The translations under genes were made by a program, and so were the position numbers. DNA of 64,000 nucleotides, from the NCBI GenBank assembly GCA_041488255.1, contig JBGPOV010000002.1, forward strand, positions 23,509-87,508. The letters run 5' to 3'. Under the pieces are notes generated by a model, which was given only the letters and a program-made list of their open reading frames with translations, searched no databases and had not been told where the DNA came from. Position 1 is the first letter of the stretch. The number at the start of each line of letters is the position of its first letter. Shown piece by piece: positions 1 through 64,000 of this stretch. This stretch comes from Gammaproteobacteria bacterium (GTDB taxonomy: Bacteria > Pseudomonadota > Gammaproteobacteria > Burkholderiales > SHXO01).

Positions 1-1856
1 CACACGAACGGAAAGTCGGCCACGGCTTGCCGTAGCTCCTCAGCAATGCGCACCCCATGCTCGCTGGGACAGTTCTCCAGCAGCACGCCAAACTCGTCGC
101 CCCCGAGCCGCGCCAGCGTGTCGCCTTCGCGCAGGCGCCGCTGAAGCACCGCGCTGATCTGCCGCATCAGCTCATCGCCCGCAGTGTGCCCGCAGGTGTC
201 GTTGACCACCTTGAACTGGTCGAGATCCAGATACAGAACAGCGTGATGTCGCTGGAACTCTGTTGCGCTTGCCAGCGCACGGTCCAGACGGTGCTCGAAC
301 TCGCGCCGGTTGATGAGCCCGGTCAGCGCATCGTGCGAGGCCTGATATGAAAGCTTGGCGGCGTACTGCCGCTCCCGGCTCACGTCTCGGAACACCAGCA
401 CGACACCGGTGATATGACCATTGCGGTCGCGAATGGGTGCGGCCGAGTGGTCGATGGGGATCTCCTCGCCGCCTGCGCGCACCAGCAGCGTATCGGTGGC
501 GATCTTGATCGGGCGCCCTTCGCGCATGACCCGATCGATCACGTCGGGGATGGGCAGGCGCGCGGTCTCGTCGACGAGCTGGAGCAAGCTTCTTAGCGGC
601 AGCCCTTCCGCCTGCGCCAGGGACAGCCACGTCAGCGACTCGGCCACCGGGTTGAGATACTCGACCAGACCGTTCGTGTCGGTGGTGACCACCGCATCTC
701 CGATCGATGCCAGCGTCACCTGCGCCCGCTCCTTCTCAGCGTAAAGCTGTGCTTCCGCGCTCTTGCGGTCGGTGATGTCGGTCAGCGAACCGGCCATACG
801 CACTGCGCGGCCCTCGGCGTTGCGCACGGACTGGCCGCGGGAGCGGAACCAGCGGTACTCACCCGACTTGCACTTGAGGCGGAACTCCACGTCGTAGGCA
901 ACATCGTGCTCCAGATGAGCGCGCAGCGACGTGAAGGTCATGTCAATGTCATCGGGGTGCAGGCGCGATTCGAACTCTGCCCAGGTGTCCTCTATCTCGT
1001 CCGCCGCGTACCCGAGCAGTTCCTTGCAGCGTGCCGAGTAGTAGATCTCGTTGGTCTGGATGTGCCAGTCCCAGATTCCGTCGTTGCTCCCGTTGACGGC
1101 GAGGTTGTAGCGCTCCTCGCTGCGCTCTAGTGCACTCTGGAAAGCCTCACCGTGCTTCAGCATGCGTCGCGCCAGCACGATCCCCAGCGGGACCAGCACG
1201 GCCGCCAGGGCAACGTTGGCGATCAGGAGGATCTGCTTCGTCTTGCGCGTCGCCTCTCCCAAAGAGGCGGAGAACGCGTCCTCCTTCGGCGTGAGCTCCG
1301 CGTCGACCCGGTAGATCCGCTCGAGGTACGGGATCAGGGACTCGCGCGTGGCCAAGCCAGAGGAGATGTGCTGGTGCAGTGCCTCCCCGGCCTGCTGAAA
1401 GGCGGCGATCGAACGGTCTCCTTCCTCCCACAGCGAAATCGCCCGGTCAATATAGCTGACGTGCCTGAAGCGCCGGAAAAGGACGATCATGCCCGGGATG
1501 TCGTCCGGGTGATTCCCGCCCTCCAGGAACCCATCGAAGGCGATGGCGTAGCTGGGCTCGGCCTTCTCCAACTCCAGTCGCGCCTTGTTGTCTCCCAGGG
1601 GGACTTTCAACGCCTCGAGGAAGCCCCGGTAGTCGCGTTCCGAGCGCGTATACGCGTAACGCAGGAGGTGCATCACGGCCTCCTTCTGGGCCTTCGACCA
1701 CAGGCTCTCCCCCTCAACATACGCCCGTCCCGCCGAATGGATCTCGAGGCTCTCGGCGCCGAGGATTACGAGCAGAACGACGATCGCCAGAAACGGCCAG
1801 ATGATCAGCAGCAGTCGCCTGCTGGTCGGCAGGATGGCAGCGATGCCGGAGAGCAC
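1..1856 (-). CDS. Membrane sensor diguanylate cyclase (periplasmic sensor domain, 2 PAS-like regions, GGDEF); 3' end runs off the window
   Basis: Absent from the ORF track because there is no stop inside the window. My minus-strand translation is open from a GTG at 1856 to position 1, with an upstream in-frame TGA at 1977-1979. It shows two TM helices (LLLIIWPFLAIVVLLVILG; ILLIANVALAAVLVPLGIVLA), PAS-like blocks (NDGIWDWHIQTNEIYYS; ASIGDAVVTTDTNGLVEYLNP) and RLGGDEFGVLL near the left edge. Confidence 0.85.
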   Translation of the reverse strand, partial: MLSGIAAILPTSRRLLLIIWPFLAIVVLLVILGAESLEIHSAGRAYVEGESLWSKAQKEAVMHLLRYAYTRSERDYRGFLEALKVPLGDNKARLELEKAEPSYAIAFDGFLEGGNHPDDIPGMIVLFRRFRHVSYIDRAISLWEEGDRSIAAFQQAGEALHQHISSGLATRESLIPYLERIYRVDAELTPKEDAFSASLGEATRKTKQILLIANVALAAVLVPLGIVLARRMLKHGEAFQSALERSEERYNLAVNGSNDGIWDWHIQTNEIYYSARCKELLGYAADEIEDTWAEFESRLHPDDIDMTFTSLRAHLEHDVAYDVEFRLKCKSGEYRWFRSRGQSVRNAEGRAVRMAGSLTDITDRKSAEAQLYAEKERAQVTLASIGDAVVTTDTNGLVEYLNPVAESLTWLSLAQAEGLPLRSLLQLVDETARLPIPDVIDRVMREGRPIKIATDTLLVRAGGEEIPIDHSAAPIRDRNGHITGVVLVFRDVSRERQYAAKLSYQASHDALTGLINRREFEHRLDRALASATEFQRHHAVLYLDLDQFKVVNDTCGHTAGDELMRQISAVLQRRLREGDTLARLGGDEFGVLLENCPSEHGVRIAEELRQAVADFPFV

Positions 1857-2737
1857 GGAACCGTGCGTGGTCGCCCGGAGCCCAAGGGTGCCGCCCAGGT
1901 CATGTGGCTCCCGCCCCAGTGTCCCGCGGCTTGTGACGGGTAAGGCCGCGCGCGGCTCGAAGCGAAGTCCCACGAGTTCAGCCGGCCGGGCGACTGTTGA
2001 GCGTGTGCCCCCATTAGACTCAACCGATTGGTGGTCTAGCATCATCGCAGACGAGAGGTTGCAGACGGCGCAGCCGCTTGGGTATCGGCGCTTCTCGAAG
2101 GAGAGGCAGCGGGAGTGGCGTTCGAACTTTGTGGCTGTTGTTGGTCACCAGTAGCCGAGTACACGCCTCACCTCGCCCACTGGCTCATGCACACGTCTCG
2201 AAGTCCACGCCCAATGCGGAGTTACGGCAAGGTCCGGGGGGGTCTTTAGCGGAAGTCGACACGGATCGTCCCGGCCCGCGGTAGCGATACCGATTGATCG
2301 GGCGGGCTTGACTCTCCCGCAGGCCACGCCCGTCGTAACGAGGCATCCCTTTGCGAGGAACGGCGAGCGTGGCCGTCCGGTCATTGGCCCTGAGACCGCA
2401 GCCGGTTGCGCGGAGGACACCGCTCCGTCCCTGGCGCGTTAGAACCTGATCGGAGCGCAGCATCACAGTCCGAGGATGCCAACTCGCTGCTGTGGTTGGC
2501 GACCCGCCTAGGAACTGCGATAGATACCGTGCTAAGACCGGGTTTATGCTGCGGTGCGGCGTAAAGGTCTGCAGCGAGCGCCCGTCACGATCGGACCCGC
2601 TCGATCTTGGTCTTGCGTTTCTTCACAGAGGCGACCTGGGACCTGAGAGGTGCACGTGCTGCTGAGGCGTACACTTGCCGACCAGACGCGCTCGATCCAG
2701 GGGCTGGCCGTGGCAACAGTGCTGAAGGCGACAAGAG

Positions 2738-3205
2738 ATGGCCGCTAAGTGGACGATAATTTTGGCGATGGCCTGCGCAATGCCGATCGCCGGTTCCGCC
2801 CGCTCCGCTGAACCTTCCACGCAGGCGCGCCACGCCGCCGAAAGCGCAGACCTCGACTCGCATGTGCAAGCGCCGCGGCCAGCGCACGGCGGTGACGTCC
2901 GCCTGGCCGGACCGTTCTGGCTGGAACTAGTCGTCGCGAAAGGCTCGCTCACCGTGTATGTCACCGACCGCTCGGGAGCCCCGGTCGACACCGCGGATGG
3001 CAAAGGCACTGCAACCGCTCACACGGACGGCAAGAGCACCCGCATCGAGCTGCGGCCCGCGGGCGGCGATCGGTTCGCAGGAAAGCAGCGGCTCAGGCTG
3101 AAGCGCTCCACCGTCGTATTCGTCACCGCACACCTGCGCGGAGAGAAGCCGCACCGGGCCGTGTTTCGGCCGCTCGAGACAGTCGGCGGGAATAACGACC
3201 GTTGA
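2738..3205 (+). CDS. Secreted/periplasmic hypothetical protein
   Basis: 155-aa ORF with an N-terminal signal peptide (MAAKWTIILAMACAMPIAGSARSA). I cannot name a family from the sequence. Confidence 0.55.
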   Translation: MAAKWTIILAMACAMPIAGSARSAEPSTQARHAAESADLDSHVQAPRPAHGGDVRLAGPFWLELVVAKGSLTVYVTDRSGAPVDTADGKGTATAHTDGKSTRIELRPAGGDRFAGKQRLRLKRSTVVFVTAHLRGEKPHRAVFRPLETVGGNNDR

Positions 3206-3529
3206 GGGTTGTGCGGCTCGGGCGGTCGAAGTCGGGCGGGCCGAGCTTCGGGCGCTGAAGCTCCTGTGAGGCTCAGACGGCGCCGTTGCACGGCTGGATG
3301 CTCCGGTTTCGAGCCGATTCAGTCCGGAGTGATCTCTTGGTTTGCGCACGTAGCGTGCCGTGATCCGACCCGGCTCTCAAGCACACCGCCCATCCATGCG
3401 ATCCTCCCCCGCGCTCCCGACCAGCGGCACACCCAGTTCCAGCTGTTGCGCGCGCCGGTTCCTGCCCCTTCTTGTGACGCAGTTCCTCGGCGCCCTAGTG
3501 GCTGCGCCGCAACTTCGCGGGAGCCGACG

Positions 3530-4048
3530 CTAGTCACGCACCTGCCACTGCTCCTCGTCGTCGTCTTCTTCGTCTTCATCCTGGTCTTCGTCTTCTTCTT
3601 GCTCGCCGTCGTGATCTTCCTCGTCGTCGTCGCCGTTGCCGTCAACGGACGGCACCGAAAGCCATAGCTCATAGCCGTCCGGGTCGTTGAGAAAGAACTC
3701 GCGCGCCCCGTAACGGGCTGTCGCAAGCTCGGAGAGCGGGATTCCCGTCTTTTTCAGCCGCGCGTGCGTGGCGTCGATATCGTCGGGACGGATGTAGATG
3801 ACCCAGCTCTGTCCAATGGCCGGATTGAGGCGGATCTGTTGATCCGCGGAGAGCTGCTGCACCATCAGCTCGGCGCCGCCGGCTTTGAGCCAGCACCAAA
3901 TCATGCGTCCCTCCGCCTCGTAGGAGTCCAGCACTCTGAAACCGAAGAGCTCCGTGTAGAAGCGCACCGATCGGTCGATGTCGGACACCCCAAGGCTGGG
4001 GATCAACTTGGTCGCGCTGCCTCGTGAGGGCTTGGTTGGGTGCGACAT
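3530..4048 (-). CDS. VOC (glyoxalase/bleomycin-resistance/dioxygenase fold) family protein with a poly-acidic C-terminal tail
   Basis: LIPSLGVSDIDRSVRFYTELFGFRV ... YGAREFFLNDPDGYELWL is a typical VOC pattern. The last ~40 aa are almost only D/E (GDDDEEDHDGEQEEDEDQDEDEEDDDEE). Confidence 0.8.
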   Translation of the reverse strand: MSHPTKPSRGSATKLIPSLGVSDIDRSVRFYTELFGFRVLDSYEAEGRMIWCWLKAGGAELMVQQLSADQQIRLNPAIGQSWVIYIRPDDIDATHARLKKTGIPLSELATARYGAREFFLNDPDGYELWLSVPSVDGNGDDDEEDHDGEQEEDEDQDEDEEDDDEEQWQVRD

Positions 4049-4167
4049 ATTCGGTTATCGCCAATCGGAGGACAGAGTACACCGGCCGCCGACGCATCGC
4101 CGCCCTGCGCCAGCGCCGGGGTCAGCAGGAGCGCCAGCACCACGGTCCGGAGCACTAGCGGTCTCAT
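4003..4167 (-). CDS. Possible 54-aa secreted peptide, or the detached signal-peptide exon of the downstream VOC gene
   Basis: Below the track cutoff. My translation is MRPLVLRTVVLALLLTPALAQGGDASAAGVLCPPIGDNRICRTQPSPHEAARPS. The signal peptide is canonical (ALA-QG), the ATG lies 7 nt after the fbaB stop, and the ORF overlaps the VOC start in another frame. Confidence 0.25.
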   Translation of the reverse strand: MRPLVLRTVVLALLLTPALAQGGDASAAGVLCPPIGDNRICRTQPSPHEAARPS

Positions 4168-4174
4168 ACCTCGC

Positions 4175-5263
4175 TCAGGCCACGGCGACGCGCTTGTCTA
4201 GGTACACGTCCTGGATCGCGTTGAGCAATTTGACGCCCTCCGCGACCGGGCGTTGGAACGCCTTGCGGCCAGAGATGAGGCCCGTGCCGCCCGCGCGTTT
4301 GTTGATCACGGCCGTGCGCACGGCTTCGGCAAAATCGTGCTCTCCGGAAGCGCCACCGGAGTTGATCAGGCCGGCGCGGCCCATGTAGCAGTTGGCTACT
4401 TGATAGCGGGTGAGGTCGATCGGGTGATCGGTGGTGAGTTCCGTGTATACGCGCTTGTCCGTCTTGCCATACGGATTTTCCTTGGTGTTGAGGATGTTGA
4501 ACCCGCCGTTGTTCTCGGGCAGCTTCTGCTTGATGATGTCGGCCTCGATCGTTACCCCGAGGTGGTTGGCCTGGCCGGTGAGGTCGGCCGACAGGTGGTA
4601 GTCCTTGTCCTTCTTGAAGGCGCTGTTGCGCAGATAACACCACAGCACGGTGGCCATGCCCATCTCGTGGGCGGCCTCGAACGCCTTGCTCACCTCTATG
4701 ATCTGACGCGACGACTCGGCCGAGCCGAAGTAGACGGTCGCGCCCACCGCTACCGCGCCCATGTCCTTCGCCTGCTTGATGTGGGCGAAGAAGATCTGGT
4801 CGTACTTGTTGGGATAGGTCAGAAACTCGTTATGGTTGAACTTGAGCAGGAACGGGATCTTGTGCGCATACCTGCGCGCGCAGGCGCCCAGCACGCCCAG
4901 CGTCGAGGCCACGGCGTTGCAGCCCCCTTCGAGGGCCAGCTTCACGATATTTTCCGGGTCGAACATGGCCGGGTTCTTGGCGAACGACGCCCCCGCACTA
5001 TGCTCGATCCCCTGGTCCACCGGCAGGATGGAAAGGTACCCGGTCCCGGCCAGCCGGCCGTGGCTGAACATCTGCTGCAGGTTGCGCATTACCGATGGCG
5101 ACCGGTCGCTCAGCGCCACCACTCGGTCCACGAAGTCCGGCCCCGGCAGATGTAAGGTTTCCTTTGGAATCCCCTTGCACACGTGATTGAGCAAGCTATC
5201 GGCTTCCCCTCCGAGCAAGGCCTCGATATCGGTGGTTCCCTTCGCAATCGCTGTGAGACTCAT
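4175..5263 (-). CDS. fbaB: Class I fructose-bisphosphate aldolase (FbaB/DhnA type)
   Basis: The 362-aa ORF matches FbaB along its full length by eye ([52 protein letters not shown]). Confidence 0.9.
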
Positions 5264-5412
5264 GACGCTTCCTCCATAGGGATCACGTAGAACATTATCC
5301 CGCGGCTTGGGGCCGCGGTAAATCCGGGTCGCTGGCTATAATGGTTCACGCCCGCGAAGCTGGCTTGATCCGGATCAACCATGCTGAACCCACGAACGAC
5401 TTTGGAGCGCGC

Positions 5413-5934
5413 ATGAAATTTTCACTGGGGGAGAGGCACGTGGAATGCCGTGGTGATCACTTCATCGCTCATAACGCTACCGTTGTCGGGTCAGTGATCC
5501 TGGAAAACGATGTCAGCGTGTGGTTCAACACCGTCATACGCGCCGACAATCATCCAATCGTGATCGGCGCGCGCTCCAATGTCCAGGACAGCTCGGTGCT
5601 GCACACCGATGAGGGCGTGCCCCTGGTCATCGGCGCAGACGTGAGCATTGGCCACATGGTGATGCTGCACGGCTGCACCGTGGGCGACGGTAGCCTGATT
5701 GGCATCAAAGCGGTTGTCCTCAACCACGTCAAAATCGGCAGGAACTGCCTGGTCGGCGCCAACACGCTCATCACGGAAGGTAAGGCAATACCGGACCGCT
5801 CGCTCGTCGTGGGCTCGCCCGGCAAGATCGTGCGGCAGCTCACCGACGAGGAGGTCTCGTTTCTGCTATGGAATGCCGCCCACTACGTGAACAACTTCAA
5901 ACGCTACAAACGCGACCTGAAGAGTCAGAGTTGA
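5413..5934 (+). CDS. Gamma-carbonic-anhydrase-like hexapeptide-repeat protein (YrdA/PaaY family)
   Basis: Left-handed beta-helix repeats (VWFNTVIRADNHPIVIGARSNVQDSSVLHTD...IGHMVMLHGCTVGDGSLIG). Start trimmed to the ATG at 5413, preceded by GGAG at 5404-5407. Confidence 0.85.
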   Translation: MKFSLGERHVECRGDHFIAHNATVVGSVILENDVSVWFNTVIRADNHPIVIGARSNVQDSSVLHTDEGVPLVIGADVSIGHMVMLHGCTVGDGSLIGIKAVVLNHVKIGRNCLVGANTLITEGKAIPDRSLVVGSPGKIVRQLTDEEVSFLLWNAAHYVNNFKRYKRDLKSQS

Positions 5935-6108
5935 GCCGCGGCCCAACCGCGTCGGGTCGCTTGCAGACGTCATGTCCTAGAGGTCCCGGCGCTGAGCCTG
6001 GCGCTATCGGTTCGGGGGCGTAACCACGGTCACCGCTGCCCTCAAGGTGGCATAAATCCTGCCGTAGAAGCTGCAGTTCGACCGAAACTCAACCAGCGGA
6101 GGAGTAGA

Positions 6109-6372
6109 ATGCTGCTCGCGAGTCACCACGGGAGTCGGGGGATGATGAAGTTTGGCTTCAAGATCCGCACCCGCAGCGGGCTAGTCGTAGACAACCTGTT
6201 GATCCCGGGGAAGGACCAAGCCGACGCAGAGCGCAAGCTCACCCAGATCTACCGTCACTGCGAAATCCTGGAGTCGAAAACCGTTCAGCAGCAGGCTACA
6301 CGGGAAGAGGCGATGGATATCGACGGTATCATCTCCCTGATATCCCGGCAGGACAAGGAAAAAGCGTCCTGA
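6109..6372 (+). CDS. Small hypothetical protein
   Basis: 87-aa ORF; the real start is probably MMKFGF at 6139/6142. It converges on the ParA-like gene with a 1-nt gap. No recognisable motif. Confidence 0.4.
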   Translation: MLLASHHGSRGMMKFGFKIRTRSGLVVDNLLIPGKDQADAERKLTQIYRHCEILESKTVQQQATREEAMDIDGIISLISRQDKEKAS

Positions 6373-6373
6373 T

Positions 6374-7138
6374 TCAAGGTAGAAACCCGGTCTCGATCAG
6401 CTCTTCCAGCAGGGCATCGTAGTCTTGCGCCCCGCGGCTTTCAGGGGCGTGCGCGAAGACATCCTCGTTGGATGCAGGGCTCTCGGCAACGCTCACGTTC
6501 TCCGAGATTCGAGTCTTGCACAGCTCGTCGCCATAGCGCTCGCTGATCTCCTTGTAGATATCGTGTGACATCCGCCGGCGGGAGTCGAACCGCGTCATGA
6601 CGTAGCGGCGCGCGAGGCGCTTCTTGAATACGTGCTCCAAGGCCTTGAGCGTCTTCTCAACCTGCAACACCCCCTTGACCGCCAGCCAGTCAGCCGAGAC
6701 CGGCACCAAGATCCGGTCACAAGCGAAAATCGCGTTCAACGATAGCACCCCCAGGATCGGGCAGCAGTCGATCAGGATGGGGCGACCGGTGTTGAGGTTC
6801 TCCCTGACGATGCCCACGTTCAGCCGGTTGAGAGCCTGCGGGCCCTTGCCGGACTGGGAGTCGACCTTGGACAGTTCCACATGCGCCGGGATGACCGGCC
6901 AGCCGCCGCGCCCCTCGCGTATGAGCTCGCTCAGCGGTCTCTGCATCTGATAGAAGGCATAGACGCTGTCCTCCGCATTGCTCACCATTGTCCCCGTGAT
7001 GGACGACAGGTGCGCCTGCGGGTCCAAATCTATCGCGAGCGGCGTGTGCCCGAGGCGGGAGAGCGCCGCACACAGATTGAGCGACGTGGTTGTCTTTCCG
7101 ACGCCGCCCTTTTGGTTGAAGATCGAGATCTTGGCCAT
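6374..7138 (-). CDS. Orphan ParA/MinD-family P-loop ATPase
   Basis: Deviant Walker A with signature lysine (MAKISIFNQKGGVGKTTT) and DLDPQ. There is no adjacent parB. Confidence 0.85.
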   Translation of the reverse strand: MAKISIFNQKGGVGKTTTSLNLCAALSRLGHTPLAIDLDPQAHLSSITGTMVSNAEDSVYAFYQMQRPLSELIREGRGGWPVIPAHVELSKVDSQSGKGPQALNRLNVGIVRENLNTGRPILIDCCPILGVLSLNAIFACDRILVPVSADWLAVKGVLQVEKTLKALEHVFKKRLARRYVMTRFDSRRRMSHDIYKEISERYGDELCKTRISENVSVAESPASNEDVFAHAPESRGAQDYDALLEELIETGFLP

Positions 7139-7188
7139 GGGATTCCGTGCGGGCCGTCCCCTTGGGCAGCTCAGGCAAGGAATGCTAC

Positions 7189-7216
7189 ATTAGTAATGAA
7201 ATCAGTCTCTTGTCAA
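7189..7216 (-). promoter_or_regulatory. Candidate sigma70 promoter for the ParA-like gene
   Basis: The minus strand reads TTGACA (7216-7211), a 16-nt spacer, then ACTAAT (7194-7189), within an AT-rich patch upstream of 7138. Confidence 0.35.
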
Positions 7217-7276
7217 TGTAATTGCCATGCGCGCCGGGGACCGTGACGATTTCTGCACGTCTGATCCCGGCCTGGC

Positions 7277-8773
<1,497 letters not shown>

Positions 8774-8884
8774 TCACAGTGGCGCGGGGCGGCGGATATG
8801 GTAGATTGCACGCTTTGTCGCGCTGGCCTCGTGGAGCGCCGCGCGACGCCACGGTTCAAGCATACACCCGGCAGCGCAGAGCAC

Positions 8885-9940
8885 ATGCCAACACACCGAG
8901 CCGACTGCGCCGGCACGGCGGATCTCCTGGCGGCGCTGGGCCGCATGGGCCTGCTCTCGCCCGGGGAGACTCCCCGCGTCACGCCGCTCACCGGCGGTGT
9001 TTCCTCCGATATCCTGCGCGTGGACCTGGTCCGCGGTCCCGTGTGCGTCAAGCGCGCGCTGTCCAGGCTCAAGGTGCAGGCCGACTGGCTTGCGCCGGTC
9101 GAGCGCAACCGCTGGGAAGTGCAGTGGCTGCGAGTCGCAGGCGCCATCGTCCCCGGCGCCGTGCCGAGCATACTGGCCGAGGACGCGAGCTCTGGCATGT
9201 TTGTCATGGAGTATCTTGAGCCGACGCTGAATCCGGTGTGGAAATCGCAGTTGCGCGACGGCGTCATCGAGCCGGAATTTGCGGCCGAGGTCGGCCGCCG
9301 GATCGCGCTGATCCATGCTCACACGGCCCGGCGCGAAGAGTTCGCTGCCAGGTTCGCGACCGATCATATCTTCTTTGCCATCCGGCTGGAGCCGTACCTC
9401 GTCGCGGCCGCGCGTGTCCACGGCGACTGCTCGAGGCAGCTCGAGGCACTGGTCCAGGCCACGGGAAGCGCCAAGCTTGCTCTGGTGCACGGCGATGTGA
9501 GCCCGAAAAACATTCTGTGCGGCGCGCACGGCCCAGTGTTCCTGGACGCAGAATGCGCCTGGTTTGGCGACCCCGCCTTCGACCTTGCCTTCAGTCTGAA
9601 TCACCTGCTGCTCAAATGCCTCTGGCGCCCGCAATGGGACGATCGCTATCTCGCCTGCTTCGACGCGCTGGCGCAGGCGTACCTTCAGACCGTGACATGG
9701 GAGCCGGCCGCGCGCATCGAAGCTCGCACGGCGCGCCTGTTGCCCGGGCTGCTATTGGCGCGAGTGGACGGCAAGTCGCCGGTTGAGTACATCACGGCGG
9801 ACTGGCAGCGCGCCGCCGTGCGCAGTGTCGCCCGGCGCTATCTTCTCGCACCTGTCGAGCGTCTGCGCGACATCCGCGGCGCCTGGCCTGACGAGGTGGC
9901 GGCCCGCTGCCCGACCCTGAGCACACAGGGGAATGCCTGA
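8885..9940 (+). CDS. APH-fold small-molecule kinase (aminoglycoside phosphotransferase / MtnK-like family)
   Basis: LTGGVSSDILRV, VMEYLEP, LVHGDVSPKNIL (HGDxxxxN) and DAECAWFGDPAFDLAF. The track start at 8798 would leave only 24 nt to glpK; the ATG at 8885 is more plausible. Confidence 0.8.
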   Translation: MPTHRADCAGTADLLAALGRMGLLSPGETPRVTPLTGGVSSDILRVDLVRGPVCVKRALSRLKVQADWLAPVERNRWEVQWLRVAGAIVPGAVPSILAEDASSGMFVMEYLEPTLNPVWKSQLRDGVIEPEFAAEVGRRIALIHAHTARREEFAARFATDHIFFAIRLEPYLVAAARVHGDCSRQLEALVQATGSAKLALVHGDVSPKNILCGAHGPVFLDAECAWFGDPAFDLAFSLNHLLLKCLWRPQWDDRYLACFDALAQAYLQTVTWEPAARIEARTARLLPGLLLARVDGKSPVEYITADWQRAAVRSVARRYLLAPVERLRDIRGAWPDEVAARCPTLSTQGNA

Positions 9941-11234
9941 CACGTCGATCGTAGCCGTCAAGGGGAGGCGGGTGTGGGACTCGCGCGGCCGTCCCACGGT
10001 CGAGGCCGAGGTGCGTCTGGCGTGCGGCGCGGTTGGCCGCGCCATCGCGCCAGCGGGAGCCTCGCGCGGCTCGCGTGAGGCGATCGACCTGCGCGACGGC
10101 GGGAGCGCGCTGGGTGGGATGGACGTCGGCCGAGCCCTCGGCTCCGTCAACGGGGAGATCGCTGAGGCGCTCGCCGGCCTTGACGCAACCAGCCAGGCGC
10201 ACGTTGACCAGGCTCTCATCGCGCTCGATGGCACGCCCAACAAAGCGCGGCTCGGCGGCAACGCCACCATCGCGGTGTCGATGGCCGTGCTGCACGCCGC
10301 TGCGGCGGCCGCAGGAGAGCCGCTGTATCGATTTCTGTCGGCCGGCAAGACCACGCGGCTGCCGCTGCCTCAGATCCAGATCTTCGGCGGCGGTGCCCAC
10401 GCGAGCCGGCGAGTGGACATCCAGGACTTCATGGTGATGGCGCTGGGCGCGCGCAGCTTCGACGAAGCACTGGTGATGACCGCGGAGGTATATCGCGCCG
10501 CCGGTGACCTGATGCAGACGCGCGGCCTGGTGCTGGGCGTGGCCGACGAGGGCGGCTGGTGGCCCGTCTTCGGCAGCAATGAACAAGCGCTGGAGATGCT
10601 GCTGCGGGCCATCGAGAGCGCCGGCTACGCGCCTGGCGGCGAGGTCGCCATTGCGTTGGACATCGCAGCCTCGGAGTTCGGTCGGGGCGGCCGCTACCGT
10701 TTCGCCCTGGAAGACCGCGAGTTTGACAGCGACGGTCTGGCCGAGGTGCTGCTGCGTTGGATCGAGCGCTATCCCATCGTCTCGGTTGAGGACCCGATGG
10801 CCGAAGACGACCCACTGGGCATGATCCGCTTTACCGCCGCAGTCGGCACTCGCGTTCAGGTGATCGGCGACGACTACTTGGTGACAAACGCTGCGCTGGT
10901 TCAGCAGGCGGCCCAGCAGCGCGCGTGCAACGCGGTGCTGATCAAGCCCAACCAAGCGGGCACCGTCACCGAAACGAAGGCCGCGTTCGAGGCAGGCAAG
11001 CGCGCGGGCTTCGGCACGATCGTCTCGGCTCGCTCCGGGGAGACCGAGGACGTCACCATTGTGCATCTGTCCACCGGTTGGGATGCAGGCCAGCTCAAGG
11101 TCGGATCGTTCGCGCGCTCTGAGCGCATGGCGAAGTGGAACGAGGCGCTGCGCATCGAAGAAGCCCTGGGCGCGGCTGCCCGGTTCGCGGGCCGCGAAGT
11201 ATTGCCTGGGCACACGCTCAATCCGCGCCCATGA
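9933..11234 (+). CDS. Divergent enolase-family paralog
   Basis: Aligns with enolase throughout (DSRGRPTVEAEV, GASRGSREA, DIAASEF, SVEDP, IGDDYLVTN, LIKPNQAGT, RSGETED, QLKVGS..RSERMAKWNEALRIEE). It has QDFM where canonical enolase has QEFM, and SARSGETED where it has SHRSGETED. The start overlaps the kinase stop (ATGCCTGA). Confidence 0.85.
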   Translation: MPDTSIVAVKGRRVWDSRGRPTVEAEVRLACGAVGRAIAPAGASRGSREAIDLRDGGSALGGMDVGRALGSVNGEIAEALAGLDATSQAHVDQALIALDGTPNKARLGGNATIAVSMAVLHAAAAAAGEPLYRFLSAGKTTRLPLPQIQIFGGGAHASRRVDIQDFMVMALGARSFDEALVMTAEVYRAAGDLMQTRGLVLGVADEGGWWPVFGSNEQALEMLLRAIESAGYAPGGEVAIALDIAASEFGRGGRYRFALEDREFDSDGLAEVLLRWIERYPIVSVEDPMAEDDPLGMIRFTAAVGTRVQVIGDDYLVTNAALVQQAAQQRACNAVLIKPNQAGTVTETKAAFEAGKRAGFGTIVSARSGETEDVTIVHLSTGWDAGQLKVGSFARSERMAKWNEALRIEEALGAAARFAGREVLPGHTLNPRP

Positions 11235-11265
11235 TGTCGCATCACGACCATCCCCCTCACCCGCT

Positions 11266-11510
11266 GAGGGGATCCTGCTCATCATGCTGGCCGTGTTCCT
11301 GTTCTCCTCGATGAACACCCTGGCCCAGTACATCCCCGAGTCCACGCTGCTCGCGTTCTTCGCGGTGAGGTTCCGGACACAGTGTCGCTGCTCGGCATGC
11401 TCGTGATCCTTGCCGTTGGGCTGCTGGCGGTAAACTGGCAGCGCATGCGCCGGCGCACCGGCGCCGCCGACCGGGCACCCATGCATCGACTGCCACAGGA
11501 GACCAGGTGA
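11266..11510 (+). pseudogene. Deletion relic of an EamA/DMT-family transporter
   Basis: One frame reads EGILLIMLAVFLFSSMNTLAQYIPESTLLAFFAVRF, typical of EamA TM1. A second frame, from ~11380, reads VSLLGMLVILAVGLLAVNWQRMRRR...*, typical of the last TM and basic tail. There is no start codon and ~230 codons are missing. The stop overlaps the next gene start (GTGA). Confidence 0.5.
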
Positions 11511-11944
11511 GCAAGCGCGCGCCGAACCGCCGCGACGCTTACCGTCACTTCCAATGCATCCCTACGCGCTGGATGGACAACGACGTGTACGGCCATGTGA
11601 ACAACGTCGTGTACTACTCCTATTTCGACACAGTGGTGAACCAATACCTCATCGAGCAAGGTGTATTGGACATCGAGAGCAGCGAGGTCGTAGGGCTGGT
11701 GGTCGAGACGGGTTGTCAGTACTTCGCGCCCATTACCTTCCCCGACATCGTGACCGCAGGCCTGCGGGTGGCCAAACTGGGTAACAGCAGTGTGCGCTAC
11801 GAGATCGGGATCTTCCGCAACGACGAGCACGCCGCGTCTGCGCAAGGCCACTTCATGCACGTGTACGTGGACCGGGCCACGCGGCGGCCAGCGCGGCTGC
11901 CCGCAACCTTGCGCAGCGCGTTGGAGCGAATCCTCTTGGCTTAA
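11507..11944 (+). CDS. Hotdog-fold acyl-CoA thioesterase (4HBT/YbgC-like)
   Basis: RWMDNDVYGHVNNVVYYSYFDTVVNQYL and the overall 145-aa length are typical of the 4HBT family. Confidence 0.85.
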   Translation: MSKRAPNRRDAYRHFQCIPTRWMDNDVYGHVNNVVYYSYFDTVVNQYLIEQGVLDIESSEVVGLVVETGCQYFAPITFPDIVTAGLRVAKLGNSSVRYEIGIFRNDEHAASAQGHFMHVYVDRATRRPARLPATLRSALERILLA

Positions 11945-12238
11945 CTCGGAACAACGCGCAGTGCGCGGCCGGCCTCGCGTCCGGCTGCGGTCAGGCTGGC
12001 CGCCTCGGACACCAGGAAAGCGACTACCGCGGCGAGATCGCGACCCGCTCCGTCTGTCCCAATCGATCTCCTCCTCCGGATGCGTCCATAGGGCTGCGCT
12101 CAGGCGGCCTTGCTCGCAGCCTCTCCTTTTGCGCCCGGCGCAGACGCGCCCGCGTGCTGCGCTGCGCGAAGGTAGCGGCGCCGCCTTTCACCAAGTTTCG
12201 CGCCCCGCTTGGATTCCCCACGGAAGCGGGAATCCAAC

Positions 12239-13255
12239 TTAGCCCGCGGCACCCTTCACGATCCGGCCGTAGATGGGATAACGTGGATCACTGTACCCCG
12301 GCGAAGACGGATGCCCCGGTCGCACCAAGCCGTCGATCAACGCCTCGTCCTCTCCATCCAGCTTGAACTTCAGGCTGGCCTCGTATTCTTTCCACTGGTC
12401 CAGCGTGCGCGGTCCGGTGATCGCCGAGGACACTAACGAGTTGTTGAGCACCCAGTTGATCGCGAACTGGGAGCTGCTCATGCTCTTTTTCGCCGCGTGC
12501 GCGACGATCTCCTGCGCCGCAACCAGCGATTCCGGGCGAAATTCGGTCTCCAACATGCGCGCGTCCTTGCGCCCCGCGCGCGTATCAGCGGGCGGTGGCT
12601 GACCGGGCTTGTACTTCCCGGTCAGCACGCCGCGAGCGAGCGGGCTATAGGCCGCGACGCCAAGGCCGAAGTATTGGCACGCCGGCAGGATCTCGACCTC
12701 GGGTTGACGGTTCATGGCGTTGTAGTAGGGCTGACACACCACGGGCCTGGGCACGCCGAGCTCCTTGCACAGCTGCATGAGTAGGCTGATACGCCAGCCG
12801 CGGTAGTTGCTGATGCCGAAGTAACGCGCCTTACCAGCGCGGATGATGTCGCCGATGGCGCCCAGCGTTTCCTCCAGCGGCGTCTCGGTGTCGTCGTAGT
12901 GCAGATAATAGATGTCAACGCAGTCGATGCCGAGGCGCCGCAGGCTGTTCTCGATTGCCTGCATCATCCAGCGTCGGCTGAGCCCCACCTCACCAATCCC
13001 TGGACCCATGCGGTTGCCTACCTTGGTCGCTAGGATCCAGTGGTGACGATTCGCGGCAATGGCTTTCCCTGTGACGCGCTCCGACTCGCCTTTGGCGTAC
13101 TGGTCTGCGGTGTCGATGAAGTTCACGCCGGCCTCCGCTGCCGCATTGACGATGCGCTCGGCCTGGCTCTCGTCCGTGCGGTCGCCAAAGGTCATCGTGC
13201 CCAGACACAGTGCCGACACCGTCAACCCGCTCTGACCCAGCTTGCGGTACTCCAT
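12239..13255 (-). CDS. Aldo/keto reductase
   Basis: MEYRKLGQSGLTVSALCLGTMTFG, INFIDTADQYAKGESE, GISNY. 338 aa. Confidence 0.9.
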   Translation of the reverse strand: MEYRKLGQSGLTVSALCLGTMTFGDRTDESQAERIVNAAAEAGVNFIDTADQYAKGESERVTGKAIAANRHHWILATKVGNRMGPGIGEVGLSRRWMMQAIENSLRRLGIDCVDIYYLHYDDTETPLEETLGAIGDIIRAGKARYFGISNYRGWRISLLMQLCKELGVPRPVVCQPYYNAMNRQPEVEILPACQYFGLGVAAYSPLARGVLTGKYKPGQPPPADTRAGRKDARMLETEFRPESLVAAQEIVAHAAKKSMSSSQFAINWVLNNSLVSSAITGPRTLDQWKEYEASLKFKLDGEDEALIDGLVRPGHPSSPGYSDPRYPIYGRIVKGAAG

Positions 13256-13385
13256 TCATTTTCTCCGTGGCTCATCCAGCGGGCCATCATGCCGCATAGG
13301 AACAGGCGCTGCAAACCGTCCTGCGAGTTGTGGCCCACTGGTCCAGATGCTATAACCTCGACACCCGATGTGCTGGAGGATCCCG

Positions 13386-14393
13386 ATGCCGACTTCCCTT
13401 CCCGACCGCATGCAAGTGGTGGAGATCTCCCGCCCCGGCGGGCCCGAAGTGTTGAAGCTTGTCACGCGCGCGCTGCCGCAGCCCAAGCCCGGCGAAGTGC
13501 TGATCCGCGTCGCCGCCGCCGGCGTGAACCGGCCCGACTGCATGCAGCGCGCCGGCGCATATGCACCACCGCCAGGTGCTTCCGACCTGCCTGGGCTCGA
13601 GGTCGGCGGCACAGTGGTGGCGCTCGGAGCAGGGGTGACACAGTGGAAAGAGGGCGACCAGGTGTGCGCGCTCACGCCCGGCGGCGGATATGCCCAATTC
13701 TGCGTCACCTCTGCCGGTCATTGCCTGCCGCCGCCCAAGGGTTGGAGCCTGACCCAAGCGGCGTCGCTGCCCGAGACCTTCTTCACCGTCTGGATCAACG
13801 TATTCGAGCGCGGCAGGCTGGCTGTCGGAGAAACTCTGCTGGTGCAGGGCGGCAGCAGCGGCATCGGCGTCAGCGCGATCCAGATGGCGCGCGCTTTGGG
13901 TCACCGCGTGTTCGTCACGGCCGGCAGCGCAGAGAAATGCGCAGCTTGCGAAAAGCTCGGGGCGGAACGCGCCATCAACTACCGCGCCGAGGATTTCGTC
14001 GAGGCCGTGAAACAGCTCACCGGCGGCAAGGGCGCGGATGTCATCTTGGATATGGTGGGGGGCGATTACGTCCCGCGCGAGCTGAAATGCCTGGCCACGG
14101 ACGGGCGCCTGTCTCTGATCGCCTTCCTGGGCGGTATCCGGACCACGCTCGACATCTCGGACATCCTGATGCGCCGACTGACGATCACTGGCTCGACACT
14201 GCGCCCGCGCACCGTGGAGTTCAAGACCGGGGTGGCGAACGCGCTGCGAGCTAAGGTATGGCCGCTGATCGACGCCGGGAAAATCCAGCCGGTAATCTAC
14301 AAGGTGTTCCCTTTGGCGCGAGCCTCCGCCGCACACGAACTGATCGAGTCCGGCGTTCACATCGGGAAGATCATCCTCGAGCCGGCGGGCTAG
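13386..14393 (+). CDS. qor: NAD(P)H:quinone oxidoreductase, zinc-independent MDR (PIG3/Qor family)
   Basis: GEVLIRVAAAGVNRPD and LVQGGSSGIGVSAIQMA. Start set to the ATG at 13386, preceded by GGAGGA with 5-nt spacing. Confidence 0.88.
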   Translation: MPTSLPDRMQVVEISRPGGPEVLKLVTRALPQPKPGEVLIRVAAAGVNRPDCMQRAGAYAPPPGASDLPGLEVGGTVVALGAGVTQWKEGDQVCALTPGGGYAQFCVTSAGHCLPPPKGWSLTQAASLPETFFTVWINVFERGRLAVGETLLVQGGSSGIGVSAIQMARALGHRVFVTAGSAEKCAACEKLGAERAINYRAEDFVEAVKQLTGGKGADVILDMVGGDYVPRELKCLATDGRLSLIAFLGGIRTTLDISDILMRRLTITGSTLRPRTVEFKTGVANALRAKVWPLIDAGKIQPVIYKVFPLARASAAHELIESGVHIGKIILEPAG

Positions 14394-14449
14394 AGGCGAG
14401 GCGACACTGCTGACGACGACGCGGGCGCGCCTGACTCAGACCGCGCTGT

Positions 14450-15565
14450 TCATCGCGGGGCGGCAGTCGCGGGCCGGGTCTTCAGCCGTCGTCTGGGCAG
14501 TTTCGGGCAGACGGGGACCGACGTGGTACTCGCATCTCGCGGGGGCGGAACTCGGCGCAGCAGCCCGAGATCACCTTTCATGGCCACCCGCTCGGCGTAG
14601 CGGATGTTCTTCGCAACCTCGTGGAGATACGGGTTGTGGCCGGCGAGCGGAGTCTTGACGTAGTGGTAGGCAGCGCCCAGATCGTCGGTGAGGCGAGTGA
14701 TGGCCGTACGGTAGAAGCTAGGCGTCTTGCGCAGCAGGTCCTCGGCCGAAATGAACAGCACTGTCGATTTTCGCTCCACCCCTGTCTCTGCGCTCGCCAG
14801 CCCGCCCGCCACGAACTCGGGATACAGGCGGTCGCGGCACTTCTCCAAGTAACAGCGGTCGGCCATCTGGGCGACGATGTCCGCCGTCCCCAGCATGTTG
14901 CCGATCAGCCGGAAGACAGGACTCGGGAGCGCGATGTGCTGAACCGGGATCTCGTAGCCGGTGAAGTGGATGACGCGCCCAGCGACTTGCGCCAGGTCGG
15001 GCATCCCGATGTCTCGCATGTAGCGCTCGAGGAACCGTGCACCGCGGCTGACATGGCGCAGCGTGTAGTCGGCGCCGTTGCGGTGGCGCGTATCTTTGCG
15101 GTGGCGCAGATAGCCGATGTCGTGGAACAGGGCCGTCACGATGCCGAAGCCGAACAGCCGTGCGCCTATGGCTTCGAGGCGCTCGCACCCGCGCTCGTAG
15201 CCGTCCATCAGCCGTGCCATCGCCAGCGTTACATCCAGCACATGCTGCAGGTTGTGATAGGGCGTATCGCACCCGCGGTAGCCGGGATACTCGCCGCGGT
15301 ACAGCCGAGCACAGTCCGCAAACGCGCGAGAGATCAGCGCCGTCGATGCATCCGGATACAGCTCCAGGAAAACGCGACGAACCTCGTCGTTGACCGCGGC
15401 GGGATCGGTCGTGTTGACTTGGTTGGTGACGTCGTACTCGCTGCGCCGGGCTGCCGAGCTCAAGCCTGGGGTTTTGACAACTGGCATTTCTAGGAACTGT
15501 GCCATATCGACGACGCTAAGCGGCGGCCTTTCGAACCCGCCCGGAAAGGTCCGCGCCCCGGACAC
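14450..15565 (-). CDS. HD-domain metal-dependent phosphohydrolase-like protein
   Basis: YHNLQHVLDV ... ALFHDIGY (H...HD motif). The remainder is unassigned. Confidence 0.7.
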   Translation of the reverse strand: MSGARTFPGGFERPPLSVVDMAQFLEMPVVKTPGLSSAARRSEYDVTNQVNTTDPAAVNDEVRRVFLELYPDASTALISRAFADCARLYRGEYPGYRGCDTPYHNLQHVLDVTLAMARLMDGYERGCERLEAIGARLFGFGIVTALFHDIGYLRHRKDTRHRNGADYTLRHVSRGARFLERYMRDIGMPDLAQVAGRVIHFTGYEIPVQHIALPSPVFRLIGNMLGTADIVAQMADRCYLEKCRDRLYPEFVAGGLASAETGVERKSTVLFISAEDLLRKTPSFYRTAITRLTDDLGAAYHYVKTPLAGHNPYLHEVAKNIRYAERVAMKGDLGLLRRVPPPRDASTTSVPVCPKLPRRRLKTRPATAAPR

Positions 15566-15792
15566 CCGTCCTCGCTCTCGCGCGAAAGGCTAAAATCGCA
15601 ACTCGCCGAGACCTCCGCACCGACCTTGACTGAGTCTAAGCACCGTGTCATCCCGCTACAAACATCGTCAAATATTCCGCGATGAAGCAGGCTCTCGCGA
15701 TCGAGAATACCAGCACCACGGTGCCGGCCGTCAACCCGCCATGGGTCCTGCGCGGCCATCCGGGGCACGGCCGCAGGCGCGACGCAACCAGC

Positions 15793-16338
15793 TCATACTG
15801 TTTTCGCTGCTGGGTCGGTCCTGGCGCCTGCGGCTGACCGCGGACGGCGCGCCGCCACGGCGGGGATGAAGCGCGATAGCTCCAGCAATGCCTGGTAGTA
15901 GACCTCGCGCTTGAACTCCACCACGTCCTCGAGCGGCACCCAGTATTCGCTCCAACGCCAGGCGTCGAACTCGGGTCGCTCGGAGCGGCGCAGGCACACG
16001 TCGCAGTCGCGCCCGAGCAGACGCAGGAGATACCAGATCTGCTTCTGCCCGCGGTAACTGGCCCGCCAGTCCCGCCGCACCCAGTTTGCCGGCACGTTAT
16101 AGCGCAGCCAGTGACGGGTCCTACCGAGGATCTTCACGTGTTCGGGCTTGAGGCCGACCTCTTCCATCAACTCCCGGTACATGGCCTGCTCCGGCGACTC
16201 ACCGCCTTTGATCCCGCCCTGCGGGAACTGCCAAGCGTGCTCCTTGACGCGCTTGCCCCAGAACACCTCGTTGCGGGGGTTGACCAGCACGACCCCAACG
16301 TTTGGGCGATATCCATCGCGATCGATCATGACCATCAC
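15793..16338 (-). CDS. rppH: RNA pyrophosphohydrolase (Nudix)
   Basis: [11 protein letters not shown] and the Nudix box [23 protein letters not shown]. Confidence 0.93.
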
Positions 16339-16448
16339 CCAGGAAGGATTGGACTGAGCCCGATTTTTTCATAAAGCTGACATGGAAATCAATTCGAACG
16401 CAAATTCGCATGGCCGAGCCGTCGCCAGCAGCCGAACCTGCCGCCAGC

Positions 16449-17237
16449 TCAGATCAGCAGGCGCTTGTCGGTGTGCGGGTTGAGCCGCTTCATGCCTTCT
16501 ACGAAGCGCAAGAACTCCAGGCCATAGCGCGCCTGAAGCAGCCTTGCCCGCTCGCGCAGCTCCTCCCAGCGCAGCCGGGCGGGAAGGCGCTTGAACGCGA
16601 GCACGATGATGTTTCCCTTCTGTAGCGCAGGAACGCAGGCCACGTGGCCCGCGAACGCGGCCTCGATGCGGTGCACATATTCGTCGAATTTGCGGTCGCT
16701 GCCCCACAGGTTCACCACCAGCACCCCGTCCCTGCGCAGCGAGCCCGCAGCGGCGGCGTAGAACTCGGGTGTGGCCAGCTCCCCCACGTGCGACTCCCCG
16801 TCGTAGCCGTCGACCAGGATGACGTCTGCGCTGTCCGGGTGCTCGCCGACCCAGCACGCGCCATCGGCCTGCATCACCTGCAGGCGCGCATCGTCCAGCG
16901 GCACGTGGAAATACTGCCGCGCCACGGCGATCACCCGCGGATTCAGCTCTAGCACAACCTGCTCGGCCTGCGGGAACTGGCGGTAAATCCACTTGTTGAG
17001 CGAGCCACCCCCCAACCCCACGCTCACCACGCGCTGCGGTTCCGGCACGAACAGTAGGAACGCCATCATGCTGCGGGTATAGGCCAGCACCAGCTCGTCC
17101 GGGTCGCTCAGGCGCATGCCGCTTTGGATGGTTGCGCTGCCCAAGTGCAGATAGCGTATGCCGTCCTGCTCGCTGATCTCCACGCTCGCGTCCGCGCCGG
17201 TGCGGCGCCGGCCGCGCCAGCCTCTCAACAGCCTCAA
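16449..17237 (-). CDS. Spermidine-synthase-like SAM-dependent transferase
   Basis: VVSVGLGGGSL ... VLELNPRVIAVAR ... DVILVDGYD matches the methyltransferase/aminopropyltransferase fold pattern. Confidence 0.75.
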   Translation of the reverse strand: MRLLRGWRGRRRTGADASVEISEQDGIRYLHLGSATIQSGMRLSDPDELVLAYTRSMMAFLLFVPEPQRVVSVGLGGGSLNKWIYRQFPQAEQVVLELNPRVIAVARQYFHVPLDDARLQVMQADGACWVGEHPDSADVILVDGYDGESHVGELATPEFYAAAAGSLRRDGVLVVNLWGSDRKFDEYVHRIEAAFAGHVACVPALQKGNIIVLAFKRLPARLRWEELRERARLLQARYGLEFLRFVEGMKRLNPHTDKRLLI

Positions 17238-17298
17238 TCTGTCCTCGCTATTCGGTCAGTGTGGATTGTAAGATAAACGCTTTTTCACGGGCACCGAG

Positions 17299-19011
17299 AT
17301 GCGCGTCTCCGCTTTTTTCCTGTCCACCCTCAAGGAGGCCCCAGCCGAGGCCGAGCTGATCAGCCACAAGCTGATGGTGCGCGCCGGGCTGATCAAGAAG
17401 CTCGGCAGCGGCCTCTACACATGGATGCCCCTCGGCCTGCGGGTCCTGCGCAAGGTGGAGACCATCGTGCGCTCGGAGATGAACCGGGCCGGCGCCGTCG
17501 AGCTGTTCATGCCCGCAATACAGCCGGCCGAGCTGTGGCAGGAGAGCGGACGCTGGGACAAGTTCGGGCCGCAGATGCTAAAGCTCAAAGACCGGCACGA
17601 GCGCGACTACTGCTTCGGCCCAACGCACGAGGAGGTAGTCACCGACATCGCTCGCAAGGAGATCCGCAGCTACCGCCAGCTGCCGGTCAACTTCTACCAG
17701 ATACAGACCAAGTTTCGCGACGAGATCCGGCCGCGCTTCGGCGTCATGCGGGCGCGCGAGTTTGTCATGAAGGACGCTTACTCCTTCCATCCGGACTACC
17801 CGGACCTGGAGCGCGAGTATCGCAACATGTACGACACCTATGCGCGGATCTTCCAGCGGCTCGGGCTGCGCTTCCGCGCGGTTACGGCAGACCCCGGCGC
17901 TATCGGCGGGACTGGGTCGCACGAGTTCCACGTCCTGGCCGAGTCGGGCGAGGACGCCATCGCTTTTTGCCCCAGCTCCGACTACGCTGCCAATGTCGAG
18001 TTGGCCGAAGCGATGCCCCCGCCTACCCCTCGCGCCGTCCCAGCACAGAGCATCCAGAAGGTGGCCACCCCCGGGGCACATACCATTGACCAGGTCAGTG
18101 CATTACTGCGTGTGCGACCGCAGGGGATCGTCAAGACGCTGATGGTCGTCACCGGCGACCAGCGGGAATACCTGCTCCTGCTGCGCGGGGATCACATGCT
18201 CAACGAGGTGAAGGCAGCCAAGAAGTTCACCCTGAACGGCGGCTTCCGGTTCGCGTCGGACAGCGAGATCCGAGCGCGGCTTGGTGTCGCGCCGGGCTCG
18301 ATCGGCCCAGTCGGCGCTGACCTGCCGATCATCGCCGACCGCGCGCTTCGGGCGATGAGTGATTTCGTATGTGGCGCCAATGAGGACGGCTATCACTACA
18401 CAGGTGTGAACTTCGGGCGCGATTTGCCCGAGCCGGAGGAGTATGTGGACATTCGCAACGTGGTCGAAGGCGACCCCAGTCCGGACGGCAACGGCACGCT
18501 GTCGATCTGCCGCGGTATCGAAGTCGGACACATCTTCCAGCTCCGCACCAAGTATTCGGAAGCGATGAGCGCGACGTATTTGGATGAGAGCGGGCAGTCA
18601 AGGCCCATGGAGATGGGCTGCTACGGCATCGGGGTGTCGCGCATCGTGGCCGCCGCCATCGAGCAGAACAACGATCTGCGCGGCATCCTTTGGCCCATGG
18701 CGCTGGCGCCATTTCAGGTGGCCATCGCGCCGATCGGCTGGGGTAAGAGCGCCGAGGTGCGCGCCCAGGCGCAGCGGCTGCACGAAGAGCTGACTAGCGC
18801 GGGAATCGAGGTACTGCTCGACGATCGCGATGAGCGCCCAGGCGTCATGTTTGCCGACCTCGAGCTGATCGGCATCCCCCATCGCATCAACGTCGGCGAG
18901 CGCAGCCTCAAGCAGGGTCAGGTCGAGTACCAGGCACGCGCCGAGGACAAGCCCCGCCCGGTCGATCTGGCCGCCGCCGTGCAGTTTGCAAAGTCGCTGT
19001 GCGGAAATTGA
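17299..19011 (+). CDS. proS: Prolyl-tRNA synthetase
   Basis: 570 aa with class II motifs ([25 protein letters not shown]; [15 protein letters not shown]; [11 protein letters not shown]). Confidence 0.97.
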
Positions 19012-19676
19012 TCTTGTCCTGCAGGCTGGCTTATCTGGTAACGACCGCTGTGGTGGGCACGGCCCACAACGCGCTCGCCGGGGACCAGCGTTACGAGCCG
19101 TTGGCCGCGAGCATACAGGCCGCGCTGCACGGCTCGGTCGCAGATCGCGCCAGCACGAGGTTGGTGTTCGCGACCCCGCAGCAAGGGCGGGCGTGGCTGT
19201 CCGCTATGTCACAGCGGCTGGCCCAGCACATCACCGATCAAAAGACGCGCGTGGACTTTCTTACCACGGTGCAGTACGAAGCCAAACGCGCAGGGCTGGA
19301 CCCGCAGATGGTGCTCGGGCTGATCGAAGTCGAGAGCAGGTTCCGCAAATATGCGGTGTCCCGCGCCGGCGCCCGCGGCTACATGCAGGTCATGCCGTTC
19401 TGGGTCGATCTGATCGGAGACGCGAACCATGATCTGTTTAAGCTTCGCACCAACCTGCGCTACGGCTGCGTCATTCTTCGCTACTATCTGGACGTCGAGG
19501 GCGGCGACATCCACCGGGCGCTGGGACGCTACAACGGTAGCCCGGGCAGCAAGAGCCCATACGCTGTGAAAGTGGTGCGAGCCTGGCAGACGCGCTGGTT
19601 GTTCCCCGGGGGCGGCGCGACCCGTCCATACGCGGACCGGGCGCTACCGCTGCGGTACAGAGAAAAGGCGCAGTGA
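18999..19676 (+). CDS. Lytic transglycosylase (SLT domain), secreted
   Basis: Signal peptide, then [26 protein letters not shown] and [15 protein letters not shown] start overlaps the proS end by 13 nt. Confidence 0.88.
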
Positions 19677-19754
19677 AGCCGCGATTCGTGATTCGCAGTT
19701 GGAAAGGCCGCAGCCTGCTGAAGCGTTCCCAGTTGCAGGCTACGAATCACGCGC
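19671..19754. repeat. Copy A of a dispersed ~85-nt intergenic element built around the ACGAATC heptamer
   Basis: CAGTGAAGCCGCGATTCGTGATTCGCAGTTGGAAAGG...TACGAATCACGCGC. CGTGATTCG (19686-19694) is complementary to CGAATCACG (19743-19751). Alignable with 49620-49708. Confidence 0.6.
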
Positions 19755-19769
19755 TAAGCATCACGGACG

Positions 19770-22422
<2,653 letters not shown>

Positions 22423-22423
<1 letters not shown>

Positions 22424-22770
22424 TGCCGGCGGCTCTGCTCCAGCTGAGCGCCAGCGCGAGCCTGATCGCGCTCCTATTCCTCTGTCTGCTATGGGAGACC
22501 ACACTGTCACCGATCAGGCCCGGCGGTTCGCTGCTAATGCTCAAGGCGCTGCCGCTGCTTCTGCCGCTGTTCGGCGTCCTCAGAGGCAAGATTTACACCT
22601 ACCAGTGGGCGTTACTGCTGGTGCTTGCGTATTTCTGCGAAGGGGTGGTCCGCGCTTGGTCGGAGAGGGGAGCGTCCCGCGTTCTTGCCGCAGCGGAGAT
22701 TGCGCTGTCTGTGAGCTTTGTCCTCAGCGCGGTCTCGTATTTGAGGATATTCCGCCAGCGCGTTGGCTGA
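22423..22770 (+). CDS. Small membrane protein (DUF2069-like)
   Basis: 115 aa with 3-4 TM helices. The start overlaps the previous stop (TGATG). The position after wrbA is conserved in my experience. Confidence 0.7.
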
Positions 22771-22782
22771 CTCGCCCTCGGC

Positions 22783-23685
22783 ATGAACCGAACTCCCTAC
22801 CGTGGCCGCTTCGCGCCCACCCCATCGGGCCCGCTGCATTTCGGTTCTCTCGTGGCGGCCACTGGCAGCTACCTCGAGGCGAGGTCGCACGGCGGCGAGT
22901 GGCGCCTGCGCATCGATGATCTGGACCCGCCGCGTGTTGCGCCCGGCGCAGTCGCATCGATCCTGCGCTGCCTGGAGGCGCTCGGCTTCGAGTGGGACGG
23001 CCCGGTGCTGTACCAGAGCCGACGGCTGCCGGCCTATCACGCCGCACTGCATCGGCTGCGCCTGCTCGGCGCCGTCTACCCCTGCGCGTGCAGCCGCAAG
23101 GAGATTGCCGAGTCAGCACTGCCCGGTATCGAGGGCCCGATCTATCCAGGCGTCTGCCGCGCCGGCCTCCCACCGGATCGGCCCGCAAGGGCCCTGCGCC
23201 TGAGCGTCCAGGGCATGCGCGTCGAGTTCGACGATCGCCTGCTCGGTCGGCAGCGGCGCGATCTGGAGCGCGAGCCAGGAGACTTCATCCTCTACCGCGC
23301 GGACGGCGTGTATGCCTTCCACTTGGCCTCCGCTGTGGACGACGGTGAGCAAGGCATGACCGACATAGTTCGCGGCGCCGACCTGCTGGAAGCGAGCGCG
23401 CGCCAGCTCCAGTTGATGCGCTTGCTCGCTCTGCCCATACCCCGCTACGTCCATTTGCCGGTAGCCATCGATGGCAGCGGCGACAAGCTCTCCAAGCAGA
23501 CCAAGGCGGCACCGGTAGACCCCGCGCGTCCCCTGGCCGTTCTTCAGGCCGTGTTGCGCTTCCTCAACCAGGCGATGCCGGCCGGCTTCGAGAGCGCGAC
23601 GCTCCCGGAGTTCTGGCGCCAGGCCACCATGCATTGGGACCTCCAGCGCGTGGGCGCGCGCCTGCAGGCACCCGCACCGGGCTAG
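22783..23685 (+). CDS. gluQ: Glutamyl-Q tRNA(Asp) synthetase
   Basis: GRFAPTPSGPLHFGS (HIGH-like), RIDDLD, LSKQ (KMSKS-like). ~300 aa, a truncated GluRS paralog. Confidence 0.92.
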   Translation: MNRTPYRGRFAPTPSGPLHFGSLVAATGSYLEARSHGGEWRLRIDDLDPPRVAPGAVASILRCLEALGFEWDGPVLYQSRRLPAYHAALHRLRLLGAVYPCACSRKEIAESALPGIEGPIYPGVCRAGLPPDRPARALRLSVQGMRVEFDDRLLGRQRRDLEREPGDFILYRADGVYAFHLASAVDDGEQGMTDIVRGADLLEASARQLQLMRLLALPIPRYVHLPVAIDGSGDKLSKQTKAAPVDPARPLAVLQAVLRFLNQAMPAGFESATLPEFWRQATMHWDLQRVGARLQAPAPG

Positions 23686-23691
23686 TGCGTG

Positions 23692-24465
23692 TCAACCGAT
23701 ATCAACGCGTTCACCGTCGCGGAAAACAACCAGCTCGCCGCTTGTGAGCGCAGTCCACGGTTCGTTATCGGTCAGCGGCAAAGTGGCGATCACCGCGACC
23801 CGGTCATCCGGTGTGGTGAGCTCAGTGAAATCGACCTCCACGTCCTCGTCCAGCAGGTGCGCGGTGGTGAAGGGCGCCTGGCGGACCACATAGGACAGAC
23901 GGTCTGCGCAGTGAGCCAGCAGGAGGTCGCCGTTGGATAGCAGATAGTTGAAGGTGCCGTGACGGGACAACTCGCAGGTCAAGCGCCCGAGCAGATCCAT
24001 CAGCGGCGCGACTTCCGGCATGCCAGCGGGGAACGCTTCCCGCATGGTCTCCAGGATGCTGCAGAACGCCAGCTCGCTGTCGGTCGTGCCCACCGGGCGG
24101 TAGTGGCCTCCGAGGGGCGGGGCGAACCTTTCCAGCGTCCCGTTGTGGGCGAAGATCCAGTAGCGCCCCCACAGCTCGCGCATGAAGGGGTGGGTGTTCT
24201 CCAAGCCAACCGGGCCTTTGGTCGCCTTGCGGATGTGCGCAATGACGTTGGTGGAGCGGATCGGATAGTTTCGCACCAGCTCCGCCACAGGCGAGTGGAC
24301 AGCGGGCACGGGGTCGAGAAACAACCGGCAGCCGCTACCCTCGAAGAAGGCAATCCCCCAGCCGTCCGAGTGCTCGTCAGTGGTGCCGCCGCGCCGGCGG
24401 AACCCGGTGAAGGAGAAGCAGATGTCGGTGGGAACGTTGCAGTTCATCCCCAGGAGTTGGCACAT
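23692..24465 (-). CDS. yafJ: Class II glutamine amidotransferase (YafJ-like)
   Basis: Starts MCQLLGMNCN (Met-Cys N-terminus), DGWGIAFF, HIRKAT..NTHPF. Track ORF trimmed to the ATG at 24465. Confidence 0.9.
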   Translation of the reverse strand: MCQLLGMNCNVPTDICFSFTGFRRRGGTTDEHSDGWGIAFFEGSGCRLFLDPVPAVHSPVAELVRNYPIRSTNVIAHIRKATKGPVGLENTHPFMRELWGRYWIFAHNGTLERFAPPLGGHYRPVGTTDSELAFCSILETMREAFPAGMPEVAPLMDLLGRLTCELSRHGTFNYLLSNGDLLLAHCADRLSYVVRQAPFTTAHLLDEDVEVDFTELTTPDDRVAVIATLPLTDNEPWTALTSGELVVFRDGERVDIG

Positions 24466-24584
24466 AGCTACGTAAGATACTGAACTGTCTACTGTAGATG
24501 TTACATATTCTGCTGCGGTACCCGCATAGGTACCCGCTTCCGGCGCTGTCACCACCTAGGAGGCCGGCTCTGGCCACCGGACGA

Positions 24585-24824
24585 TCAGTCCTCGTGCTTA
24601 GCCTCTTTCCGCCAAAGCACGCGGACCACACCCAAGACGATAAGTCCGACGCCCCACATGATGGTTTCCGGCACCGCCACCGGCTCGAAGCCGGCTAAGC
24701 CCCTATGTGCAGGGTTCGCTACCAGCGTCGCGATACCGTCGGACAGCAGCACCGCTCCGCCCACGAAGCAAATGAGATCGCCGATGCGGGACAGAATGCG
24801 ACGGCGCTTGAGAGGGTCCCACAT
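24585..24824 (-). CDS. Small 2-TM membrane protein
   Basis: 79-aa ORF with two hydrophobic helices (LICFVGGAVLLSDGIATLV; IMWGVGLIVLGVVRVLW). Confidence 0.5.
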   Translation of the reverse strand: MWDPLKRRRILSRIGDLICFVGGAVLLSDGIATLVANPAHRGLAGFEPVAVPETIMWGVGLIVLGVVRVLWRKEAKHED

Positions 24825-25082
24825 GGCTTGCGCTCCGAGTGCTGGAACGTCATCAGGCGTTCAGGTTCCGGCTGGCATCGTCTGCGCCCAGACCGCGGGC
24901 GCTGGCTTTAGCTCGCGGGGCCTCGCGTGCTGACGTGCATTCTACCCGCCGGCATGAGCCCCGCTGACCGCGCCTTGCTCGCTACTGTCTGCGCATCTAG
25001 TCAGCTCTATGCATCGCGCGGTCTATCCGGCGCTGTCACCCCGCCGCCGTGTCAACGGCCGAACGGAACTCGGGCCGATCTG

Positions 25083-25156
25083 GCGGCTCGGTCTGACCTT
25101 GCCCTCAAGAGAGAGGAGCCAGCCCGGGGCGTGTGAAGGCGGTAGGGCTGGCTAAA
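25083..25156. repeat. Island repeat, copy 1 (left end)
   Basis: GACCTT...GAGAGGAGCCAGCCCGG(25111-25127)...GTGAAGG CGGTAGGGCTGGC. GCCAGCCC and GGGCTGGC form an 8-bp inverted repeat. Starts ~20 nt after the stop of ORF 25175-25435. Confidence 0.7.
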
Positions 25157-25174
25157 GCACCGCTGGCGCGGCGC

Positions 25175-25435
25175 CTATCTCGGCTGATGCGCCGAAATCT
25201 GGCCCAGCTTCGTAATCAGCCGGCCGACTGCGCGAGACTGGAAGACGCGTTTGGAATGGACGTACTCAAGACCCTGGGGATCGCCGACTGAAACGCCGAG
25301 CACCTGCTCAGCTTCTCGCCGGCCGCCGACCTTTGCGAGATTGAGGACCGACCCGATCAGGAAAAATAGCTCCTGCTGAGAAAGCAACGGCTGCGACTGT
25401 GGGGATTTGGAACTGCTACGCTTGGACTTAACCAT
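25175..25435 (-). CDS. Hypothetical protein (86 aa), island left end
   Basis: Strong SD (AGGAGG, 5 nt before the ATG). Basic/Ser-rich N-terminus. The C-terminal residues weakly resemble the C-terminus of ORF 33390-34295. Confidence 0.55.
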   Translation of the reverse strand: MVKSKRSSSKSPQSQPLLSQQELFFLIGSVLNLAKVGGRREAEQVLGVSVGDPQGLEYVHSKRVFQSRAVGRLITKLGQISAHQPR

Positions 25436-25774
25436 GATTGCCTCCTAGTGGGCGTTGTGGCCAGGGCGGGGCAGAGCTGACACTCTGTCCTCCGCCCGCT
25501 TTTGCCGAGGATCATCCCGCCTCGGCGACGGGTTCACTGTCTCTCGCAACAACGGTACAACCTTGTCGCCCCGTAGTCTAATAACGAATCGTGTTGACCG
25601 TGGTTATCCGCGAGAAGTCGCATCCGATGAACCCGAAGACTTGGCTCAAATGGGCGCGCAAGCTACTGATGCAGAGTCGAAACTTGCGGTGTTAGATGGG
25701 GCCTGACTACACCGGCGGCTACACGCGTTTGCCCGCTAACGCCGGGCGTGCGGCTTGCTTGATGTTGGGGTAAA

Positions 25775-26089
25775 GTGACACCGCCTATGGTGTCAGCCAA
25801 ACCCAGCATATATGATGAGGCTCTCGATCAGCTCAGAACCTCCCCAGCAGGGTTTCGATGCGCAGAGCTAGAAGCCCTTCTGGATAGCCTTGGCTTCAAA
25901 GTTCGACCAGGGAAGAAGGGGGGGCATCGAGTTTTTACACATGACGCTCTGGCGAAGGCGGGCTTTTGGGGATCAAGCTTCAACTGCGGACACCGGTCTA
26001 CTGCCAATGTGCGGCCCGCTTACGTTCTGAATATTGCACGGATCTGTGAGACCTACGAGGACGAGTTACGCCAGTTCCTGGGTGAGTGA
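25775..26089 (+). CDS. hicA: HicA-like toxin (YcfA/HicA family), N-terminally extended
   Basis: ELEALLDSLGFKVRPGKKGGHRVFTH ... NCGHRSTANVRPAYVLNIARI fits the HicA pattern (G-x-x-H, then a second H and helix). It lies directly upstream of, and overlaps, a clear HicB. Confidence 0.6.
   Translation: MTPPMVSAKPSIYDEALDQLRTSPAGFRCAELEALLDSLGFKVRPGKKGGHRVFTHDALAKAGFWGSSFNCGHRSTANVRPAYVLNIARICETYEDELRQFLGE
25776..25795. promoter_or_regulatory. Perfect 7-bp inverted repeat over the hicA start; candidate antitoxin operator
   Basis: TGACACC-GCCTAT-GGTGTCA spans both candidate start codons (GTG 25775, ATG 25787). Confidence 0.45.
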
Positions 26090-26736
26090 CAAGGATGTTT
26101 GATCCACACGCATACGCGATAACGGTCAGGAAGGATGAGGTGGACGGAGAGCAGTTGTTCCGAGCCACGATAGCCGAACTGCCAGACGTAGAGGAGTACG
26201 CGCCTACGTACCAGGAAGCCTACGAGTTCGCAATTGACGCCATCGAGACGCTCCAAGCCATGTACGAGGAAGAAGGGCGGTCTTTCCCCACCCCGAGCGA
26301 GGAAGAGCGGGAATTCAGCGGCAGGGTGACGCTGCGTGTTCCGAAGAGCGTGCACCGTCAGGCCGCAACAATCGCGCAGGCCGAGGGCGTCAGCCTCAAC
26401 CAGTGGCTAGTTTCTACCGTCGCGCTTGCCGTAGGGAATAGGTCGATGCTCGCAGGGGTCTCCACTACTACCGTTGGCCCCGCCTCCACTGTTGGTGCTA
26501 TTGCAGGGAGTAGTGGCGTGATCAACTTTACTGGCGGTGGCGGGTTCAACGTTACTATGAACAGCGCCGCGCTCTACTACTACCATCTCATGTATCCGTT
26601 CATCCCGATCGGCTCATTAGATTTCGGTGGAATGGGCCAGATCTGGGTCAATCCAGCACCAACCGCAGCGGTCCATGGGCAAGAAAAGGGTAAGAAGAAA
26701 CCGGAACTATGGGTGGTGCAGAAGCGCGCTGCGTAA
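26086..26736 (+). CDS. hicB: HicB-family antitoxin (HicB N-domain + RHH) fused to an unrecognised ~100-aa C-terminal domain
   Basis: FRATIAELPDVEEYAPTYQEAYEFAIDAIETL..EEGRSFPTP..FSGRVTLRVPKSVHRQAATIAQAEGVSLNQWLVSTVA is a canonical HicB plus ribbon-helix-helix. The ORF then continues for ~100 further codons (G/S/T-rich, then an aromatic patch YYYHLMYPFIP). Confidence 0.8.
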   Translation: MTRMFDPHAYAITVRKDEVDGEQLFRATIAELPDVEEYAPTYQEAYEFAIDAIETLQAMYEEEGRSFPTPSEEEREFSGRVTLRVPKSVHRQAATIAQAEGVSLNQWLVSTVALAVGNRSMLAGVSTTTVGPASTVGAIAGSSGVINFTGGGGFNVTMNSAALYYYHLMYPFIPIGSLDFGGMGQIWVNPAPTAAVHGQEKGKKKPELWVVQKRAA

Positions 26737-26742
26737 CGGGGA

Positions 26743-27075
26743 ATGCCCATGGCTGAAACCACGGCGATAACGTTTGACTTCAAAGAGGTTGCTGAGCTTC
26801 TCGTCAAGAAGCATGGCATCCACGACGGGCTGTGGACCATCTATGTGGAGTTCGGGATCGGGGCCGCCAACGTCGGTCCGTCGCCTCAAGAGCTGCGGCC
26901 TGCGGCCATTATCCCGGTGGTGAAATTCGGGATTCAGCGTGTCAACGAATCAACGAATCTTACGGTTGATGCCGCCGCTGTGAACCCGGCTCCTGGATTC
27001 AAGGCCAAACTCAAGGCGCCGGCGTCCGCGAAGAGGTCTAAGAGGCAGGCTGGAGAAAGTAAACCGAGCTCATGA
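26743..27075 (+). CDS. Hypothetical protein (110 aa) with basic tail
   Basis: Starts 7-13 nt after the hicB stop on the same strand. No recognisable motif. C-terminus is K/R/S-rich. Confidence 0.5.
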   Translation: MPMAETTAITFDFKEVAELLVKKHGIHDGLWTIYVEFGIGAANVGPSPQELRPAAIIPVVKFGIQRVNESTNLTVDAAAVNPAPGFKAKLKAPASAKRSKRQAGESKPSS

Positions 27076-27416
27076 ATAAGACGATGCTAAAAGCAGCAGC
27101 CGCTCTGCTTCGCCCGGTATCGTCTGATCCGCTGCCCATTCGTTGTGCTCATCTCTCTCCTCTCACAAGGACTCGGGCCGGGTGGGGACTGGCCGGCTAC
27201 GGCTGAGCGGGGCCTGAATCGCGCTCCAGATTCGAGGGGTGGCAGGGGCAAAACTCCAACCGGCAGAAAAAGTGTCAATGCCCTTTTTCGCGATCGCGCA
27301 AAAACAAAAGGAGGGCCTTGCCTGGACGCTGCTGGACGTTGGTCCCATAATGTCTGAGTCCACTACGCCGGTCGTGGTGGTCGATTAACTTCCCGTCATG
27401 CCGTAAAGTTAGATCC

Positions 27417-27992
27417 GTGCGCTCTCCCTGCGTAACCTCGCGTTCCACCTTCGAGCCGATCTCCTGCGCCGGTTCTTCATACACCGATGAACAGCGCAAG
27501 GAAGCGGCGATGCGTTATCTGCTCACAGGCAACGTAACCGAGGTCAGTTTGGCGATGGGTATCCCTCGCACCACCGTGCAGAGCTGGAAGTCACAGGAAT
27601 GGTGGAATGACCTTATCGTCGCGGTTCGTCAAGAACACAACGATGAGCTGGACGCGCGCATGACCCGGATTATGGACAAGACGTTCGCGGAGCTGGAGGA
27701 TCGGATCGAACATGGCGAGGCAACCGGGAAGTTGGGCGCGGATGGAAAGCCGATCAAGCTTCCTGTGAGGGTTCGTGATCTGAGTATCACCGGGGCGATC
27801 CTGTTCGACAAGCGGCAGTTGCTGCGAAGCCTGCCGACCGCCATCAAAGACGGGGCGGGGCTGTCTGCCATTGCGACGGAGCTGGTGCAGGCCTTCCAGT
27901 TGGTGGTACAGCGCGGTGAGAAGACCGTCGAGGGCACAGCTGAGCGGGTAACGGGTGGCGACAAGCCTGCTCCGCAGCTGAGACGGCGCTAG
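27417..27992 (+). CDS. HTH-domain protein resembling a small terminase subunit / IS3-type HTH
   Basis: YTDEQRKEAAMRYLLTGNVTEVSLAMGIPRTTVQSWKSQEWW is an HTH, followed by a helical region ending ILFDKRQLLRSLPT, as seen in TerS-like proteins. Start uncertain (GTG 27417 or ATG 27510). Confidence 0.45.
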   Translation: MRSPCVTSRSTFEPISCAGSSYTDEQRKEAAMRYLLTGNVTEVSLAMGIPRTTVQSWKSQEWWNDLIVAVRQEHNDELDARMTRIMDKTFAELEDRIEHGEATGKLGADGKPIKLPVRVRDLSITGAILFDKRQLLRSLPTAIKDGAGLSAIATELVQAFQLVVQRGEKTVEGTAERVTGGDKPAPQLRRR

Positions 27993-28429
27993 GAAATCGA
28001 GTCGTCGCTCGAGGTCATTGAAGACGCGGGGAGTCCATGAGGCGGCCACGCACCCTCGCGACTACCGCCTTCGCGAGCATGAATGCCTCTAGTTGGGCCC
28101 CGCCGCGCTTCTGCACAGTCTGAAGCAGCGTATCCATGAAGGTGCTGGACTGCTCCGAGCCGACCTTCATCAGCACGACGGCCGCCTGAAGGTGTGGATT
28201 GTCGGCGTTCTGCTCGCCGCCCGCCTTCAGCGCTTTGGTGACTGTCGGTGGTCCTTACATATGCCCCATGTGCAGCGCGTCTGGCCCGAGCCATCGCAAA
28301 GCTAATCGCTTGAAGGCCAGCACTTTGCGGCTCTGCGGCATGGGATATGCGTCCGCCATGGTTCGGCTCGAAAGCAACCTTAATGTCGTCCTCCCTCGGT
28401 ACTTCCTTCGATATGGGACAGGGGCAGCG

Positions 28430-29122
28430 ATGGCGAGTCTCATTCGGTTGATCACAGCGGCGACGTTCATCGCAGCGCTTTCTGTAGCGCGGGTGGAGGC
28501 GACGCCGATTACCTTCACCTTTGAGGGCACAGCCACCGGTCTCCTTGGGAATACACCTTTCACCGCAGCCCCCTTCACCATCACGGCTGACGCTGATACG
28601 ACGAACGTGGTGACGTCAGCTACTGGCGATGGCGCTACGGGAGGGGACTTCAGCCTCGATACAGATTCAGCGACGATCGACATCCCAGGCATTGGGACGC
28701 TAACATTCAGCACGGGGACACGGCTATTCGACGCCAGAGGCGTGACGGTCAACAGTCAGGGACCCTTAGACCTGTTGGGCTTCGCCAGGGCCGGGCTCGA
28801 TGGCATCGTTCTGATGGATTTCGCGGACCCTGTGTTTGCCACATACGACCTCTCGACGGCACTAGCTCCCCTGTTTATCGGCGACGCGATTAGTCTCAAT
28901 TCGATCGGTACGACCATGGGAAACCTCAGCTTCGATCAGGTCGTCGATGTCACGTTTACTGCAACGACCGACATGTGTGGTCATGGTCATCGTAAGAGGG
29001 ATGACTCCTGCGAGTCGTCGGTCCCCGAACCGGCCACGCTCGCTCTTCTCGGCCTCGCCTTCGCAGGGATAGGCTGGGCGAGACGGCGTGGTATTCGCAA
29101 AGCCATTCCAAGGGTCGGGTAG
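28430..29122 (+). CDS. PEP-CTERM sorting-domain secreted protein
   Basis: Signal peptide MASLIRLITAATFIAALSVARVEA. The C-terminus VPEPATLALLGLAFAGIGWARRR shows PEP motif + TM + Arg cluster. Track ORF trimmed to the ATG at 28430. Confidence 0.85.
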   Translation: MASLIRLITAATFIAALSVARVEATPITFTFEGTATGLLGNTPFTAAPFTITADADTTNVVTSATGDGATGGDFSLDTDSATIDIPGIGTLTFSTGTRLFDARGVTVNSQGPLDLLGFARAGLDGIVLMDFADPVFATYDLSTALAPLFIGDAISLNSIGTTMGNLSFDQVVDVTFTATTDMCGHGHRKRDDSCESSVPEPATLALLGLAFAGIGWARRRGIRKAIPRVG

Positions 29123-29188
29123 ATCATCATCGTCTTGCTCCCTTCGTTGATCGGCCTCAAAGGCGGCCGGCTGAGCCCCAGTCTTCGA

Positions 29189-29542
29189 TCATGCGGGTGT
29201 CTCCTCATCCTGCTGCGCTGGCGCTTCGCGCTTGCGCTTGCGCGCCTGGTAGATGCTGAGTACGCTCTGCACCGTAATGCTGATGCCGCGCCTCTCCTGG
29301 CCTTCCTTGCCAGTCCAGCTAGTCAGCTTGCCCATGCCCGCCACAGAGACCGGGTCGCCCTTGTGTAGCTGCATAAGCGCCTTGACCGCTGCCGACTCGA
29401 AGGCAATCAGACTTGTCAGCATCGACTCCTCGCCGTCCAGCGGAACGCGCAGCAATGCCGTGCAGTAGAGCTTGCCGGCAGCGCTCGTGCGCGACTGCGG
29501 ATCCCCGGCGAGGCTGCCTTGGCACAAGACGCTCAGGCTCAT
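29189..29542 (-). CDS. SSB-like OB-fold protein with acidic tail
   Basis: CQGSLAGDPQSRTSAAGKLYCTALLRV...KGDPVSVAGMGKLTSW..GQERRGISITVQSV follows the SSB OB-fold pattern. ATGA overlap with the upstream gene. Track ORF trimmed. Confidence 0.6.
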   Translation of the reverse strand: MSLSVLCQGSLAGDPQSRTSAAGKLYCTALLRVPLDGEESMLTSLIAFESAAVKALMQLHKGDPVSVAGMGKLTSWTGKEGQERRGISITVQSVLSIYQARKRKREAPAQQDEETPA

Positions 29543-30117
29543 GTCTGCGTCTTCCTCTGCTCGCCCAGGCTCAGCCATTGATCGGCAGTCAGGAAGCGTT
29601 CTGGCTCTCGCACTGTGCAGTCCAGGCCAAGCTCGCGGGCCATCGCTCTGAAGCTCGTCAGGGCTCCGGACGGGTCTCTGGCAGCGGCCGTTCGCATCTC
29701 TGCAAGCTCCTCCTGTGAGCAGCCGTAGTGCCCGGCCACAAGCGGGATCAGCCGGGCCAGCTGGTCCAGCTCCGCGGGCGTGAGGTTGCGCTGCCCCGCC
29801 GGATCCGGTGCGTCCGGAAGCGGGACCAGCAGGCACCCGGGGTAGCGGCTCTCGAGGTCGGAGCGGGATATCGGAGGGGTGAACCACTTCTCGATCCGTT
29901 CCGACGGCTGGACGATCAGCCAGTGACCGGCGAGCTCGCCGAGGGTTGGGGTGTGGTCGGCTAGCGCCGCCAGCAGCTCCGGCTTGTGCGCTCGCAGCAT
30001 CGGGAGAAGATGCTCGACAGCTGGGCGTGGTCCCTGCGCCGTCAATTCGCCGTCTTCCAGGACCAGCTTGATACCGGCGGATTTGGCCTGTTCGATGATC
30101 TCCAAGACAGCGCTCAT
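29539..30117 (-). CDS. Hypothetical protein with TubC_N-like N-terminal domain
   Basis: EIIEQAKSAGIKLVLEDGELTAQGPRPAVEHLLPMLRAHKPELLAAL matches the TubC_N-type pattern by eye. ATGA overlap with the P-loop gene stop. Confidence 0.4.
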   Translation of the reverse strand: MSAVLEIIEQAKSAGIKLVLEDGELTAQGPRPAVEHLLPMLRAHKPELLAALADHTPTLGELAGHWLIVQPSERIEKWFTPPISRSDLESRYPGCLLVPLPDAPDPAGQRNLTPAELDQLARLIPLVAGHYGCSQEELAEMRTAAARDPSGALTSFRAMARELGLDCTVREPERFLTADQWLSLGEQRKTQT

Positions 30118-31754
30118 ATCGTCGCCTTTACCTCTTCCCCCCCACTTTGGGTATTTCTATCCGTCATGCCGTCAGGTGCCTTATCCAGCGGGGCTTTCAG
30201 GGGTTTTTCTATCCGTAAGGTGCCACCCTGCCTGACGGATGAAAAATTCCCGGAATCGCCCGTGGCTGTAGGGACCTGACGGACTGACGCTTGGAAAAGG
30301 GGAATCTGGGCGGAAGAAGGTATGTAGCGCACAAACGCTTCGGTAAACTGGTCGAGCTTGTACCCCTTCAAAGTACTTCCAGGGTCGCCTAGCCAGATAG
30401 TCTGCGAAACGATCTCGAAGGCGCGTAGTCGGTTGGCTAGTTGTCGCTGGGTCATCGCCTTCCCATGATGGAAAGTCGCCCAGGGGCGCTCAGGATCGGC
30501 ACACAGGGCCTCGATTAAATCCGCACTGGATAGCCGATCCTTGTCGCCGAACGCCTTGCGGATGTCGGCCAGCAGCTCGGTCCCGATCCCAGGGGCCTCG
30601 TTTTCTGCGCCAGAAAAGGCCTTGGCAGACTCAAGGGCCGCCTTGGTCCAATCCCCGCCAGCGGCCTCGGCGATCGCCAGCAGGGGCCACCAGTTGTCTG
30701 CAGCACGGTCATTTAACGTGTCAGCGATCTGCGGCTTGATCAGCCGGATGACCTGCGCGTTGTCGCGCGAGAACCTGACGCACTGGCGGCGCATCTGGTC
30801 CAGGTTCTTTGCATAGCGTAGTTTCTCCACCTTCTCGTTGGGCAGCCGGCGCCGCAGGTTGATAACGATGCATCGATCCTGCAACGTATCGGCGGGCTTG
30901 CCGATCATCGCCAGTACCTTCGGGCACCAGGTCGAGAAGCGCCTCGGCTCAAAGTCATCACCGCTGCATCGCATGACGAAGGCCAAATCTCTGGTGTGCC
31001 CAGAATTCATCACGCCGCGCAGCTCCTCGTTATCGGTCAAGAACGAATCCGCCTCGTCTACCAGCAGCGTCGGGCACCACTTCTCGATAGAGCGGTACAC
31101 GGCCGCCGGCGACACGTTGGATGCGGGCAGCGCGCGATAGGTTACGCGGGAAAGCCATGACAGCAAGGTCGTCTTGCCGCACCGCTTTTCTGGTGACAGC
31201 AGGGCCAGCAGAGGCGCGGTATCCACACTGTCTATCAAGTATGTGAACAGCACCCACAACGCCACGGTCTTGTCCGCGTGCTTGGGTAGCACGACAAAAC
31301 GGCGCACTGATGCTGCCAGGTCATCGAGTAGTTGCGCACCATCAACCTCGGCCCCCCAAGGCTCAATCTCCTGGAATATAGGCGTCTGCCCCACGCCATC
31401 AGCATCACCGCCGCGCTGCATCCTTACCGCGTCGTCCAGGGCACTGACGCGCACGCCTAGCTTTTCGGCTTCCGCCTCGCGTACCAGCTCATAGTCGAGC
31501 GGCGCCCGAGCCGCCAAGCCGGTGACGGCCTCCCTGATCTTGGGATCGCTCGACACAACCAGCGGATCGGCATCGCCTTGATGTCCCTTCACCCGTCGAA
31601 CAATGAGACCGGGAGCCTCGGCTGGCTTCTCGCCGGCCTGGCGCTTCCGGGCCCTCTCATCCAGAATTGACGCGCCTCTTGCCTCACCCTCTTGCCGTCG
31701 GCGTGACTGCTCAAAGATGCGCGGACCCTGCCCAACCTCAACGAAGTAAGCCAT
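30114..31754 (-). CDS. P-loop NTPase, DUF3631-like (putative replicative helicase/initiator of the island)
   Basis: Walker A SPEKRCGKTTLL and Walker B LLVDEADSF. Start set to the ATG at 31754 (GAGGAG 7 nt upstream), overlapping the upstream gene by 17 nt. Confidence 0.7.
   Translation of the reverse strand: MAYFVEVGQGPRIFEQSRRRQEGEARGASILDERARKRQAGEKPAEAPGLIVRRVKGHQGDADPLVVSSDPKIREAVTGLAARAPLDYELVREAEAEKLGVRVSALDDAVRMQRGGDADGVGQTPIFQEIEPWGAEVDGAQLLDDLAASVRRFVVLPKHADKTVALWVLFTYLIDSVDTAPLLALLSPEKRCGKTTLLSWLSRVTYRALPASNVSPAAVYRSIEKWCPTLLVDEADSFLTDNEELRGVMNSGHTRDLAFVMRCSGDDFEPRRFSTWCPKVLAMIGKPADTLQDRCIVINLRRRLPNEKVEKLRYAKNLDQMRRQCVRFSRDNAQVIRLIKPQIADTLNDRAADNWWPLLAIAEAAGGDWTKAALESAKAFSGAENEAPGIGTELLADIRKAFGDKDRLSSADLIEALCADPERPWATFHHGKAMTQRQLANRLRAFEIVSQTIWLGDPGSTLKGYKLDQFTEAFVRYIPSSAQIPLFQASVRQVPTATGDSGNFSSVRQGGTLRIEKPLKAPLDKAPDGMTDRNTQSGGEEVKATI
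30154..30290. repeat. Iteron-like repeat cluster (candidate ori) inside the 3' end of the P-loop gene
   Basis: TTTCTATCCGT at 30154-30164 and 30206-30216. CCGTCAGG at 30169-30176 on the plus strand, and as CCTGACGG at 30231-30238 and 30275-30282. Two copies are direct and two inverted. The repeats fall in different codon phases. Confidence 0.6.
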
Positions 31755-32166
31755 GAGCCAACTCCTCAGCATTGCGCAGACGCACGGCGGCCACACGTAG
31801 GCGGTCGCGGTCGATATCGCTCAAAGTGATCCCGTTGGCTAGGTTGTCGGCGGCAACGCTCGCGATCTCGACCTCGAACCCCACGCAACTCAAAACGGCG
31901 GCAGCATCGAAGGGACGACGCTCACGCGGCAGATGATCGCCGAGTGCGCGATCTGGGTAGAGATCCGACAGCCCCAAGCCGATCGCACTGAGCACATCCG
32001 TGACGCCACATCCGCCGAAGTCGTGGATCAGCACGCGCCCGTCCTCCAACTCACGCACCGCCAGGGATGGGTGCCGGTCTTCGTGTGCGGGACAGCGCGC
32101 GATCCAGCGGCGGGGTCCAACGGCACGCACGCCGGCGAGGCGGGAGATCAAGGCGTCTGCGCTCAT
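31738..32166 (-). CDS. Primase-helicase zinc-binding domain protein (stand-alone)
   Basis: WIARCPAHEDRHPSLAVRELEDGRVLIHDFGGCGVTDVLSAIGL is the Prim_Zn_Ribbon pattern. Confidence 0.75.
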   Translation of the reverse strand: MSADALISRLAGVRAVGPRRWIARCPAHEDRHPSLAVRELEDGRVLIHDFGGCGVTDVLSAIGLGLSDLYPDRALGDHLPRERRPFDAAAVLSCVGFEVEIASVAADNLANGITLSDIDRDRLRVAAVRLRNAEELAHGLLR

Positions 32167-32241
32167 GAGCCGCCCCTCAGTGGACTTCCATCATGGGAAG
32201 GCGATGAGGCGAGCCCCGACTCGAGGCTCTTCGCGCGCCAG

Positions 32242-32466
32242 TCACGAGCCCAACCGCGTGATCAATGCCCGGATATCCTCGACCCGCCATGCTGTCGTGC
32301 GCGGGCCGAGCTTTACCGGTTTGGGAAATCGCCCAGATCGAACGCCTTCCCACCAGGTAGACCGGCCGATTGGGATTAGCGCCGGAATGGGTGGATCCGC
32401 CTCGGGGTCGCCAACAATTTGCGGAAGCCTGACGTATCCGGTTTGCGGAAGAACAACGTTCAGCAT
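32242..32466 (-). CDS. alpA: AlpA-family phage/island transcriptional regulator (excisionase-like HTH)
   Basis: YVRLPQIV..LIPIGRSTWWEGVRSGRFPKPVKLGPRTTAWRVEDIRALI. Confidence 0.9.
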   Translation of the reverse strand: MLNVVLPQTGYVRLPQIVGDPEADPPIPALIPIGRSTWWEGVRSGRFPKPVKLGPRTTAWRVEDIRALITRLGS

Positions 32467-32583
32467 GGGCTATCTCCGTCTGACATGAAGCAGCCACATA
32501 CTGCTAGGTGCCCTATGAAATATCAAAGGGCAAATCGACGTGAGTTTTGGAACCGGTTTGCGGACTACGAACTACGGAAGCGC

Positions 32584-33285
32584 TCAGCTTCTCTCTTGAC
32601 GGCGTTGCGTGCGTTCGCGAAGCCGGGCCATCCGGTCGGGCAGCGCGGCCTCACTGACAATCAGACCATTCAGACGGGTCCTAAGCTCCCGCTCCTTCAC
32701 CGGGAGGCTTCCTTTGATGACCCGCAGGCAGCCGCGGATAAACGTTACATCGGCAGCGCTGACAGGCGTGTCAGGGTCAACCGGGCGCCCTCTCCACTCT
32801 CTCCAGAGGTTTCCGATCAATTCGTTTTCGGCTTCGTTCCCCTTATGCTGCGTACGTTCCGTCTTCGTCCTGGCGATACGCCCGGCGAGTGTCTCCCGTG
32901 CTCCGCCCATACCATTGAGAACGGCTTGAAGCGCGCGAAGCACGAGATCAAGTAGCTGCAGCGCTTCGCGCTCCTGCGATTCGGCCAGCCCCATCCGCAG
33001 GCGGCCCCTGTTGCGAATCTTGAGTTGAACTCCGGTCTTAATCAGCTCGAATGCCTCACCGTCGAGATTCCCGCGGAGCTTAGTAGCGGCCGATTCTATC
33101 GTGGCCAACTTCTTCTTAACCTCCGAGTTGGACTCGACGCGCTGTTGTGGCCACGCGATGTTGAGAAACTGGAAAGCGCACCCGTTCAGCTGATCACGCA
33201 GTTCATTGGCGTGCGCATCGGGCAAAGAAACACCGGCCCTTTGGGCGAGCTCCAGCACGTTTGCTTGCGTGAACTGGGTGGACAT
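32584..33285 (-). CDS. Hypothetical protein ORF-D (233 aa)
   Basis: GGAAGG SD. Predominantly helical and charged. No recognisable motif. Confidence 0.55.
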   Translation of the reverse strand: MSTQFTQANVLELAQRAGVSLPDAHANELRDQLNGCAFQFLNIAWPQQRVESNSEVKKKLATIESAATKLRGNLDGEAFELIKTGVQLKIRNRGRLRMGLAESQEREALQLLDLVLRALQAVLNGMGGARETLAGRIARTKTERTQHKGNEAENELIGNLWREWRGRPVDPDTPVSAADVTFIRGCLRVIKGSLPVKERELRTRLNGLIVSEAALPDRMARLRERTQRRQERS

Positions 33286-33297
33286 GACGCGCGCCTT

Positions 33298-33385
33298 CCA
33301 GCGCTGACCTTCAGGGAGAGGAGCCAGCCCGGCCGGGTGAAGGGATCCCGGTATTCCCGCCGTCGCGGTAGGGCTCGCCAGTAAA
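33298..33385. repeat. Island repeat, copy 2 (internal, between ORF-C and ORF-D)
   Basis: GACCTT..GAGAGGAGCCAGCCCGG(33316-33332)..GGGTGAAGG + 23-nt insert + CGGTAGGGCTCGCC. Same orientation as copy 1. Starts ~10 nt after the ORF-C stop. Confidence 0.7.
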
Positions 33386-33389
33386 AACT

Positions 33390-34295
33390 CTACTCTTGCG
33401 GACGCTGGCCGTTGTGGAGCAGTTGGCCGAGAAAGCGCTGGAAATTTGCGTCGTTCGATGCGCGCGTTGAGCCCTCACGAGCCGTCGCCTGTGCCTCCTC
33501 GTTCACCAGCTTTTCGACCTTGACCGGGACGGTGCGCAGCCCCTGCGCCGCGGCCTCGATCGCGTTGATGACCCCCTGCAATGCGGCTGGGTCTAGCGTG
33601 TAACGGTAGCCGTGGCGCGTCTCTACCGCGCGCCTGGCAAGCCGCGTCGCTGTGACAATCCAGTTCTCGAGATCCTCTCGGAACTCATGGGGGTTCTGGT
33701 AGCCGGCCCGTTCGTTCTGCCTTCGTTCCTCCGCGCGCCGTTCCTCGTCGAGATCGCGCTCGTGGATCAGCCAGCCATTCGGGGCCTGCTTAACTTCGTC
33801 TTCGTCTGCCGCGATACTAGCAGCAAGCAATGCACGCTCCGACCCGTAGTGAATGATCCTACTAACGACTACTCTTCTAGATTTAAAGTCCGTGTCGTGT
33901 AGTTCGTAACGCTCCAGCTCAGCGCTGAGCCGAATCAAGTTCCGCGGACAATTCTCCTCGAGAGTCAGGCGAAAGGCTCCATCGCCGTTTCTGTGCACTC
34001 GGCCTGCGTAGTCGCTGTGGTGTCGCCAATAGGACGGACTGAACACATGTACACCGCGCCTGATGGGATGGTCAGTGCAGGGCCATCTGAAATCGTCAGC
34101 GATGAATCCCGAAGCGCCGATCTGCTCCTTGGACCCGTGATAGTGCGTGATGACGCGATCGATATCCTGCCATGGGCCCATGAAACGCTCGAGGCGCAGG
34201 CCTGCCCGTGCTGCTTGTGCATCTCTGTCGCGGATGAACCCAGGGAGGTCTATGCTCTCGGGTGCGGGGATTGCCGTAGCTTTAAGCTTCGCCAT
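33390..34295 (-). CDS. Hypothetical protein ORF-C (301 aa), His/Cys-rich N-terminal half
   Basis: SD GAGGTGG. Overlaps the ORF-B stop by 14 nt. N-terminal half contains THYHG, CTDHP, YWRHHSDYAGRVHRNGDG and EENCPRN. C-terminal half is charged and helical. Confidence 0.6.
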   Translation of the reverse strand: MAKLKATAIPAPESIDLPGFIRDRDAQAARAGLRLERFMGPWQDIDRVITHYHGSKEQIGASGFIADDFRWPCTDHPIRRGVHVFSPSYWRHHSDYAGRVHRNGDGAFRLTLEENCPRNLIRLSAELERYELHDTDFKSRRVVVSRIIHYGSERALLAASIAADEDEVKQAPNGWLIHERDLDEERRAEERRQNERAGYQNPHEFREDLENWIVTATRLARRAVETRHGYRYTLDPAALQGVINAIEAAAQGLRTVPVKVEKLVNEEAQATAREGSTRASNDANFQRFLGQLLHNGQRPQE

Positions 34296-34533
34296 GTTCC
34301 ACCTCGCGCTTCTGTTTGGAAAAATCGATCGAAAACTGATCGATGTCGTCGGATAGTTCCTGTGCCATCCGCTCGCCCTGCGCGGCGACGATCCTGGCCT
34401 CGTGATTCGCCTCCCTCCCGGAATAGGGGTCGTCTCCAGCGAGTTGCGCGACCGCTTTGAACATCGTTACAAGTTTCAGTGCGCGAGCCTGGAAGGCCTG
34501 GACAGGATCCTTGTCGGTGCGGTTCTCAGTCAT
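34282..34533 (-). CDS. Hypothetical protein ORF-B (83 aa)
   Basis: Start set to the ATG at 34533 (GGAGG 6 nt upstream), overlapping the ORF-A stop as ATGACTGA. Confidence 0.55.
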   Translation of the reverse strand: MTENRTDKDPVQAFQARALKLVTMFKAVAQLAGDDPYSGREANHEARIVAAQGERMAQELSDDIDQFSIDFSKQKREVEHGEA

Positions 34534-34891
34534 GGGGCACCTCCGCGTGGGTCGTCCTGCCATCCCATTCATCGAATCGGCGAAGCGCTTCTTCGACCGC
34601 TATCAGTTCATGCAGCGCCAGTTGTGCAGCAGCCTTGAAGCTGCCTGGGAACGTGGCTGGCCCATCCCCATTCGTCAACAGATCGACTGCCCCGCGAGCC
34701 CTCCGGACAGCTGGCAGAACCACATCGGACAGCCATGCGAAACTCGGCTCTTGTTTGGCCTCGTAAACGCGCATGAATTCAGGCGATGACCGTCTTTGCC
34801 ATTCGCGTTCGGGATCATCCATCGTCCCTGCGGCGGGAACGGCCTTAAGAGATGCGGGCTTGCGTGCGGTGTTACGCTTGATGGTAGCCAT
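34526..34891 (-). CDS. Hypothetical protein ORF-A (121 aa), basic N-terminus
   Basis: GGAGG SD 8 nt upstream. First gene downstream of int on the same strand. Confidence 0.55.
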   Translation of the reverse strand: MATIKRNTARKPASLKAVPAAGTMDDPEREWQRRSSPEFMRVYEAKQEPSFAWLSDVVLPAVRRARGAVDLLTNGDGPATFPGSFKAAAQLALHELIAVEEALRRFDEWDGRTTHAEVPHD

Positions 34892-35001
34892 GATGCGAAC
34901 CTCCAGTTAGGTTTGCGTTGTGGTCAGGCCGGCAGCAGGTTCACCCCTGCTGTTCGGCCGCTTTGCCGTGGGAATCACCCCCGCCACGGCGTCGGGTACG
35001 G

Positions 35002-36264
35002 CTACACTGCCTTTCGCAGCGGTACGACCTTGCTGTCTCCTGCGGCGACCTGATCCAGGTAGTCCGCCCAGTGCTGCATCATCTGCCGGCGCTCCTCGAG
35101 ATACTCGGCCTGGTTGTAGGACGCGCGTGTCTTGTTGCGCTCCTTGTGGGCAAGCTGACGCTCGATCACGTCGGGGCGGAATGCCATTTCGTTGAGAATA
35201 GTCGATGCAGTCGCGCGGAAGCCGTGCGCCGAAAACTCGCCGTGATACCCCATGCGCTGGAGAACTCGGTTAATCGTCGTGACGCCGATGTAGAGCTTGG
35301 GTCGATGATTGTTCGGGAATAGCCACTTCTGCCCTCCCGTCAGAGTCTTCAGCTCGGTAAACAGGGCCACGGCTTGGCGAGAGAGTGGGACGACGTGGTC
35401 TTCGTCCATTTTCATTCGCTCCTTGGGTATCCGCCATAAAGCGCTTTTGAGGTCGATCTCCGCCCATTCCCCGCCCCGTAGCTCGATGGTTCGAACGAAC
35501 GTGAGCAACAGTAAGTGAACCGCGATCACCGTCGTGCGATGACCCCCGTACGCTGCCAGGCGCTTGAGGAATGTAGGTATCTCGGATTGACTGAGCGGCT
35601 GGTGGCTGTCGGTTCTCGGGACCTGGATTGCACCTTTGAGAGCGGCGGCCGGGTCCGCGTCAGCTCGAAGAGTGGAGACCGCGTAGCGGAAGATTGCTGA
35701 GCACCACTGACGCAGCATTAAAGCCATGGTCGCGGTGCGCTTCTCTACCTTTTGAAGAAGCACCAGCAGATGTGCCGCCGTTACCGACCGAATCGGTAGC
35801 GATCCAATATCCGGGAATGCGTCCGCCTCTAGTGCACGCAAGACCTTCTCCGCGTACCCGGCGCTCCAGTTCCCTTTGCGCTTCTCGTGCCACTCGCGCC
35901 CGATCGCTTCGAAGGTGTTTGCGCTTTCGGCAGTCCGCTTCAAGCGAGTAAGTTTGCGGGCGTGCGACGGATGGGTGCCTGACTTGACCAGAGCCCGCGC
36001 TTTGTCACGGTCAAGTCGAGCTTCGGAAAGGGTGAACACGCCACCCTGCCTGCGCAGTTCCGCTTCTGCGGCCGACTCATCTCTCGCCGGCGCTAGGTAT
36101 TCACCGAGAGCGAAAAGATTCTCCTTCCCGTCGATCCTATAGCGATAGCGCCACAGCTTCTTCCCGTTCGGTCGGACCTCTAGGTATAGGCCCTTCCCGT
36201 CCGTTATCTTCTGCGCCTTCTTGCTCTTTCGAGCATTCCGGACCGCGGTATCGGTGAGCGCCAT
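35002..36264 (-). CDS. int: Tyrosine recombinase/integrase, P4-type (DUF4102 N-domain)
   Basis: MALTDTAVRNAR...ITDGKGLYLEVRPNGKKLWRYRYRIDGKE, and the catalytic region HGFRATASTILNE...LAHKERNKTRASYNQAEY. Confidence 0.95.
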   Translation of the reverse strand: MALTDTAVRNARKSKKAQKITDGKGLYLEVRPNGKKLWRYRYRIDGKENLFALGEYLAPARDESAAEAELRRQGGVFTLSEARLDRDKARALVKSGTHPSHARKLTRLKRTAESANTFEAIGREWHEKRKGNWSAGYAEKVLRALEADAFPDIGSLPIRSVTAAHLLVLLQKVEKRTATMALMLRQWCSAIFRYAVSTLRADADPAAALKGAIQVPRTDSHQPLSQSEIPTFLKRLAAYGGHRTTVIAVHLLLLTFVRTIELRGGEWAEIDLKSALWRIPKERMKMDEDHVVPLSRQAVALFTELKTLTGGQKWLFPNNHRPKLYIGVTTINRVLQRMGYHGEFSAHGFRATASTILNEMAFRPDVIERQLAHKERNKTRASYNQAEYLEERRQMMQHWADYLDQVAAGDSKVVPLRKAV

Positions 36265-36314
36265 GTAATTGCTGGTATTCGATGAGCGGCGAATTGATAC
36301 CCACCAGGATACCC
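36247..36314. promoter_or_regulatory. Symmetric array of four GATACC hexamers at the int 5' end
   Basis: GGTATC 36247-36252, GGTATTC 36274-36280, GATACCC 36296-36302, GATACCC 36308-36314: two inverted plus two direct copies. Confidence 0.4.
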
Positions 36315-36550
36315 GCTTTTAGATTGGATGACAACAGACTTGCTCGGACCTTATCGGCCTGAATGCCCCGTCTGTTAGGGGGTAGGCCGGAACGGCTTGG
36401 ACGGTGTTGGATGTGCCGGGATGTCGGTGCTAGTTATCCCCAGCAACTGGCACATGAGGGCTCGGCGTCCGGTCTCAAATCTGGCTTGCGTCGCTGCGGC
36501 CCGTCGTAGTGTTAGCATTGCCCCAGGACGACGAGATTGTAGCAACCCCG

Positions 36551-37219
36551 ATGTCCAATAGAACCTTCGGCCTGCCTGACCTGATCTACGACTACATGCT
36601 GTCGGTGTCGCTGCGCGAGCCCGATATCCTAAAACGCCTGCGTGCCGAGACTGCCAAGCTGCCGATGGGGATGATGCAGATCGCCCCCGAGCAGGGGCAG
36701 CTGCTGTGGCTACTGGTGCAGGCGCTAAACCCCAAGCGGTGCCTGGAGGTGGGCGTGTTCACCGGCTACAGTTCGTTGATCGTGGCGCTTGCACTGGCGC
36801 CCGATGGCCACATCACGGCCTGCGACGTGAGTGAGGAATGGACCTCGATGGCGCGGCGCTACTGGCAGGAGGCGCGAGTCGAGCACAAGATCGACCTGTA
36901 CTTGGCCCCGGCGCTGCAGACCCTCGACCGCCTGGCCGCTCACGGGCAAGGCGGAAGCTACGACTTCGCCTTCATCGACGCAGACAAGGAAAACTACTGG
37001 GGCTACTACGAGCGCTCGCTCACCCTGCTGCGCCCCGGCGGCCTGATCGCCATCGACAACACCCTGTGGTCCGGCCGCCCCGCGGACCCGAAGGTCGACG
37101 ACGTCGATACCCGTGCCATCCGCGCCTTCAACCAGCGCCTGTCCAAGGACACCCGGGTCCGCATCAGCCTGGTGCCCATTGGAGACGGAATGACACTGGC
37201 CCTCAAACTGAGGACGTAG
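36551..37219 (+). CDS. Class I SAM-dependent O-methyltransferase (caffeoyl-CoA OMT-like)
   Basis: QGQLLWLLVQALNPKRCLEVGVFTGYSSL, YDFAFIDADKENY, GGLIAIDNTLW. Start trimmed to the ATG at 36551. Confidence 0.9.
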   Translation: MSNRTFGLPDLIYDYMLSVSLREPDILKRLRAETAKLPMGMMQIAPEQGQLLWLLVQALNPKRCLEVGVFTGYSSLIVALALAPDGHITACDVSEEWTSMARRYWQEARVEHKIDLYLAPALQTLDRLAAHGQGGSYDFAFIDADKENYWGYYERSLTLLRPGGLIAIDNTLWSGRPADPKVDDVDTRAIRAFNQRLSKDTRVRISLVPIGDGMTLALKLRT

Positions 37220-37365
37220 GGGCCGCACTGCTTTCGGGGGCGTCGCATCGGGGCGGACGCCCCATGGCTTGCCGCATGTTGCCCCATTCCTCGATCCTCG
37301 CAGGAAGCCATAGGCGGGCTTTACTTTGGCTTGGCGGCCCGAGTGCACTACCCCCTCACTGTCTT

Positions 37366-37380
37366 TGCTGCAACGCAGCA
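37366..37380. promoter_or_regulatory. TGC-type palindrome upstream of the phasin promoter (candidate PhaR operator)
   Basis: TGCTGC-AAC-GCAGCA is a perfect palindrome. A second TGC-ATC-GCA site lies at about 37425-37433, downstream of the -10. Confidence 0.45.
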
Positions 37381-37388
37381 GATTTAAG

Positions 37389-37416
37389 TTGACATCTCCA
37401 TGCGACCCCCTATAAT
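37389..37416 (+). promoter_or_regulatory. Consensus sigma70 promoter of the phasin gene
   Basis: TTGACA (37389-37394), a 16-nt spacer, then TATAAT (37411-37416), ~80 nt upstream of the ATG. Confidence 0.7.
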
Positions 37417-37495
37417 GCGTCTTGTGCATCGCAGCAATTCGGCTCGGATTCGAGCCAAGTAAGATCTTAACCCTCTAATTCAAAGGAGTAAACAT

Positions 37496-38032
37496 ATGAT
37501 CCAGATCAATGAGCAACTAGTCGCTCTCAACAAGTCGCAGCTGGAAGCGGCCTTGAGATTTGGCGAGATTACGTCCGACACCCTGGAGAAGCTGGCCGAT
37601 CTGCAGTTGAGGACGGCCAAAACGGCTTTTGCTGACGGTGTAAAGACGGCGAAGCAGCTCGGCGCAGTCAAGGACGCGAGCGAGTTCGCGGCCGTGGGCG
37701 GGGCTTTGTCCCAGCCCACCTGGGAGAAGGCCCAGGCCTACGCCAAAGGCGTGTACGAGGTAGCTGCAACGACGCAGGCCGAGATCTCGTCCCTGCTTGA
37801 ACACCAGCTGGGCGAGGTAAGCAGGAGCGTGCTGGGGGTGCTGGACGGGGCGCTAAAGAACGCGCCCGCCGGCTCCGAGGGAGCGGTGGCAGCGGTCAAG
37901 TCTGTTGTCCAGTCGGCTAGCGCAGCCTACGAATCGATGCTCAAGGCGACCAAGCAAATGGTGGCAATCGCCGAGTCGAACGCCGCAACCGCCGCCGCCC
38001 ACGTAGCTGCGCCCCGGAAGAAGGCGGCTTGA
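37496..38032 (+). CDS. phaP: Phasin (PHA-granule-associated protein)
   Basis: 178-aa alanine-rich helical protein. NKSQLEAALRFGEITSDTLEKLADLQLRTAKTAF is typical of the phasin family. SD AAAGGAG. Confidence 0.85.
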   Translation: MIQINEQLVALNKSQLEAALRFGEITSDTLEKLADLQLRTAKTAFADGVKTAKQLGAVKDASEFAAVGGALSQPTWEKAQAYAKGVYEVAATTQAEISSLLEHQLGEVSRSVLGVLDGALKNAPAGSEGAVAAVKSVVQSASAAYESMLKATKQMVAIAESNAATAAAHVAAPRKKAA

Positions 38033-38063
38033 AATCCTAGATCGAAAGGCCTTTGCCAACGAA

Positions 38064-38094
38064 AAGCGGCGTCGGGGTCATCCCGATGCCGCTT
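38064..38094 (+). terminator. Stem-loop terminator after phaP
   Basis: AAGCGGCGTCGGG-GTCAT-CCCGATGCCGCTT forms a 13-bp stem with one G-U pair, followed by a weak T tract (TTCGCTTC). Confidence 0.55.
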
Positions 38095-38165
38095 CGCTTC
38101 AGGTGGCGAACGAGACGATGGTGGTGAACGTACAGGTCAGCGGGCGCTGACTTACGGCGCCAGAT

Positions 38166-39209
38166 TCAGGGGCCCGGGACAACGAAGCCAGCCGGCAGCC
38201 GATAGTCTGGATAGTGGCTGCGGAAAGCGCGAAAGCTGGCCTTGGCATCCACGCTGCGCCCCGCGGTGCGCAGCTCGTCGATATGGACTAGCCAGGCCTG
38301 CGGATCCTTTTCCCAGGGGGAAGCCGTGGCCTCTGAGTTCAGGCCGGCGGGCAGCGTTTGCTTTTTGGCCAAAGCCTGCGCCCGCGCGCGCTCCTCCCCT
38401 GCAGGCTGGTACGCGCCGCGCTCTTCGTGCATGGGCCCCACCGGTGCCGCCTTCGAGGCCGGTGCTTCGCCGACCAGTGCCTCGTCCTGAGGCACGGCAC
38501 CCGGAACCGCCTGCTCTGCCCGCTCCTGTTCCCGCGCGAAATCCCGGAGCGTTCCCGCCCGGCTGGACGGCGGTGCCGGGCCCGTGGGTGCTGTTGCGGG
38601 AGACGGCGGTTGCGGCGTAGCAGACGCCGTTGGCGCCACGGGCGCCTGTGCGGGAGCCGGCAACTCTGCGGCGGGTCCTGCCTTTAGCGGGAACGGCTCC
38701 CGCCGAGTCTCCGCTGTCGAAACGGCGGCGGACCGATCGCCCCTCTCGAGGGGCGTGGCGGCGGGCGCTTCGGACGCGGCCGGGGTTCGCGCTGCTTCCA
38801 GCCGGGCCTTTGGTTCCGCTTTGGCCCCAACGGGCACGGCTTGGCTCTCGAGTGCATGCGGCGCAGGCTGCGCCTCGGCCTGGTTGCTAGCTTCTCCCGT
38901 CGCGGCGGCGGGCGCGGAGTGCTTTCCTGGGAACGGCAGACGCCCCTCGCGCTCGGCGACGATGACCGTGACAGTCGCGCTCACCACCACAACAGCGGCG
39001 ATGGACAGGGGAATGCGCCAGGACGCCATGAACGGAGAGCCGGCCAGGCGCGGGCGTGTCCTCGTCTGACGCCGGGCGGCGGCGCGGACGAGCTCGTCGA
39101 GCGCGACGGGCGGCTCGTCCTGCGACGCCGCGCTGTAGCGCCGCGTGAGTTCCGCTTCATCGGCGAAGAGTTGTTCCAACTCGTGGTCGTCGGGAGCGCT
39201 TCCGCTCAC
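38166..39209 (-). CDS. Anti-sigma factor, single-pass membrane, Pro/Ala-rich periplasmic region
   Basis: Overlaps the ECF sigma stop (ATGA-type coupling). TM helix IPLSIAAVVVVSATVTVIV. Confidence 0.7.
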   Translation of the reverse strand: MSGSAPDDHELEQLFADEAELTRRYSAASQDEPPVALDELVRAAARRQTRTRPRLAGSPFMASWRIPLSIAAVVVVSATVTVIVAEREGRLPFPGKHSAPAAATGEASNQAEAQPAPHALESQAVPVGAKAEPKARLEAARTPAASEAPAATPLERGDRSAAVSTAETRREPFPLKAGPAAELPAPAQAPVAPTASATPQPPSPATAPTGPAPPSSRAGTLRDFAREQERAEQAVPGAVPQDEALVGEAPASKAAPVGPMHEERGAYQPAGEERARAQALAKKQTLPAGLNSEATASPWEKDPQAWLVHIDELRTAGRSVDAKASFRAFRSHYPDYRLPAGFVVPGP

Positions 39210-39796
39210 AGATAATCCTTCATGCCTGCGCGCAACTTGGCCAGCGCATAGCGTAAGCGGCTCTTGACCGCCTCGCGATTGGACCCGGTAACCTCCACAA
39301 TCTCTTCCAGGCTCAATCCGCCCTCCTGATGCAGGAGGAAGGTCTCGCGCTGCGCGTCGGGCAGCGCCCCCACCAGCTCCAACAGCCGCGAGGCCTGCTC
39401 GCGCGACTGCGCGATGCGCTCGGGCTGGAGCGTGGCCGAGGCCTGCAGCTCGGGGGGATCATCCTCTTCTTGGTCCAAGGACACTAGCTGAAGCCCCTTG
39501 TGCCGACGGAAGTGATCGATCAGGCGATTGTGCGCCAGGGTGTATAGGTAGGTGGAAAATTTCGCCTGCACCCGGTAGCGGGCGCGCGTCTGCACCAGGT
39601 TCATCCAGATGTCCTGGAACAGCTCCTCCGCTGCGGCGCGGTTTGCGCACTGGCGCAGCAGGTAGCGGAAGACACCACCGCGGTGCCGAGCGTAGAGCGC
39701 ATCGAATGCGGCAGCGTCGCCGCCGCTGAAGCGCAGCATCAGTTCCTCGTCCGACGGCCTCGCGTCCATCGCCGCCGGAGTATACGCGAGGCGCAT
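39206..39796 (-). CDS. ECF-type RNA polymerase sigma-70 factor
   Basis: FDALYARHRGGVFRYL, LFQDIWMNLV (region 2), LSLEEIVEVTGSNREAVKSRLRYALAKLR (region 4). Confidence 0.92.
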   Translation of the reverse strand: MRLAYTPAAMDARPSDEELMLRFSGGDAAAFDALYARHRGGVFRYLLRQCANRAAAEELFQDIWMNLVQTRARYRVQAKFSTYLYTLAHNRLIDHFRRHKGLQLVSLDQEEDDPPELQASATLQPERIAQSREQASRLLELVGALPDAQRETFLLHQEGGLSLEEIVEVTGSNREAVKSRLRYALAKLRAGMKDYL

Positions 39797-39839
39797 ACCC
39801 TCGGCGGCACGGCGCCGAAAACCTTGAACCGCAGAAGTT

Positions 39840-40676
39840 TCACCAGCGCCCAGGCGGATCAGGCACGAAGCGCGCGGGAAAAGGATTCGGATCGCGCTGC
39901 TCCGAGCGGATTACGCCGCGGGCCACCAGGTTCGCGCGCGTGTCGTAGCGCAGTACGATGACCTCGTTGGGCGTGTCTGACTGGCGCTCGAAGCTCACGA
40001 GGCGCGCGTGCGAGGTCTGGCTGCGGCCATGCCCGGTGCCAATGCTCTTCTCGGCAACGGCCGGCGGCGCGGCTTGCGCCGCGCTCTCGGTGGAGGGCTC
40101 GGCGCCACCGCCGTTGGACCGTGACGGCGACTCGCCCCGCGCCGGGCCATCGTAGGACGCTTGCGGGCGGAGTCGATCATCGTCGGGAGCCTCCCTGCGC
40201 ACTTGCGGTTCTCCCAGCTCAGCTGGAGGCTGTGCCTTGCGCCGGAACACGGCCACGCCGATCACGCCGACCTCCTCTGGACGGCCGGTGCGCGTCGCGT
40301 AGGCATCGCTGTGATCGGTGAAATAGAAGGCGGCAACGTGCGCCAGGTTCTTGCGCCAGCCCTGGATGCTCACCGACTGCGAGGCCCCGACCACGTAGCC
40401 GCTCTGACTGGTGGACGCGGTCTGACCGGTGACCACGTTCACGCCATCTACGGACACCACGGCGAGCAGATCGCCGCCGGAGTTGTTGCGGATGTGGACC
40501 TCATACTCGTTGCCGGTCCGCCCGGCGACGTACCAGCTGCCGTCCGCGTGATACACCGGCAGTGTGGCGCCACTGGTGCGATCGTAGATGATCACGTCGG
40601 CAAGCGAGCCGACGGCCCGAGCCGGGCCCGCAGCGACGCACAACAACAGGCCGACAAGGATGCCTATGCGCTTCAT
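39840..40676 (-). CDS. Secreted hypothetical protein, first gene of the ECF sigma operon
   Basis: Signal peptide MKRIGILVGLLLCVAAGPARA. No family that I can name. Confidence 0.6.
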   Translation of the reverse strand: MKRIGILVGLLLCVAAGPARAVGSLADVIIYDRTSGATLPVYHADGSWYVAGRTGNEYEVHIRNNSGGDLLAVVSVDGVNVVTGQTASTSQSGYVVGASQSVSIQGWRKNLAHVAAFYFTDHSDAYATRTGRPEEVGVIGVAVFRRKAQPPAELGEPQVRREAPDDDRLRPQASYDGPARGESPSRSNGGGAEPSTESAAQAAPPAVAEKSIGTGHGRSQTSHARLVSFERQSDTPNEVIVLRYDTRANLVARGVIRSEQRDPNPFPARFVPDPPGRW

Positions 40677-40773
40677 GACGCTCTCCTGTGCAATTTAAGG
40701 GCATTGCAGAGGCTAGAAACGCAAGGACGGGGAGGAAGGGGTCAACGCGGCCAGGAAGCAGGGCGATGCCGAA

Positions 40774-40801
40774 ACGTGAAACGTAAGACGTGAACGGTGA
40801 A
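40774..40801. repeat. Four tandem heptamers (ACGTGAA-like)
   Basis: ACGTGAA ACGTAAG ACGTGAA CGGTGAA, ~100 nt upstream of the 39840-40676 operon. Confidence 0.6.
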
Positions 40802-40864
40802 ATGCCCCTCCAGCCCACTGCCACTCAACAGGCAGATGTCGGTAAGCGGTTGCATTCTCACCTC

Positions 40865-41635
40865 TCATCGGGGCATCGCTGGAGCGCGAACAGCGACGCC
40901 GAGCCGTGCGAGCAACGCGCGCAGTTCGCGGGCGAAGACCGTCGCGCCAGGCGCGTCGCCGTGGATGCAAATCGTGTCGGGCTCGATCCCCACCTCGCTG
41001 CCATCCAGGGCGCGCACCTTGCCCTCGCGCATCATTCGCTCCACCTGCGCCAGCGCCGCGGACAGGTCGTGAATCAGTGCGTTCGGTCGGCTGCGAGGGG
41101 TAAGCGCGCCGTCCCGCTGATAGGTGCGGTCGGCGAACACTTCGTTCACGACCTCTAATCCGGCACGCCGTCCCGCGCGCACCAACTCGCTGCCGGCCAG
41201 GCCGAACAAGACCAGCGCGGGGTCGAAGTCACGCACCGCGCAGGCAATCGCATCCGCCAACACCGCATCTTGGGCCGCCATGTTGTAAAGCGCGCCGTGC
41301 GCCTTGACGTGCGAGAGCCGACCGCCCAGCGCGCGGCAGAAGCCGGCGAGCGCTCCGACTTGGTACAGGACGAGATCGTAGGTCTCTTCAGGCGTAACCC
41401 GCATCGCACGCCGGCCGAAGCCCTGTAGGTCCTGTAGCGAAGGATGTGCGCCCACCGCCACACCGCGCTCTAGCGCGCCGGCGACCGTAGAGTGCATGAT
41501 CGTGGGATCGCCAGCGTGGAAGCCGCAGGCGATGTTGGCCGAGCTCACATACTGGAGCACCGCGGCGTCGGCACCCATGCTCCAGGCGCCGAAGCTCTCC
41601 CCCATATCGCAGTTGAGGTCGACCGTGGTCCTCAT
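40865..41635 (-). CDS. pxpA: 5-oxoprolinase subunit A (LamB/YcsF)
   Basis: DLNCDMGESFG, ANIACGFHAGDP, VKAHGALYN. Confidence 0.93.
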   Translation of the reverse strand: MRTTVDLNCDMGESFGAWSMGADAAVLQYVSSANIACGFHAGDPTIMHSTVAGALERGVAVGAHPSLQDLQGFGRRAMRVTPEETYDLVLYQVGALAGFCRALGGRLSHVKAHGALYNMAAQDAVLADAIACAVRDFDPALVLFGLAGSELVRAGRRAGLEVVNEVFADRTYQRDGALTPRSRPNALIHDLSAALAQVERMMREGKVRALDGSEVGIEPDTICIHGDAPGATVFARELRALLARLGVAVRAPAMPR

Positions 41636-42633
41636 TGTTTCACCCGCATCTGCAGCGCCTCGCGCATGATTCCCAGGTCGCGGTCGCGCTGGAGATACAG
41701 TCGCTGGCTCTCTTCGAGCGTTACGGGCTCGAAGTGTACCGTGTCGCCCGGCGGCAGCTGGGCCAGCAGCGGCAGGTCCACGGTTGCCACTTCCCCGATT
41801 CTCGGGTAACCGCCGGTGGTCTGCCGATTGGCCATGAGCACGATGGGGCGGCCGTCCGGCGGGACCTGGATGCTGCCAAAGGTGACCGCTTCGGAGAGGA
41901 TCTCCACCGGCTCCTTCAGCGACAGCAGGGGGCCCTCCAGACGATAGCCCATCCGGTCCGAGTCGGGCGCGACGCGATACTGCACGCCACCAAACTGCTG
42001 CTGGCTGTCTTCGGAGAGGAGCTCCCAGTGCCGCCCGGGAACGAAATGGATGCGGTGATGACCATGCGCCAGAAATGCGGAGTTGGCGTTAACCGACCAG
42101 CGCGGATATGCGAATCTCGCGCCGGCGTCGAGTTGTCTGCGCAGGCCCGGGTAAGAGTCGCGGCCGCCTTCACCGGTGGAAACGAGGTCGCCACGGCGCA
42201 GCGCACGCCCCTCGAAGCCGCCGAACCCGCCGCGCAGATAAGTGCTCTTGCTGCCCATCACCAGCGGCATCTCGAAGCCTCCGGCCACCGCCAGGTAGGC
42301 GCGACAGCCCAGACGGCAGGTGCCGAAATCGACCACGCTGCCTCGGCTCAGCAGCACCGGGCGCGCCGCCGGTACGCTCTTTCCATCTATGGTGGGCGCG
42401 AAGTCGCCCCCGCAGATGCCGATCAGCGTGTCCTGGGTGAACTCGAGGCGCGGACCGGCCAGCGTGATCTCGAGCGTGGCCTCGTGCTCGGGGTTGCCGA
42501 CCAGGAGGTTGGCCAACCGATGCGAATATTCGTCCATCACGCCGCCCACCGGCACGCCGAAGCGCTGATAGCCGTAACGCCCCAGATCCTGCACGGTGGA
42601 TAGGATGCCCGCGCGATGGACTTTCAGCGCCAT
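41632..42633 (-). CDS. pxpC: 5-oxoprolinase subunit C (KipA / allophanate hydrolase subunit 2)
   Basis: MALKVHRAGILSTVQDLGRYGYQRFGVPVGGVMD. Track ORF trimmed to the ATG at 42633. Confidence 0.9.
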   Translation of the reverse strand: MALKVHRAGILSTVQDLGRYGYQRFGVPVGGVMDEYSHRLANLLVGNPEHEATLEITLAGPRLEFTQDTLIGICGGDFAPTIDGKSVPAARPVLLSRGSVVDFGTCRLGCRAYLAVAGGFEMPLVMGSKSTYLRGGFGGFEGRALRRGDLVSTGEGGRDSYPGLRRQLDAGARFAYPRWSVNANSAFLAHGHHRIHFVPGRHWELLSEDSQQQFGGVQYRVAPDSDRMGYRLEGPLLSLKEPVEILSEAVTFGSIQVPPDGRPIVLMANRQTTGGYPRIGEVATVDLPLLAQLPPGDTVHFEPVTLEESQRLYLQRDRDLGIMREALQMRVKQ

Positions 42634-43358
42634 CGCGCGTCCCGGTGAAGCTGCGCATACTCCTGCGCGTTGATGGGCAAAAAGCGCACGCGGTCGCCCG
42701 CAATCAGCAGGCTGGGGCGCTCGGATCCAGGATCGAAGAAGATCGCCGGCGAGCGCCCGATCAGATGCCATCCACCCGGCAAGTCGAGCGGATACACTGC
42801 GGTGAGCTGGCCGCCGATGCCCACGCTGCCGGCCGGTACGCGCGTGCGCGGGGTCGCCTTGCGCGGCGTCGCGATGCGCGCATCGAGCCCGGCTAGGTAC
42901 GCGAAGCCGGGGGCGAAGCCGAGCATCTGCACGCGGTACACCGCTGCGCTGTGCAGCGCGATCACTTCGTCGCCGGTCAGGCCGTGAGTCCGCGCCACCG
43001 CCTCCAGGTCCTCGCCGAACTCACCGCCGTAGCACACCGGGATCTCGTACTCGCCCGCCGGCGGCGCCGCTGCGGGATCGACTGAGATAAGCCGTTGCGT
43101 CACCTGCTGCGCCAGGGCTTCGAACGGCGTCTTAGCTTCGGGCATCGGCTCGATCTTGAGCGGATCATAGTGCAGCGCCACCGTGCATACGGCCCCCACC
43201 ACATCACGGACGCCCATCAGCGGATGCCCAAGCAGGTGCTCGGCCACTGCGTGCACGCGCAGCGCCGTTTCCTCCGACGCGTCGGTGCCCAGCTCGACGA
43301 GGAGCACGCAATCGCCGAGCGGCGAGAGCCGGGGTCGGCCGAGCTTCGCTTCAGCCAT
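42624..43358 (-). CDS. pxpB: 5-oxoprolinase subunit B (KipI / allophanate hydrolase subunit 1)
   Basis: PLGDCVLLVELG, IPVCYGGEFGEDL, MLGFAPGFAYL. Confidence 0.9.
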   Translation of the reverse strand: MAEAKLGRPRLSPLGDCVLLVELGTDASEETALRVHAVAEHLLGHPLMGVRDVVGAVCTVALHYDPLKIEPMPEAKTPFEALAQQVTQRLISVDPAAAPPAGEYEIPVCYGGEFGEDLEAVARTHGLTGDEVIALHSAAVYRVQMLGFAPGFAYLAGLDARIATPRKATPRTRVPAGSVGIGGQLTAVYPLDLPGGWHLIGRSPAIFFDPGSERPSLLIAGDRVRFLPINAQEYAQLHRDARWR

Positions 43359-43585
43359 CGATCGATCTGCAAGCTAAAAATGGCAACATCTTGGGTTCAG
43401 GGCTGCTGGTGCCGGCCGCGGCACCCAGTACGACGCGATTGTAGACAGTCCCCCGGAAAGGCCCAAAGAAAAAGAGCGGGCCGCCGAAGGGAGGGCTCGG
43501 TCGGCGCGGTCCGCTGGGCCTGCCGCCAACGCCCCCGGGCCAGGAGAATCGACGTAAGCTATACGCGACTGCGGGCTCTGGGAGT

Positions 43586-44092
43586 GTGTCCGCCATGATC
43601 CGATCCTGCACCGACCACGACCTGCTCGACATATACACCGTCATCAACGACGCCGCGCACGCCTATCGCGGGGTGATACCGTCAGACCGTTGGAAGGACC
43701 CTTATATGCCTGTCGACGAGCTGCGCAGAGAGATCGTTGCCGGCGTGCGTTTCTGGGGCTACCAGCTCGGCAACCAACTGATCGGCGTCATGGGCCTGCA
43801 AGAGGTGCTGGACGCGGCGCTGATTCGACACGCCTACGTGTGCACGGCCTATCGCAACCAGGGCATCGGCGGCCAACTCTTGGCCGAATTGCGAGCCCAG
43901 ACTCAGCGTCCGCTCCTGGTCGGCACCTGGGCCGCAGCGCGCTGGGCAATCCGGTTCTACGAGAAGCACGGATTTCGCCTCGTCTCCGAACGTGCCAAGA
44001 AACGCCTGCTGAGCAAATATTGGTCCGTCTCCGGCCCGCAGGTGGAGGCGTCGGTGGTGCTGGCCGAGTCCTCCCCAGCGCGCCGGAGGTGA
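43586..44092 (+). CDS. GNAT-family N-acetyltransferase
   Basis: AYRNQGIGGQLLAEL ... RFYEKHGFR. Confidence 0.88.
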   Translation: MSAMIRSCTDHDLLDIYTVINDAAHAYRGVIPSDRWKDPYMPVDELRREIVAGVRFWGYQLGNQLIGVMGLQEVLDAALIRHAYVCTAYRNQGIGGQLLAELRAQTQRPLLVGTWAAARWAIRFYEKHGFRLVSERAKKRLLSKYWSVSGPQVEASVVLAESSPARRR

Positions 44093-44131
44093 GCCGAGGC
44101 GCGATCGAGGGCCGCTGCAACACAGGGCCCG

Positions 44132-44512
44132 CTACTTGGACAGCTGCGCCAGGGTTGCGGCGCTCGCCTCCCAGTTCTGACCATCGAAAGGCAGCACCTT
44201 GACCGATCGGACGTTGCTGCGATCCAGACAGCGCAGGTTGACGCTGAACCCATCCGGATTCGAACGCGGCACGTAGAAGGGCTCGATGCCGCACACCTTG
44301 CAGAACATGTGCTGGGCGATACGGGTGTTGAAGGTATAGGTGGTGAGCGCCTCCCGCCCCCGCACCAGGCGGAATCGGCTCGCGGGGACGATGAGATGCA
44401 GGAAACCGCTGCGCCCGCACATCGAGCAGTTGCATTCGTAGACTTCGAGGTCCTCGGGTGCCTCCACCTCGATCGCGACGGTCCCGCAATGACAGCTTCC
44501 CGTATGGATCAA
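44132..44512 (-). CDS. GFA/CENP-V family zinc protein
   Basis: GSCHCGTVAIEV, YECNCSMC, HMFCKVCG. Confidence 0.9.
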   Translation of the reverse strand: MIHTGSCHCGTVAIEVEAPEDLEVYECNCSMCGRSGFLHLIVPASRFRLVRGREALTTYTFNTRIAQHMFCKVCGIEPFYVPRSNPDGFSVNLRCLDRSNVRSVKVLPFDGQNWEASAATLAQLSK

Positions 44513-44600
44513 CGTCTGCTCCTCATCGGCATAGGGGGCTTGCGAGCGGGCTGCAGCGGCACCGGGCGCCGGGCTTGCTGCTTTACCCAGTCGACCAAAG

Positions 44601-44891
44601 TCAATGGCAGGCGTCCTCGGGCGTGCTCAGCCGACATTCCACCTTGGTGCGTTCGGCATCGGTGGCGCACAGATAAAGCTTGTCTTTGCATTCCGCGCAC
44701 CAGGCTGTCGTCACTCCCCGGCGCGAGAACTCGCTGTCGACGATCTTCACATCCTTGGTTGGGCAGGGCGTGGCCCTGGAGGTCAACCGTTCAGGGCTGG
44801 AGCATGCGATGGTCAGCAGGCTGGCGCAGACGAGAATAGGCGCGATCGGCAGATGGGTACAAATTGCTTTGAATGCCGCGGAGTCGGACAC
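44601..44891 (-). CDS. Small Cys-rich secreted protein or lipoprotein
   Basis: Hydrophobic N-terminus ending LLTIAC (relaxed lipobox). Several further Cys residues. Confidence 0.5.
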   Translation of the reverse strand: MSDSAAFKAICTHLPIAPILVCASLLTIACSSPERLTSRATPCPTKDVKIVDSEFSRRGVTTAWCAECKDKLYLCATDAERTKVECRLSTPEDACH

Positions 44892-44927
44892 GGGTTCTCT
44901 AGCCAGCGCACCGGTTACGCCGATGCT

Positions 44928-45356
44928 CTAACTGTGAATGTAGTGCTCCAACTGCTCGATGACAAACCGCTGCTCGGAGATGACCTCCTTGACCACATCG
45001 CCGATGGAAATGACGCCGATCACTCGGTTGTCCTGCAGCACGGGAAGGTGCCGGATGCGCTTGTCGGTCATGAGCGCCATGCAGTCCTCGACGCTCTGGT
45101 CGGGGCGCACGCACACGACCTTTTGGGTCATGATCTCGCGCACCGGCGTATCCTTCGAGGCCTTACCATGAAGGATCACTTTGCGTGCGTAATCGCGCTC
45201 GGAGAAGATCCCGGCCAGACGCTCGCCCTCGAGCACCACCAGGGCGCCGACCTCTTTCTCGGCCATGAGCGTGAGCGCATCGAGCACGGAGGCCTCAGGC
45301 GAGATGGACAGCACGCTCTGGGATTTGCCTTGCAGGATTTCCTTGATCGTCTTCAT
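44928..45356 (-). CDS. CBS-domain pair protein
   Basis: Two CBS repeats (VGALVVLEGERLAGIFSERD; IRHLPVLQDNRVIGVISIGD). Start at the ATG at 45356 behind GAAGGAGGGGG. Confidence 0.9.
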   Translation of the reverse strand: MKTIKEILQGKSQSVLSISPEASVLDALTLMAEKEVGALVVLEGERLAGIFSERDYARKVILHGKASKDTPVREIMTQKVVCVRPDQSVEDCMALMTDKRIRHLPVLQDNRVIGVISIGDVVKEVISEQRFVIEQLEHYIHS

Positions 45357-45546
45357 GGCGCCCCCTCCTTCGCTGTGCACGTGTACACGCCCTCCGGGTG
45401 TACACGCCCTCCGGTGACGATTTAGTTTAGCAGCTTAGCGGGAAATGGGAATACGCGAGCCCGTTCTGAGCCCGACCGAGCCCCGGGGAAAGCCGGATCG
45501 GCTGCCAGGGTCTAGCCAGTGGCCATGAGCTAGAGGTGAGCGCGTC

Positions 45547-48500
45547 TCACCCGAACTCGCTCCAAGTCTTCGCCAACCGCTTGAACGACACCGGATACGG
45601 CGTTTTGAGCTGCTGCGCCCACAACGATACCCGCAGTTCCTCGAGCATCCAGCGAAATTCTTCCAGCTTAGGGTCGTGGACGCCACGCTGCTTGTCGGCG
45701 GCAAGGCGCCCTTGATACGCTTGCCACCAGCTTTGCAGCTGCTGCTGCCAGTCGGCGTCCTTGCCCGGGTTGATAGAGAACTTGTCCAGGCGGAACTGGA
45801 TGGTCTTGAGGTATCGGGGGTAATCCCTGAGCCGGGCCAGCGGCACCGAGACGATGAATCCGGGTCGCAGCAGCTCCCTGAGCTGGTTGCGGATGTCGGT
45901 CATGGCCCGCTGCCAGACGGGCACGCCGTGCTGGTTCAACCTCGGGCGCAACGCTTGGTACTCGGTCACGACCTCTCCCATCACGCGGCACACTTCCTGC
46001 GCTACGTCGGTAAGCCGCGTCTTCGCTTTATTCACGCGCTGGTCGAAGGCGGCGCGGGTGCGCAACCGATCCCGCTCCACGAACAAGGCGCGGTCGCAGA
46101 TTGCATCTATCAGTTCCTCGCGCAGACGGTCCGATACCGCACCCTTGTCGGCCTTGCTGCCTTCTAGCTCGAGCAACAGGGCGTAGCGCAAGGCGATGTC
46201 CTGGAACCCCGGCAGATTGCGCGCCACGAACTTGACCTGGTCCGGTGCCGCCAGCTGGAACAGGCGGCGCAGCGCCCGTAGCGTCGCCGCCTCGGCGTCG
46301 TGCTCGGTATCGAGCAGGGTCAGCCGCACCGACTTGCCTTCGTCCACCAGTGCCGGATAGCCGATCAGCTTCTGCCCGCCGCGCGTGAACTCGACCTGCT
46401 CGGGCAGCTCTTCGATGTCGAAGCTCAGCAGACCCTTGCGCTCGAACTGATCGGCTGCGCTCTCGCTGAACTGGCGGCGGGCCTTGACTCCGAGCCGCGC
46501 ACGCAGCTCAGCGATGTCGCGTCCCATCGCTAGCTCCTCGCCCCGCTCGTCCAGTACTGTGAAATTCATGAGCAGAAACGGCGGCAGATCGGTGACAGCC
46601 CACGCGTCCTGCGCAACCTCGACGCCTGAGACGCGCAGCAGCGCTTCGGACAGCGCAGTCGTCAGCGGCTTAGACCCCGGCTCGAGGTGTTCCATCGCCG
46701 AGCTCACCACCTGCGGCACGGGCACGAAATGCCTGCGCAAATTCTTGGGCAGCTCGCGGATCAGATGCGTAACCTTCTCCCTCAGCAAACCCGCTACCAG
46801 CCATTCGCAGCGCCGCTCGTCCACCTGGTTGAGCAGGTGCAGCGGCACCGTCATGGTCACGCCGTCCAGCGCGTGGCCGGGTTCGAAGCGGTAGCGCAGC
46901 GCATAGGACACACCGTTCAGCTCGAGCGTCTCGGGGAAGCGTTCCTGCGTGATCTCTTCGGCTGCGTGGCGCATCAGGTGCTCGCGCGCGAGGAACAGCA
47001 ACCGCGGGTTCTCGCGCTCGGCCTCGCGCCGCCAGCGCTCGAATTGCTGGCCGCTCGCTAAGTCTTGCGGCACACGCTGGTCGTAGAAGCCGAAGATACG
47101 GGACTCGTCTACCAGTATGTCGTGGCGGCGGGACTTGTGCTCCAACTCCTCGACCTGTTGCACCAGGCGTTGGTTGTAGCGCAGGAAATCAGCCTTGGTC
47201 TCGAGCTGTCCGTGCACCAGGCCTTCGCGGATGAAGATCTCGCGCGCCGCCTTCGGGTCGATCGGTCCGAACGCCATCTTCCTGTGCGGTACCACCACGA
47301 GCCCGTACACGGTGACGCGCTCATAGGCCATGGCCTGTGCCGGCGCCTTCTCCCAGTGCGGGTCGTGGTAGGTTTTCTTCGCCAGGTGAGCGCCGATGCG
47401 TTCGAGCCAGGCCGGGTCGATCGGCGCCACGTTCCGCGCATACAGCTTGGTGGTTTCGGTCAGTTCCGCCGCCATCAGCCAGGGTGACCCTTTTTTGCGC
47501 AGCGGTGAGCCGGGGAAAACGGCGAACTTGATGCCGCGCGCGCCGAGATATACGCCGGGCTCATCTGACTTGGAGCCGATGTTGCCGAGCAGCCCGGCGA
47601 GCAGCGCGCGATGGATCGAGTCGGGGCCGGCCGGCGTGTCGTTAGGATGCCAGCCCATCTCCGACACCAGAGCTCGCAGCTGGCCGTGCAGATCGCGCCA
47701 CTCGCGCAGCCGCACGTACGACAGAAAGTTCTCGCGGCAAGCCTGGGCCAGCTTGCGGTTGGACTTCTTGTGCTTGACCACGTCGTCAAAGAAGGCCCAC
47801 AGCTTGAGCCGTCCCAAGAATTCGGAGCGTTCGTCCTGCAGTTGCGCGTGAGCACCATCGGCCAGGTCCTGCTTGTCCATCGGGCGCTCGCGTGGGTCCT
47901 GGATAGCGAGCCCGCTGGCGATGATGAGAATCTCAGCCAGGCAGCCTTCCTCACGCGCGGCGACGATCATGCGCGCCACCCGCGGATCGACCGGGAGCTT
48001 GGCGAGCTGGGCGCCGATGGGCGTGAGCCTGCGCTGCTGGTCCACCGCGTTGAGCTCCGCCAGCAGCTGGTACCCGTCGGCGATGGCGCGCGCGGACGGT
48101 GGGTCTACAAAAGGGAAGTCCTCCACCTCGCCGAGCTGGAGCGCCTTCATGCGCAGGATCACCGACGCAAGCGAGGAGCGCAGTATCTCGGGATCGGCGA
48201 ACTCGGGACGCGACCGGTAGTCGTCCTCGCTGTACAGACGCAGGCATATGCCGCTGCTCACGCGCCCGCAGCGTCCTGCACGCTGGTCGGCCGAGGCGCG
48301 CGAGATCGGCTCCACCTGCAGCATCTCGACCTTGTTGCGGTAGCTGTAGCGGTTGACCCGAGCTAGTCCCGAGTCGATGACGTACTTGATGCCGGGCACG
48401 GTAAGCGAGGTCTCGGCGACGTTGGTGGCGAGCACGATCCGCCGACCTGCGCTGCGCTGGAAGACCTGCTCCTGCTCTTGTGCGGAGAGCCTTGCGAAGA

Positions 48501-49527
48501 GTGGCAAGATCTCGGTATGGGCTGGGTGATGTTTGCGCAGTTCCTCCGTCGCCTCGCGGATTTCACGCTCGCCGGGCAGGAACACGAGGACATCGCCAGT
48601 GGCAGACAGACGCGCAAGCTCGTCGACCGCATCCGCGATGGTTTGGGACAGATCGGGCGCCTCGCCGGATTCTTCGTCCCCTTGCGTCGGGCGGTAGCGT
48701 ATTTCCACGGGATACAACCTCCCCGACACCTCGATCACTGGTGCGTCGTCAAAGTGGCGCGAGAAGCGTTGTGCGTCGATGGTCGCGGAGGTGATGATGA
48801 GCTTGAGCTCGGGGCGCTTGGGTAGCAAGCGCTTGACATAGCCCAGCAGGAAATCGATATTCAGGCTGCGCTCGTGAGCCTCATCGATGACGATCGTGTC
48901 GTAGAGGTTGAGAAAGCGATCGGTCTGGGTCTCGGCCAGCAGGATCCCGTCCGTCATGACGCGCAGGTAGTTTCGCTCGCTGACCCGGTCGCTGAAGCGC
49001 ACCCGGTAGCCTACGTGCTCGCCCAGAGGCCGGCCCAGCTCTTGAGCGATGCGCGCCGCCACCGTGCGCGCGGCGATCCGCCGGGGCTGGGTATGAGCGA
49101 TCAGGCCGGCCGCGCCACGTTTGAGCGCCAGGCAAATCTTCGGCAGCTGGGTGGTTTTGCCCGAACCTGTCTCGCCGCACAGGATCACCACCTGGTTGTC
49201 CGTGATCGCCGCGGCGATCTCGTCCCTGCGGGCCGAGACTGGTAGCTCCTCCGGGTAGGTCACGGTCGGCAGCGCCGCCAGCCGCGCCCGCAGCGCCTCC
49301 TCCGAGCGCGCCACCTCCTCGTTCAACGCGCTCACCTCCTCCGCAGTGAGCCGCCCATGCCGGGCAGCCTCCCCGGCCCGCTGCAACGCGGCACGCAGGC
49401 GATGGCGGTGCCGGATCAGGCAACCGGGAAGGCGAGCTTGAAGCGCGCTGAGACTGTCGAGTGGGGAGCGTAGGACAGGAACGGAGGACACGGGGGGAAA
49501 CCCCATCGGGGTCAGTGGGGCGTGCAC
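45547..49527 (-). CDS. hrpA: ATP-dependent RNA helicase HrpA (DEAH box)
   Basis: 1326 aa with GETGSGKTTQ, DEAHERS, TNVAETSLT, QRAGRCGR. Confidence 0.97.
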   Translation of the reverse strand: MHAPLTPMGFPPVSSVPVLRSPLDSLSALQARLPGCLIRHRHRLRAALQRAGEAARHGRLTAEEVSALNEEVARSEEALRARLAALPTVTYPEELPVSARRDEIAAAITDNQVVILCGETGSGKTTQLPKICLALKRGAAGLIAHTQPRRIAARTVAARIAQELGRPLGEHVGYRVRFSDRVSERNYLRVMTDGILLAETQTDRFLNLYDTIVIDEAHERSLNIDFLLGYVKRLLPKRPELKLIITSATIDAQRFSRHFDDAPVIEVSGRLYPVEIRYRPTQGDEESGEAPDLSQTIADAVDELARLSATGDVLVFLPGEREIREATEELRKHHPAHTEILPLFARLSAQEQEQVFQRSAGRRIVLATNVAETSLTVPGIKYVIDSGLARVNRYSYRNKVEMLQVEPISRASADQRAGRCGRVSSGICLRLYSEDDYRSRPEFADPEILRSSLASVILRMKALQLGEVEDFPFVDPPSARAIADGYQLLAELNAVDQQRRLTPIGAQLAKLPVDPRVARMIVAAREEGCLAEILIIASGLAIQDPRERPMDKQDLADGAHAQLQDERSEFLGRLKLWAFFDDVVKHKKSNRKLAQACRENFLSYVRLREWRDLHGQLRALVSEMGWHPNDTPAGPDSIHRALLAGLLGNIGSKSDEPGVYLGARGIKFAVFPGSPLRKKGSPWLMAAELTETTKLYARNVAPIDPAWLERIGAHLAKKTYHDPHWEKAPAQAMAYERVTVYGLVVVPHRKMAFGPIDPKAAREIFIREGLVHGQLETKADFLRYNQRLVQQVEELEHKSRRHDILVDESRIFGFYDQRVPQDLASGQQFERWRREAERENPRLLFLAREHLMRHAAEEITQERFPETLELNGVSYALRYRFEPGHALDGVTMTVPLHLLNQVDERRCEWLVAGLLREKVTHLIRELPKNLRRHFVPVPQVVSSAMEHLEPGSKPLTTALSEALLRVSGVEVAQDAWAVTDLPPFLLMNFTVLDERGEELAMGRDIAELRARLGVKARRQFSESAADQFERKGLLSFDIEELPEQVEFTRGGQKLIGYPALVDEGKSVRLTLLDTEHDAEAATLRALRRLFQLAAPDQVKFVARNLPGFQDIALRYALLLELEGSKADKGAVSDRLREELIDAICDRALFVERDRLRTRAAFDQRVNKAKTRLTDVAQEVCRVMGEVVTEYQALRPRLNQHGVPVWQRAMTDIRNQLRELLRPGFIVSVPLARLRDYPRYLKTIQFRLDKFSINPGKDADWQQQLQSWWQAYQGRLAADKQRGVHDPKLEEFRWMLEELRVSLWAQQLKTPYPVSFKRLAKTWSEFG

Positions 49528-49619
49528 GGCGAGCGCGGATTTTACCCTAACGATCGAGCGCGCGGCGCTGGTTTCGGGGAAGACCGAGGCTTGAGCCGGG
49601 CGCGGCGAAGATCGGCCGG

Positions 49620-49708
49620 CAGTGAAGCAGCGTGACTCCTAGTTAGAAAGCGGTCGTTGCTGGGTGGTTCTGGGTTACGAATCGCGAATTACGAGTCACG
49701 AATCGCGG
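49620..49708. repeat. Copy B of the dispersed ACGAATC element
   Basis: CAGTGAAGCAGCG..AGTTAGAAAGCGG..TGCTGG..GGTTACGAATCGCGAATTACGAGTCACGAATCGCGG. ACGAATCGCG occurs at 49677-49686 and 49698-49707. The element overlaps the last codons of the HIBADH gene. Confidence 0.6.
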
Positions 49709-50583
49709 CCCGGGAACCCGGACATCTCTTCCATCACCTTGACCACTGCGGCCGAATCCCAGCGCACCCCGGGACGAGCGAACAGTGCATTGAAAGCCTG
49801 AGCCGCGAGCGCCGCGGCGGGTGTCGCGGTACGCGATTCGTGCGCGCACTGCAGGATGATCAGGGAGTCCTTGAGGTGCAGGCCGGCGTCGATCCCCATG
49901 ACGAACTGCTGCTGAATCATCCGCTGGCCGACGATCTCGAGCATGCGGCTGCCTGCGAAGCCCTTGGTGAGCGCTTCCCATACCGGCCGGAAATCCACCC
50001 CGTTCGCGCGGGCGAACACCATTGCTTCGGCAATGCCTTGGATCGTCACGATCAGGACCAGCTGATTGGCCGCCTTGGCCACCTGGCCGGCGCCGCTGGC
50101 GCCGACGTGAACCAGGGTTCGGCCCACGCAGGCCAGGACCGGTTGCATGCGTTCGAACACCTCGGGCTTGCCGCCGACCATGATCGACAACGTGCCCTCG
50201 ATCGCGCCCTTCTCGCCGCCGGATACCGGCGCGTCGAGCATCTCCGCGCCCGCCTGCGCCAACGTCTGGGCGATCCGGCGCGTGGTCGCCGGTGGGATGG
50301 TGCTGCAGTCGATGACCACCGCGCCTGGCTTCGCGCCATGAATGACGCCGTCCGGCCCCAGGACCACCTGCTCCACGTCCTCGCCCAGGGTCACCATGGT
50401 GAAGACGGCTTCGCATTGCGCCGCGAGCTGCGCCGGCGCCGGCCAGGCTCGAGCACCGGCGTCGGTAAGCGGTTTTGTGGCTTCAGCGCGCCGGGCCCAG
50501 ACGTGCAACTCGTGCCCGCCCTTCATCAGGTTCCGCGCCATAGGGCGCCCCATCGCGCCCAGGCCGATAAATCCAACTTTCAC
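49696..50583 (-). CDS. NAD-dependent 3-hydroxyisobutyrate / 2-hydroxy-3-oxopropionate reductase family dehydrogenase
   Basis: VKVGFIGLGAMGRPMARNL (Rossmann), GASGAGQVAKAANQL. GTG start at 50583 behind GGGGG. Confidence 0.85.
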   Translation of the reverse strand: MKVGFIGLGAMGRPMARNLMKGGHELHVWARRAEATKPLTDAGARAWPAPAQLAAQCEAVFTMVTLGEDVEQVVLGPDGVIHGAKPGAVVIDCSTIPPATTRRIAQTLAQAGAEMLDAPVSGGEKGAIEGTLSIMVGGKPEVFERMQPVLACVGRTLVHVGASGAGQVAKAANQLVLIVTIQGIAEAMVFARANGVDFRPVWEALTKGFAGSRMLEIVGQRMIQQQFVMGIDAGLHLKDSLIILQCAHESRTATPAAALAAQAFNALFARPGVRWDSAAVVKVMEEMSGFPGRDS

Positions 50584-50777
50584 CCTGACCCCCAAACTAC
50601 GTCCACCGCGGAGGCACGGAGAACATGGAGGACTGCGAACCAAGAGGTCAGAACCAACTCAACATGCCCTGGAAACCGCACTCAAGGACATCAGCGGCGC
50701 GTGTCGCGGCGCAGCTTCGCATTGTGTAACGTTACAAGGGATTTTGTCTTTCGCGGTGCACTCTGTGTCTGTGTGGT

Positions 50778-51655
50778 TCACAGCTTCAGCCCGCTGAGCG
50801 TTTCGACGACCTTGGCGACGGCGGCGGAATCCTCTTCGCCGCAGCCCATGCCCACCAGGGCGTTGAGATGCTGGGCGACGAGCGCGGACTGCGGCAGACC
50901 GATGCCCAGTTGCGCGGCGGTCTCGGTGACGATGCGCAGGTCTTTCTGATGCAGCCTGGCTTTGAAGCCGGGTTGGAAGTCGCGTTCGACGATGCGCCGG
51001 CCGTGGACTTCCAGTACCTTGCTCCAGGCGAAGCCGCCGAGCAGCGCCTCGCGCACCTTGCGCGGATCCACGCCATTCTTGCGTGCCAGCGTCATGCTCT
51101 CAGCCACCGACTCGAGCGTGACGGCCGCCACGATCTGGTTGCAGGCCTTCGCCACCTACCCGGCGCCATTGACGCCGATGTGCACGATATTCTTGCCCAG
51201 GCACTCGAACAGTGGCCTTACCCTCGCGAACACCTCCGGCCGGCCGCCGACCATGATGGACAGGGTGCCGTTGATCGCGCCGACGTCGCCGCCGGATACG
51301 GGAGCGTCGAGCATCTCCACACCCTTGTCTGCCAGCCGCGCCGCCATCGAGCGCGTGGCCACCGGCGAGATGGTGCTCATGTCCACCACCACGCAACCGC
51401 GGGCAGCGCTCTGAGCCACACCGCCCGCGCCAAAGATCACCTGCTCGACGTCGGGCGTGTCGGCCACCATGGTGAAGGTTACCTCCGAGCCGCGCGCCGC
51501 CTCCGCCGCAGATGCGCATGCCGTCGCGCCCGCCTGTTCCAGCGGCCGCATGGACTCGGGGCGGCGGCCGTGCACGCGCAGTGCGTGCCCGCCCTGATCA
51601 AGTTCAACGCCATGGGCCGGCCCATGATGCCCAGCCCCACAAAGCCCAGTTTCAA
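50778..51655 (-). pseudogene. Tandem HIBADH-family paralog inactivated by an amber codon and a 1-nt deletion
   Basis: TTG-KLGFVGLGIMGRPMALNLIRAG, then a frame break near 51586-51590 (ggcacgca where ggccacgca is needed for GHALRVHG). There is a TAG at 51158-51156 exactly where the intact paralog has Q (GAG*VAKACNQ versus GAGQVAKAANQ). The length is 878 nt, i.e. 3n-1. Confidence 0.8.
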
Positions 51656-51741
51656 CTCAACCCCCCAATCGACCGGCGCACGATATCCATGAAGACAACC
51701 TAGAAACCGCCTCTACCACGAAGGACACGAAGCTCCACGGT

Positions 51742-53124
51742 TCAGGTGTTTCTCTCGCGTGCGAGAAGGCCGCGGAAAGGCAGCTGCCGCTCGCACCACA
51801 TGGTGGTAGCGAGCAAATGGTTGGACTCGCCCTGGTTGCCGATGATCTGCAGCCCCAGCGGCATGCTTCGGCTACCAAGCCCGGTGGGGATCGTAATGGC
51901 CGGCACACCTAGCAGGGTCCAAATCGTGCAGAAACTGGGGTCGCCGGTAGTCTCGAGCGAGGCCGGCGCCTCGCCCGCCGCCGGAGGCGTGACCACTGCG
52001 TCGTAGTCGTCCAGGAAGCGTGAGAAGTCGCGCTGCAAGGCCTCGCGTTTTCTAATGGCGCGCTCGTACTCCGCGGTGGAGATGCGCTCGCCCTCGTCCA
52101 GGGCTTGGTTCAGGAAGGGGTGGATCTTCTCGCGGTAATGGGTGCGCACCTGGCGCGCGGCCGCGGCTGCTTCGTGCAGCATGATAATGCGATGAACTCT
52201 GTGCGCTTCGTTGAAGCCTGACGGCAGGTCGACCTCATCCACGATCGCGGCGGCCTCGCGCAGCACGGCGATGTCGGTGGCAAAGCGGCTGCGCTGATCG
52301 GGCTCGGCCAGATGCCAGACCGGCGTGCGCACGGCCACCAGTCGAGGCGCATGCTTCAGCGCGCTGATCTGCGGGCTGATGGTCCAGCGCGAATGGGCCA
52401 GGTGGGCGACCAGCAGCGCGACGTCCTCGACGCTGCGGGCGAAAACGCCCGGCTGGTCCAGGCTAGGGCTGAACGGCAGGATGCCGTCGGTTGACAGCAC
52501 GCCCTTGCCGGGCTTGTAACCCACCACGCCGCAGAACGCTGCCGGGCGGATCACCGAGCCGTTGGTCTGCGTGCCGATGGCGGTCGGCACAAACCCAGCC
52601 GCGACCGCGGCCGCCGAGCCGCTTGAGGAGCCGCCCGGCGTATGCGCCGGGTTCCATGGATTGCGTGTCTTGTTCGGAATTAAGAAGGCGAACTCGGTGG
52701 TCACTGTCTTGCCGAGGACGAAAGCACCGGCCGCATGCAGTCGATCCACCACCTCGGCGTTCATCTCGGGCACGTAGCGCTCATAGATGGGCGAGCCCAT
52801 GGAGGTCACTACCCCGCGCACATCGATGATGTCCTTCACGGCTACCGGCACCCCGTGCAGGGCGCCTGGCGTGCGGCCAGCCAGGACCCGGCGGTCGGCC
52901 TCGCGCGACGCTTCCAAAGCGCGTTCCTTGTCCAGCCACTGCCAAGCCTTGACGCGCTCCTCGAGCTGGTCCGTGCGCGCGAGCAGACTGCGCGTGTACG
53001 CCTCGCTGGTCATCTCGCCAGAAGATAGCCTGCGTACGGCCTCTGCCAGGCTCAGGCTGTATAGGTCTTGCATTTTTCTTGTGTCGTTGCCCCCAAGGTA
53101 TTCGGGCGAGTTATCGTTGCTCAA
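51742..53124 (-). CDS. Amidase (amidase-signature family)
   Basis: GVPVAVKDII and GGSSSGSAAAVAAG (GGSS signature). Confidence 0.92.
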   Translation of the reverse strand: MSNDNSPEYLGGNDTRKMQDLYSLSLAEAVRRLSSGEMTSEAYTRSLLARTDQLEERVKAWQWLDKERALEASREADRRVLAGRTPGALHGVPVAVKDIIDVRGVVTSMGSPIYERYVPEMNAEVVDRLHAAGAFVLGKTVTTEFAFLIPNKTRNPWNPAHTPGGSSSGSAAAVAAGFVPTAIGTQTNGSVIRPAAFCGVVGYKPGKGVLSTDGILPFSPSLDQPGVFARSVEDVALLVAHLAHSRWTISPQISALKHAPRLVAVRTPVWHLAEPDQRSRFATDIAVLREAAAIVDEVDLPSGFNEAHRVHRIIMLHEAAAAARQVRTHYREKIHPFLNQALDEGERISTAEYERAIRKREALQRDFSRFLDDYDAVVTPPAAGEAPASLETTGDPSFCTIWTLLGVPAITIPTGLGSRSMPLGLQIIGNQGESNHLLATTMWCERQLPFRGLLARERNT

Positions 53125-53160
53125 CGCTGTCTGCCTCTCGCAATTCGGGTGGAAGCGATG

Positions 53161-54144
53161 TCACGCGTTGTGTTTCAGGACCTCAGGATTCAACAGATTA
53201 GGCGGATTGCCCGCGGTCAGCGCCGCGACGCAGTTGCGTGCCGCCGTCATCGCCATAGCCTGGCGCGTAGGCTCCGAAGCGCTGGCGATGTGCGGCGAGA
53301 GCACGACATTGGTGAGCCCCAGGAGGTCCGGGTTCAACTTCGGCTCGTTCTCGTACACGTCCAGGCCGGCCGCCCAGATGCGCCTGGCCTTGAGCGCCTC
53401 GACCAACGCGGCATCATCCACGATCCCTCCTCGCGCCACGTTGATCAGCACGGCCCTAGGTTTCATCAGGTCGAGCTCGCGCGCGCCAATGAAATGGTGT
53501 GTCTGCGGGGTGTAGGGCAGGATCAAGACGACGATATCCGCCCGGCGCAGCAGCTCGTCCTTGTCCACGAACACAGCGTTCAGCTCCCGCTCCACGTCGG
53601 GTGCGGCTCGGATCTGGTCGCAGTACAAAATGCTTGGCTCGAAGCCTTTCAGGCGCCGGGCAATGACTTGACCGATGCGGCCAAAACCGCAGACGCCGAC
53701 CGTGGCATGGTGCAAGTCCATGCCGAGGAGTTCTCTCAGGTGCGTGCCCTTCCACTCGCCGCGCCGCAGCATGGACTCGCCCTCGGTCAGCCGGCGACAG
53801 GTAGCCAGCGTCAGGCAAACGGCGAAGTCGGCCACGCTGTCAGTCAGGACGCCGGGGGTGTTGGTACCCATCACGCCGCGACGGGTGCAGGCGGCCAGAT
53901 CGATATGGTTGTACCCGACGCTGACGCTGCATACCGCCGTCAGACCCGGGCAGCGGGACAACAGGTCGTCATCCACGCGGTCACTCGTGGTGATCACGGC
54001 CGCGTCCATTCCCTGGAGCCTGGCGGCCAGTTCCTCCGGGGGGTACTGCTTGTCGGCCTGGTTGGATGTGATATCGAAGTGCTGCGCCAGATACGCCAGG
54101 GTCTCGTCGAACACCGCCCGCGTGACGAGCACCTTCTTCTTCAT
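53161..54144 (-). CDS. D-2-hydroxyacid dehydrogenase (glyoxylate/hydroxypyruvate reductase B-like)
   Basis: VGVCGFGRIGQVIARRL, LINVARGGIVD, LDVYENEP, SPHIASA. Confidence 0.9.
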   Translation of the reverse strand: MKKKVLVTRAVFDETLAYLAQHFDITSNQADKQYPPEELAARLQGMDAAVITTSDRVDDDLLSRCPGLTAVCSVSVGYNHIDLAACTRRGVMGTNTPGVLTDSVADFAVCLTLATCRRLTEGESMLRRGEWKGTHLRELLGMDLHHATVGVCGFGRIGQVIARRLKGFEPSILYCDQIRAAPDVERELNAVFVDKDELLRRADIVVLILPYTPQTHHFIGARELDLMKPRAVLINVARGGIVDDAALVEALKARRIWAAGLDVYENEPKLNPDLLGLTNVVLSPHIASASEPTRQAMAMTAARNCVAALTAGNPPNLLNPEVLKHNA

Positions 54145-54466
54145 TTGATCTCTCCGGGTTCCTGTCGGGCTGGACAGCAGGGGGCATGAAGCCCTCCGGG
54201 CATGGCTTTGGCGCGGCTTTCGGGCCTCAGAATCGAGGCCGGCAAAGCCTCGATTCAGGCCGAAGAAAGCCTGTGGAACGTCGCGACCCTCCCCGCTGCC
54301 GCAAGAGACGGAGAGTACCTTGAACGGGAATCGATCTGCAAGCGTCCACGAGCCGACGGGGCTGGCCTGTGGCCGCGTCCGGCCGAGCGGCCCTGCCCCG
54401 CCACCACAATCCCTGTCGGTTCAAGGGCTTCGGTGGTTGTAGGACACTGCAGCAGCCGCCGGGCCG

Positions 54467-55744
54467 TCATGTCCTGCTGGCTGCAGGGGATGGCAGGTCG
54501 CACGGAACCGCCTCGGTGCGCCCGTGCGGCGAGCGCTCGGGGGTTGGCTGCCAACCGGTCACGAGCATGATCGCGATAAAGCCCAGGACATAGGCTACGA
54601 TGACATGCCAGCCTCCCCGGACCCACCGGAGGACTGAGCGGGATTCCGGAAACAGGTTGCTGAGCCCTACCCCCGCGGACGATCCGAACCAAACCATCGA
54701 GCCGCCGAAGCCTACGCTGAAGGCCAGGATGCCCCAGTCGTAGCCGCCTTGCTCCAGCGCGAGCGCGGTCAGCGGGATGTTGTCGAATACGGCAGAAACG
54801 AGCCCCAGGCCGAAAGCCGAGTACCACGTGGGCTCCGGCAGGCGCTCAACCGGCATGAGCGAAGCGCACAGAACAAGCGCAAGCAAGAATAGACTGCTGC
54901 GTGCAGCCGGAGGCACAAGCGAGAAATCCGGTCGGCGCAGCACGCTGGAGATTAGCAACGCAATCCAAACCGCGCCTCCGATGTATGGGAAGCGGTCGGC
55001 ATGATCGGCGAACAAACCGTTCACGACCACATTGGTGCCGATCGCGGCAGCCAGGACGAAGACGACGATCCTCACCCGAGACCAATCGATCCTCGCCCCT
55101 TGCGGCGCATCCTTAACGATAGGCGAATGACGCTGTTGCTGGATTGCGGCCGCGACGCTGCAAAACAGCACAGCCACTATCGACGCAATGTACGCGTGCA
55201 GCACCGCCACCGGGCTCACCCCGGCGATCCACATCATGGTCGTAGTGGTGTCGCCAACCACGCTGCCTGCTCCTCCGGCGTTGGAGGCCGCGACGATGCA
55301 CGCGATGTACCCGATATGCACCTTGTCGCGAAATAGCGGTCGCGCCATGGTGCCCCCGATGATCGCGGCAGCGATGTTGTCCAGGAAGGCGGAGAGGACG
55401 AAGACGATGAGCAGCAGCACGAACCCGCCTTTCCAGTCATCGGGCAGCAAACGCGGGAGCTCGGCCGGCAGCCGGCTCTCGTAGAAGTGGTTGGCGAGGA
55501 GCGCGAACCCGGTAAGCAAGCCGAACAGGTTGGTCAGCTGGACCCACTCGGCTCCGAGGTGATACGCCAGCCCCAGCAACCCCGCCCCTTCGCGGAACCC
55601 GGTGAACACCAGCTTGTAGAGCACCACCGCGGCAAGCCCGACCAGAGCGACCTGAAGCGTACGCCGCTGGAACAGGGCGATGCCGACGAGGGTGAGCCCG
55701 AACAGCAGGAACTCAAACGGAAAGGGCAGCGATGCGAGGCTCAT
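54467..55744 (-). CDS. ArsB/NhaD-superfamily permease (citrate-transporter-like / NhaD-type antiporter)
   Basis: ~11 TM helices. SAFLDNIAAA and SAVFDNIPLTA repeats. Start trimmed to the ATG at 55744. Confidence 0.75.
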   Translation of the reverse strand: MSLASLPFPFEFLLFGLTLVGIALFQRRTLQVALVGLAAVVLYKLVFTGFREGAGLLGLAYHLGAEWVQLTNLFGLLTGFALLANHFYESRLPAELPRLLPDDWKGGFVLLLIVFVLSAFLDNIAAAIIGGTMARPLFRDKVHIGYIACIVAASNAGGAGSVVGDTTTTMMWIAGVSPVAVLHAYIASIVAVLFCSVAAAIQQQRHSPIVKDAPQGARIDWSRVRIVVFVLAAAIGTNVVVNGLFADHADRFPYIGGAVWIALLISSVLRRPDFSLVPPAARSSLFLLALVLCASLMPVERLPEPTWYSAFGLGLVSAVFDNIPLTALALEQGGYDWGILAFSVGFGGSMVWFGSSAGVGLSNLFPESRSVLRWVRGGWHVIVAYVLGFIAIMLVTGWQPTPERSPHGRTEAVPCDLPSPAASRT

Positions 55745-55811
55745 ACGGCGTCCGCAGCGCGGCCGCGGTGACACCGCCATGCATCCCACCGCAGGGCGCC
55801 ACAGGAGCGGG

Positions 55812-56639
55812 TCAAGCGGCGTTGCCCAGGATTCGCACTTCGCGCTGCGGGAATGGGATGACGATGTTCCGGCTGCGGAAGGTCTCGACGATGGCCTGGT
55901 TGATCTCGCCTGCCGCGGCGACGTAGTCGTTCACCTTGACCCAGGGTTTCACGCCGATGTTCACCGACGAGTCGGCAAGCATCAGGACCTGGATCACGGG
56001 CGCGAGATCGTTGAGCACGCGCGGGTTGCTCTGCAGAACCTCGTGGATCGCGGCAAGAGCCTGGTTCGGGTCTGTCTGGTAGGACACGCCAACCAGCAAG
56101 TCGACTCGCCGGATGTTTCCGTAGTTGTGGAGGACTTCACCGACGATCTTGCGGTTGGGGATTACCACACGCGACAGGTCCGGGTGGGTGAGCGTGGTGT
56201 TGAACAGGGCAATGCGATCGACCTGGCCCTCTTCACCGATCATCGAAACGTACTCGCCAACACGGACGGGGCGGGTAAAGATGATTGTCGACCCAGCCAC
56301 CACGTTGCTCAGCACGCCCTGCATCGCCAGGGCGATCCCCGCCCCGGCTATGCCGATGCCGGCGATCAAGGGCAGCAGCTCAACCCCCAGGTTCTGCAAC
56401 GCCATGATCGCGAACAGCCCCAGCACCAGAATTCGCACGATGCGCACGAGCAGCTGGCGTACCGGCACTTCCAGATGGATCTTCCTGAGCATACGTTCCA
56501 TTGCCCGGCCTACCCAACGCCCCACGAAAAAGCCGGCGCCCAAGATGACGATCGCGACCAGCACCTTCGGCCCGAACTTGATGCTCAAGTCGATGAGTGT
56601 ATTCCTGACTTGCTCGACGGATTCGAGTTGATCGTTCAT
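55812..56639 (-). CDS. Small-conductance mechanosensitive channel (MscS family)
   Basis: GIGIAGAGIALAMQGVLSNVVAGSTIIFTRPVRVGEYV. Confidence 0.92.
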   Translation of the reverse strand: MNDQLESVEQVRNTLIDLSIKFGPKVLVAIVILGAGFFVGRWVGRAMERMLRKIHLEVPVRQLLVRIVRILVLGLFAIMALQNLGVELLPLIAGIGIAGAGIALAMQGVLSNVVAGSTIIFTRPVRVGEYVSMIGEEGQVDRIALFNTTLTHPDLSRVVIPNRKIVGEVLHNYGNIRRVDLLVGVSYQTDPNQALAAIHEVLQSNPRVLNDLAPVIQVLMLADSSVNIGVKPWVKVNDYVAAAGEINQAIVETFRSRNIVIPFPQREVRILGNAA

Positions 56640-56763
56640 CCGACCTCCCTCGGTAGCATGCCTCGGGCGTATTCTAGCCGTGTGGCTCCATGGGCGAGAA
56701 CACCGTCATGCAACCGCGAGGCCGGGCGGATGTGCCAGCGCCGACGCAAGGGTCGGCGCAAAC

Positions 56764-57882
56764 CTAACTGCGCATCCACAGCTCAGCCGCCCAGCGCGCC
56801 ACGTCGCTCAGCGACTTGCTCTGGGCCAAGCGCTCACGCAGAAGAACGCTGTCGCTGCGCCGCTCGGAGGCAACGCCGCGCAGGCGCAGCAGCGCGCTCG
56901 CGCCCGCTTCGTCGCTGGCGTAGCGGGCCACCATGCCCAGTGTGTAACCGATTTCCTCCGCCAGCAGCCGCTTGCGCCGCTCGTAGGGATCGATCACCTC
57001 GGCCTCGAGCCCGAAGCGGCACGCCAGGAAGCGGTTGTAACCGTACACGCGGTACACGTCCGCCGAGGGCTCGAGCGGCTTGTCTTCCGATAGATATCGG
57101 GCCAATGCACGCGCGTATTCCGTCAGCGCTGCAGCGCGCTCCAGGGTGAGCGGTGTGTCGCACACCCGTACCTCGAGAGTGCCGTATTCCGGCTTGGGCC
57201 GGATGTCCCAGTAGAAGTCCTTCATGCTCTCCACCACCTGCAGCCGCCGCATGTGCTCGAAGTACTCGGTGAAGGCAGCCCAATCCGCCACGAAAGGCAT
57301 GTGGCCCGCCAGCGGAAAGGCGCTCACGCTGTTCAGCCGCGAGGAGGCGAAGGCGGTGTCCACGCCCTGGAAAAAGGGTGAGGAGGCCGACAGCGCGATG
57401 AAATGGGGGATGTAGCGCGAGAACAGGTGGATGAGCCGGACGGCACTATCGCCGCTGTCGCAGCCGATATGGACGTGCTGGCCGAAGACGGTGAACTGCT
57501 TGGCCAGATAGCCGTACAGGTCATGGATGTGCCGATAGCGCGGCGCGGCGAAAATGCGCTGGTCGTGCCAATTCTGAAACGGGTGGGCCCCCCCGCCGGC
57601 GATGCTGAGGTTCAGGCGCTCGGCCTGGCGCACAATGGCATCGCGGATGCCGGTGAGCTCGGTCAGCAGCCCCGCGTAGCCATGCTGGATCGTGGTCGAG
57701 ATCTCGATCATGGCTTCGGTGATCTCAGGCTTGATGTCGCCGGGATGCGGGGACTTCTCGAGCAGCGCTAGCAGGTCTGCGGCGGCACCGGTGAGGTTGT
57801 AGTCGCGGCTGTTGAGCACCTGGAGCTCGAGCTCCATGCCGAGCGTATAGGGCTCCGAGACTTTGAACGGCAGCGTCGTCAT
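56764..57882 (-). CDS. ybdK: Carboxylate-amine ligase (GCS2 family, YbdK)
   Basis: LGMELELQV, EITEAMIEISTT, FGQHVHIGC. Confidence 0.92.
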   Translation of the reverse strand: MTTLPFKVSEPYTLGMELELQVLNSRDYNLTGAAADLLALLEKSPHPGDIKPEITEAMIEISTTIQHGYAGLLTELTGIRDAIVRQAERLNLSIAGGGAHPFQNWHDQRIFAAPRYRHIHDLYGYLAKQFTVFGQHVHIGCDSGDSAVRLIHLFSRYIPHFIALSASSPFFQGVDTAFASSRLNSVSAFPLAGHMPFVADWAAFTEYFEHMRRLQVVESMKDFYWDIRPKPEYGTLEVRVCDTPLTLERAAALTEYARALARYLSEDKPLEPSADVYRVYGYNRFLACRFGLEAEVIDPYERRKRLLAEEIGYTLGMVARYASDEAGASALLRLRGVASERRSDSVLLRERLAQSKSLSDVARWAAELWMRS

Positions 57883-57904
57883 AGGCCCCGGGGGTCCAAA
57901 CGGT

Positions 57905-59116
57905 TCAACTCCAGCGCGCCTCGGGGTTGGTCTCGCCCGCCCCGCGCAGCGCGAGTTGGGTCGCGAGTGGCGCGACCAGTTCTAGCATCAGCACCGCGCC
58001 CAGCACGATCGCGGCAAGGCGCTCACCGAACTGTGGATAGTAGCGCGCAGTGGTTTCAACCATCGCCACCGCCGTGGCGGACATGGGCATCAGCGTCAGT
58101 CCGAGCAGAGCGGCTTTGCGCGCGCGCAGGCCCGAGGGCTGCGAGAACAGCACCACGCCCAGCAGCTTGCCGGCGAAGCGGGCCAGCACATAGGCCAGGG
58201 CGACCCATGCACCGGCGGCGAGGTCGCCGAGCGTCACCGCGGCGCCCGTGAGCACGAACAGCAGCACGAACAGCACCTGGGCAGTGGGACCGAACTCCAC
58301 CGGCAGCAGGGCACGGTCGCGATCGCGGTTGCGGGCCATCACACCCAGCGCCAGCAGCGACACCAATATGGACAGCTGCAGCGCTTTCGCCGCGCCCACC
58401 GTGAGCAGCACCATTGCCACCAACAGAATGAACTGCAGGTCTTCGCGCTTGCCCAGCCAGCGCGCGAGCAGCACCAGGACCATGCTGGCCAGGTAACCCA
58501 GCAGCGCCGAGCCGAGCAACAGGTAGAGCGGTTGCAGGAGCAGCATCGTCACTTCCGGCCGATACTCCAGGTGTAGAAAGGCGAGCAGCATGGTGACCGC
58601 CACCACTGAAAAGACATTGTTGAGCGCCGTCAGGTTCACCGCCCGGTCGGTCAGCATGCCGTCTGCGCGCTGATCGTGGATCACCACCAAGAGCACCGGG
58701 GCGCCGGTGGCCGCGCCAATGGCCGCCGCAACGGCCGCCTGCAGCCAAGGGGTGCGCAGCAACACCAGCACTAGGCAGATGAGCGTGAAGGAAAGCGCGA
58801 TCTCCGCGACGCTGCTCGCCAGCAGCCAGCGGTTGCGCCGGAACCATTGCCAGTCCAGCCTTGAGCCCAGCTCGAACAGGATCAGCCCCAGTGCGATGTC
58901 CAGCACCAAGCGCGCGTCTTCCAGCATGACGCGGTCCAGCAGGCCGAAGGTGCCGGGCCCCAGCAACACGCCAGCTAGCACGTACCCGCTGATACGCGGC
59001 AGCAGCAAGACGCGCCGGAACAGCTCCCCGCAGCCCAACCCGGCCAGTAGGATCAGAGCGATCACGACCACATCGCCCAAGGGCGGGGGAAAGCGGGGCA
59101 GAAAGGTGAGGTCCAT
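57905..59116 (-). CDS. Cation:proton antiporter (CPA2-type membrane domain only)
   Basis: 403 aa, polytopic. LPRISGYVLAGVLLGP, typical of the Kef/CPA2 N-terminus. Confidence 0.85.
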   Translation of the reverse strand: MDLTFLPRFPPPLGDVVVIALILLAGLGCGELFRRVLLLPRISGYVLAGVLLGPGTFGLLDRVMLEDARLVLDIALGLILFELGSRLDWQWFRRNRWLLASSVAEIALSFTLICLVLVLLRTPWLQAAVAAAIGAATGAPVLLVVIHDQRADGMLTDRAVNLTALNNVFSVVAVTMLLAFLHLEYRPEVTMLLLQPLYLLLGSALLGYLASMVLVLLARWLGKREDLQFILLVAMVLLTVGAAKALQLSILVSLLALGVMARNRDRDRALLPVEFGPTAQVLFVLLFVLTGAAVTLGDLAAGAWVALAYVLARFAGKLLGVVLFSQPSGLRARKAALLGLTLMPMSATAVAMVETTARYYPQFGERLAAIVLGAVLMLELVAPLATQLALRGAGETNPEARWS

Positions 59117-59220
59117 ACCGGTTGATTGTCATAGCCGGCCGCAGCCCGCTTGTGGTTCGCTCGCAGTCGATGGGACACCCCGGCGGGGCGAATCGCGCAA
59201 GCCCGCGGCTGCCCGCTAGG

Positions 59221-59871
59221 CTAGGCAGCCACCAGAATAACGTGCACCCGATAGGGTCCGTGGATACCGAGGACCAACGTCATCTCGATGTCGGCGGTGC
59301 GAGACGGTCCAGAGACAAAAGCCACCTGCCGCGGCAACCGGCCGCGTTCGGTTCGGAGCAGATCCCAACCCTCCTCCATGCAGCGCACGATGCGCGAGGC
59401 TGGAACGACCGCGATGTGAGTCTCGGGGAGCAAGCTGGTGGTGGCGTGGCTGTTCGGTCCGGACAGCAGCATGAGTGTTCCGGTTTCCGCGATGGCGCAA
59501 AAGGCCCCGGTGATGCCAACCGCGTCCTCACCCGTGGCGGGCCGCGTTTCCACGGCGAGCCCCGCACCGGCCCACTCGAGGCTGGCGAACTCCGGCCAGC
59601 ACACGCAGGTCCGCGGCAGATCGTTCCCCGCCACATAACGCGCCACGGCCGACGGAACCTGTTCGACGTGGGCAACGTCATGCACGGTGCTGGACAACGA
59701 GAGGCAGCGGTCGCGGAAGCGCGACACGGGCTCCCAGTCCATCATTGGTGAGGGCCCGCGCGGGTGATCCCGCAGATTGGCGCGTATAACGGCGGTCTCG
59801 TTCTCGGTCCGCGCGCTGCTGCGGCCCAATGCGACGCGGATTCTTCCCAGGACGTTGTCTCTAGCACTCAT
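59221..59871 (-). CDS. lutC: Lactate utilisation protein C (LutC/YkgG)
   Basis: Follows lutA and lutB. GITGAFCAIAETGTLML ... SGPSRTADIE. Confidence 0.85.
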   Translation of the reverse strand: MSARDNVLGRIRVALGRSSARTENETAVIRANLRDHPRGPSPMMDWEPVSRFRDRCLSLSSTVHDVAHVEQVPSAVARYVAGNDLPRTCVCWPEFASLEWAGAGLAVETRPATGEDAVGITGAFCAIAETGTLMLLSGPNSHATTSLLPETHIAVVPASRIVRCMEEGWDLLRTERGRLPRQVAFVSGPSRTADIEMTLVLGIHGPYRVHVILVAA

Positions 59872-59931
59872 GTTTCGTGACTCGTCTTGCCTGGCGCGCG
59901 ATGCATGGCAGATGGCCGCCGCTCGAGTGCG

Positions 59932-61335
59932 TCACCGGCGACGATTGGCGTAGAGTTCGCGGAAGGTCTTGCCCTCCGGCGACGGCATGTCGCGCTCGCG
60001 ACTCCAGGCTGCGCCACCCGGCAGGTTGTGAATCACCCGCTCTCGTCCGCCGGCCCAGCGCCCTATCCGGGCGGCCAGGCGCGTGATCCACGCGTAGACG
60101 GCAGGCCGAGTAGCGGCCCAGGCCCACAGCTTCAGTCCCACTCGCTCGGGCCAGGGACGCAGGCCCCGCTCGACCTGTTTCTCGCGCAGCTTGCGCATGA
60201 GATCGGGCAGCGGGATCTTGACCGGACACACCACGCCGCACTGGTTGCACAGCGTCGCGGCGTTGGGCAAGTCCACAGCGTTCTCCAACCCCACGTAGGC
60301 GGGCGTGAGCACCGCGCCGATCGGTCCCGGGTATACCCAGCCGTACGGATGGCCGCCGACGTTCTGATACACCGGGCAGTGATTCATGCATGCGCCACAA
60401 CGGATGCAGCGCAGCGCCTCGCGCAGATCGGAGCCGAGTACTCGCGTGCGGCCAGCGTCCACGATGATGATGTGGAACTGCTCCGGGCCGTCCTGATCGC
60501 CGGGCTGCTTCGGCCCGGTGGTGAAGGTCAGGTAGTTGCTGATCGACTGCCCGGTGGCCGAGCGCGTCAGCAGCCGCAGAATAAACGACACGTCCTCCAG
60601 CGTGGGCAGCACTTTCTCAATGCCGGCGATGGCCACGTGGACGCGCGGCAGCGTGGTGGTCATGCGGCCGTTGCCCTCGTTGGTGACGATCATGCTGGTG
60701 CCGCTCTCGGCCACCAAGAAATTGGCGCCGGAGATGCCCATGTCGGCGGTCAGAAAATGCGGGCGCAGCACCATGCGCGCCTCGCGCGTCATCTCACCGA
60801 TGTCGGTCTTGCGTGACAGCTTGTGCCTCTCGTGGAACAGATCAGCGACCTCCTCTGCGGTGTGGTGGATGGCGGGAGCAATGATGTGCGAGGGCGTCTC
60901 ATGCGCTTCCTGGATGATGTATTCGCCGAGGTCGGTTTCTCGCACCTCGATACCCGCCGCCTCGAGAAAATGGTTGAGCCCAGTTTCCTCGCCCAACATG
61001 GATTTGGACTTGATGATCTTGTGCACCTGGTTGTGGCGGGCGATCTCCAGTACCAGCTGGTTGACTTCCGGGCCGGTCTCGGCCCAGTGCACCTGCGCGC
61101 CGCGAGCGGTGGCATTGCGCTCGAACTCCTCCAGCAGATAGTCCAGGTGCGCGAGCGCGAAGTCGCGCGTACGCTTCGCCGCCTCGCGGATGTCCTCAAA
61201 GTTGTCCAGCTCCAGGACGGACTTGGCGCGCCCGGTCACCATGCGTGCGCGCAGGTTGGACAACGCCTTGTGCAGCTGAGGGTTGGCCAACGCCTCGGCG
61301 GCCTTGCGCTTGAATTGATGGGAAGTGACTTGCAT
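59932..61335 (-). CDS. lutB: Lactate utilisation iron-sulfur protein B (LutB/YkgF)
   Basis: CIRCGACMNHCPVY and CNQCGVVCPVKI (two 4Fe-4S motifs). Start trimmed to the ATG at 61335. Confidence 0.92.
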   Translation of the reverse strand: MQVTSHQFKRKAAEALANPQLHKALSNLRARMVTGRAKSVLELDNFEDIREAAKRTRDFALAHLDYLLEEFERNATARGAQVHWAETGPEVNQLVLEIARHNQVHKIIKSKSMLGEETGLNHFLEAAGIEVRETDLGEYIIQEAHETPSHIIAPAIHHTAEEVADLFHERHKLSRKTDIGEMTREARMVLRPHFLTADMGISGANFLVAESGTSMIVTNEGNGRMTTTLPRVHVAIAGIEKVLPTLEDVSFILRLLTRSATGQSISNYLTFTTGPKQPGDQDGPEQFHIIIVDAGRTRVLGSDLREALRCIRCGACMNHCPVYQNVGGHPYGWVYPGPIGAVLTPAYVGLENAVDLPNAATLCNQCGVVCPVKIPLPDLMRKLREKQVERGLRPWPERVGLKLWAWAATRPAVYAWITRLAARIGRWAGGRERVIHNLPGGAAWSRERDMPSPEGKTFRELYANRRR

Positions 61336-61428
61336 GCCTTTGCTTCGGGAACGAGGCTCGGGGCGAAACGAACAAGGCGCGCGTCGCGCCACGGCGACCG
61401 CCTGCCTTTGCCCTCTTGCCGCTACATT

Positions 61429-62166
61429 CTAGCCTGGATCATCCGTCATCCCCGCCAGGATTTCGGCGAAATGGAGCACCTTCGTGTTCCCATCACCCCG
61501 GCGGCGCAGGCGGCCCTCAATGTTGAGCATGCAACCGAGGTCTCCCAGCACCACCGCGTCCGCACCGGTGCCAGCGATGTCGGTGCACTTCTGATCGGTG
61601 ATGCGCGCGGAGATGTCGCCGAACTTCACCGCGAAGGTGCCGCCGAACCCACAGCACTGGTCCGGGTTGGCCATCTCCTTGAGCGTTAGGCCGGGAACTT
61701 TAGACAACAGCTGGCGCGGCTGCGACTTGACGCCCAGCTCGCGCAGCCCGGCGCAGGAGTCGTGGTAGGTGATCGTGCCCTGGAAGCGCCCAGGCACTTG
61801 CTGCAGACCGAGCACGTTGACCAGGAAATCGGCTAGCTCCCAAACGCGCGCGGTCAGGCCCTGAAGCTCGGTTTGAAGCTCCGGGAACTCGGACAGCAGC
61901 TCCGGATAGTGAGTCTTGATCATGCCGCCGCAAGAGCCGGAAGGCGTGACCACGTAGTCGCACCCGGAAAACTCCTCCAGGACCTTCCGGGCCAGCGCCT
62001 GCGCCGACGCACGATCCCCTGAGTTATACCCGGGCTGGCCGCAACAGGTCTGGGTCGACGGTACCACGACCTCGCAGCCGGCGCTTTCGAGGAGTCTCAA
62101 AGCGCTGAAACCGATGCGCGGGCGCACCAAATCCACCAGGCAGGTCACGAACAAACCGACGCGCAT
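61429..62166 (-). CDS. lutA: Lactate utilisation protein A (LutA/YkgE, CCG-domain Fe-S oxidoreductase)
   Basis: VGLFVTCLVD, QTCCGQP, HDSCAGLRE, QCCGFGG. Confidence 0.93.
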   Translation of the reverse strand: MRVGLFVTCLVDLVRPRIGFSALRLLESAGCEVVVPSTQTCCGQPGYNSGDRASAQALARKVLEEFSGCDYVVTPSGSCGGMIKTHYPELLSEFPELQTELQGLTARVWELADFLVNVLGLQQVPGRFQGTITYHDSCAGLRELGVKSQPRQLLSKVPGLTLKEMANPDQCCGFGGTFAVKFGDISARITDQKCTDIAGTGADAVVLGDLGCMLNIEGRLRRRGDGNTKVLHFAEILAGMTDDPG

Positions 62167-62290
62167 GCGAGCAATTTATTGTTCAGGCCGAGACAGGGCG
62201 GAAGCCTGGCCGAAGGAAGGCCCGAGAGATGCCGTGGGCGGTGGCACGAACGCGCGCATGATACCACCCGCACACGCGCGGGGAGCACCT

Positions 62291-62322
62291 AAAAAAAGAA
62301 CCGCCGCTCGAGGCGGCGGTCC
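62291..62322 (-). terminator. Rho-independent terminator after pbpG
   Basis: The minus strand reads GGACCGCCGCC-TCGA-GCGGCGGTTC followed by TTTTTTT, 25 nt after the stop. Confidence 0.8.
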
Positions 62323-62346
62323 GCAGCCCAAGGCCGCTATGAGCGG

Positions 62347-63357
62347 TCACCAAATGCGCGGTTTGCGCGTGTGGACAGCGGCGGTACCAGAGTCGAGGCC
62401 CTCGAGCCAGCGCTTGATGCGGTTGGCATCGCCTACGCGAGACAGCTTGCCCCACGAGTCGAGAAGCACGATGATCACCGGCTTCGCCGCGATGGTGGCC
62501 TGCATGACAAGGCAGCGGCCCGCCTCGCTGATGTAGCCGGTTTTGGACAGGCCGATCTCCCACCGGCGGCTGCGCACCAGCCCATTCGAGTTGCGGAAGG
62601 CGACCACGCGGTGATAGCGCCGGCCGCTGAGCGCGATCCGGTGCGTTTCGCTCGTAGTGAACTCGCGGATGAGCGGGTACTGGTAGCCCGCGTTGACCAT
62701 CATCGCCAGGTCCTGGGCGGTGGAGACGTTGCCGGGGTTGAGGCCGGTGGCGTCGAGGAAGCGCGTGTCGCGCATCCCCAAGTCCTTGGCCTTCTGATTC
62801 ATGGCGGGCACGAAGGCCTGTGCTCCACCCGGCGAGCCGCGCGCCAGCGCCGCCGCGGCCCGATTCTCTGACGCCATCAACGCCAGCTTGAGCAGCTCGT
62901 ATCGGCTCAGGGTCATGCCGACTTTGAGGCGCGAGCGCGTCCCCTTGAGGGTGTCAACGTCAGCCGGCTCGATGGTGATGGGCTCGTCGAGCGGGAGACC
63001 GGAATCGAGCACCACGATGGCCGTCATGAGCTTGGTGATGGAGGCAATCGGCATGACCGCGTCCGTGTTCTTCGCGTAGAGCAACTGCCCCTCGCCCAGC
63101 TCCAGCACGAGCGCAGCGGCGGAGCGCAACTTCAACTCCCGCTGCCGCACGGCGACGTCGATGTCCGGCTCGGTAAAGGCGAGCTGGCTCACCCCAGCGG
63201 CCGCGGGCCGTTCCGGCGTGTCGAAAGGTAGCTCGGTGGGCTGCGGAGGCGTCTCCATCAGCGGCACATTGGAGATAGAAATAGGTTCGCTGGGGTCGGC
63301 CCGCAGCACAGCAGGTGCCGCCAGTATGAGGAGTAGAATTGCTCGGTTAAGCATCAC
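62347..63357 (-). CDS. pbpG: D-alanyl-D-alanine endopeptidase/carboxypeptidase (peptidase S11, PbpG-like)
   Basis: Signal peptide, then SITK (SxxK), SEN and KTG motifs. Confidence 0.9.
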   Translation of the reverse strand: MMLNRAILLLILAAPAVLRADPSEPISISNVPLMETPPQPTELPFDTPERPAAAGVSQLAFTEPDIDVAVRQRELKLRSAAALVLELGEGQLLYAKNTDAVMPIASITKLMTAIVVLDSGLPLDEPITIEPADVDTLKGTRSRLKVGMTLSRYELLKLALMASENRAAAALARGSPGGAQAFVPAMNQKAKDLGMRDTRFLDATGLNPGNVSTAQDLAMMVNAGYQYPLIREFTTSETHRIALSGRRYHRVVAFRNSNGLVRSRRWEIGLSKTGYISEAGRCLVMQATIAAKPVIIVLLDSWGKLSRVGDANRIKRWLEGLDSGTAAVHTRKPRIW

Positions 63358-63685
63358 AAATCCGGATTCTGTTTTTGTTACCTATCGCGTCCCGGCGAGC
63401 TTGAGACGCCTCCGGAAGCTTCCTCGATTAAACCGATTAACGACAGCCAGCGCATGGACTTAAGCACGAGCCATGCCACGATTCAGCGGCGCTACGCCTA
63501 AAAACTACCAAAAATCATGAGCCAAGGCAACACTCCCGAACGCGGTGACCGGGAAGCTCGGCGGCATAACCGTTGGCCCCCCCTTCAACTAGGAATCAGG
63601 GGCCGCTGCCCATACCGCGGTGGAAGGGGTCGGTGCGGCAGCCTGTCGACGGGAATGCGTTCTGTGCGTTTAGGAGGACGCGACC

Positions 63686-63721
63686 AAAAAAAAGGCCGAC
63701 GAGGGGGCGCCGGCCCGTCGG
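63686..63721 (-). terminator. Orphan terminator-like hairpin + U8 on the minus strand
   Basis: The minus strand reads CCGACG-(14 nt)-CGTCGG-CC-TTTTTTTT. No minus-strand gene lies upstream of it. Confidence 0.35.
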
Positions 63722-63798
63722 AGAGGGGACTCCGATGAGGGGCATAGCTTAGCGGTGCGTACTTACGCCAACCTTACCCCGCTCGATACAGGAGACCT

Positions 63799-64000
63799 AT
63801 GCGCATCCTGGTGGTGGAAGACGACTCGGTGCTGCGCGACGGCCTGAGCCGCTCGTTGCGCAACGCCGGCTACGCGGTGGACACCGCGCAAGACGGAAAG
63901 CTCGCCGACGACCTGTTGTCGGTGCATGCCTTCGACCTGGTGGTGCTGGACGTGGGACTGCCCGGTCTGGACGGCCTGGAGGTTTTGCGGCGCCTGCGCC
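63799..64000 (+). CDS. OmpR-family response regulator, receiver domain (3' end outside the window)
   Basis: My translation is MRILVVEDDSVLRDGLSRSLRNAGYAVDTAQDG...FDLVVLDVGLPGLDGLEVLRRLR. AGGAG SD at 63790-63794. Confidence 0.9.
   Translation, partial: MRILVVEDDSVLRDGLSRSLRNAGYAVDTAQDGKLADDLLSVHAFDLVVLDVGLPGLDGLEVLRRLR

Follow-up and report, generated by a model that had tools for sequence, protein, structure and literature searches.

Within the window, the 64,000-nt stretch of DNA that was analysed, we found an island of genes whose left neighbour is a GATase_4 gene (23692-24465; Table 1). On the minus strand the order is int, four ORFs without a family match, alpA, a zinc-ribbon ORF, the DUF3631 gene (rep), a TubC_N-like ORF and ssb, and on the plus strand there are hicA (below threshold), hicB, orf108, an HTH/Terminase_5-like ORF (orf191) and a PEP-CTERM ORF; this is the content and order given in the earlier note on this DNA. 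All of the island ORFs are intact and closely packed, with overlapping stops and starts, and eight have no family assignment. Family searches of the island detected neither capsid, tail or lysis genes, in agreement with the earlier note, nor a relaxase gene or the P4 genes psu, delta and sid.

GC content is lower in the island, as had been noticed before (60.6% vs 65.2% elsewhere in the window), and equal-sized segments outside the island (n = 57) all have values from 64.6% to 66.1%. GC3 is also unlike that of the host. The leftmost 700 bp of the island has a host-like GC content of 64.1%. At this end lies orf79, immediately 5' of the GATase gene on the same strand; it had been taken for a core gene, but it occurs solely in island contexts and is missing from empty sites, and is island DNA. 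For hicA and hicB, an overlap of 4 nt is reported.

Table 1. Features of the island and its junctions, by position in the window.
Feature	Position	Strand	Evidence or remarks
GATase_4 class-II glutamine amidotransferase, YafJ-like, 257 aa (insertion target)	23692..24465	-	Pfam GATase_4, E 2.6e-120
attL core ATCCCCAGGAGTTGGCACAT	24446..24465	.	Three-way comparison: empty site L003 vs both window junctions
Candidate P' arm-type integrase sites, GGTACCCGC x2, 12 bp apart	24517..24537	+	52-72 bp inside attL
orf79, small hydrophobic protein	24585..24824	-	No family match except sub-threshold DctQ
Shortened int-alpA RNA copy	25100..25160	-	Has pyrimidine tail and outer stem AGCCAGCCC/GGGCUGGCU; both inner hairpins missing
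orf86	25175..25435	-	Called as gene in L031-L038; no family match
Putative hicA toxin gene, start codon uncertain	25775..26089	+	HicA_toxin, E 7.7e-4, 20 bits (cut-off 27)
hicB antitoxin, long C-terminal extension, 213 aa	26095..26736	+	Pfam HicB, E 2.8e-11; phrog_497 HicB-like; gene call
orf108	26749..27075	+	Gene call; no family match
orf191, orphan small-terminase (TerS) homologue	27417..27992	+	N-terminal HTH, then long helices
PEP-CTERM-anchored secreted protein, cargo	28340..29122	+	Pfam PEP-CTERM, E 3.4e-8; gene call
SSB, single-strand DNA-binding protein, 117 aa	29189..29542	-	Pfam SSB, E 4.9e-7; phrog_44; TIGR00621 below cut-off
orf192, TubC_N-like N-terminus	29539..30117	-	TubC_N, E 1e-4, below cut-off
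Rep, P-loop DUF3631/RepAM replication helicase or initiator	30114..31754	-	DUF3631, E 1.2e-42
Candidate replication origin, inside rep 3' coding tail	30149..30260	-	2 iterons and inverted half-site
CHC2-type zinc-ribbon protein, primase-N-terminus-like	31738..32166	-	phrog_6088 DNA primase, positions 7-73 of 772, E 3.5e-10
alpA, AlpA/Vis-family regulator	32242..32466	-	Pfam Phage_AlpA, 27.3 bits (cut-off 21)
orf233, first gene downstream of int-alpA RNA	32584..33285	-	No match: Pfam, PHROGs, NCBIfam, PADLOC, PDB
int-alpA RNA motif, Rfam RF02996	33308..33378	-	49.4 bits (gathering score 35.8); full length 1-71
orf301, accessory	33390..34295	-	No family match
orf83	34282..34533	-	Gene call; no family match (PHROGs, NCBIfam, PADLOC)
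orf121	34526..34891	-	Gene call; no family match (PHROGs, NCBIfam, PADLOC)
int, P4-type tyrosine integrase, 420 aa	35002..36264	-	Pfam Arm-DNA-bind_3, Phage_int_M and Phage_integrase; phrog_1; NF007246
Candidate P arm-type sites, GATACCCAC and GATACCCGC, 12 bp apart	36296..36316	+	GRTACCCRC motif search
attR core ATCCCCAGCAACTGGCACAT	36436..36455	.	Junction comparison with empty site

Attachment sites and limits of the island

Comparing the junctions with related genomes, as the earlier note had proposed, recovered the empty site and the att core. Contigs from four assemblies (L003-L006) lack the island, and their alignment to the window, with a flank identity of ~99.7-99.9%, ends at 24465 and restarts at 36425. 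Because these near-identical strains lack the island, its ends and attachment site are defined at base resolution; the element therefore spans 11,990 bp, from 24446/24466 to 36435/36455, between imperfect 20-bp repeats, and the limits first proposed (25090-36400) are wrong. On the empty-site contigs, the 257-aa GATase gene call lies 95 bp from a methyltransferase gene. Near the junction, the window flanks differ from the empty site only at 24454, 24456 and 24457, and since carrier and non-carrier strains differ there only at these three core positions, the gain or loss was very recent. In one assembly, GCA_041486105.1, the empty site occurs together with the island, which forms a contig of its own (12,241 bp). 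The possibility of a prophage continuing beyond these genes had been raised; the island stops at attL and attR, each of which is followed by host genes. Present in one strain and absent from near-identical ones, with precise att sites, the block is an integrase island, as had been claimed, and one that is discrete and was mobile recently. The circular excised form was also sought: JGI metagenome contigs yielded no attP junction, and all junctions recovered are of the integrated form.

Insertion is site-specific, into the first 20 bp (codons 1-7) of the GATase_4 coding sequence. The 20-bp junction repeat is identical throughout only in the segment ATCCCCAG, which is the host-side half of attL and also the inferred crossover region, and which is flanked by inverted half-sites; the attR core lies within an inverted repeat, GTGCTAGTT-ATCCCCAGC-AACTGGCAC. 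Read as its reverse complement, the island-side half of attL, GAGTTGGCACAT, gives the start codon and codons 2-4. In the carrier strain, the first 12 nt of the GATase gene (24454-24465, codons M-C-Q-L) are island-derived, and because they restore the start codon, the codon for the catalytic Cys2 and the two after it synonymously, the gene is intact. The differences between the attL half-site and attB are exactly those expected of attP-derived DNA. At the other end, attR keeps the displaced native GATase start and its upstream region, now facing int; the remnant frame runs from an ATG at 36455 to a stop at 36375 and is in frame with an ORF at 36375-36545.

The motif GRTACCCRC occurs seven times in the window as compared to 1.4 expected (no shuffle gave seven), and four of the seven copies form two pairs with 12-bp spacing, one at each end of the island. 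The candidate P arm sites immediately precede the start of int, at a distance of 120-140 bp from the attR core, and the same doublet (GCGGGTATC x2, in int orientation) is also found upstream of the related int genes of L077, L078 and L079. Neither ARAGORN nor Rfam found a tRNA or tmRNA gene anywhere in the window, so the absence of a tRNA at the junctions stands, and of the suggestion that the att site is unusual or degraded we retain the first part: judged by sequence, the inverted-repeat core and the paired GRTACCCRC sites at both ends look intact.

The closest integrases that we found (62-64% identity) adjoin a truncated trpG 5' end, and remoter ones (27-50% identity) adjoin tRNA or tmRNA genes. 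SXT/R391 elements (target prfC) and islands specific for dusA enter a protein gene at its 5' end and then rebuild the gene. As in these elements, the crossover falls in the first codons, a substitute start and new upstream region are supplied, and the displaced native 5' fragment stays at the int-proximal junction. In contrast, the target here is GATase_4 (trpG for the closest integrase relatives), and the integrase is P4-type, with wider relatives that use tRNA/tmRNA genes.

Replication module and int-alpA RNA

Rep has a Walker A (GKT) and a Walker B (DEAD) motif. Many of its 2,128 homologues are ~790 aa long with Toprim, PriCT or Prim-Pol fusions; Rep is without the TOPRIM/primase domain present in many of them and aligns to residues 322-784 of P0009. 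When its AF2 model (pLDDT 74.7) was compared with the PDB by Foldseek, the matches were MCM, PriRep1, poxvirus D5/E5, NrS-1 and AAV Rep40 (E 1e-7 to 1e-5), so the predicted fold matches replicative helicases. The part of rep with the candidate origin encodes a region predicted to be disordered (residues 481-546, pLDDT <50). Here, two iterons, ACGGATAGAAA(A/T)ACCC, lie 52 nt apart and are read in different frames, with an inverted half-site, ATCCGTCA; two exact iteron matches were observed vs 0.23 expected. In L040, the homologous rep gene has the same repeat pattern, identically placed and spaced, and related repeats are found in L039 and L042, so that the iterons are conserved among homologues at the DNA level. 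An origin had been proposed next to rep; there is no intergenic array, and the candidate origin is instead inside the rep 3' end.

In the zinc-ribbon ORF, which is 48% identical to the gene at the same position in L039, the motif CPAHEDRHPS is readable; no catalytic primase domain was detected in this ORF and none was identified in the island. A TubC_N-type gene follows a DUF3631 rep in four loci, including L039, L040/41 and L090. The last four minus-strand genes had been described as linked by ATGA-type overlaps, which we found only at rep/orf192 and orf192/ssb, the zinc-ribbon ORF and rep overlapping by 17 nt. Close relatives of the rep gene are absent from IMG/VR, and the same family is present on small Streptomyces plasmids.

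The int-alpA RNA exceeds the gathering score over its full length and, like its family, is located between int and alpA. Unlike the family, both here and in L039 (77.8 bits) it immediately precedes the gene heading the alpA/rep operon, and a second, shortened copy is found at the far end of the island. This copy is below every Rfam threshold; it includes one arm of a direct repeat (D1, 25100-25127 vs 33305-33332, 86%), and a hairpin is predicted in it. orf301 has weak tblastn similarity (E 6e-4) to the int-adjacent gene of L077. alpA is 75% identical to the alpA of L078, and AlpA is probably the excision factor.

The small-terminase homologue

An alternative start of orf191 at 27510 would give a protein of 160 aa. 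Its Pfam matches (Terminase_5/HTH) are sub-threshold, and its family has 2,760 cluster representatives. Homologues in viral contigs and GenBank phages are immediately 5' of TerL, which fits the earlier description of a TerS-like gene. The best BFVD fold match is 'Terminase small subunit' (E 5e-8), with low model confidence (pLDDT 62.5), and the fold has no significant match in the PDB. The nearest homologues (~70% identity) are amid IS/transposon genes, outside phage or island packaging contexts. In the sister DUF3631 islands L040 and L042, both TerS and TerL are present, and no capsid or tail genes were recognised among the ORFs scanned. We identified no capsid-remodelling gene or helper phage for the island. 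Taken together, the phage homology of orf191 and the TerS/TerL sister islands suggest a satellite-like element, a reading that has thereby gained support.

Satellite, mobilisable element or remnant

PICI-type satellites (SaPI, Gram-negative PICIs) are modelled in SatelliteFinder (PMC10085698), and four of the five PICI core components in these models have a functional counterpart in the island, with no forbidden component. The island shares with PICIs a length of 10-15 kb, int at one end and separated from the regulator by accessory genes, a primase/replicase module that comes after alpA and has an origin beside it (a candidate here), a stand-alone small terminase, and the absence of tail, holin, portal and capsid genes. 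Unlike PICIs, the island has a DUF3631/RepAM helicase as its replicase, the zinc-ribbon protein is encoded separately and a primase domain is not recognisable. Its TerS homologue is from a family without a Pfam model and is encoded convergently, on the opposite strand; no gene for capsid morphogenesis was detected, the target is a protein-gene 5' end, and the host is an environmental Burkholderiales-like bacterium.

With P4-like satellites, the island shares an integrase of the P4 family that has an arm-binding domain, a small regulator of the AlpA/Vis type and a helicase-type replication protein with an origin in or near its own gene (a candidate here). The normal targets of P4-type elements are tRNA genes. 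In contrast, the island targets the start of a protein gene, psu, delta, sid and epsilon were not detected, and its replicase is no P4 alpha homologue; with only integrase and alpA P4-like, the earlier suggestion of a P4-type satellite is not supported.

On balance, we lean towards the island being an integrative, self-replicating phage-satellite (PICI-like) candidate of a Burkholderiales-like host.

Counted against the satellite reading are the missing attP with all junctions in integrated form, the absence of close rep relatives from IMG/VR, and the setting of the nearest orf191 homologues, with the low pLDDT and lack of a PDB match. The strand of orf191, opposite to the alpA-rep operon and unlike canonical PICIs, and the failure to identify a capsid-remodelling gene, helper phage or primase catalytic domain also count against it, and the eight unassigned ORFs could conceal other transfer functions.

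An integrative mobilisable element would excise and replicate likewise, and would hijack a conjugative system via an unrecognised relaxase or oriT mimic, with orf191 as an HTH regulator. We consider this unlikely: no ORF matched a relaxase, coupling-protein or FtsK/SpoIIIE family, the orf191 family fills the TerS slot of several phage genomes, and the sister islands have TerS plus TerL, although a circular or encapsidated form was not found in JGI metagenome contigs or IMG/VR, the neighbours of the closest orf191 homologues are IS and transposon genes rather than phage genes, and eight ORFs are without assignment. DUF3631/RepAM, RepAM being named as the initiator of pMEA300 replication, is also best known in conjugative actinomycete elements (PMC3218068). 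These pMEA300-type elements share with the island a tyrosine integrase, a DUF3631/RepAM initiator and an integrated form (some relatives are also small plasmids); in contrast, the island has no FtsK/SpoIIIE Tra protein, is in a proteobacterial host, and has a TerS homologue and alpA.

Equally improbable, in our judgement, is a decaying satellite or prophage remnant that integrates and perhaps replicates, has lost transfer, and is retained through the HicAB addiction module and cargo. A Rep stripped of the primase domain of many homologues with just a zinc-ribbon ORF left, the shortened RNA motif and host-like GC at the left end, and the missing attP would fit such decay; however, every ORF is intact and tightly packed, neither end shows damage to its core or arm sites, and presence and absence among strains that differ near the junction only at three core positions indicate a very recent gain or loss.

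An ancestral, non-mobile block lost from relatives by ordinary deletion is hardly conceivable and was rejected: nothing favours it except the missing tRNA gene, and against it are the identical clean empty site in four assemblies, ends that match the recombinase core repeat exactly with an integrase gene adjacent, an attL half-site that departs from attB as attP-derived DNA should, and GC and GC3 unlike the host.

As a phage satellite, the island would be excised as a circle by the P4-type integrase acting on the paired arm sites at both ends, with help from AlpA. The circle would be replicated by the DUF3631/RepAM helicase, the zinc-ribbon protein and SSB, starting at the iterons embedded in the rep 3' end, and the orphan TerS homologue may recruit the large terminase and capsids of a helper phage to package island DNA. 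HicAB would stabilise the island, and the cargo would be the four genes between int and alpA, orf79, orf86, orf108 and the PEP-CTERM gene. Insertion would also swap promoters, such that the native GATase promoter would point toward int and the GATase gene would now be downstream of the island's orf79.

Insertion site and boundaries of the element

An exact-sequence look-up of the O-methyltransferase gene that flanks the island returned two island-bearing contigs (L001 and L002) and four contigs from other assemblies in which the island is absent and 95 bp separate the methyltransferase gene from a GATase_4 gene of 257 aa (L003, JGI 3300052987; L004, GCA_041486105.1; L005, GCA_041493385.1; L006, JGI 3300055271). 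When these empty-site contigs were compared with the window by BLAST, left homology ended at 24465 and right homology resumed at 36425, with a 31-bp overlap. In register, attB reads GTTGCAGTTCATCCCCAGCAACTGGCACAT then GAGGG, attL reads GTTGCAGTTCATCCCCAGGAGTTGGCACAT then AGCTACG, and attR reads GTGCTAGTT-ATCCCCAGCAACTGGCACAT then GAGGG; as synthetic junction strings, attB contains GCAGTTCATCCCCAGCAACTGGCACATGAGGG and the predicted attP contains GGTGCTAGTTATCCCCAGGAGTTGGCACATAGCTACG. From this comparison we obtain an element of 11,990 bp with one att core at each end (see table). An earlier note, made from the sequence alone, had placed an island at 25090-36400 and had suggested comparing its junctions with relatives that lack it. 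That comparison recovered the empty site in four assemblies together with the att core, and showed these boundaries to be wrong, the block running from 24446 to 36455. It also moves orf79, taken in the note for a core gene, inside the element; orf79 was recovered in island contexts alone. The core was revealed solely by the empty-site comparison: a direct-repeat search (seed 10) missed it, as three mismatches split the core into 8-bp exact runs.

The island lies within codons 1-7 (MCQLLGM) of the GATase_4 gene. Where attB has CAAC, attL has GAGT, which turns codons CAG-TTG into CAA-CTC and encodes Gln-Leu both ways; thus, the island supplies its own start codon, the Cys2 codon and two more codons. 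Cys2 is the N-terminal nucleophile of class-II amidotransferases. To the right of the octamer ATCCCCAG, attL carries the island version and attR the host version, which places strand exchange in or to the left of ATCCCCAG. In attR, the octamer is flanked by an inverted repeat (GTGCTAGTT / AACTGGCAC), an arrangement that would match the usual core anatomy of tyrosine recombinases.

Close to the junction, the only differences between the empty-site contigs and the window are at the three core positions (24454, 24456 and 24457), indicating that gain or loss was very recent. In GCA_041486105.1, the empty site is on contig 44 (JBGPKW010000044.1, L004) and the island is on a separate contig (JBGPKW010000151.1, L036) of 12,241 bp, equivalent to window positions 24313-36553 and overlapping the chromosome by 153 bp on its left. 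This pattern resembles an assembly bubble, and occupied and empty alleles appear to coexist in one sample. Relatives have an empty site, the core repeat is present on both flanks and an integrase gene lies beside it; the block is almost certainly a site-specific integrative element in the 5' end of the GATase gene.

The lower-GC block described in the earlier note is present: GC is 60.6% in the element and 65.2% elsewhere, below all 57 equal-sized windows outside it (64.6%-66.1%), and GC3 is 0.55-0.80 in island genes as compared to 0.78-0.87 in flanking host genes. The difference in GC and the empty site in four relatives argue against an ancestral block shared by related genomes. No tRNA or tmRNA was found by ARAGORN across the 64-kb window, in agreement with the note's reading of the junctions.

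Gene content, replication module and small-terminase homologue

Six-frame ORFs, GC3 and gene calls on identical public contigs give 19 ORFs in 24.5-36.3 kb, and Pfam, PHROGs and NCBIfam matches bear out the gene list of the earlier note, with NCBIfam adding nothing past int and SSB. Among these 19 ORFs, capsid, tail, lysis, relaxase and P4 psu/delta/sid genes had no family match in the three databases, and PADLOC found no defence systems in the ten unassigned or weakly assigned ORFs scanned. The five plus-strand genes (hicA, hicB, orf108, orf191 and the PEP-CTERM gene) converge on the minus-strand genes. The PEP-CTERM sorting signal of the cargo protein implies a host with an exosortase system.

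Features of the element and its junctions (window coordinates)
Feature	Position	Strand	Match or remark
GATase_4 gene	23692-24465	-	start codon CAT at 24463-24465
attL core	24446-24465
GRTACCCRC pair	24517/24529		52-72 bp inside attL
15-bp direct repeat TCCGGCGCTGTCACC	24539-24553 and 25026-25040		exact; brackets orf79
orf79	24585-24824	-	79 aa
Shortened int-alpA copy	25100-25160	-	downstream of orf86, ~275 nt upstream of orf79
orf86	25175-25435	-
hicA		+	HicA_toxin 20 bits, below cut-off 27
hicB		+	HicB 43.6 bits, above cut-off 21
orf108		+	no family match
orf191	27417-27992	+	191 aa; HTH/Terminase_5-like, Pfam sub-threshold
PEP-CTERM protein	28340-29122	+	cargo; start differs between two assemblies (260 aa vs 230 aa)
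SSB		-	117 aa
orf192	29539-30117	-	weak TubC_N match
DUF3631 protein (rep)	30114-31754	-	546 aa; Pfam E 1.2e-42
Repeats in 3' end of rep	30149-30260		candidate origin
CHC2-type zinc-ribbon protein	31738-32166	-	142 aa; match limited to N-terminus of phage primases
alpA	32242-32466	-	Phage_AlpA 27.3 bits, cut-off 21
orf121, orf83, orf301, orf233		-	no family match
int-alpA RNA (RF02996)	33308-33378	-	between orf301 and orf233
int	35002-36264	-	P4-type tyrosine integrase; Arm-DNA-bind_3, Phage_int_M, Phage_integrase; phrog_1
GRTACCCRC pair	36296/36308		120-140 bp inside attR, just upstream of int
26-codon frame MCQLLGITSTDIPAHPTPSKPFRPTP	36375-36455	-	displaced GATase start
attR core	36436-36455
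O-methyltransferase gene	36551-37219

Our search returned 2,128 DUF3631 homologues, which JGI labels 'putative DNA primase/helicase'. Many are ~790 aa long and carry N-terminal Toprim_4/Toprim_3, PriCT/Prim-Pol or zf-CHC2 fusions. The window rep aligns to only the C-terminal 460 residues of a ~790-aa homologue (52% identity), the 142-aa ORF contributes the zinc ribbon only, and no TOPRIM, Prim-Pol or other primase catalytic domain was found anywhere in the element. Together, the replication proteins resemble a divided and shortened form of the common ~790-aa Toprim-DUF3631 fusion, and an unrelated DUF3631 island (L039) has a matching split with a zinc-ribbon ORF that is 48% identical. DUF3631 is also found on two 13.5-14.3-kb Streptomyces plasmids, and it corresponds to RepAM, the replication initiator of the integrative element pMEA300 (PMC3218068). 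The rep sequence has Walker A (GKT) and Walker B (DEAD) motifs. Its AlphaFold model (32 sequences, pLDDT 74.7) matched MCM subunits, PriRep1, poxvirus D5/E5, ASFV PrimPol, the NrS-1 helicase and AAV Rep40 at E 1e-7 to 1e-5, but with low TM-scores of 0.2-0.3. When rep, orf301, orf233 and the profile of orf191 were searched against PDB sequences, no match was significant. In GenBank, a good rep match was found in a single 'phage', Pseudomonas phage Phipami28; bacterial-looking genes are present there too, and it was set aside.

In the last 110 nt of rep, ACGGATAGAAA(A/T)ACCC occurs twice, 52 nt apart and in different frames, together with an inverted half-site. The rep homologue of a second DUF3631 island (L040) has two copies of GTTGCGGAT(A/G)GAAAA, again with 52-nt spacing (5091/5143) and an inverted half-site, and analogous repeats are present at the equivalent rep position in L039 (~11440-11540) and in a further island, L042 (~11370-11545). 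AlphaFold predicts residues 481-546 of rep to be disordered. Repeats kept at the DNA level within a disordered coding tail would make this region a candidate embedded origin; tandem-repeat and inverted-repeat scans found no intergenic iteron array. A small TubC_N-like gene follows rep in the window, L039, L040/41 and L090.

The int-alpA RNA is the sole Rfam match at gathering threshold (49.4 bits vs 35.8, covering positions 1-71 of the 71 in the model). A pyrimidine-rich tail comes after its outer stem. L039 carries the same motif at 77.8 bits (8452-8521, plus strand), directly upstream of the first gene of the zinc-ribbon/rep operon. Because the motif heads the rep operon in both islands, the comparison suggests that it is leader- or terminator-like for this operon rather than a free-standing sRNA. 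Near the far end of the island, a shortened second copy retains the outer stem with its tail (28 nt at 86% identity to 33305-33332) and lacks the inner hairpins, and the 700 bp around it have a host-like GC of 64.1%. This copy may act as a simpler terminator, or be left over from an older element or a recombination event. We considered the 28-nt repeat (25100/33305) as an att or arm site and rejected it, because its copies are 640 bp and 3.1 kb away from the cores and form part of the RNA motif.

For orf191, a word-index search found 11 homologues, as compared to 2,760 cluster representatives by profile search, 1,720 of them at E <= 1e-10. This large family is without a Pfam model, and only scattered members match TerS PHROGs. 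The AF2 model of orf191 (pLDDT 62.5) has an HTH, a helix of 39 residues, a hairpin and a further pair of helices. In BFVD, the model is closest to a 'Terminase small subunit' from an uncultured phage (E 5e-8; 23% identity across 177 columns), followed by two uncharacterised phage proteins (E 8e-8) and then by many weaker TerS entries; a PDB fold search with the model found nothing significant. In the IMG/VR contigs L084 and L085, and weakly in L088, a homologue (26-39% identity) is followed directly by a ~500-aa ORF with a Terminase_6C nuclease domain and then by a 640-690-aa ORF. In the GenBank phage MW202796.1, a small ORF, a 'terminase large subunit' and a 'head to tail connecting protein' come after the homologue (31% identity, E 8e-17), and Alcaligenes phage vB_Af_QDWS535 has it ahead of a 'terminase RNaseH-like domain' gene. 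Against a terminase role, the two closest homologues (~70% identity) are among IS/transposon genes and not beside terminases. By gene order, the family occupies the small-terminase position in several phage genomes, and this synteny is stronger evidence for a TerS identity than the fold. The TerS-like label of the earlier note has support from homology, phage synteny and the BFVD match; its Pfam score is below threshold and the PDB fold search gave no match. We examined five DUF3631 islands for such genes: L040/41 has TerS (phrog_4044, E 7e-35) and TerL, L042 has TerS and TerL, the window island has the orphan TerS homologue, L090 has a putative HTH gene at the equivalent end (orf180, whose TerS-like identity was not confirmed), and L039 has restriction-modification cargo in place of terminase genes.

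Integrase relatives and junction geometry

Among GTDB genomes and JGI metagenomes, most relatives of int with 27-50% identity lie 150-330 bp downstream of a same-strand tRNA or tmRNA gene, including Ser-GGA, Leu-CAA, Arg-CCT, Thr, Met, Gly/Cys and tmRNA genes. The closest relatives that we found are 60-64% identical, and none of the three that we looked up (62-64% identity) has a tRNA gene nearby. IMG/VR gave one distant match and no close relative, and no other integrases were found beside a GATase_4 gene in GTDB genomes and metagenomes. In a Rhodocyclaceae MAG (L078) and in L079 and L080, int lies ~200 bp after trpE (interval 9811-10001 in L078 and 3400-3623 in L079). The intervening DNA begins with a ribosome-binding site, continues with ATGCTTCTCATGATCGA (MLLMIE) or GTGATCCTGATGATCGATAATTAT (ILMIDNY) and then with CATCGACATCC. 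Compared with the TrpG/PabA N-terminus, M(I/L)L(M/L)IDNYDSF, this fragment looks like a displaced 5' end of trpG, with geometry as in the window. Read from their int-side ends, the L078-L080 islands appear to sit in the 5' end of a different glutamine amidotransferase gene. The island-side att sequences align (GATAACTAGCACCGACATCC in the window, GATAATTATCATCGACATCC in L079), and the target-side sequences are partly similar (CTGGGGAT and CTGATGAT, respectively). The L078 island is ordered int-orf348-alpA-HTH-PriCT_2-DUF3987; its alpA is 75% identical to that of the window and the layout is alike, with a different replicase. The trpE-trpG interval of P. aeruginosa reportedly contains the R2-type pyocin gene cluster (PMC7344871).

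The motif GRTACCCRC occurs seven times in the window as compared to 1.4 expected, a count reached by no shuffle, and four of the seven form two same-strand pairs with 12-bp spacing, one near each att site. This doublet recurs upstream of int in L077, L078 and L079. These pairs are candidate arm-type integrase sites that would flank the core in attP. The first copy of the 15-bp direct repeat abuts the candidate P' arm sites; by our estimate, chance would give ~0.1 such repeats in this region.

In the integrated state, attR retains the upstream DNA native to the GATase gene together with the first 20 nt of that gene. The displaced GATase start is fused to island DNA in a 26-codon frame that points toward int and is in register with a six-frame ORF (36375-36545), so host-promoter read-through into int is possible. 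The intact GATase gene is 119 bp downstream of orf79 on the same strand. With the native promoter region facing int and the GATase gene downstream of orf79, a promoter swap between island and host is plausible from this geometry. Sigma-70 and terminator scans were not above chance, and no promoter was found for the relocated GATase gene.

Kind of element and implications

We compared the island with the five-component SatelliteFinder definition of PICIs (PMC10085698). The integrase is present (three Pfam domains and phrog_1), and Phage_AlpA represents the regulation module (alpA, merR or stl homologue). The primase-replicase has a functional analogue in the zinc-ribbon protein and the DUF3631 helicase, with a replicative-helicase fold and without a primase catalytic domain. 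There is no capsid-morphogenesis gene, orf191 being the sole head or packaging match in Pfam and PHROGs; accepted Type B PICIs likewise lack this component (PMC10085698). Counted by function, with this analogue and with orf191 as candidate small terminase subunit, the island has four of the five core components (PMC10085698). None of the 19 ORFs matched a forbidden tail, holin, portal or head-tail connector family in Pfam or PHROGs, and the element ends at its att sites. A PICI-like satellite fits the element's size, the terminal position of int, the accessory genes that separate int from alpA, the replication operon that alpA leads and that has its own candidate origin, the stand-alone TerS homologue and the lack of virion and lysis genes. 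We give a helper-dependent satellite roughly an even chance.

A conjugatively mobilised island and a recently immobilised element are live alternatives, because neither excision nor packaging was seen directly. An exact search of JGI metagenome contigs gave no match to the predicted attP junction of the circular form that the earlier note had proposed to look for, and exact-protein look-ups of int and orf79 recovered integrated junctions alone. Close relatives of rep are absent from IMG/VR, and no helper phage was identified. Relaxase (MOB), coupling-protein and FtsK-type translocase genes had no Pfam or NCBIfam match, with eight ORFs left without family assignment. An AICE of the pMEA300 type would share the RepAM/DUF3631 initiator, but its FtsK/SpoIIIE Tra protein (PF01580) had no Pfam match among the island ORFs. 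Nor is the island a capsid-forming PICI, as its own capsid, portal, head-tail adaptor/connector and TerL were all undetected by Pfam and PHROGs. The P4-type satellite named as one reading in the earlier note shares the integrase type, but the psu-delta-sid operon and epsilon are absent from the island ORFs (PHROGs, Pfam) and the integrase uses an att site in a protein gene with no tRNA beside it; the lack of psu, delta and sid argues against this reading. A prophage continuing beyond the block, which the same note had considered, does not fit an element that ends at att sites with host genes on both sides.

Elements that enter a protein gene at its 5' end and rebuild its start are known in principle, as with SXT/R391 in prfC and the dusA islands, and int-alpA-rep islands are common, so the finding is not categorically new. 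What looks new is this target gene with the apparent amidotransferase-5'-end habit of the nearest integrases found, and the DUF3631/TubC_N replication module in proteobacterial satellite-like islands; we found nothing on either in the literature. The candidate origin embedded in the rep gene and the TerS-like family without a Pfam model may be new or undescribed as well. The helper-dependent satellite may belong to an undescribed lineage in environmental Proteobacteria, a reading that we hold tentatively and find somewhat doubtful in all its parts together. Such a lineage may combine a DUF3631/RepAM helicase, iterons in its disordered C-terminal coding tail, a TubC_N-like partner and terminase genes. 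Its P4-type integrase sub-clade may have moved from tRNA genes to the first codons of amidotransferase genes (GATase_4 here and trpG in relatives). The gene start may be rebuilt and promoters exchanged, leaving int under a host promoter and the host gene under island transcription.

The element is a base-precise case of a P4-type integrase that uses the start of a protein gene rather than a tRNA gene, and the natural occupied and empty alleles make attB, attL, attR, the inferred attP and the candidate arm sites readable. The GATase_4 and trpG integrases, with their partly similar att cores, could serve to study shifts in target specificity. Our data also point to a likely origin inside DUF3631 rep genes and suggest a probable function for a large family of proteins that lacks a Pfam model (2,760 representatives, in small-terminase position in phages). 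Searches for islands and satellites that rely on tRNA anchors or on enterobacterial satellite profiles would be likely to overlook this element or to draw its ends wrongly. Should packaging by a helper phage be shown, satellite biology would extend to uncultured soil or freshwater Betaproteobacteria.

Follow-up and report, generated by a model that had tools for sequence, protein, structure and literature searches.

The best described relative of the locus analysed here is RepAM of the actinomycete element pMEA300, the founding member of the DUF3631 family and a closer relative than the initiators of SaPIs and PICIs; the corresponding Pfam family, PF12307, has been equated with RepAM (PMC3218068). 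In a review (PMC2440964, citing te Poele et al. 2006), purified pMEA300 RepAM is reported to recognise an 8-bp repeat that is present in multiple identical copies in the 3' end of its own coding sequence, these repeats are described as forming a hairpin, and the repAM gene is reported as required for autonomous replication of the excised element. Binding of this kind is known from this one distant actinomycete relative, and the same review calls the origin function there 'putative'. An origin at the 3' end of an initiator gene has also been described for the IncU plasmid RA3, where oriV has been mapped to the 3' end of repB (PMC9455977); RepB belongs to an initiator family different from that of the island protein discussed below.

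Among satellite elements, SaPI Rep proteins bind iterons via their C-terminal winged-helix domain, and the origins of SaPIs and Gram-negative PICIs comprise 6-12 iterons of 5-6 bp in two opposed sets, which follow the stop codon at the rep 3' end and flank an AT-rich melting region. Gram-negative PICIs are islands of ~10-15 kb that have no phage structural genes and transcribe int, alpA and pri-rep in the same direction; a helper phage induces them, and they are packaged into phage particles. In satellite phage P4, which like the present island carries int and an AlpA/Vis-type regulator (in the island an AlpA-like ORF with a weak match), the primase-helicase alpha binds octamer repeats (ori/crr type I) by means of a C-terminal winged-helix domain, its sites lying outside the coding tail of alpha in two separate clusters. 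The classical origin translated within an initiator is that of phage lambda, in which four iterons with internal symmetry lie inside gene O, in the flexible-linker segment. These iterons are found mid-gene and beside an AT-rich region, and lambda O, whose protein family is unrelated to RepAM, is itself no helicase but relies on P to bring in DnaB.

The island considered here lies in a window (the whole stretch of gammaproteobacterial DNA that was analysed) of 64,000 nucleotides. It shares with the pMEA300, pMEA100 and pSE211 elements several marks of a RepAM-type replicon: an initiator of the PF12307 family in an integrase-bearing integrative element, repeats of about 8 bp in direct and inverted orientation at the 3' end of the initiator gene, and a long, stable hairpin. 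It differs from them in a Rep protein that is only about 33-36% identical to the actinomycete proteins found, in its proteobacterial-type host context, in a satellite-like int-alpA layout without the FtsK/Tra conjugation module of the actinomycete elements, and in an ORF that spans the whole array, whereas in a Streptomyces element the first triplet alone is coding. Since pMEA300 RepAM has been reported to bind repeats at the 3' end of its gene, the array would represent an origin type that is already known, of which the proteobacterial case is new. We consider it quite probable that the array is the cognate site at which the RepAM-type protein encoded by the surrounding gene binds, and most likely also the origin from which the island replicates vegetatively.

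The repeat array inside rep

The rep ORF comprises 560 codons from a GTG at 31796, although public records call a protein of 546 amino acids from 31754. The gene, the parts of it that matter here and the repeat units are as follows.

30114..31796, minus strand: RepAM-like initiator/helicase gene (Pfam PF12307, DUF3631)
30324..30587, minus strand: predicted winged-helix DNA-binding domain, about residues 404-491, from the secondary structure of the model
30117..30323, minus strand: C-terminal tail, codons 492-560, which reads through the array and has no predicted structure
30154..30297, no strand assigned: dyad-symmetric, six-unit iteron-like array, putative origin and candidate RepAM-like binding site
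30154..30168, plus strand: unit 1, TTTCTATCCGTCATG, left arm, outer doublet
30162..30176, plus strand: unit 2, CGTCATGCCGTCAGG, core 8 bp past that of unit 1
30206..30220, plus strand: unit 3, TTTCTATCCGTAAGG, left arm, inner, 44 bp past unit 2
30231..30245, minus strand: unit 4, TTTTCATCCGTCAGG (minus-strand reading), right arm, inner
30275..30289, minus strand: unit 5, CGTCAGTCCGTCAGG (minus-strand reading), 44 bp from unit 4
30283..30297, minus strand: unit 6, TTTCCAAGCGTCAGT (minus-strand reading), degenerate outer partner, 8 bp from unit 5

Six copies of a unit of about 15 nt, TTTCTATCCGTMAKG, lie between 30154 and 30297, with cores starting at 30160, 30168 and 30212 on one side and at 30232, 30276 and 30284 on the other. 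The spacings of 8-44-20-44-8 form a dyad centred near 30225, with a doublet-single/single-doublet order, so that the whole is an imperfect palindrome of about 150 bp. As rep is encoded on the minus strand, the array occupies codons ~500-548 of the 560-codon ORF.

The strings on which the original prediction of iteron-like repeats was built are all in place: TTTCTATCCGT occurs at 30154 and 30206, contained in a 16-nt direct repeat, GGGTWTTTCTATCCGT, at 30149 and 30201 (15/16 matches), whilst CCGTCAGG occurs at 30169 on the plus strand, with inverted copies at 30231 and 30275. An imperfect inverted repeat of 30 nt, moreover, pairs 30154-30183 with 30216-30245. Of the two direct and two inverted copies that had been described, the opposed orientation stands, but the count does not, there being three of each: 8-bp-offset partners lie beside the outer units, GCCGTCAGG at 30168 and CTGACGCT at 30284. 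The copies do sit in different codon phases, as had been noted (TDRN versus LRIEK; TCC-GTC-AGG versus gTC-CGT-CAG).

The array signal resides in clustering and in comparative data, not in the window-wide word count: the degenerate word TCCGTMAKG has 5 matches in 64 kb against 2.0 expected, a count which alone is not significant, and four of the five fall within 124 bp. An unbiased scan for repeat density found 10 shared 8-mer pairs in the 140 bp at 30151, against a window mean of 1.05; higher densities were confined to a handful of positions at about three places (near 3.5 kb, 45.3 kb and, for 7-mers, 13.4 kb), two of which overlap ordinary tandem repeats. With a weight matrix made from the six units, the array units score 16-22.5 bits and nothing elsewhere exceeds 10.9. 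A near-copy at 27393-27409, which had been pointed out as a 12-mer match within chance, is indeed present (15/17 over 17 nt) and scores 10.8, that is, at the level of unrelated background (9-10.9). As a second binding site of the P4 crr kind it was rejected on this score, and homologous loci are nearly without extra copies within +/-4 kb.

A stretch of 161 nt folds into one long DNA hairpin, with z = -5.3 and -6.5 and dG of -38.8 and -40.4 kcal/mol on the two strands. No AT-rich unwinding element was found at the array centre or in its flanks, either here or averaged over 53 loci, and GC across the arrays is only 3-6 points below the locus mean, without a discrete AT-rich block. The array has iterons but not the AT-rich unwinding element of a classical iteron-type theta origin, in which DnaA boxes are often found too, and although it shares the opposed iteron sets of SaPI and E. 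coli PICI origins, its units of about 13-15 bp lie inside the ORF and around no AT-rich centre, unlike those of the PICI type.

The replication protein and its predicted fold

The Rep protein matches PF12307 with an E value of 1.2e-42 (146.6 bits against a cutoff of 24; profile positions 2-182 of 182) and carries the Walker A motif SPEKRCGKT and the Walker B motif LLVDEAD. A homologue search returned at least 3,996 relatives; these DUF3631 proteins are very common in integrative elements, where they are annotated as of 'unknown function' or as 'putative primase/helicase'. Sequence and profile searches of the PDB found no relative of the protein, and searches of PHROGs and NCBIfam gave no match to it or to the 192-aa protein encoded downstream. 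When the AlphaFold model was submitted to Foldseek, the top match was SaPI1 Rep-DNA (7pds, E 2.7e-7), followed by MCM, AAV Rep40, ASFV PrimPol, NrS-1 and D5, all at modest TM-scores of 0.35-0.41 and with a predicted structure as the query. From this model, we predict a hexameric helicase-initiator of the AAA+ class (SF3/MCM-like) that loads itself and has a winged helix as its C-terminal domain. Positions 30369-30374 encode T475 and L476 of the wing, PGSTLKGY being confirmed in the protein, and the Pfam domain ends at residue 491; residues 481-546 of the 546-aa model have a pLDDT below 50 and no secondary structure.

The SaPI/PICI analogy drawn in the original prediction is a reasonable one, since SaPI1 Rep is the top structural match and has two opposed groups of iterons immediately 3' of its gene. 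In SaPI Rep/PriRep, the initiator is itself the helicase and its C-terminal winged helix reads short iterons, and the same is predicted here. The likeness is nevertheless one of predicted fold, sequence similarity between SaPI Rep and the island protein being undetectable; likewise, no family-level sequence match to P4 alpha was found for the island protein.

The fold bears directly on the replication mode, for which rolling-circle replication is favoured in the RepAM literature, whereas the predicted fold suggests a helicase-initiator. According to the proposal of te Poele and colleagues for pMEA300, a RepAM-type protein would bind the repeats, extrude the hairpin and nick a site in an unpaired loop, the array being a rolling-circle double-strand origin. 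The review that favours this mode describes a pC194-like, CTTGAT-type motif in unpaired parts of actinomycete hairpins, and also records that RepAM is without all rolling-circle Rep motifs and that neither multiple binding sites nor elements of this size are typical (PMC2440964). At the present locus, the strong and conserved hairpin potential and the SSB-like gene downstream in the operon agree with such an origin. However, a pC194-type double-strand origin combines a HUH/tyrosine Rep with a conserved nick site in the hairpin loop, and neither the motifs nor the fold, which is that of an AAA+ replicative helicase closest to SaPI Rep, MCM and SF3 proteins and not HUH, correspond to this, whilst the exact CTTGAT is absent from 30140-30300 (direct reading). 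Among the matches listed, moreover, fusions of a homologue to a Toprim, Prim-Pol or zf-CHC2 primase domain are very frequent, as would suit a melted origin at which replication is primed. A rolling-circle origin is therefore regarded as improbable.

Conservation of the array and covariation with the winged helix

For comparison, 60 homologous loci from many phyla were used, with 41-52% protein identity. In about 55 of the homologous loci, a lineage-specific unit of the form (TAT)CCG-YN-AC(A) occurs in two opposed sets at the same gene position. The 200 bp equivalent to the array contain a median of 17 shared 8-mer pairs against 1 in the background (60 loci) and are the most repeat-dense interval of ~9 kb in 33 of the 60; the top 8-mer has 220 copies in the tails and 25 in 502 kb of flanks. 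Unit orientation is fixed, the first unit having the 'TCCG..AC' orientation in 56/59 loci and the last the inverse one in 56/59, and 8-43-18-43-8 is the canonical, recurring spacing. The hairpin potential recurs as well (median z of -5.7 across the family arrays versus -0.13 for control segments of the same genes). The units of this island end in AGG/ATG, those of almost all other lineages, actinomycetes included, in ACA/ACC. For instance, in a Streptomyces 13.5-kb circular integrative element with the order int-xis-DUF3631-PrimPol-FtsK, 11 copies of TCCGCTAC/GTAGCGGA extend across the DUF3631 stop codon; the core of this array is also used by several proteobacterial loci, and the CCG-YN-AC core is found both in this element and in a Nonomuraea locus. 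Judged from these sequences, an array at the end of the initiator gene, a layout already known from actinomycete RepAM elements, extends across many phyla. The prediction of an iteron-type origin at the 3' end of rep is supported to this extent, with a six-unit array in the rep tail here and arrays in the same place in the homologues.

That the conservation is at the DNA level, as the original prediction had argued from the codon phases, is borne out by the homologues, whose units occur in all three frames (76/34/12 for the set labelled a and 84/29/6 for b) and in some cases past the stop codon. The comparison of homologous DUF3631 genes that had been proposed as a check showed the tail peptides to be conserved (RH.P / ASVT..LRI / CDGVTDRN), but the DNA repeats to be present too; the refuting case, a peptide kept where the repeats are lost, was not seen, as the peptides only mirror in translation a DNA word that is still there. 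One might instead regard the tail as a protein-level feature, in which short linear motifs (SVT, VTD, LRI, CDGVTD) in a disordered segment serve, for example, partner binding or modification, the DNA repetition being the by-product. The peptides are recognisable at 45-57% identity, most units keep to two preferred frames (a1 and b0), and the ORF is kept open through the array in most members, all of which would suit such motifs. Nevertheless, SVT (TCNGTNAC) and VTD (GTNACNGA) arise from a single DNA word read in its two orientations, and the peptide pairs SVT/VTD, SAT/VAD, SGT/VP. and TET/VSV, all reverse complements, switch together by lineage. In addition to the use of all three frames, the 8-bp offset within a doublet inevitably puts its two units in different frames, short-tail members have 26 units past their stop codons, and in four independent Desulfobulbus-type loci the protein ends after the first unit whilst the array is kept. 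Furthermore, the tail is predicted to be unstructured, and the unit sequence covaries with the wing of the winged helix and with no part of the tail. The protein-level reading is largely refuted, and only a minute chance is left to it; on the sequences compared, the conserved tail peptides appear to be a by-product of selection on the DNA.

A further possibility is that the dyad acts as an mRNA hairpin (a terminator, an attenuator or a translational-coupling switch) and not as a DNA site, given that both strands are predicted to form a long, stable hairpin, which is located just upstream of a coupled start codon. Such a hairpin needs complementary arms, but not several identical tandem 8-mers per arm; no U-tract follows it, and covariation with a DNA-binding wing would not be expected of it. 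In 46/57 loci, moreover, the antisense RNA is the more stable of the two (p 2.7e-5), whereas selection on the mRNA would have favoured the sense strand, and sense-strand RNA structure was rejected on this ground. An mRNA function is accordingly considered extremely unlikely.

Regarding the covariation, iteron positions 8 and 9 have their highest mutual information, among 295 alignment columns, with residues 476 and 475, both values exceeding 500/500 permutations, which are not a formal phylogeny-aware test. The pairings are CA with TPKG, TA with TAKG, and xT with V.KG (11/11). Unit classes are not phylogenetically clustered (identity 0.60 within and 0.60 between classes), and neighbours at 83-84% identity differ in unit and wing alike. 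We infer that the wing, x-[T/V]-[A/P/..]-K-G-[Y/F] (residues 474-479), probably reads the central dinucleotide of each unit.

If the array is the origin, as we prefer to read it, the wing would contact this dinucleotide within a ~13-15-bp unit, TAT-CCG-YN-AC (here TCCG-TC-AGG), and the array would arrange the winged-helix domains in two opposed groups of three, on which helicase rings would assemble head to head before opening the duplex. Cruciform extrusion might aid this opening, a step proposed because the AT-rich centre is absent. The last ~65 codons of rep would then be a 'translated origin', the tail having no function at the protein level. We infer that the origin would fire here with this stoichiometry and in a bidirectional (theta-type) mode and, as a rationale for translational coupling, that the frame may stay free of stop codons through the array to let ribosomes travel on to the next gene, whose start overlaps the rep stop in the ATGA.

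More tentatively, and with a little less than an even chance in our estimation, this may hold for the RepAM/DUF3631 family as a whole, in several phyla: the tail would be only a translated origin, the fixed six-site dyad would correspond to the winged-helix domains, likewise six, of a self-loading helicase hexamer, and a two-residue wing code (T/V at 475; A/P/other at 476) would set the CCG-YN-AC word. If so, the wing code would explain how related elements avoid cross-talk, origin specificity would be predictable and re-programmable, and the replication mode of RepAM would be settled in favour of helicase-initiated (theta) replication and against rolling-circle replication, with a bearing on the actinomycete RepAM elements. 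For the locus itself, a 144-bp stretch gains a concrete putative function as a cis-acting origin and initiator binding site, and an odd, low-complexity protein tail may be explained as a by-product of selection on DNA. An embedded origin would also allow the origins and the incompatibility or specificity groups of DUF3631 elements to be found from sequence alone; it offers a small, testable rule of protein-DNA recognition, and it warns that the C-terminal 'conserved motifs' of DUF3631 proteins are probably not protein motifs.

The genes around rep

The neighbours of rep in the island are listed below.

27417-27992: weak HTH/Terminase_5-like ORF
29189..29542, minus strand: SSB-like 117-aa gene (weak SSB matches)
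29539..30117, minus strand: 192-aa gene directly after rep, start codon overlapping the rep stop (ATGA)
31738..32166, minus strand: 142-aa ORF with a resemblance to a phage DNA primase family that is confined to the first ~70 residues of the latter
32242..32466, minus strand: AlpA-like 74-aa regulator (PF05930, weak match)
33308..33378, minus strand: int-alpA RNA motif (Rfam RF02996, 49.4 bits against a gathering score of 35.8)
35002..36264, minus strand: island tyrosine integrase (Pfam Arm-DNA-bind_3, Phage_int_M, Phage_integrase)

The N-terminal ~50 residues of the 192-aa protein resemble a TubC_N docking domain. The downstream start overlaps the rep stop (offset -4 or -1) in about 30 of 63 homologous loci; of the downstream proteins, 14 match the N-terminus of the 192-aa protein by BLASTP. 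Coupling through ATGA, here and in many loci, is what would be expected if the array were only an operator, through which the protein autoregulates the transcription or translation of rep and of the translationally coupled downstream genes, with the origin elsewhere. The te Poele review raises a regulatory role for the unusual 3'-end position, and the lack of an AT-rich unwinding element beside the array points the same way. However, with the top 8-mer so rare elsewhere within +/-4 kb (the 25 copies against 220 given above), a second cluster that could act as the origin is unavailable; besides, most of the array falls in no ORF at all in the short-tail members and in those from actinomycetes, and the opposed six-unit design fits helicase-initiator origins. 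An operator alone is thus unlikely, whilst a regulatory role could exist alongside origin function.

Upstream of rep, residues 6-72 of the 142-aa ORF align with positions 7-73 of the 772 in the phrog_6088 profile (E 3.5e-10). A catalytic domain of a primase was not detected in the island, and its Rep protein is without the fused primase domain carried by many of the listed homologues. With no fused primase and only this ORF resembling a primase N-terminus upstream, autonomous replication may need a helper or host primase, or may have been lost.

The AlpA and TerS-like matches are below curated cutoffs, and a second int-alpA RNA at 25100 was not found at E<=1. A tRNA scan for an att site returned none within the window, and a direct-repeat search for island ends or att sites gave nothing convincing. 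The integrase, the int-alpA RNA, the weak AlpA-like ORF, the primase-like fragment and rep all lie on the minus strand over ~12 kb, in the unidirectional int...alpA...rep order that is also that of Gram-negative PICIs.

The repeat array in the rep gene

The segment 30149-30297 belongs to the 3' end of the minus-strand ORF 30114-31796 (rep). On direct check of the sequence, every string quoted in the original prediction was found where it had been placed, and the repeat array it described does exist, albeit with six units in place of the four copies then counted. Reading of the sequence gives the following units:

30154-30168, plus strand: unit of the form TTTCTATCCGTMAKG
30162-30176, plus strand: unit of the same form, overlapping the first, its core beginning 8 bp later
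30206-30220, plus strand: third unit of this form
30231-30245, minus strand: inverted unit
30275-30289, minus strand: inverted unit
30283-30297, minus strand: inverted unit, degenerate partner

The cores start at 30160, 30168 and 30212 on one side and at 30232, 30276 and 30284 on the other, which corresponds to spacings of 8-44-20-44-8 and to an exact dyad centred at about 30225. A weight matrix scores the six units, from which it was itself built, at 16-22.5 bits and the rest of the 64 kb at 10.9 or less, and of the five matches to TCCGTMAKG in the whole window, four lie inside 124 bp. An unbiased count of shared 8-mer pairs yields 10 in the array's 140-bp window against a mean of 1.05, placing it among the few most repeat-dense such windows of the 64 kb. 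The clustering of the matches, the 8-mer density and the hairpin potential given below each lie above chance. Further repeat-dense spots bear no relation to the island: an 18-bp-period tandem array in a TCGTCTTC-rich stretch (3558-3628), a perfect 17-bp duplication (45381-45414) and a 7-mer-rich window near 13421. On the plus strand at 27393-27409, CCGTCATGCCGTAAAGT matches the outer iteron doublet at 15/17 positions, with ATCCGTG 8 nt further on, about 115 bp upstream of an HTH/TerS-like ORF (called start 27510). Since it scores at background level (10.8) with the weight matrix and homologous loci lack a second site of this kind, this copy may be due to chance, as had been allowed for the 12-mer at 27393.

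Tail repeats across DUF3631 loci

The rep ORF has 560 codons from a GTG (546 aa from 31754 in public records), and its product matches Pfam DUF3631 (PF12307; E 1.2e-42) and carries the Walker motifs SPEKRCGKT (A) and LLVDEAD (B). As residue 491 is the last of the domain, the whole array falls within the last ~65 codons. In alignment, the tail motifs ..S.RH.P.., ..ASVT....LRI.. and ..CDGVTDRN.. are recognisable in homologues at 44-57% identity. Because the peptides are kept, the DNA of 80 homologous loci, taken from a species-level genome collection, was examined for repeats, and these too are present in almost every locus, where a lineage-specific 7-8-mer occurs 3-9 times, without mismatch and in both orientations, in the ~200 bp after the invariant F..RY. 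Their general form is (TAT)CCG-YN-AC(A), with the variants CCGTAAC, CCGCAAC, CCGCTAC, CCGTCAC, CCGTGAC and CGGTTAC and, more rarely, CGAAACA and TGGAACA. The top 8-mer has 220 copies in 23 kb of tails versus 25 across 502 kb of flanking sequence. By a measure chosen without regard to any motif, no other 200-bp window of the ~9-kb locus is as rich in repeats as the tail in 33 of 60 loci, and the median is 17 pairs versus 1 in the background.

That the repeats are linear motifs of the protein, as the conserved peptides would allow, is essentially excluded. SVT (TCN GTN ACN) and VTD (GTN ACN GAY) are reverse complements, as are SAT/VAD, SGT/VP. and TET/VSV, and the matching pair is present in each lineage. 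Units occur in all three frames (76/34/12 in one orientation, 84/29/6 in the other), doublets 8 bp apart necessarily lie in different frames, and 26 units lie beyond the stop codon; in several Desulfobulbus-type loci the protein stops right after the first unit and the remaining array is kept downstream. The tail is, moreover, predicted to be unstructured (pLDDT <50). Taken together, this puts the constraint on the DNA and not on the protein, as originally proposed from the differing codon phases.

The arrangement is likewise shared. Read on the coding strand, the first unit shows the TCCG..AC sense in 56 of 59 loci, and the last one the inverse sense, again in 56 of 59; aabbb, aab and aaabbb are the commonest patterns, a spacing of 8-43-18-43-8 recurs, and the array in the window follows exactly this plan, its units differing from the family norm at the 3' end and unit 6 being degenerate. 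Its 161 nt are predicted to form one long hairpin on both strands (z -5.3 and -6.5); homologous arrays have a median z of -5.7 (47/57 below -3), versus -0.13 (1/57) for controls taken from the same genes 700 bp further upstream. The GC dip at the arrays is only 3-6 points, with no AT-rich centre in GC content. Such folding would also suit a hairpin acting in the mRNA, a reading that is disfavoured, since pairing needs no tandem identical words and the antisense RNA folds more stably than the sense in 46 of 57 loci (p 2.7e-5), for which C/A-type mismatches on the coding strand may be responsible.

RepAM elements and the predicted initiator

PF12307 is the RepAM family. A 2008 review (PMC2440964) places a putative origin, able to form a stable hairpin, at the 3' end of repAM, and mentions comparable hairpins in pMEA100, pSE211 and a Salinispora remnant. 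Purified RepAM of pMEA300 is reported to bind multiple identical 8-bp repeats in this part of its own gene. Plasmids were searched with the window protein to link the proteobacterial loci with these actinomycete elements. A 13.5-kb circular Streptomyces element (gene order int-xis-DUF3631-PrimPol-FtsK) carries 11 copies of TCCGCTAC/GTAGCGGA across the DUF3631 stop codon, with 9-bp-spaced triplets at either end, and the unit of a Nonomuraea locus is AGCCGTAACA; the cores are the same as in proteobacterial loci. Given these cores and the RepAM precedent of 2006, which explains it, the window feature is a new, proteobacterial member of a known origin type. The iteron-origin reading is thereby supported and sharpened to a putative RepAM-type origin in the tail of its own gene.

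The same review favours a rolling-circle mechanism, and describes RepAM as devoid of rolling-circle motifs and the multiple binding sites and element sizes as atypical. A rolling-circle double-strand origin is disfavoured here by the predicted fold and by the fused primases (Toprim, Prim-Pol or zf-CHC2 domains) of many homologues. An AlphaFold model (49 sequences, mean pLDDT 78.5) begins with a helical part at the N-terminus, continues with a P-loop core and a C-terminal winged-helix-like module (H436-444, E451-454, E461-466, H467-477; 546-aa numbering), and ends in a disordered tail. Its best Foldseek match in the PDB is DNA-bound SaPI1 Rep (7pds, E 2.7e-7), followed by MCM subunits, AAV Rep40, ASFV PrimPol, NrS-1 and poxvirus D5, all hexameric AAA+ replicative helicases. 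SaPI Reps are self-loading helicase-initiators whose C-terminal winged helix reads iterons that directly follow rep on its 3' side as two opposed sets, and the SaPI/PICI comparison made at the outset is, with this fold behind it, a fair functional analogy.

Among 295 alignment columns, residue 476 tells most about position 8 (T/C) of the unit, and its neighbour, residue 475, most about position 9. The two belong to the second wing strand and directly precede the invariant KG[YF]; their values both exceed all 500 label permutations, made without formal phylogeny correction. CCG-CA-AC pairs with TPKG, CCG-TA-AC with TAKG, and any T at position 9 with a V at 475 (11/11). In the window protein this stretch reads STLKGY (verified), alongside the unit TCCG-TC-AGG. 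Unit classes are not clades (ATPase-part identity 0.60 both within and between), and nearest neighbours at 83-84% identity differ in unit and wing alike. This is evidence, indirect but specific, for recognition of the repeats by the winged helix.

The best explanation, and quite a likely one, is that a self-loading helicase-initiator has its cognate site, and probably its origin, in the array. The three units on each side would, as opposed sets, place winged-helix domains in position for head-to-head ring assembly, and the ORF would run through the origin only for translational coupling with the next gene. A regulatory operator is possible as an additional role; a purely regulatory one would sit poorly with the lack of any other unit cluster nearby. 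The six-site architecture shared across the family, the tails of DUF3631 proteins as 'translated origin' and the two-residue wing/iteron correspondence appear undescribed in the searchable literature, in which a single paper mentions DUF3631, and all are directly testable.

The island around rep

29539-30117, minus strand: 192-aa gene, ATGA-coupled to rep, with a ~50-aa N-terminal module weakly matching the Pfam TubC_N docking domain (E 1e-4)
31738-32166, minus strand: 142-aa ORF adjoining rep upstream and overlapping its longest-ORF start
Upstream of rep, minus strand: AlpA-like ORF (weak match)
33308-33378, minus strand: int-alpA RNA motif (Rfam RF02996, 49.4 bits; gathering score 35.8)
Upstream of rep, minus strand: four unassigned ORFs and, last, a tyrosine integrase

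The rep stop overlaps (ATGA) the start of the 192-aa gene; next comes a small SSB-like gene. Such an overlap occurs in ~30 of 63 homologous loci, and 14 of the overlapping downstream proteins match the TubC_N-like N-terminus by BLASTP. Across many phyla, genes downstream of DUF3631 carry this module again (for instance at the compared loci L020, L027, L052 and L059) with variable C-terminal parts. The ORF endings ...EVEI, ...ERF and ...VEVF, each directly before the stop, recur among DUF3631 loci L004-L083 and coincide with a GGAG-type ribosome-binding site and an ATGA/TGATG overlap that serve the following gene; like the tail peptides, the 'motif' at the end looks DNA-driven.

The 142-aa ORF matches only positions 7-73 of the 772-position phage primase family phrog_6088, no recognisable primase catalytic domain is present in the island, and in many homologues the DUF3631 part is joined to a full primase; the island may therefore hold a primase remnant and depend on another primase. 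The int-alpA RNA lies between a 301-aa and a 233-aa ORF, upstream of the gene with the weak AlpA match. Part of the motif recurs as a 28-nt direct copy (86%) at 25100-25127, near the island's far end, where Rfam gives no second int-alpA match. The island is present unchanged on three public contigs, and the next closest rep homologue has only 58% identity. Its cargo, at 26086-27075 and 28199-29122 (both plus strand), includes an antitoxin of the HicB family and, after it, a 110-aa ORF (26743-27075; 108 aa as called on locus L001) that is possibly its HicA partner, as well as a PEP-CTERM sorting-signal protein, an unusual cargo for a small integrative element.
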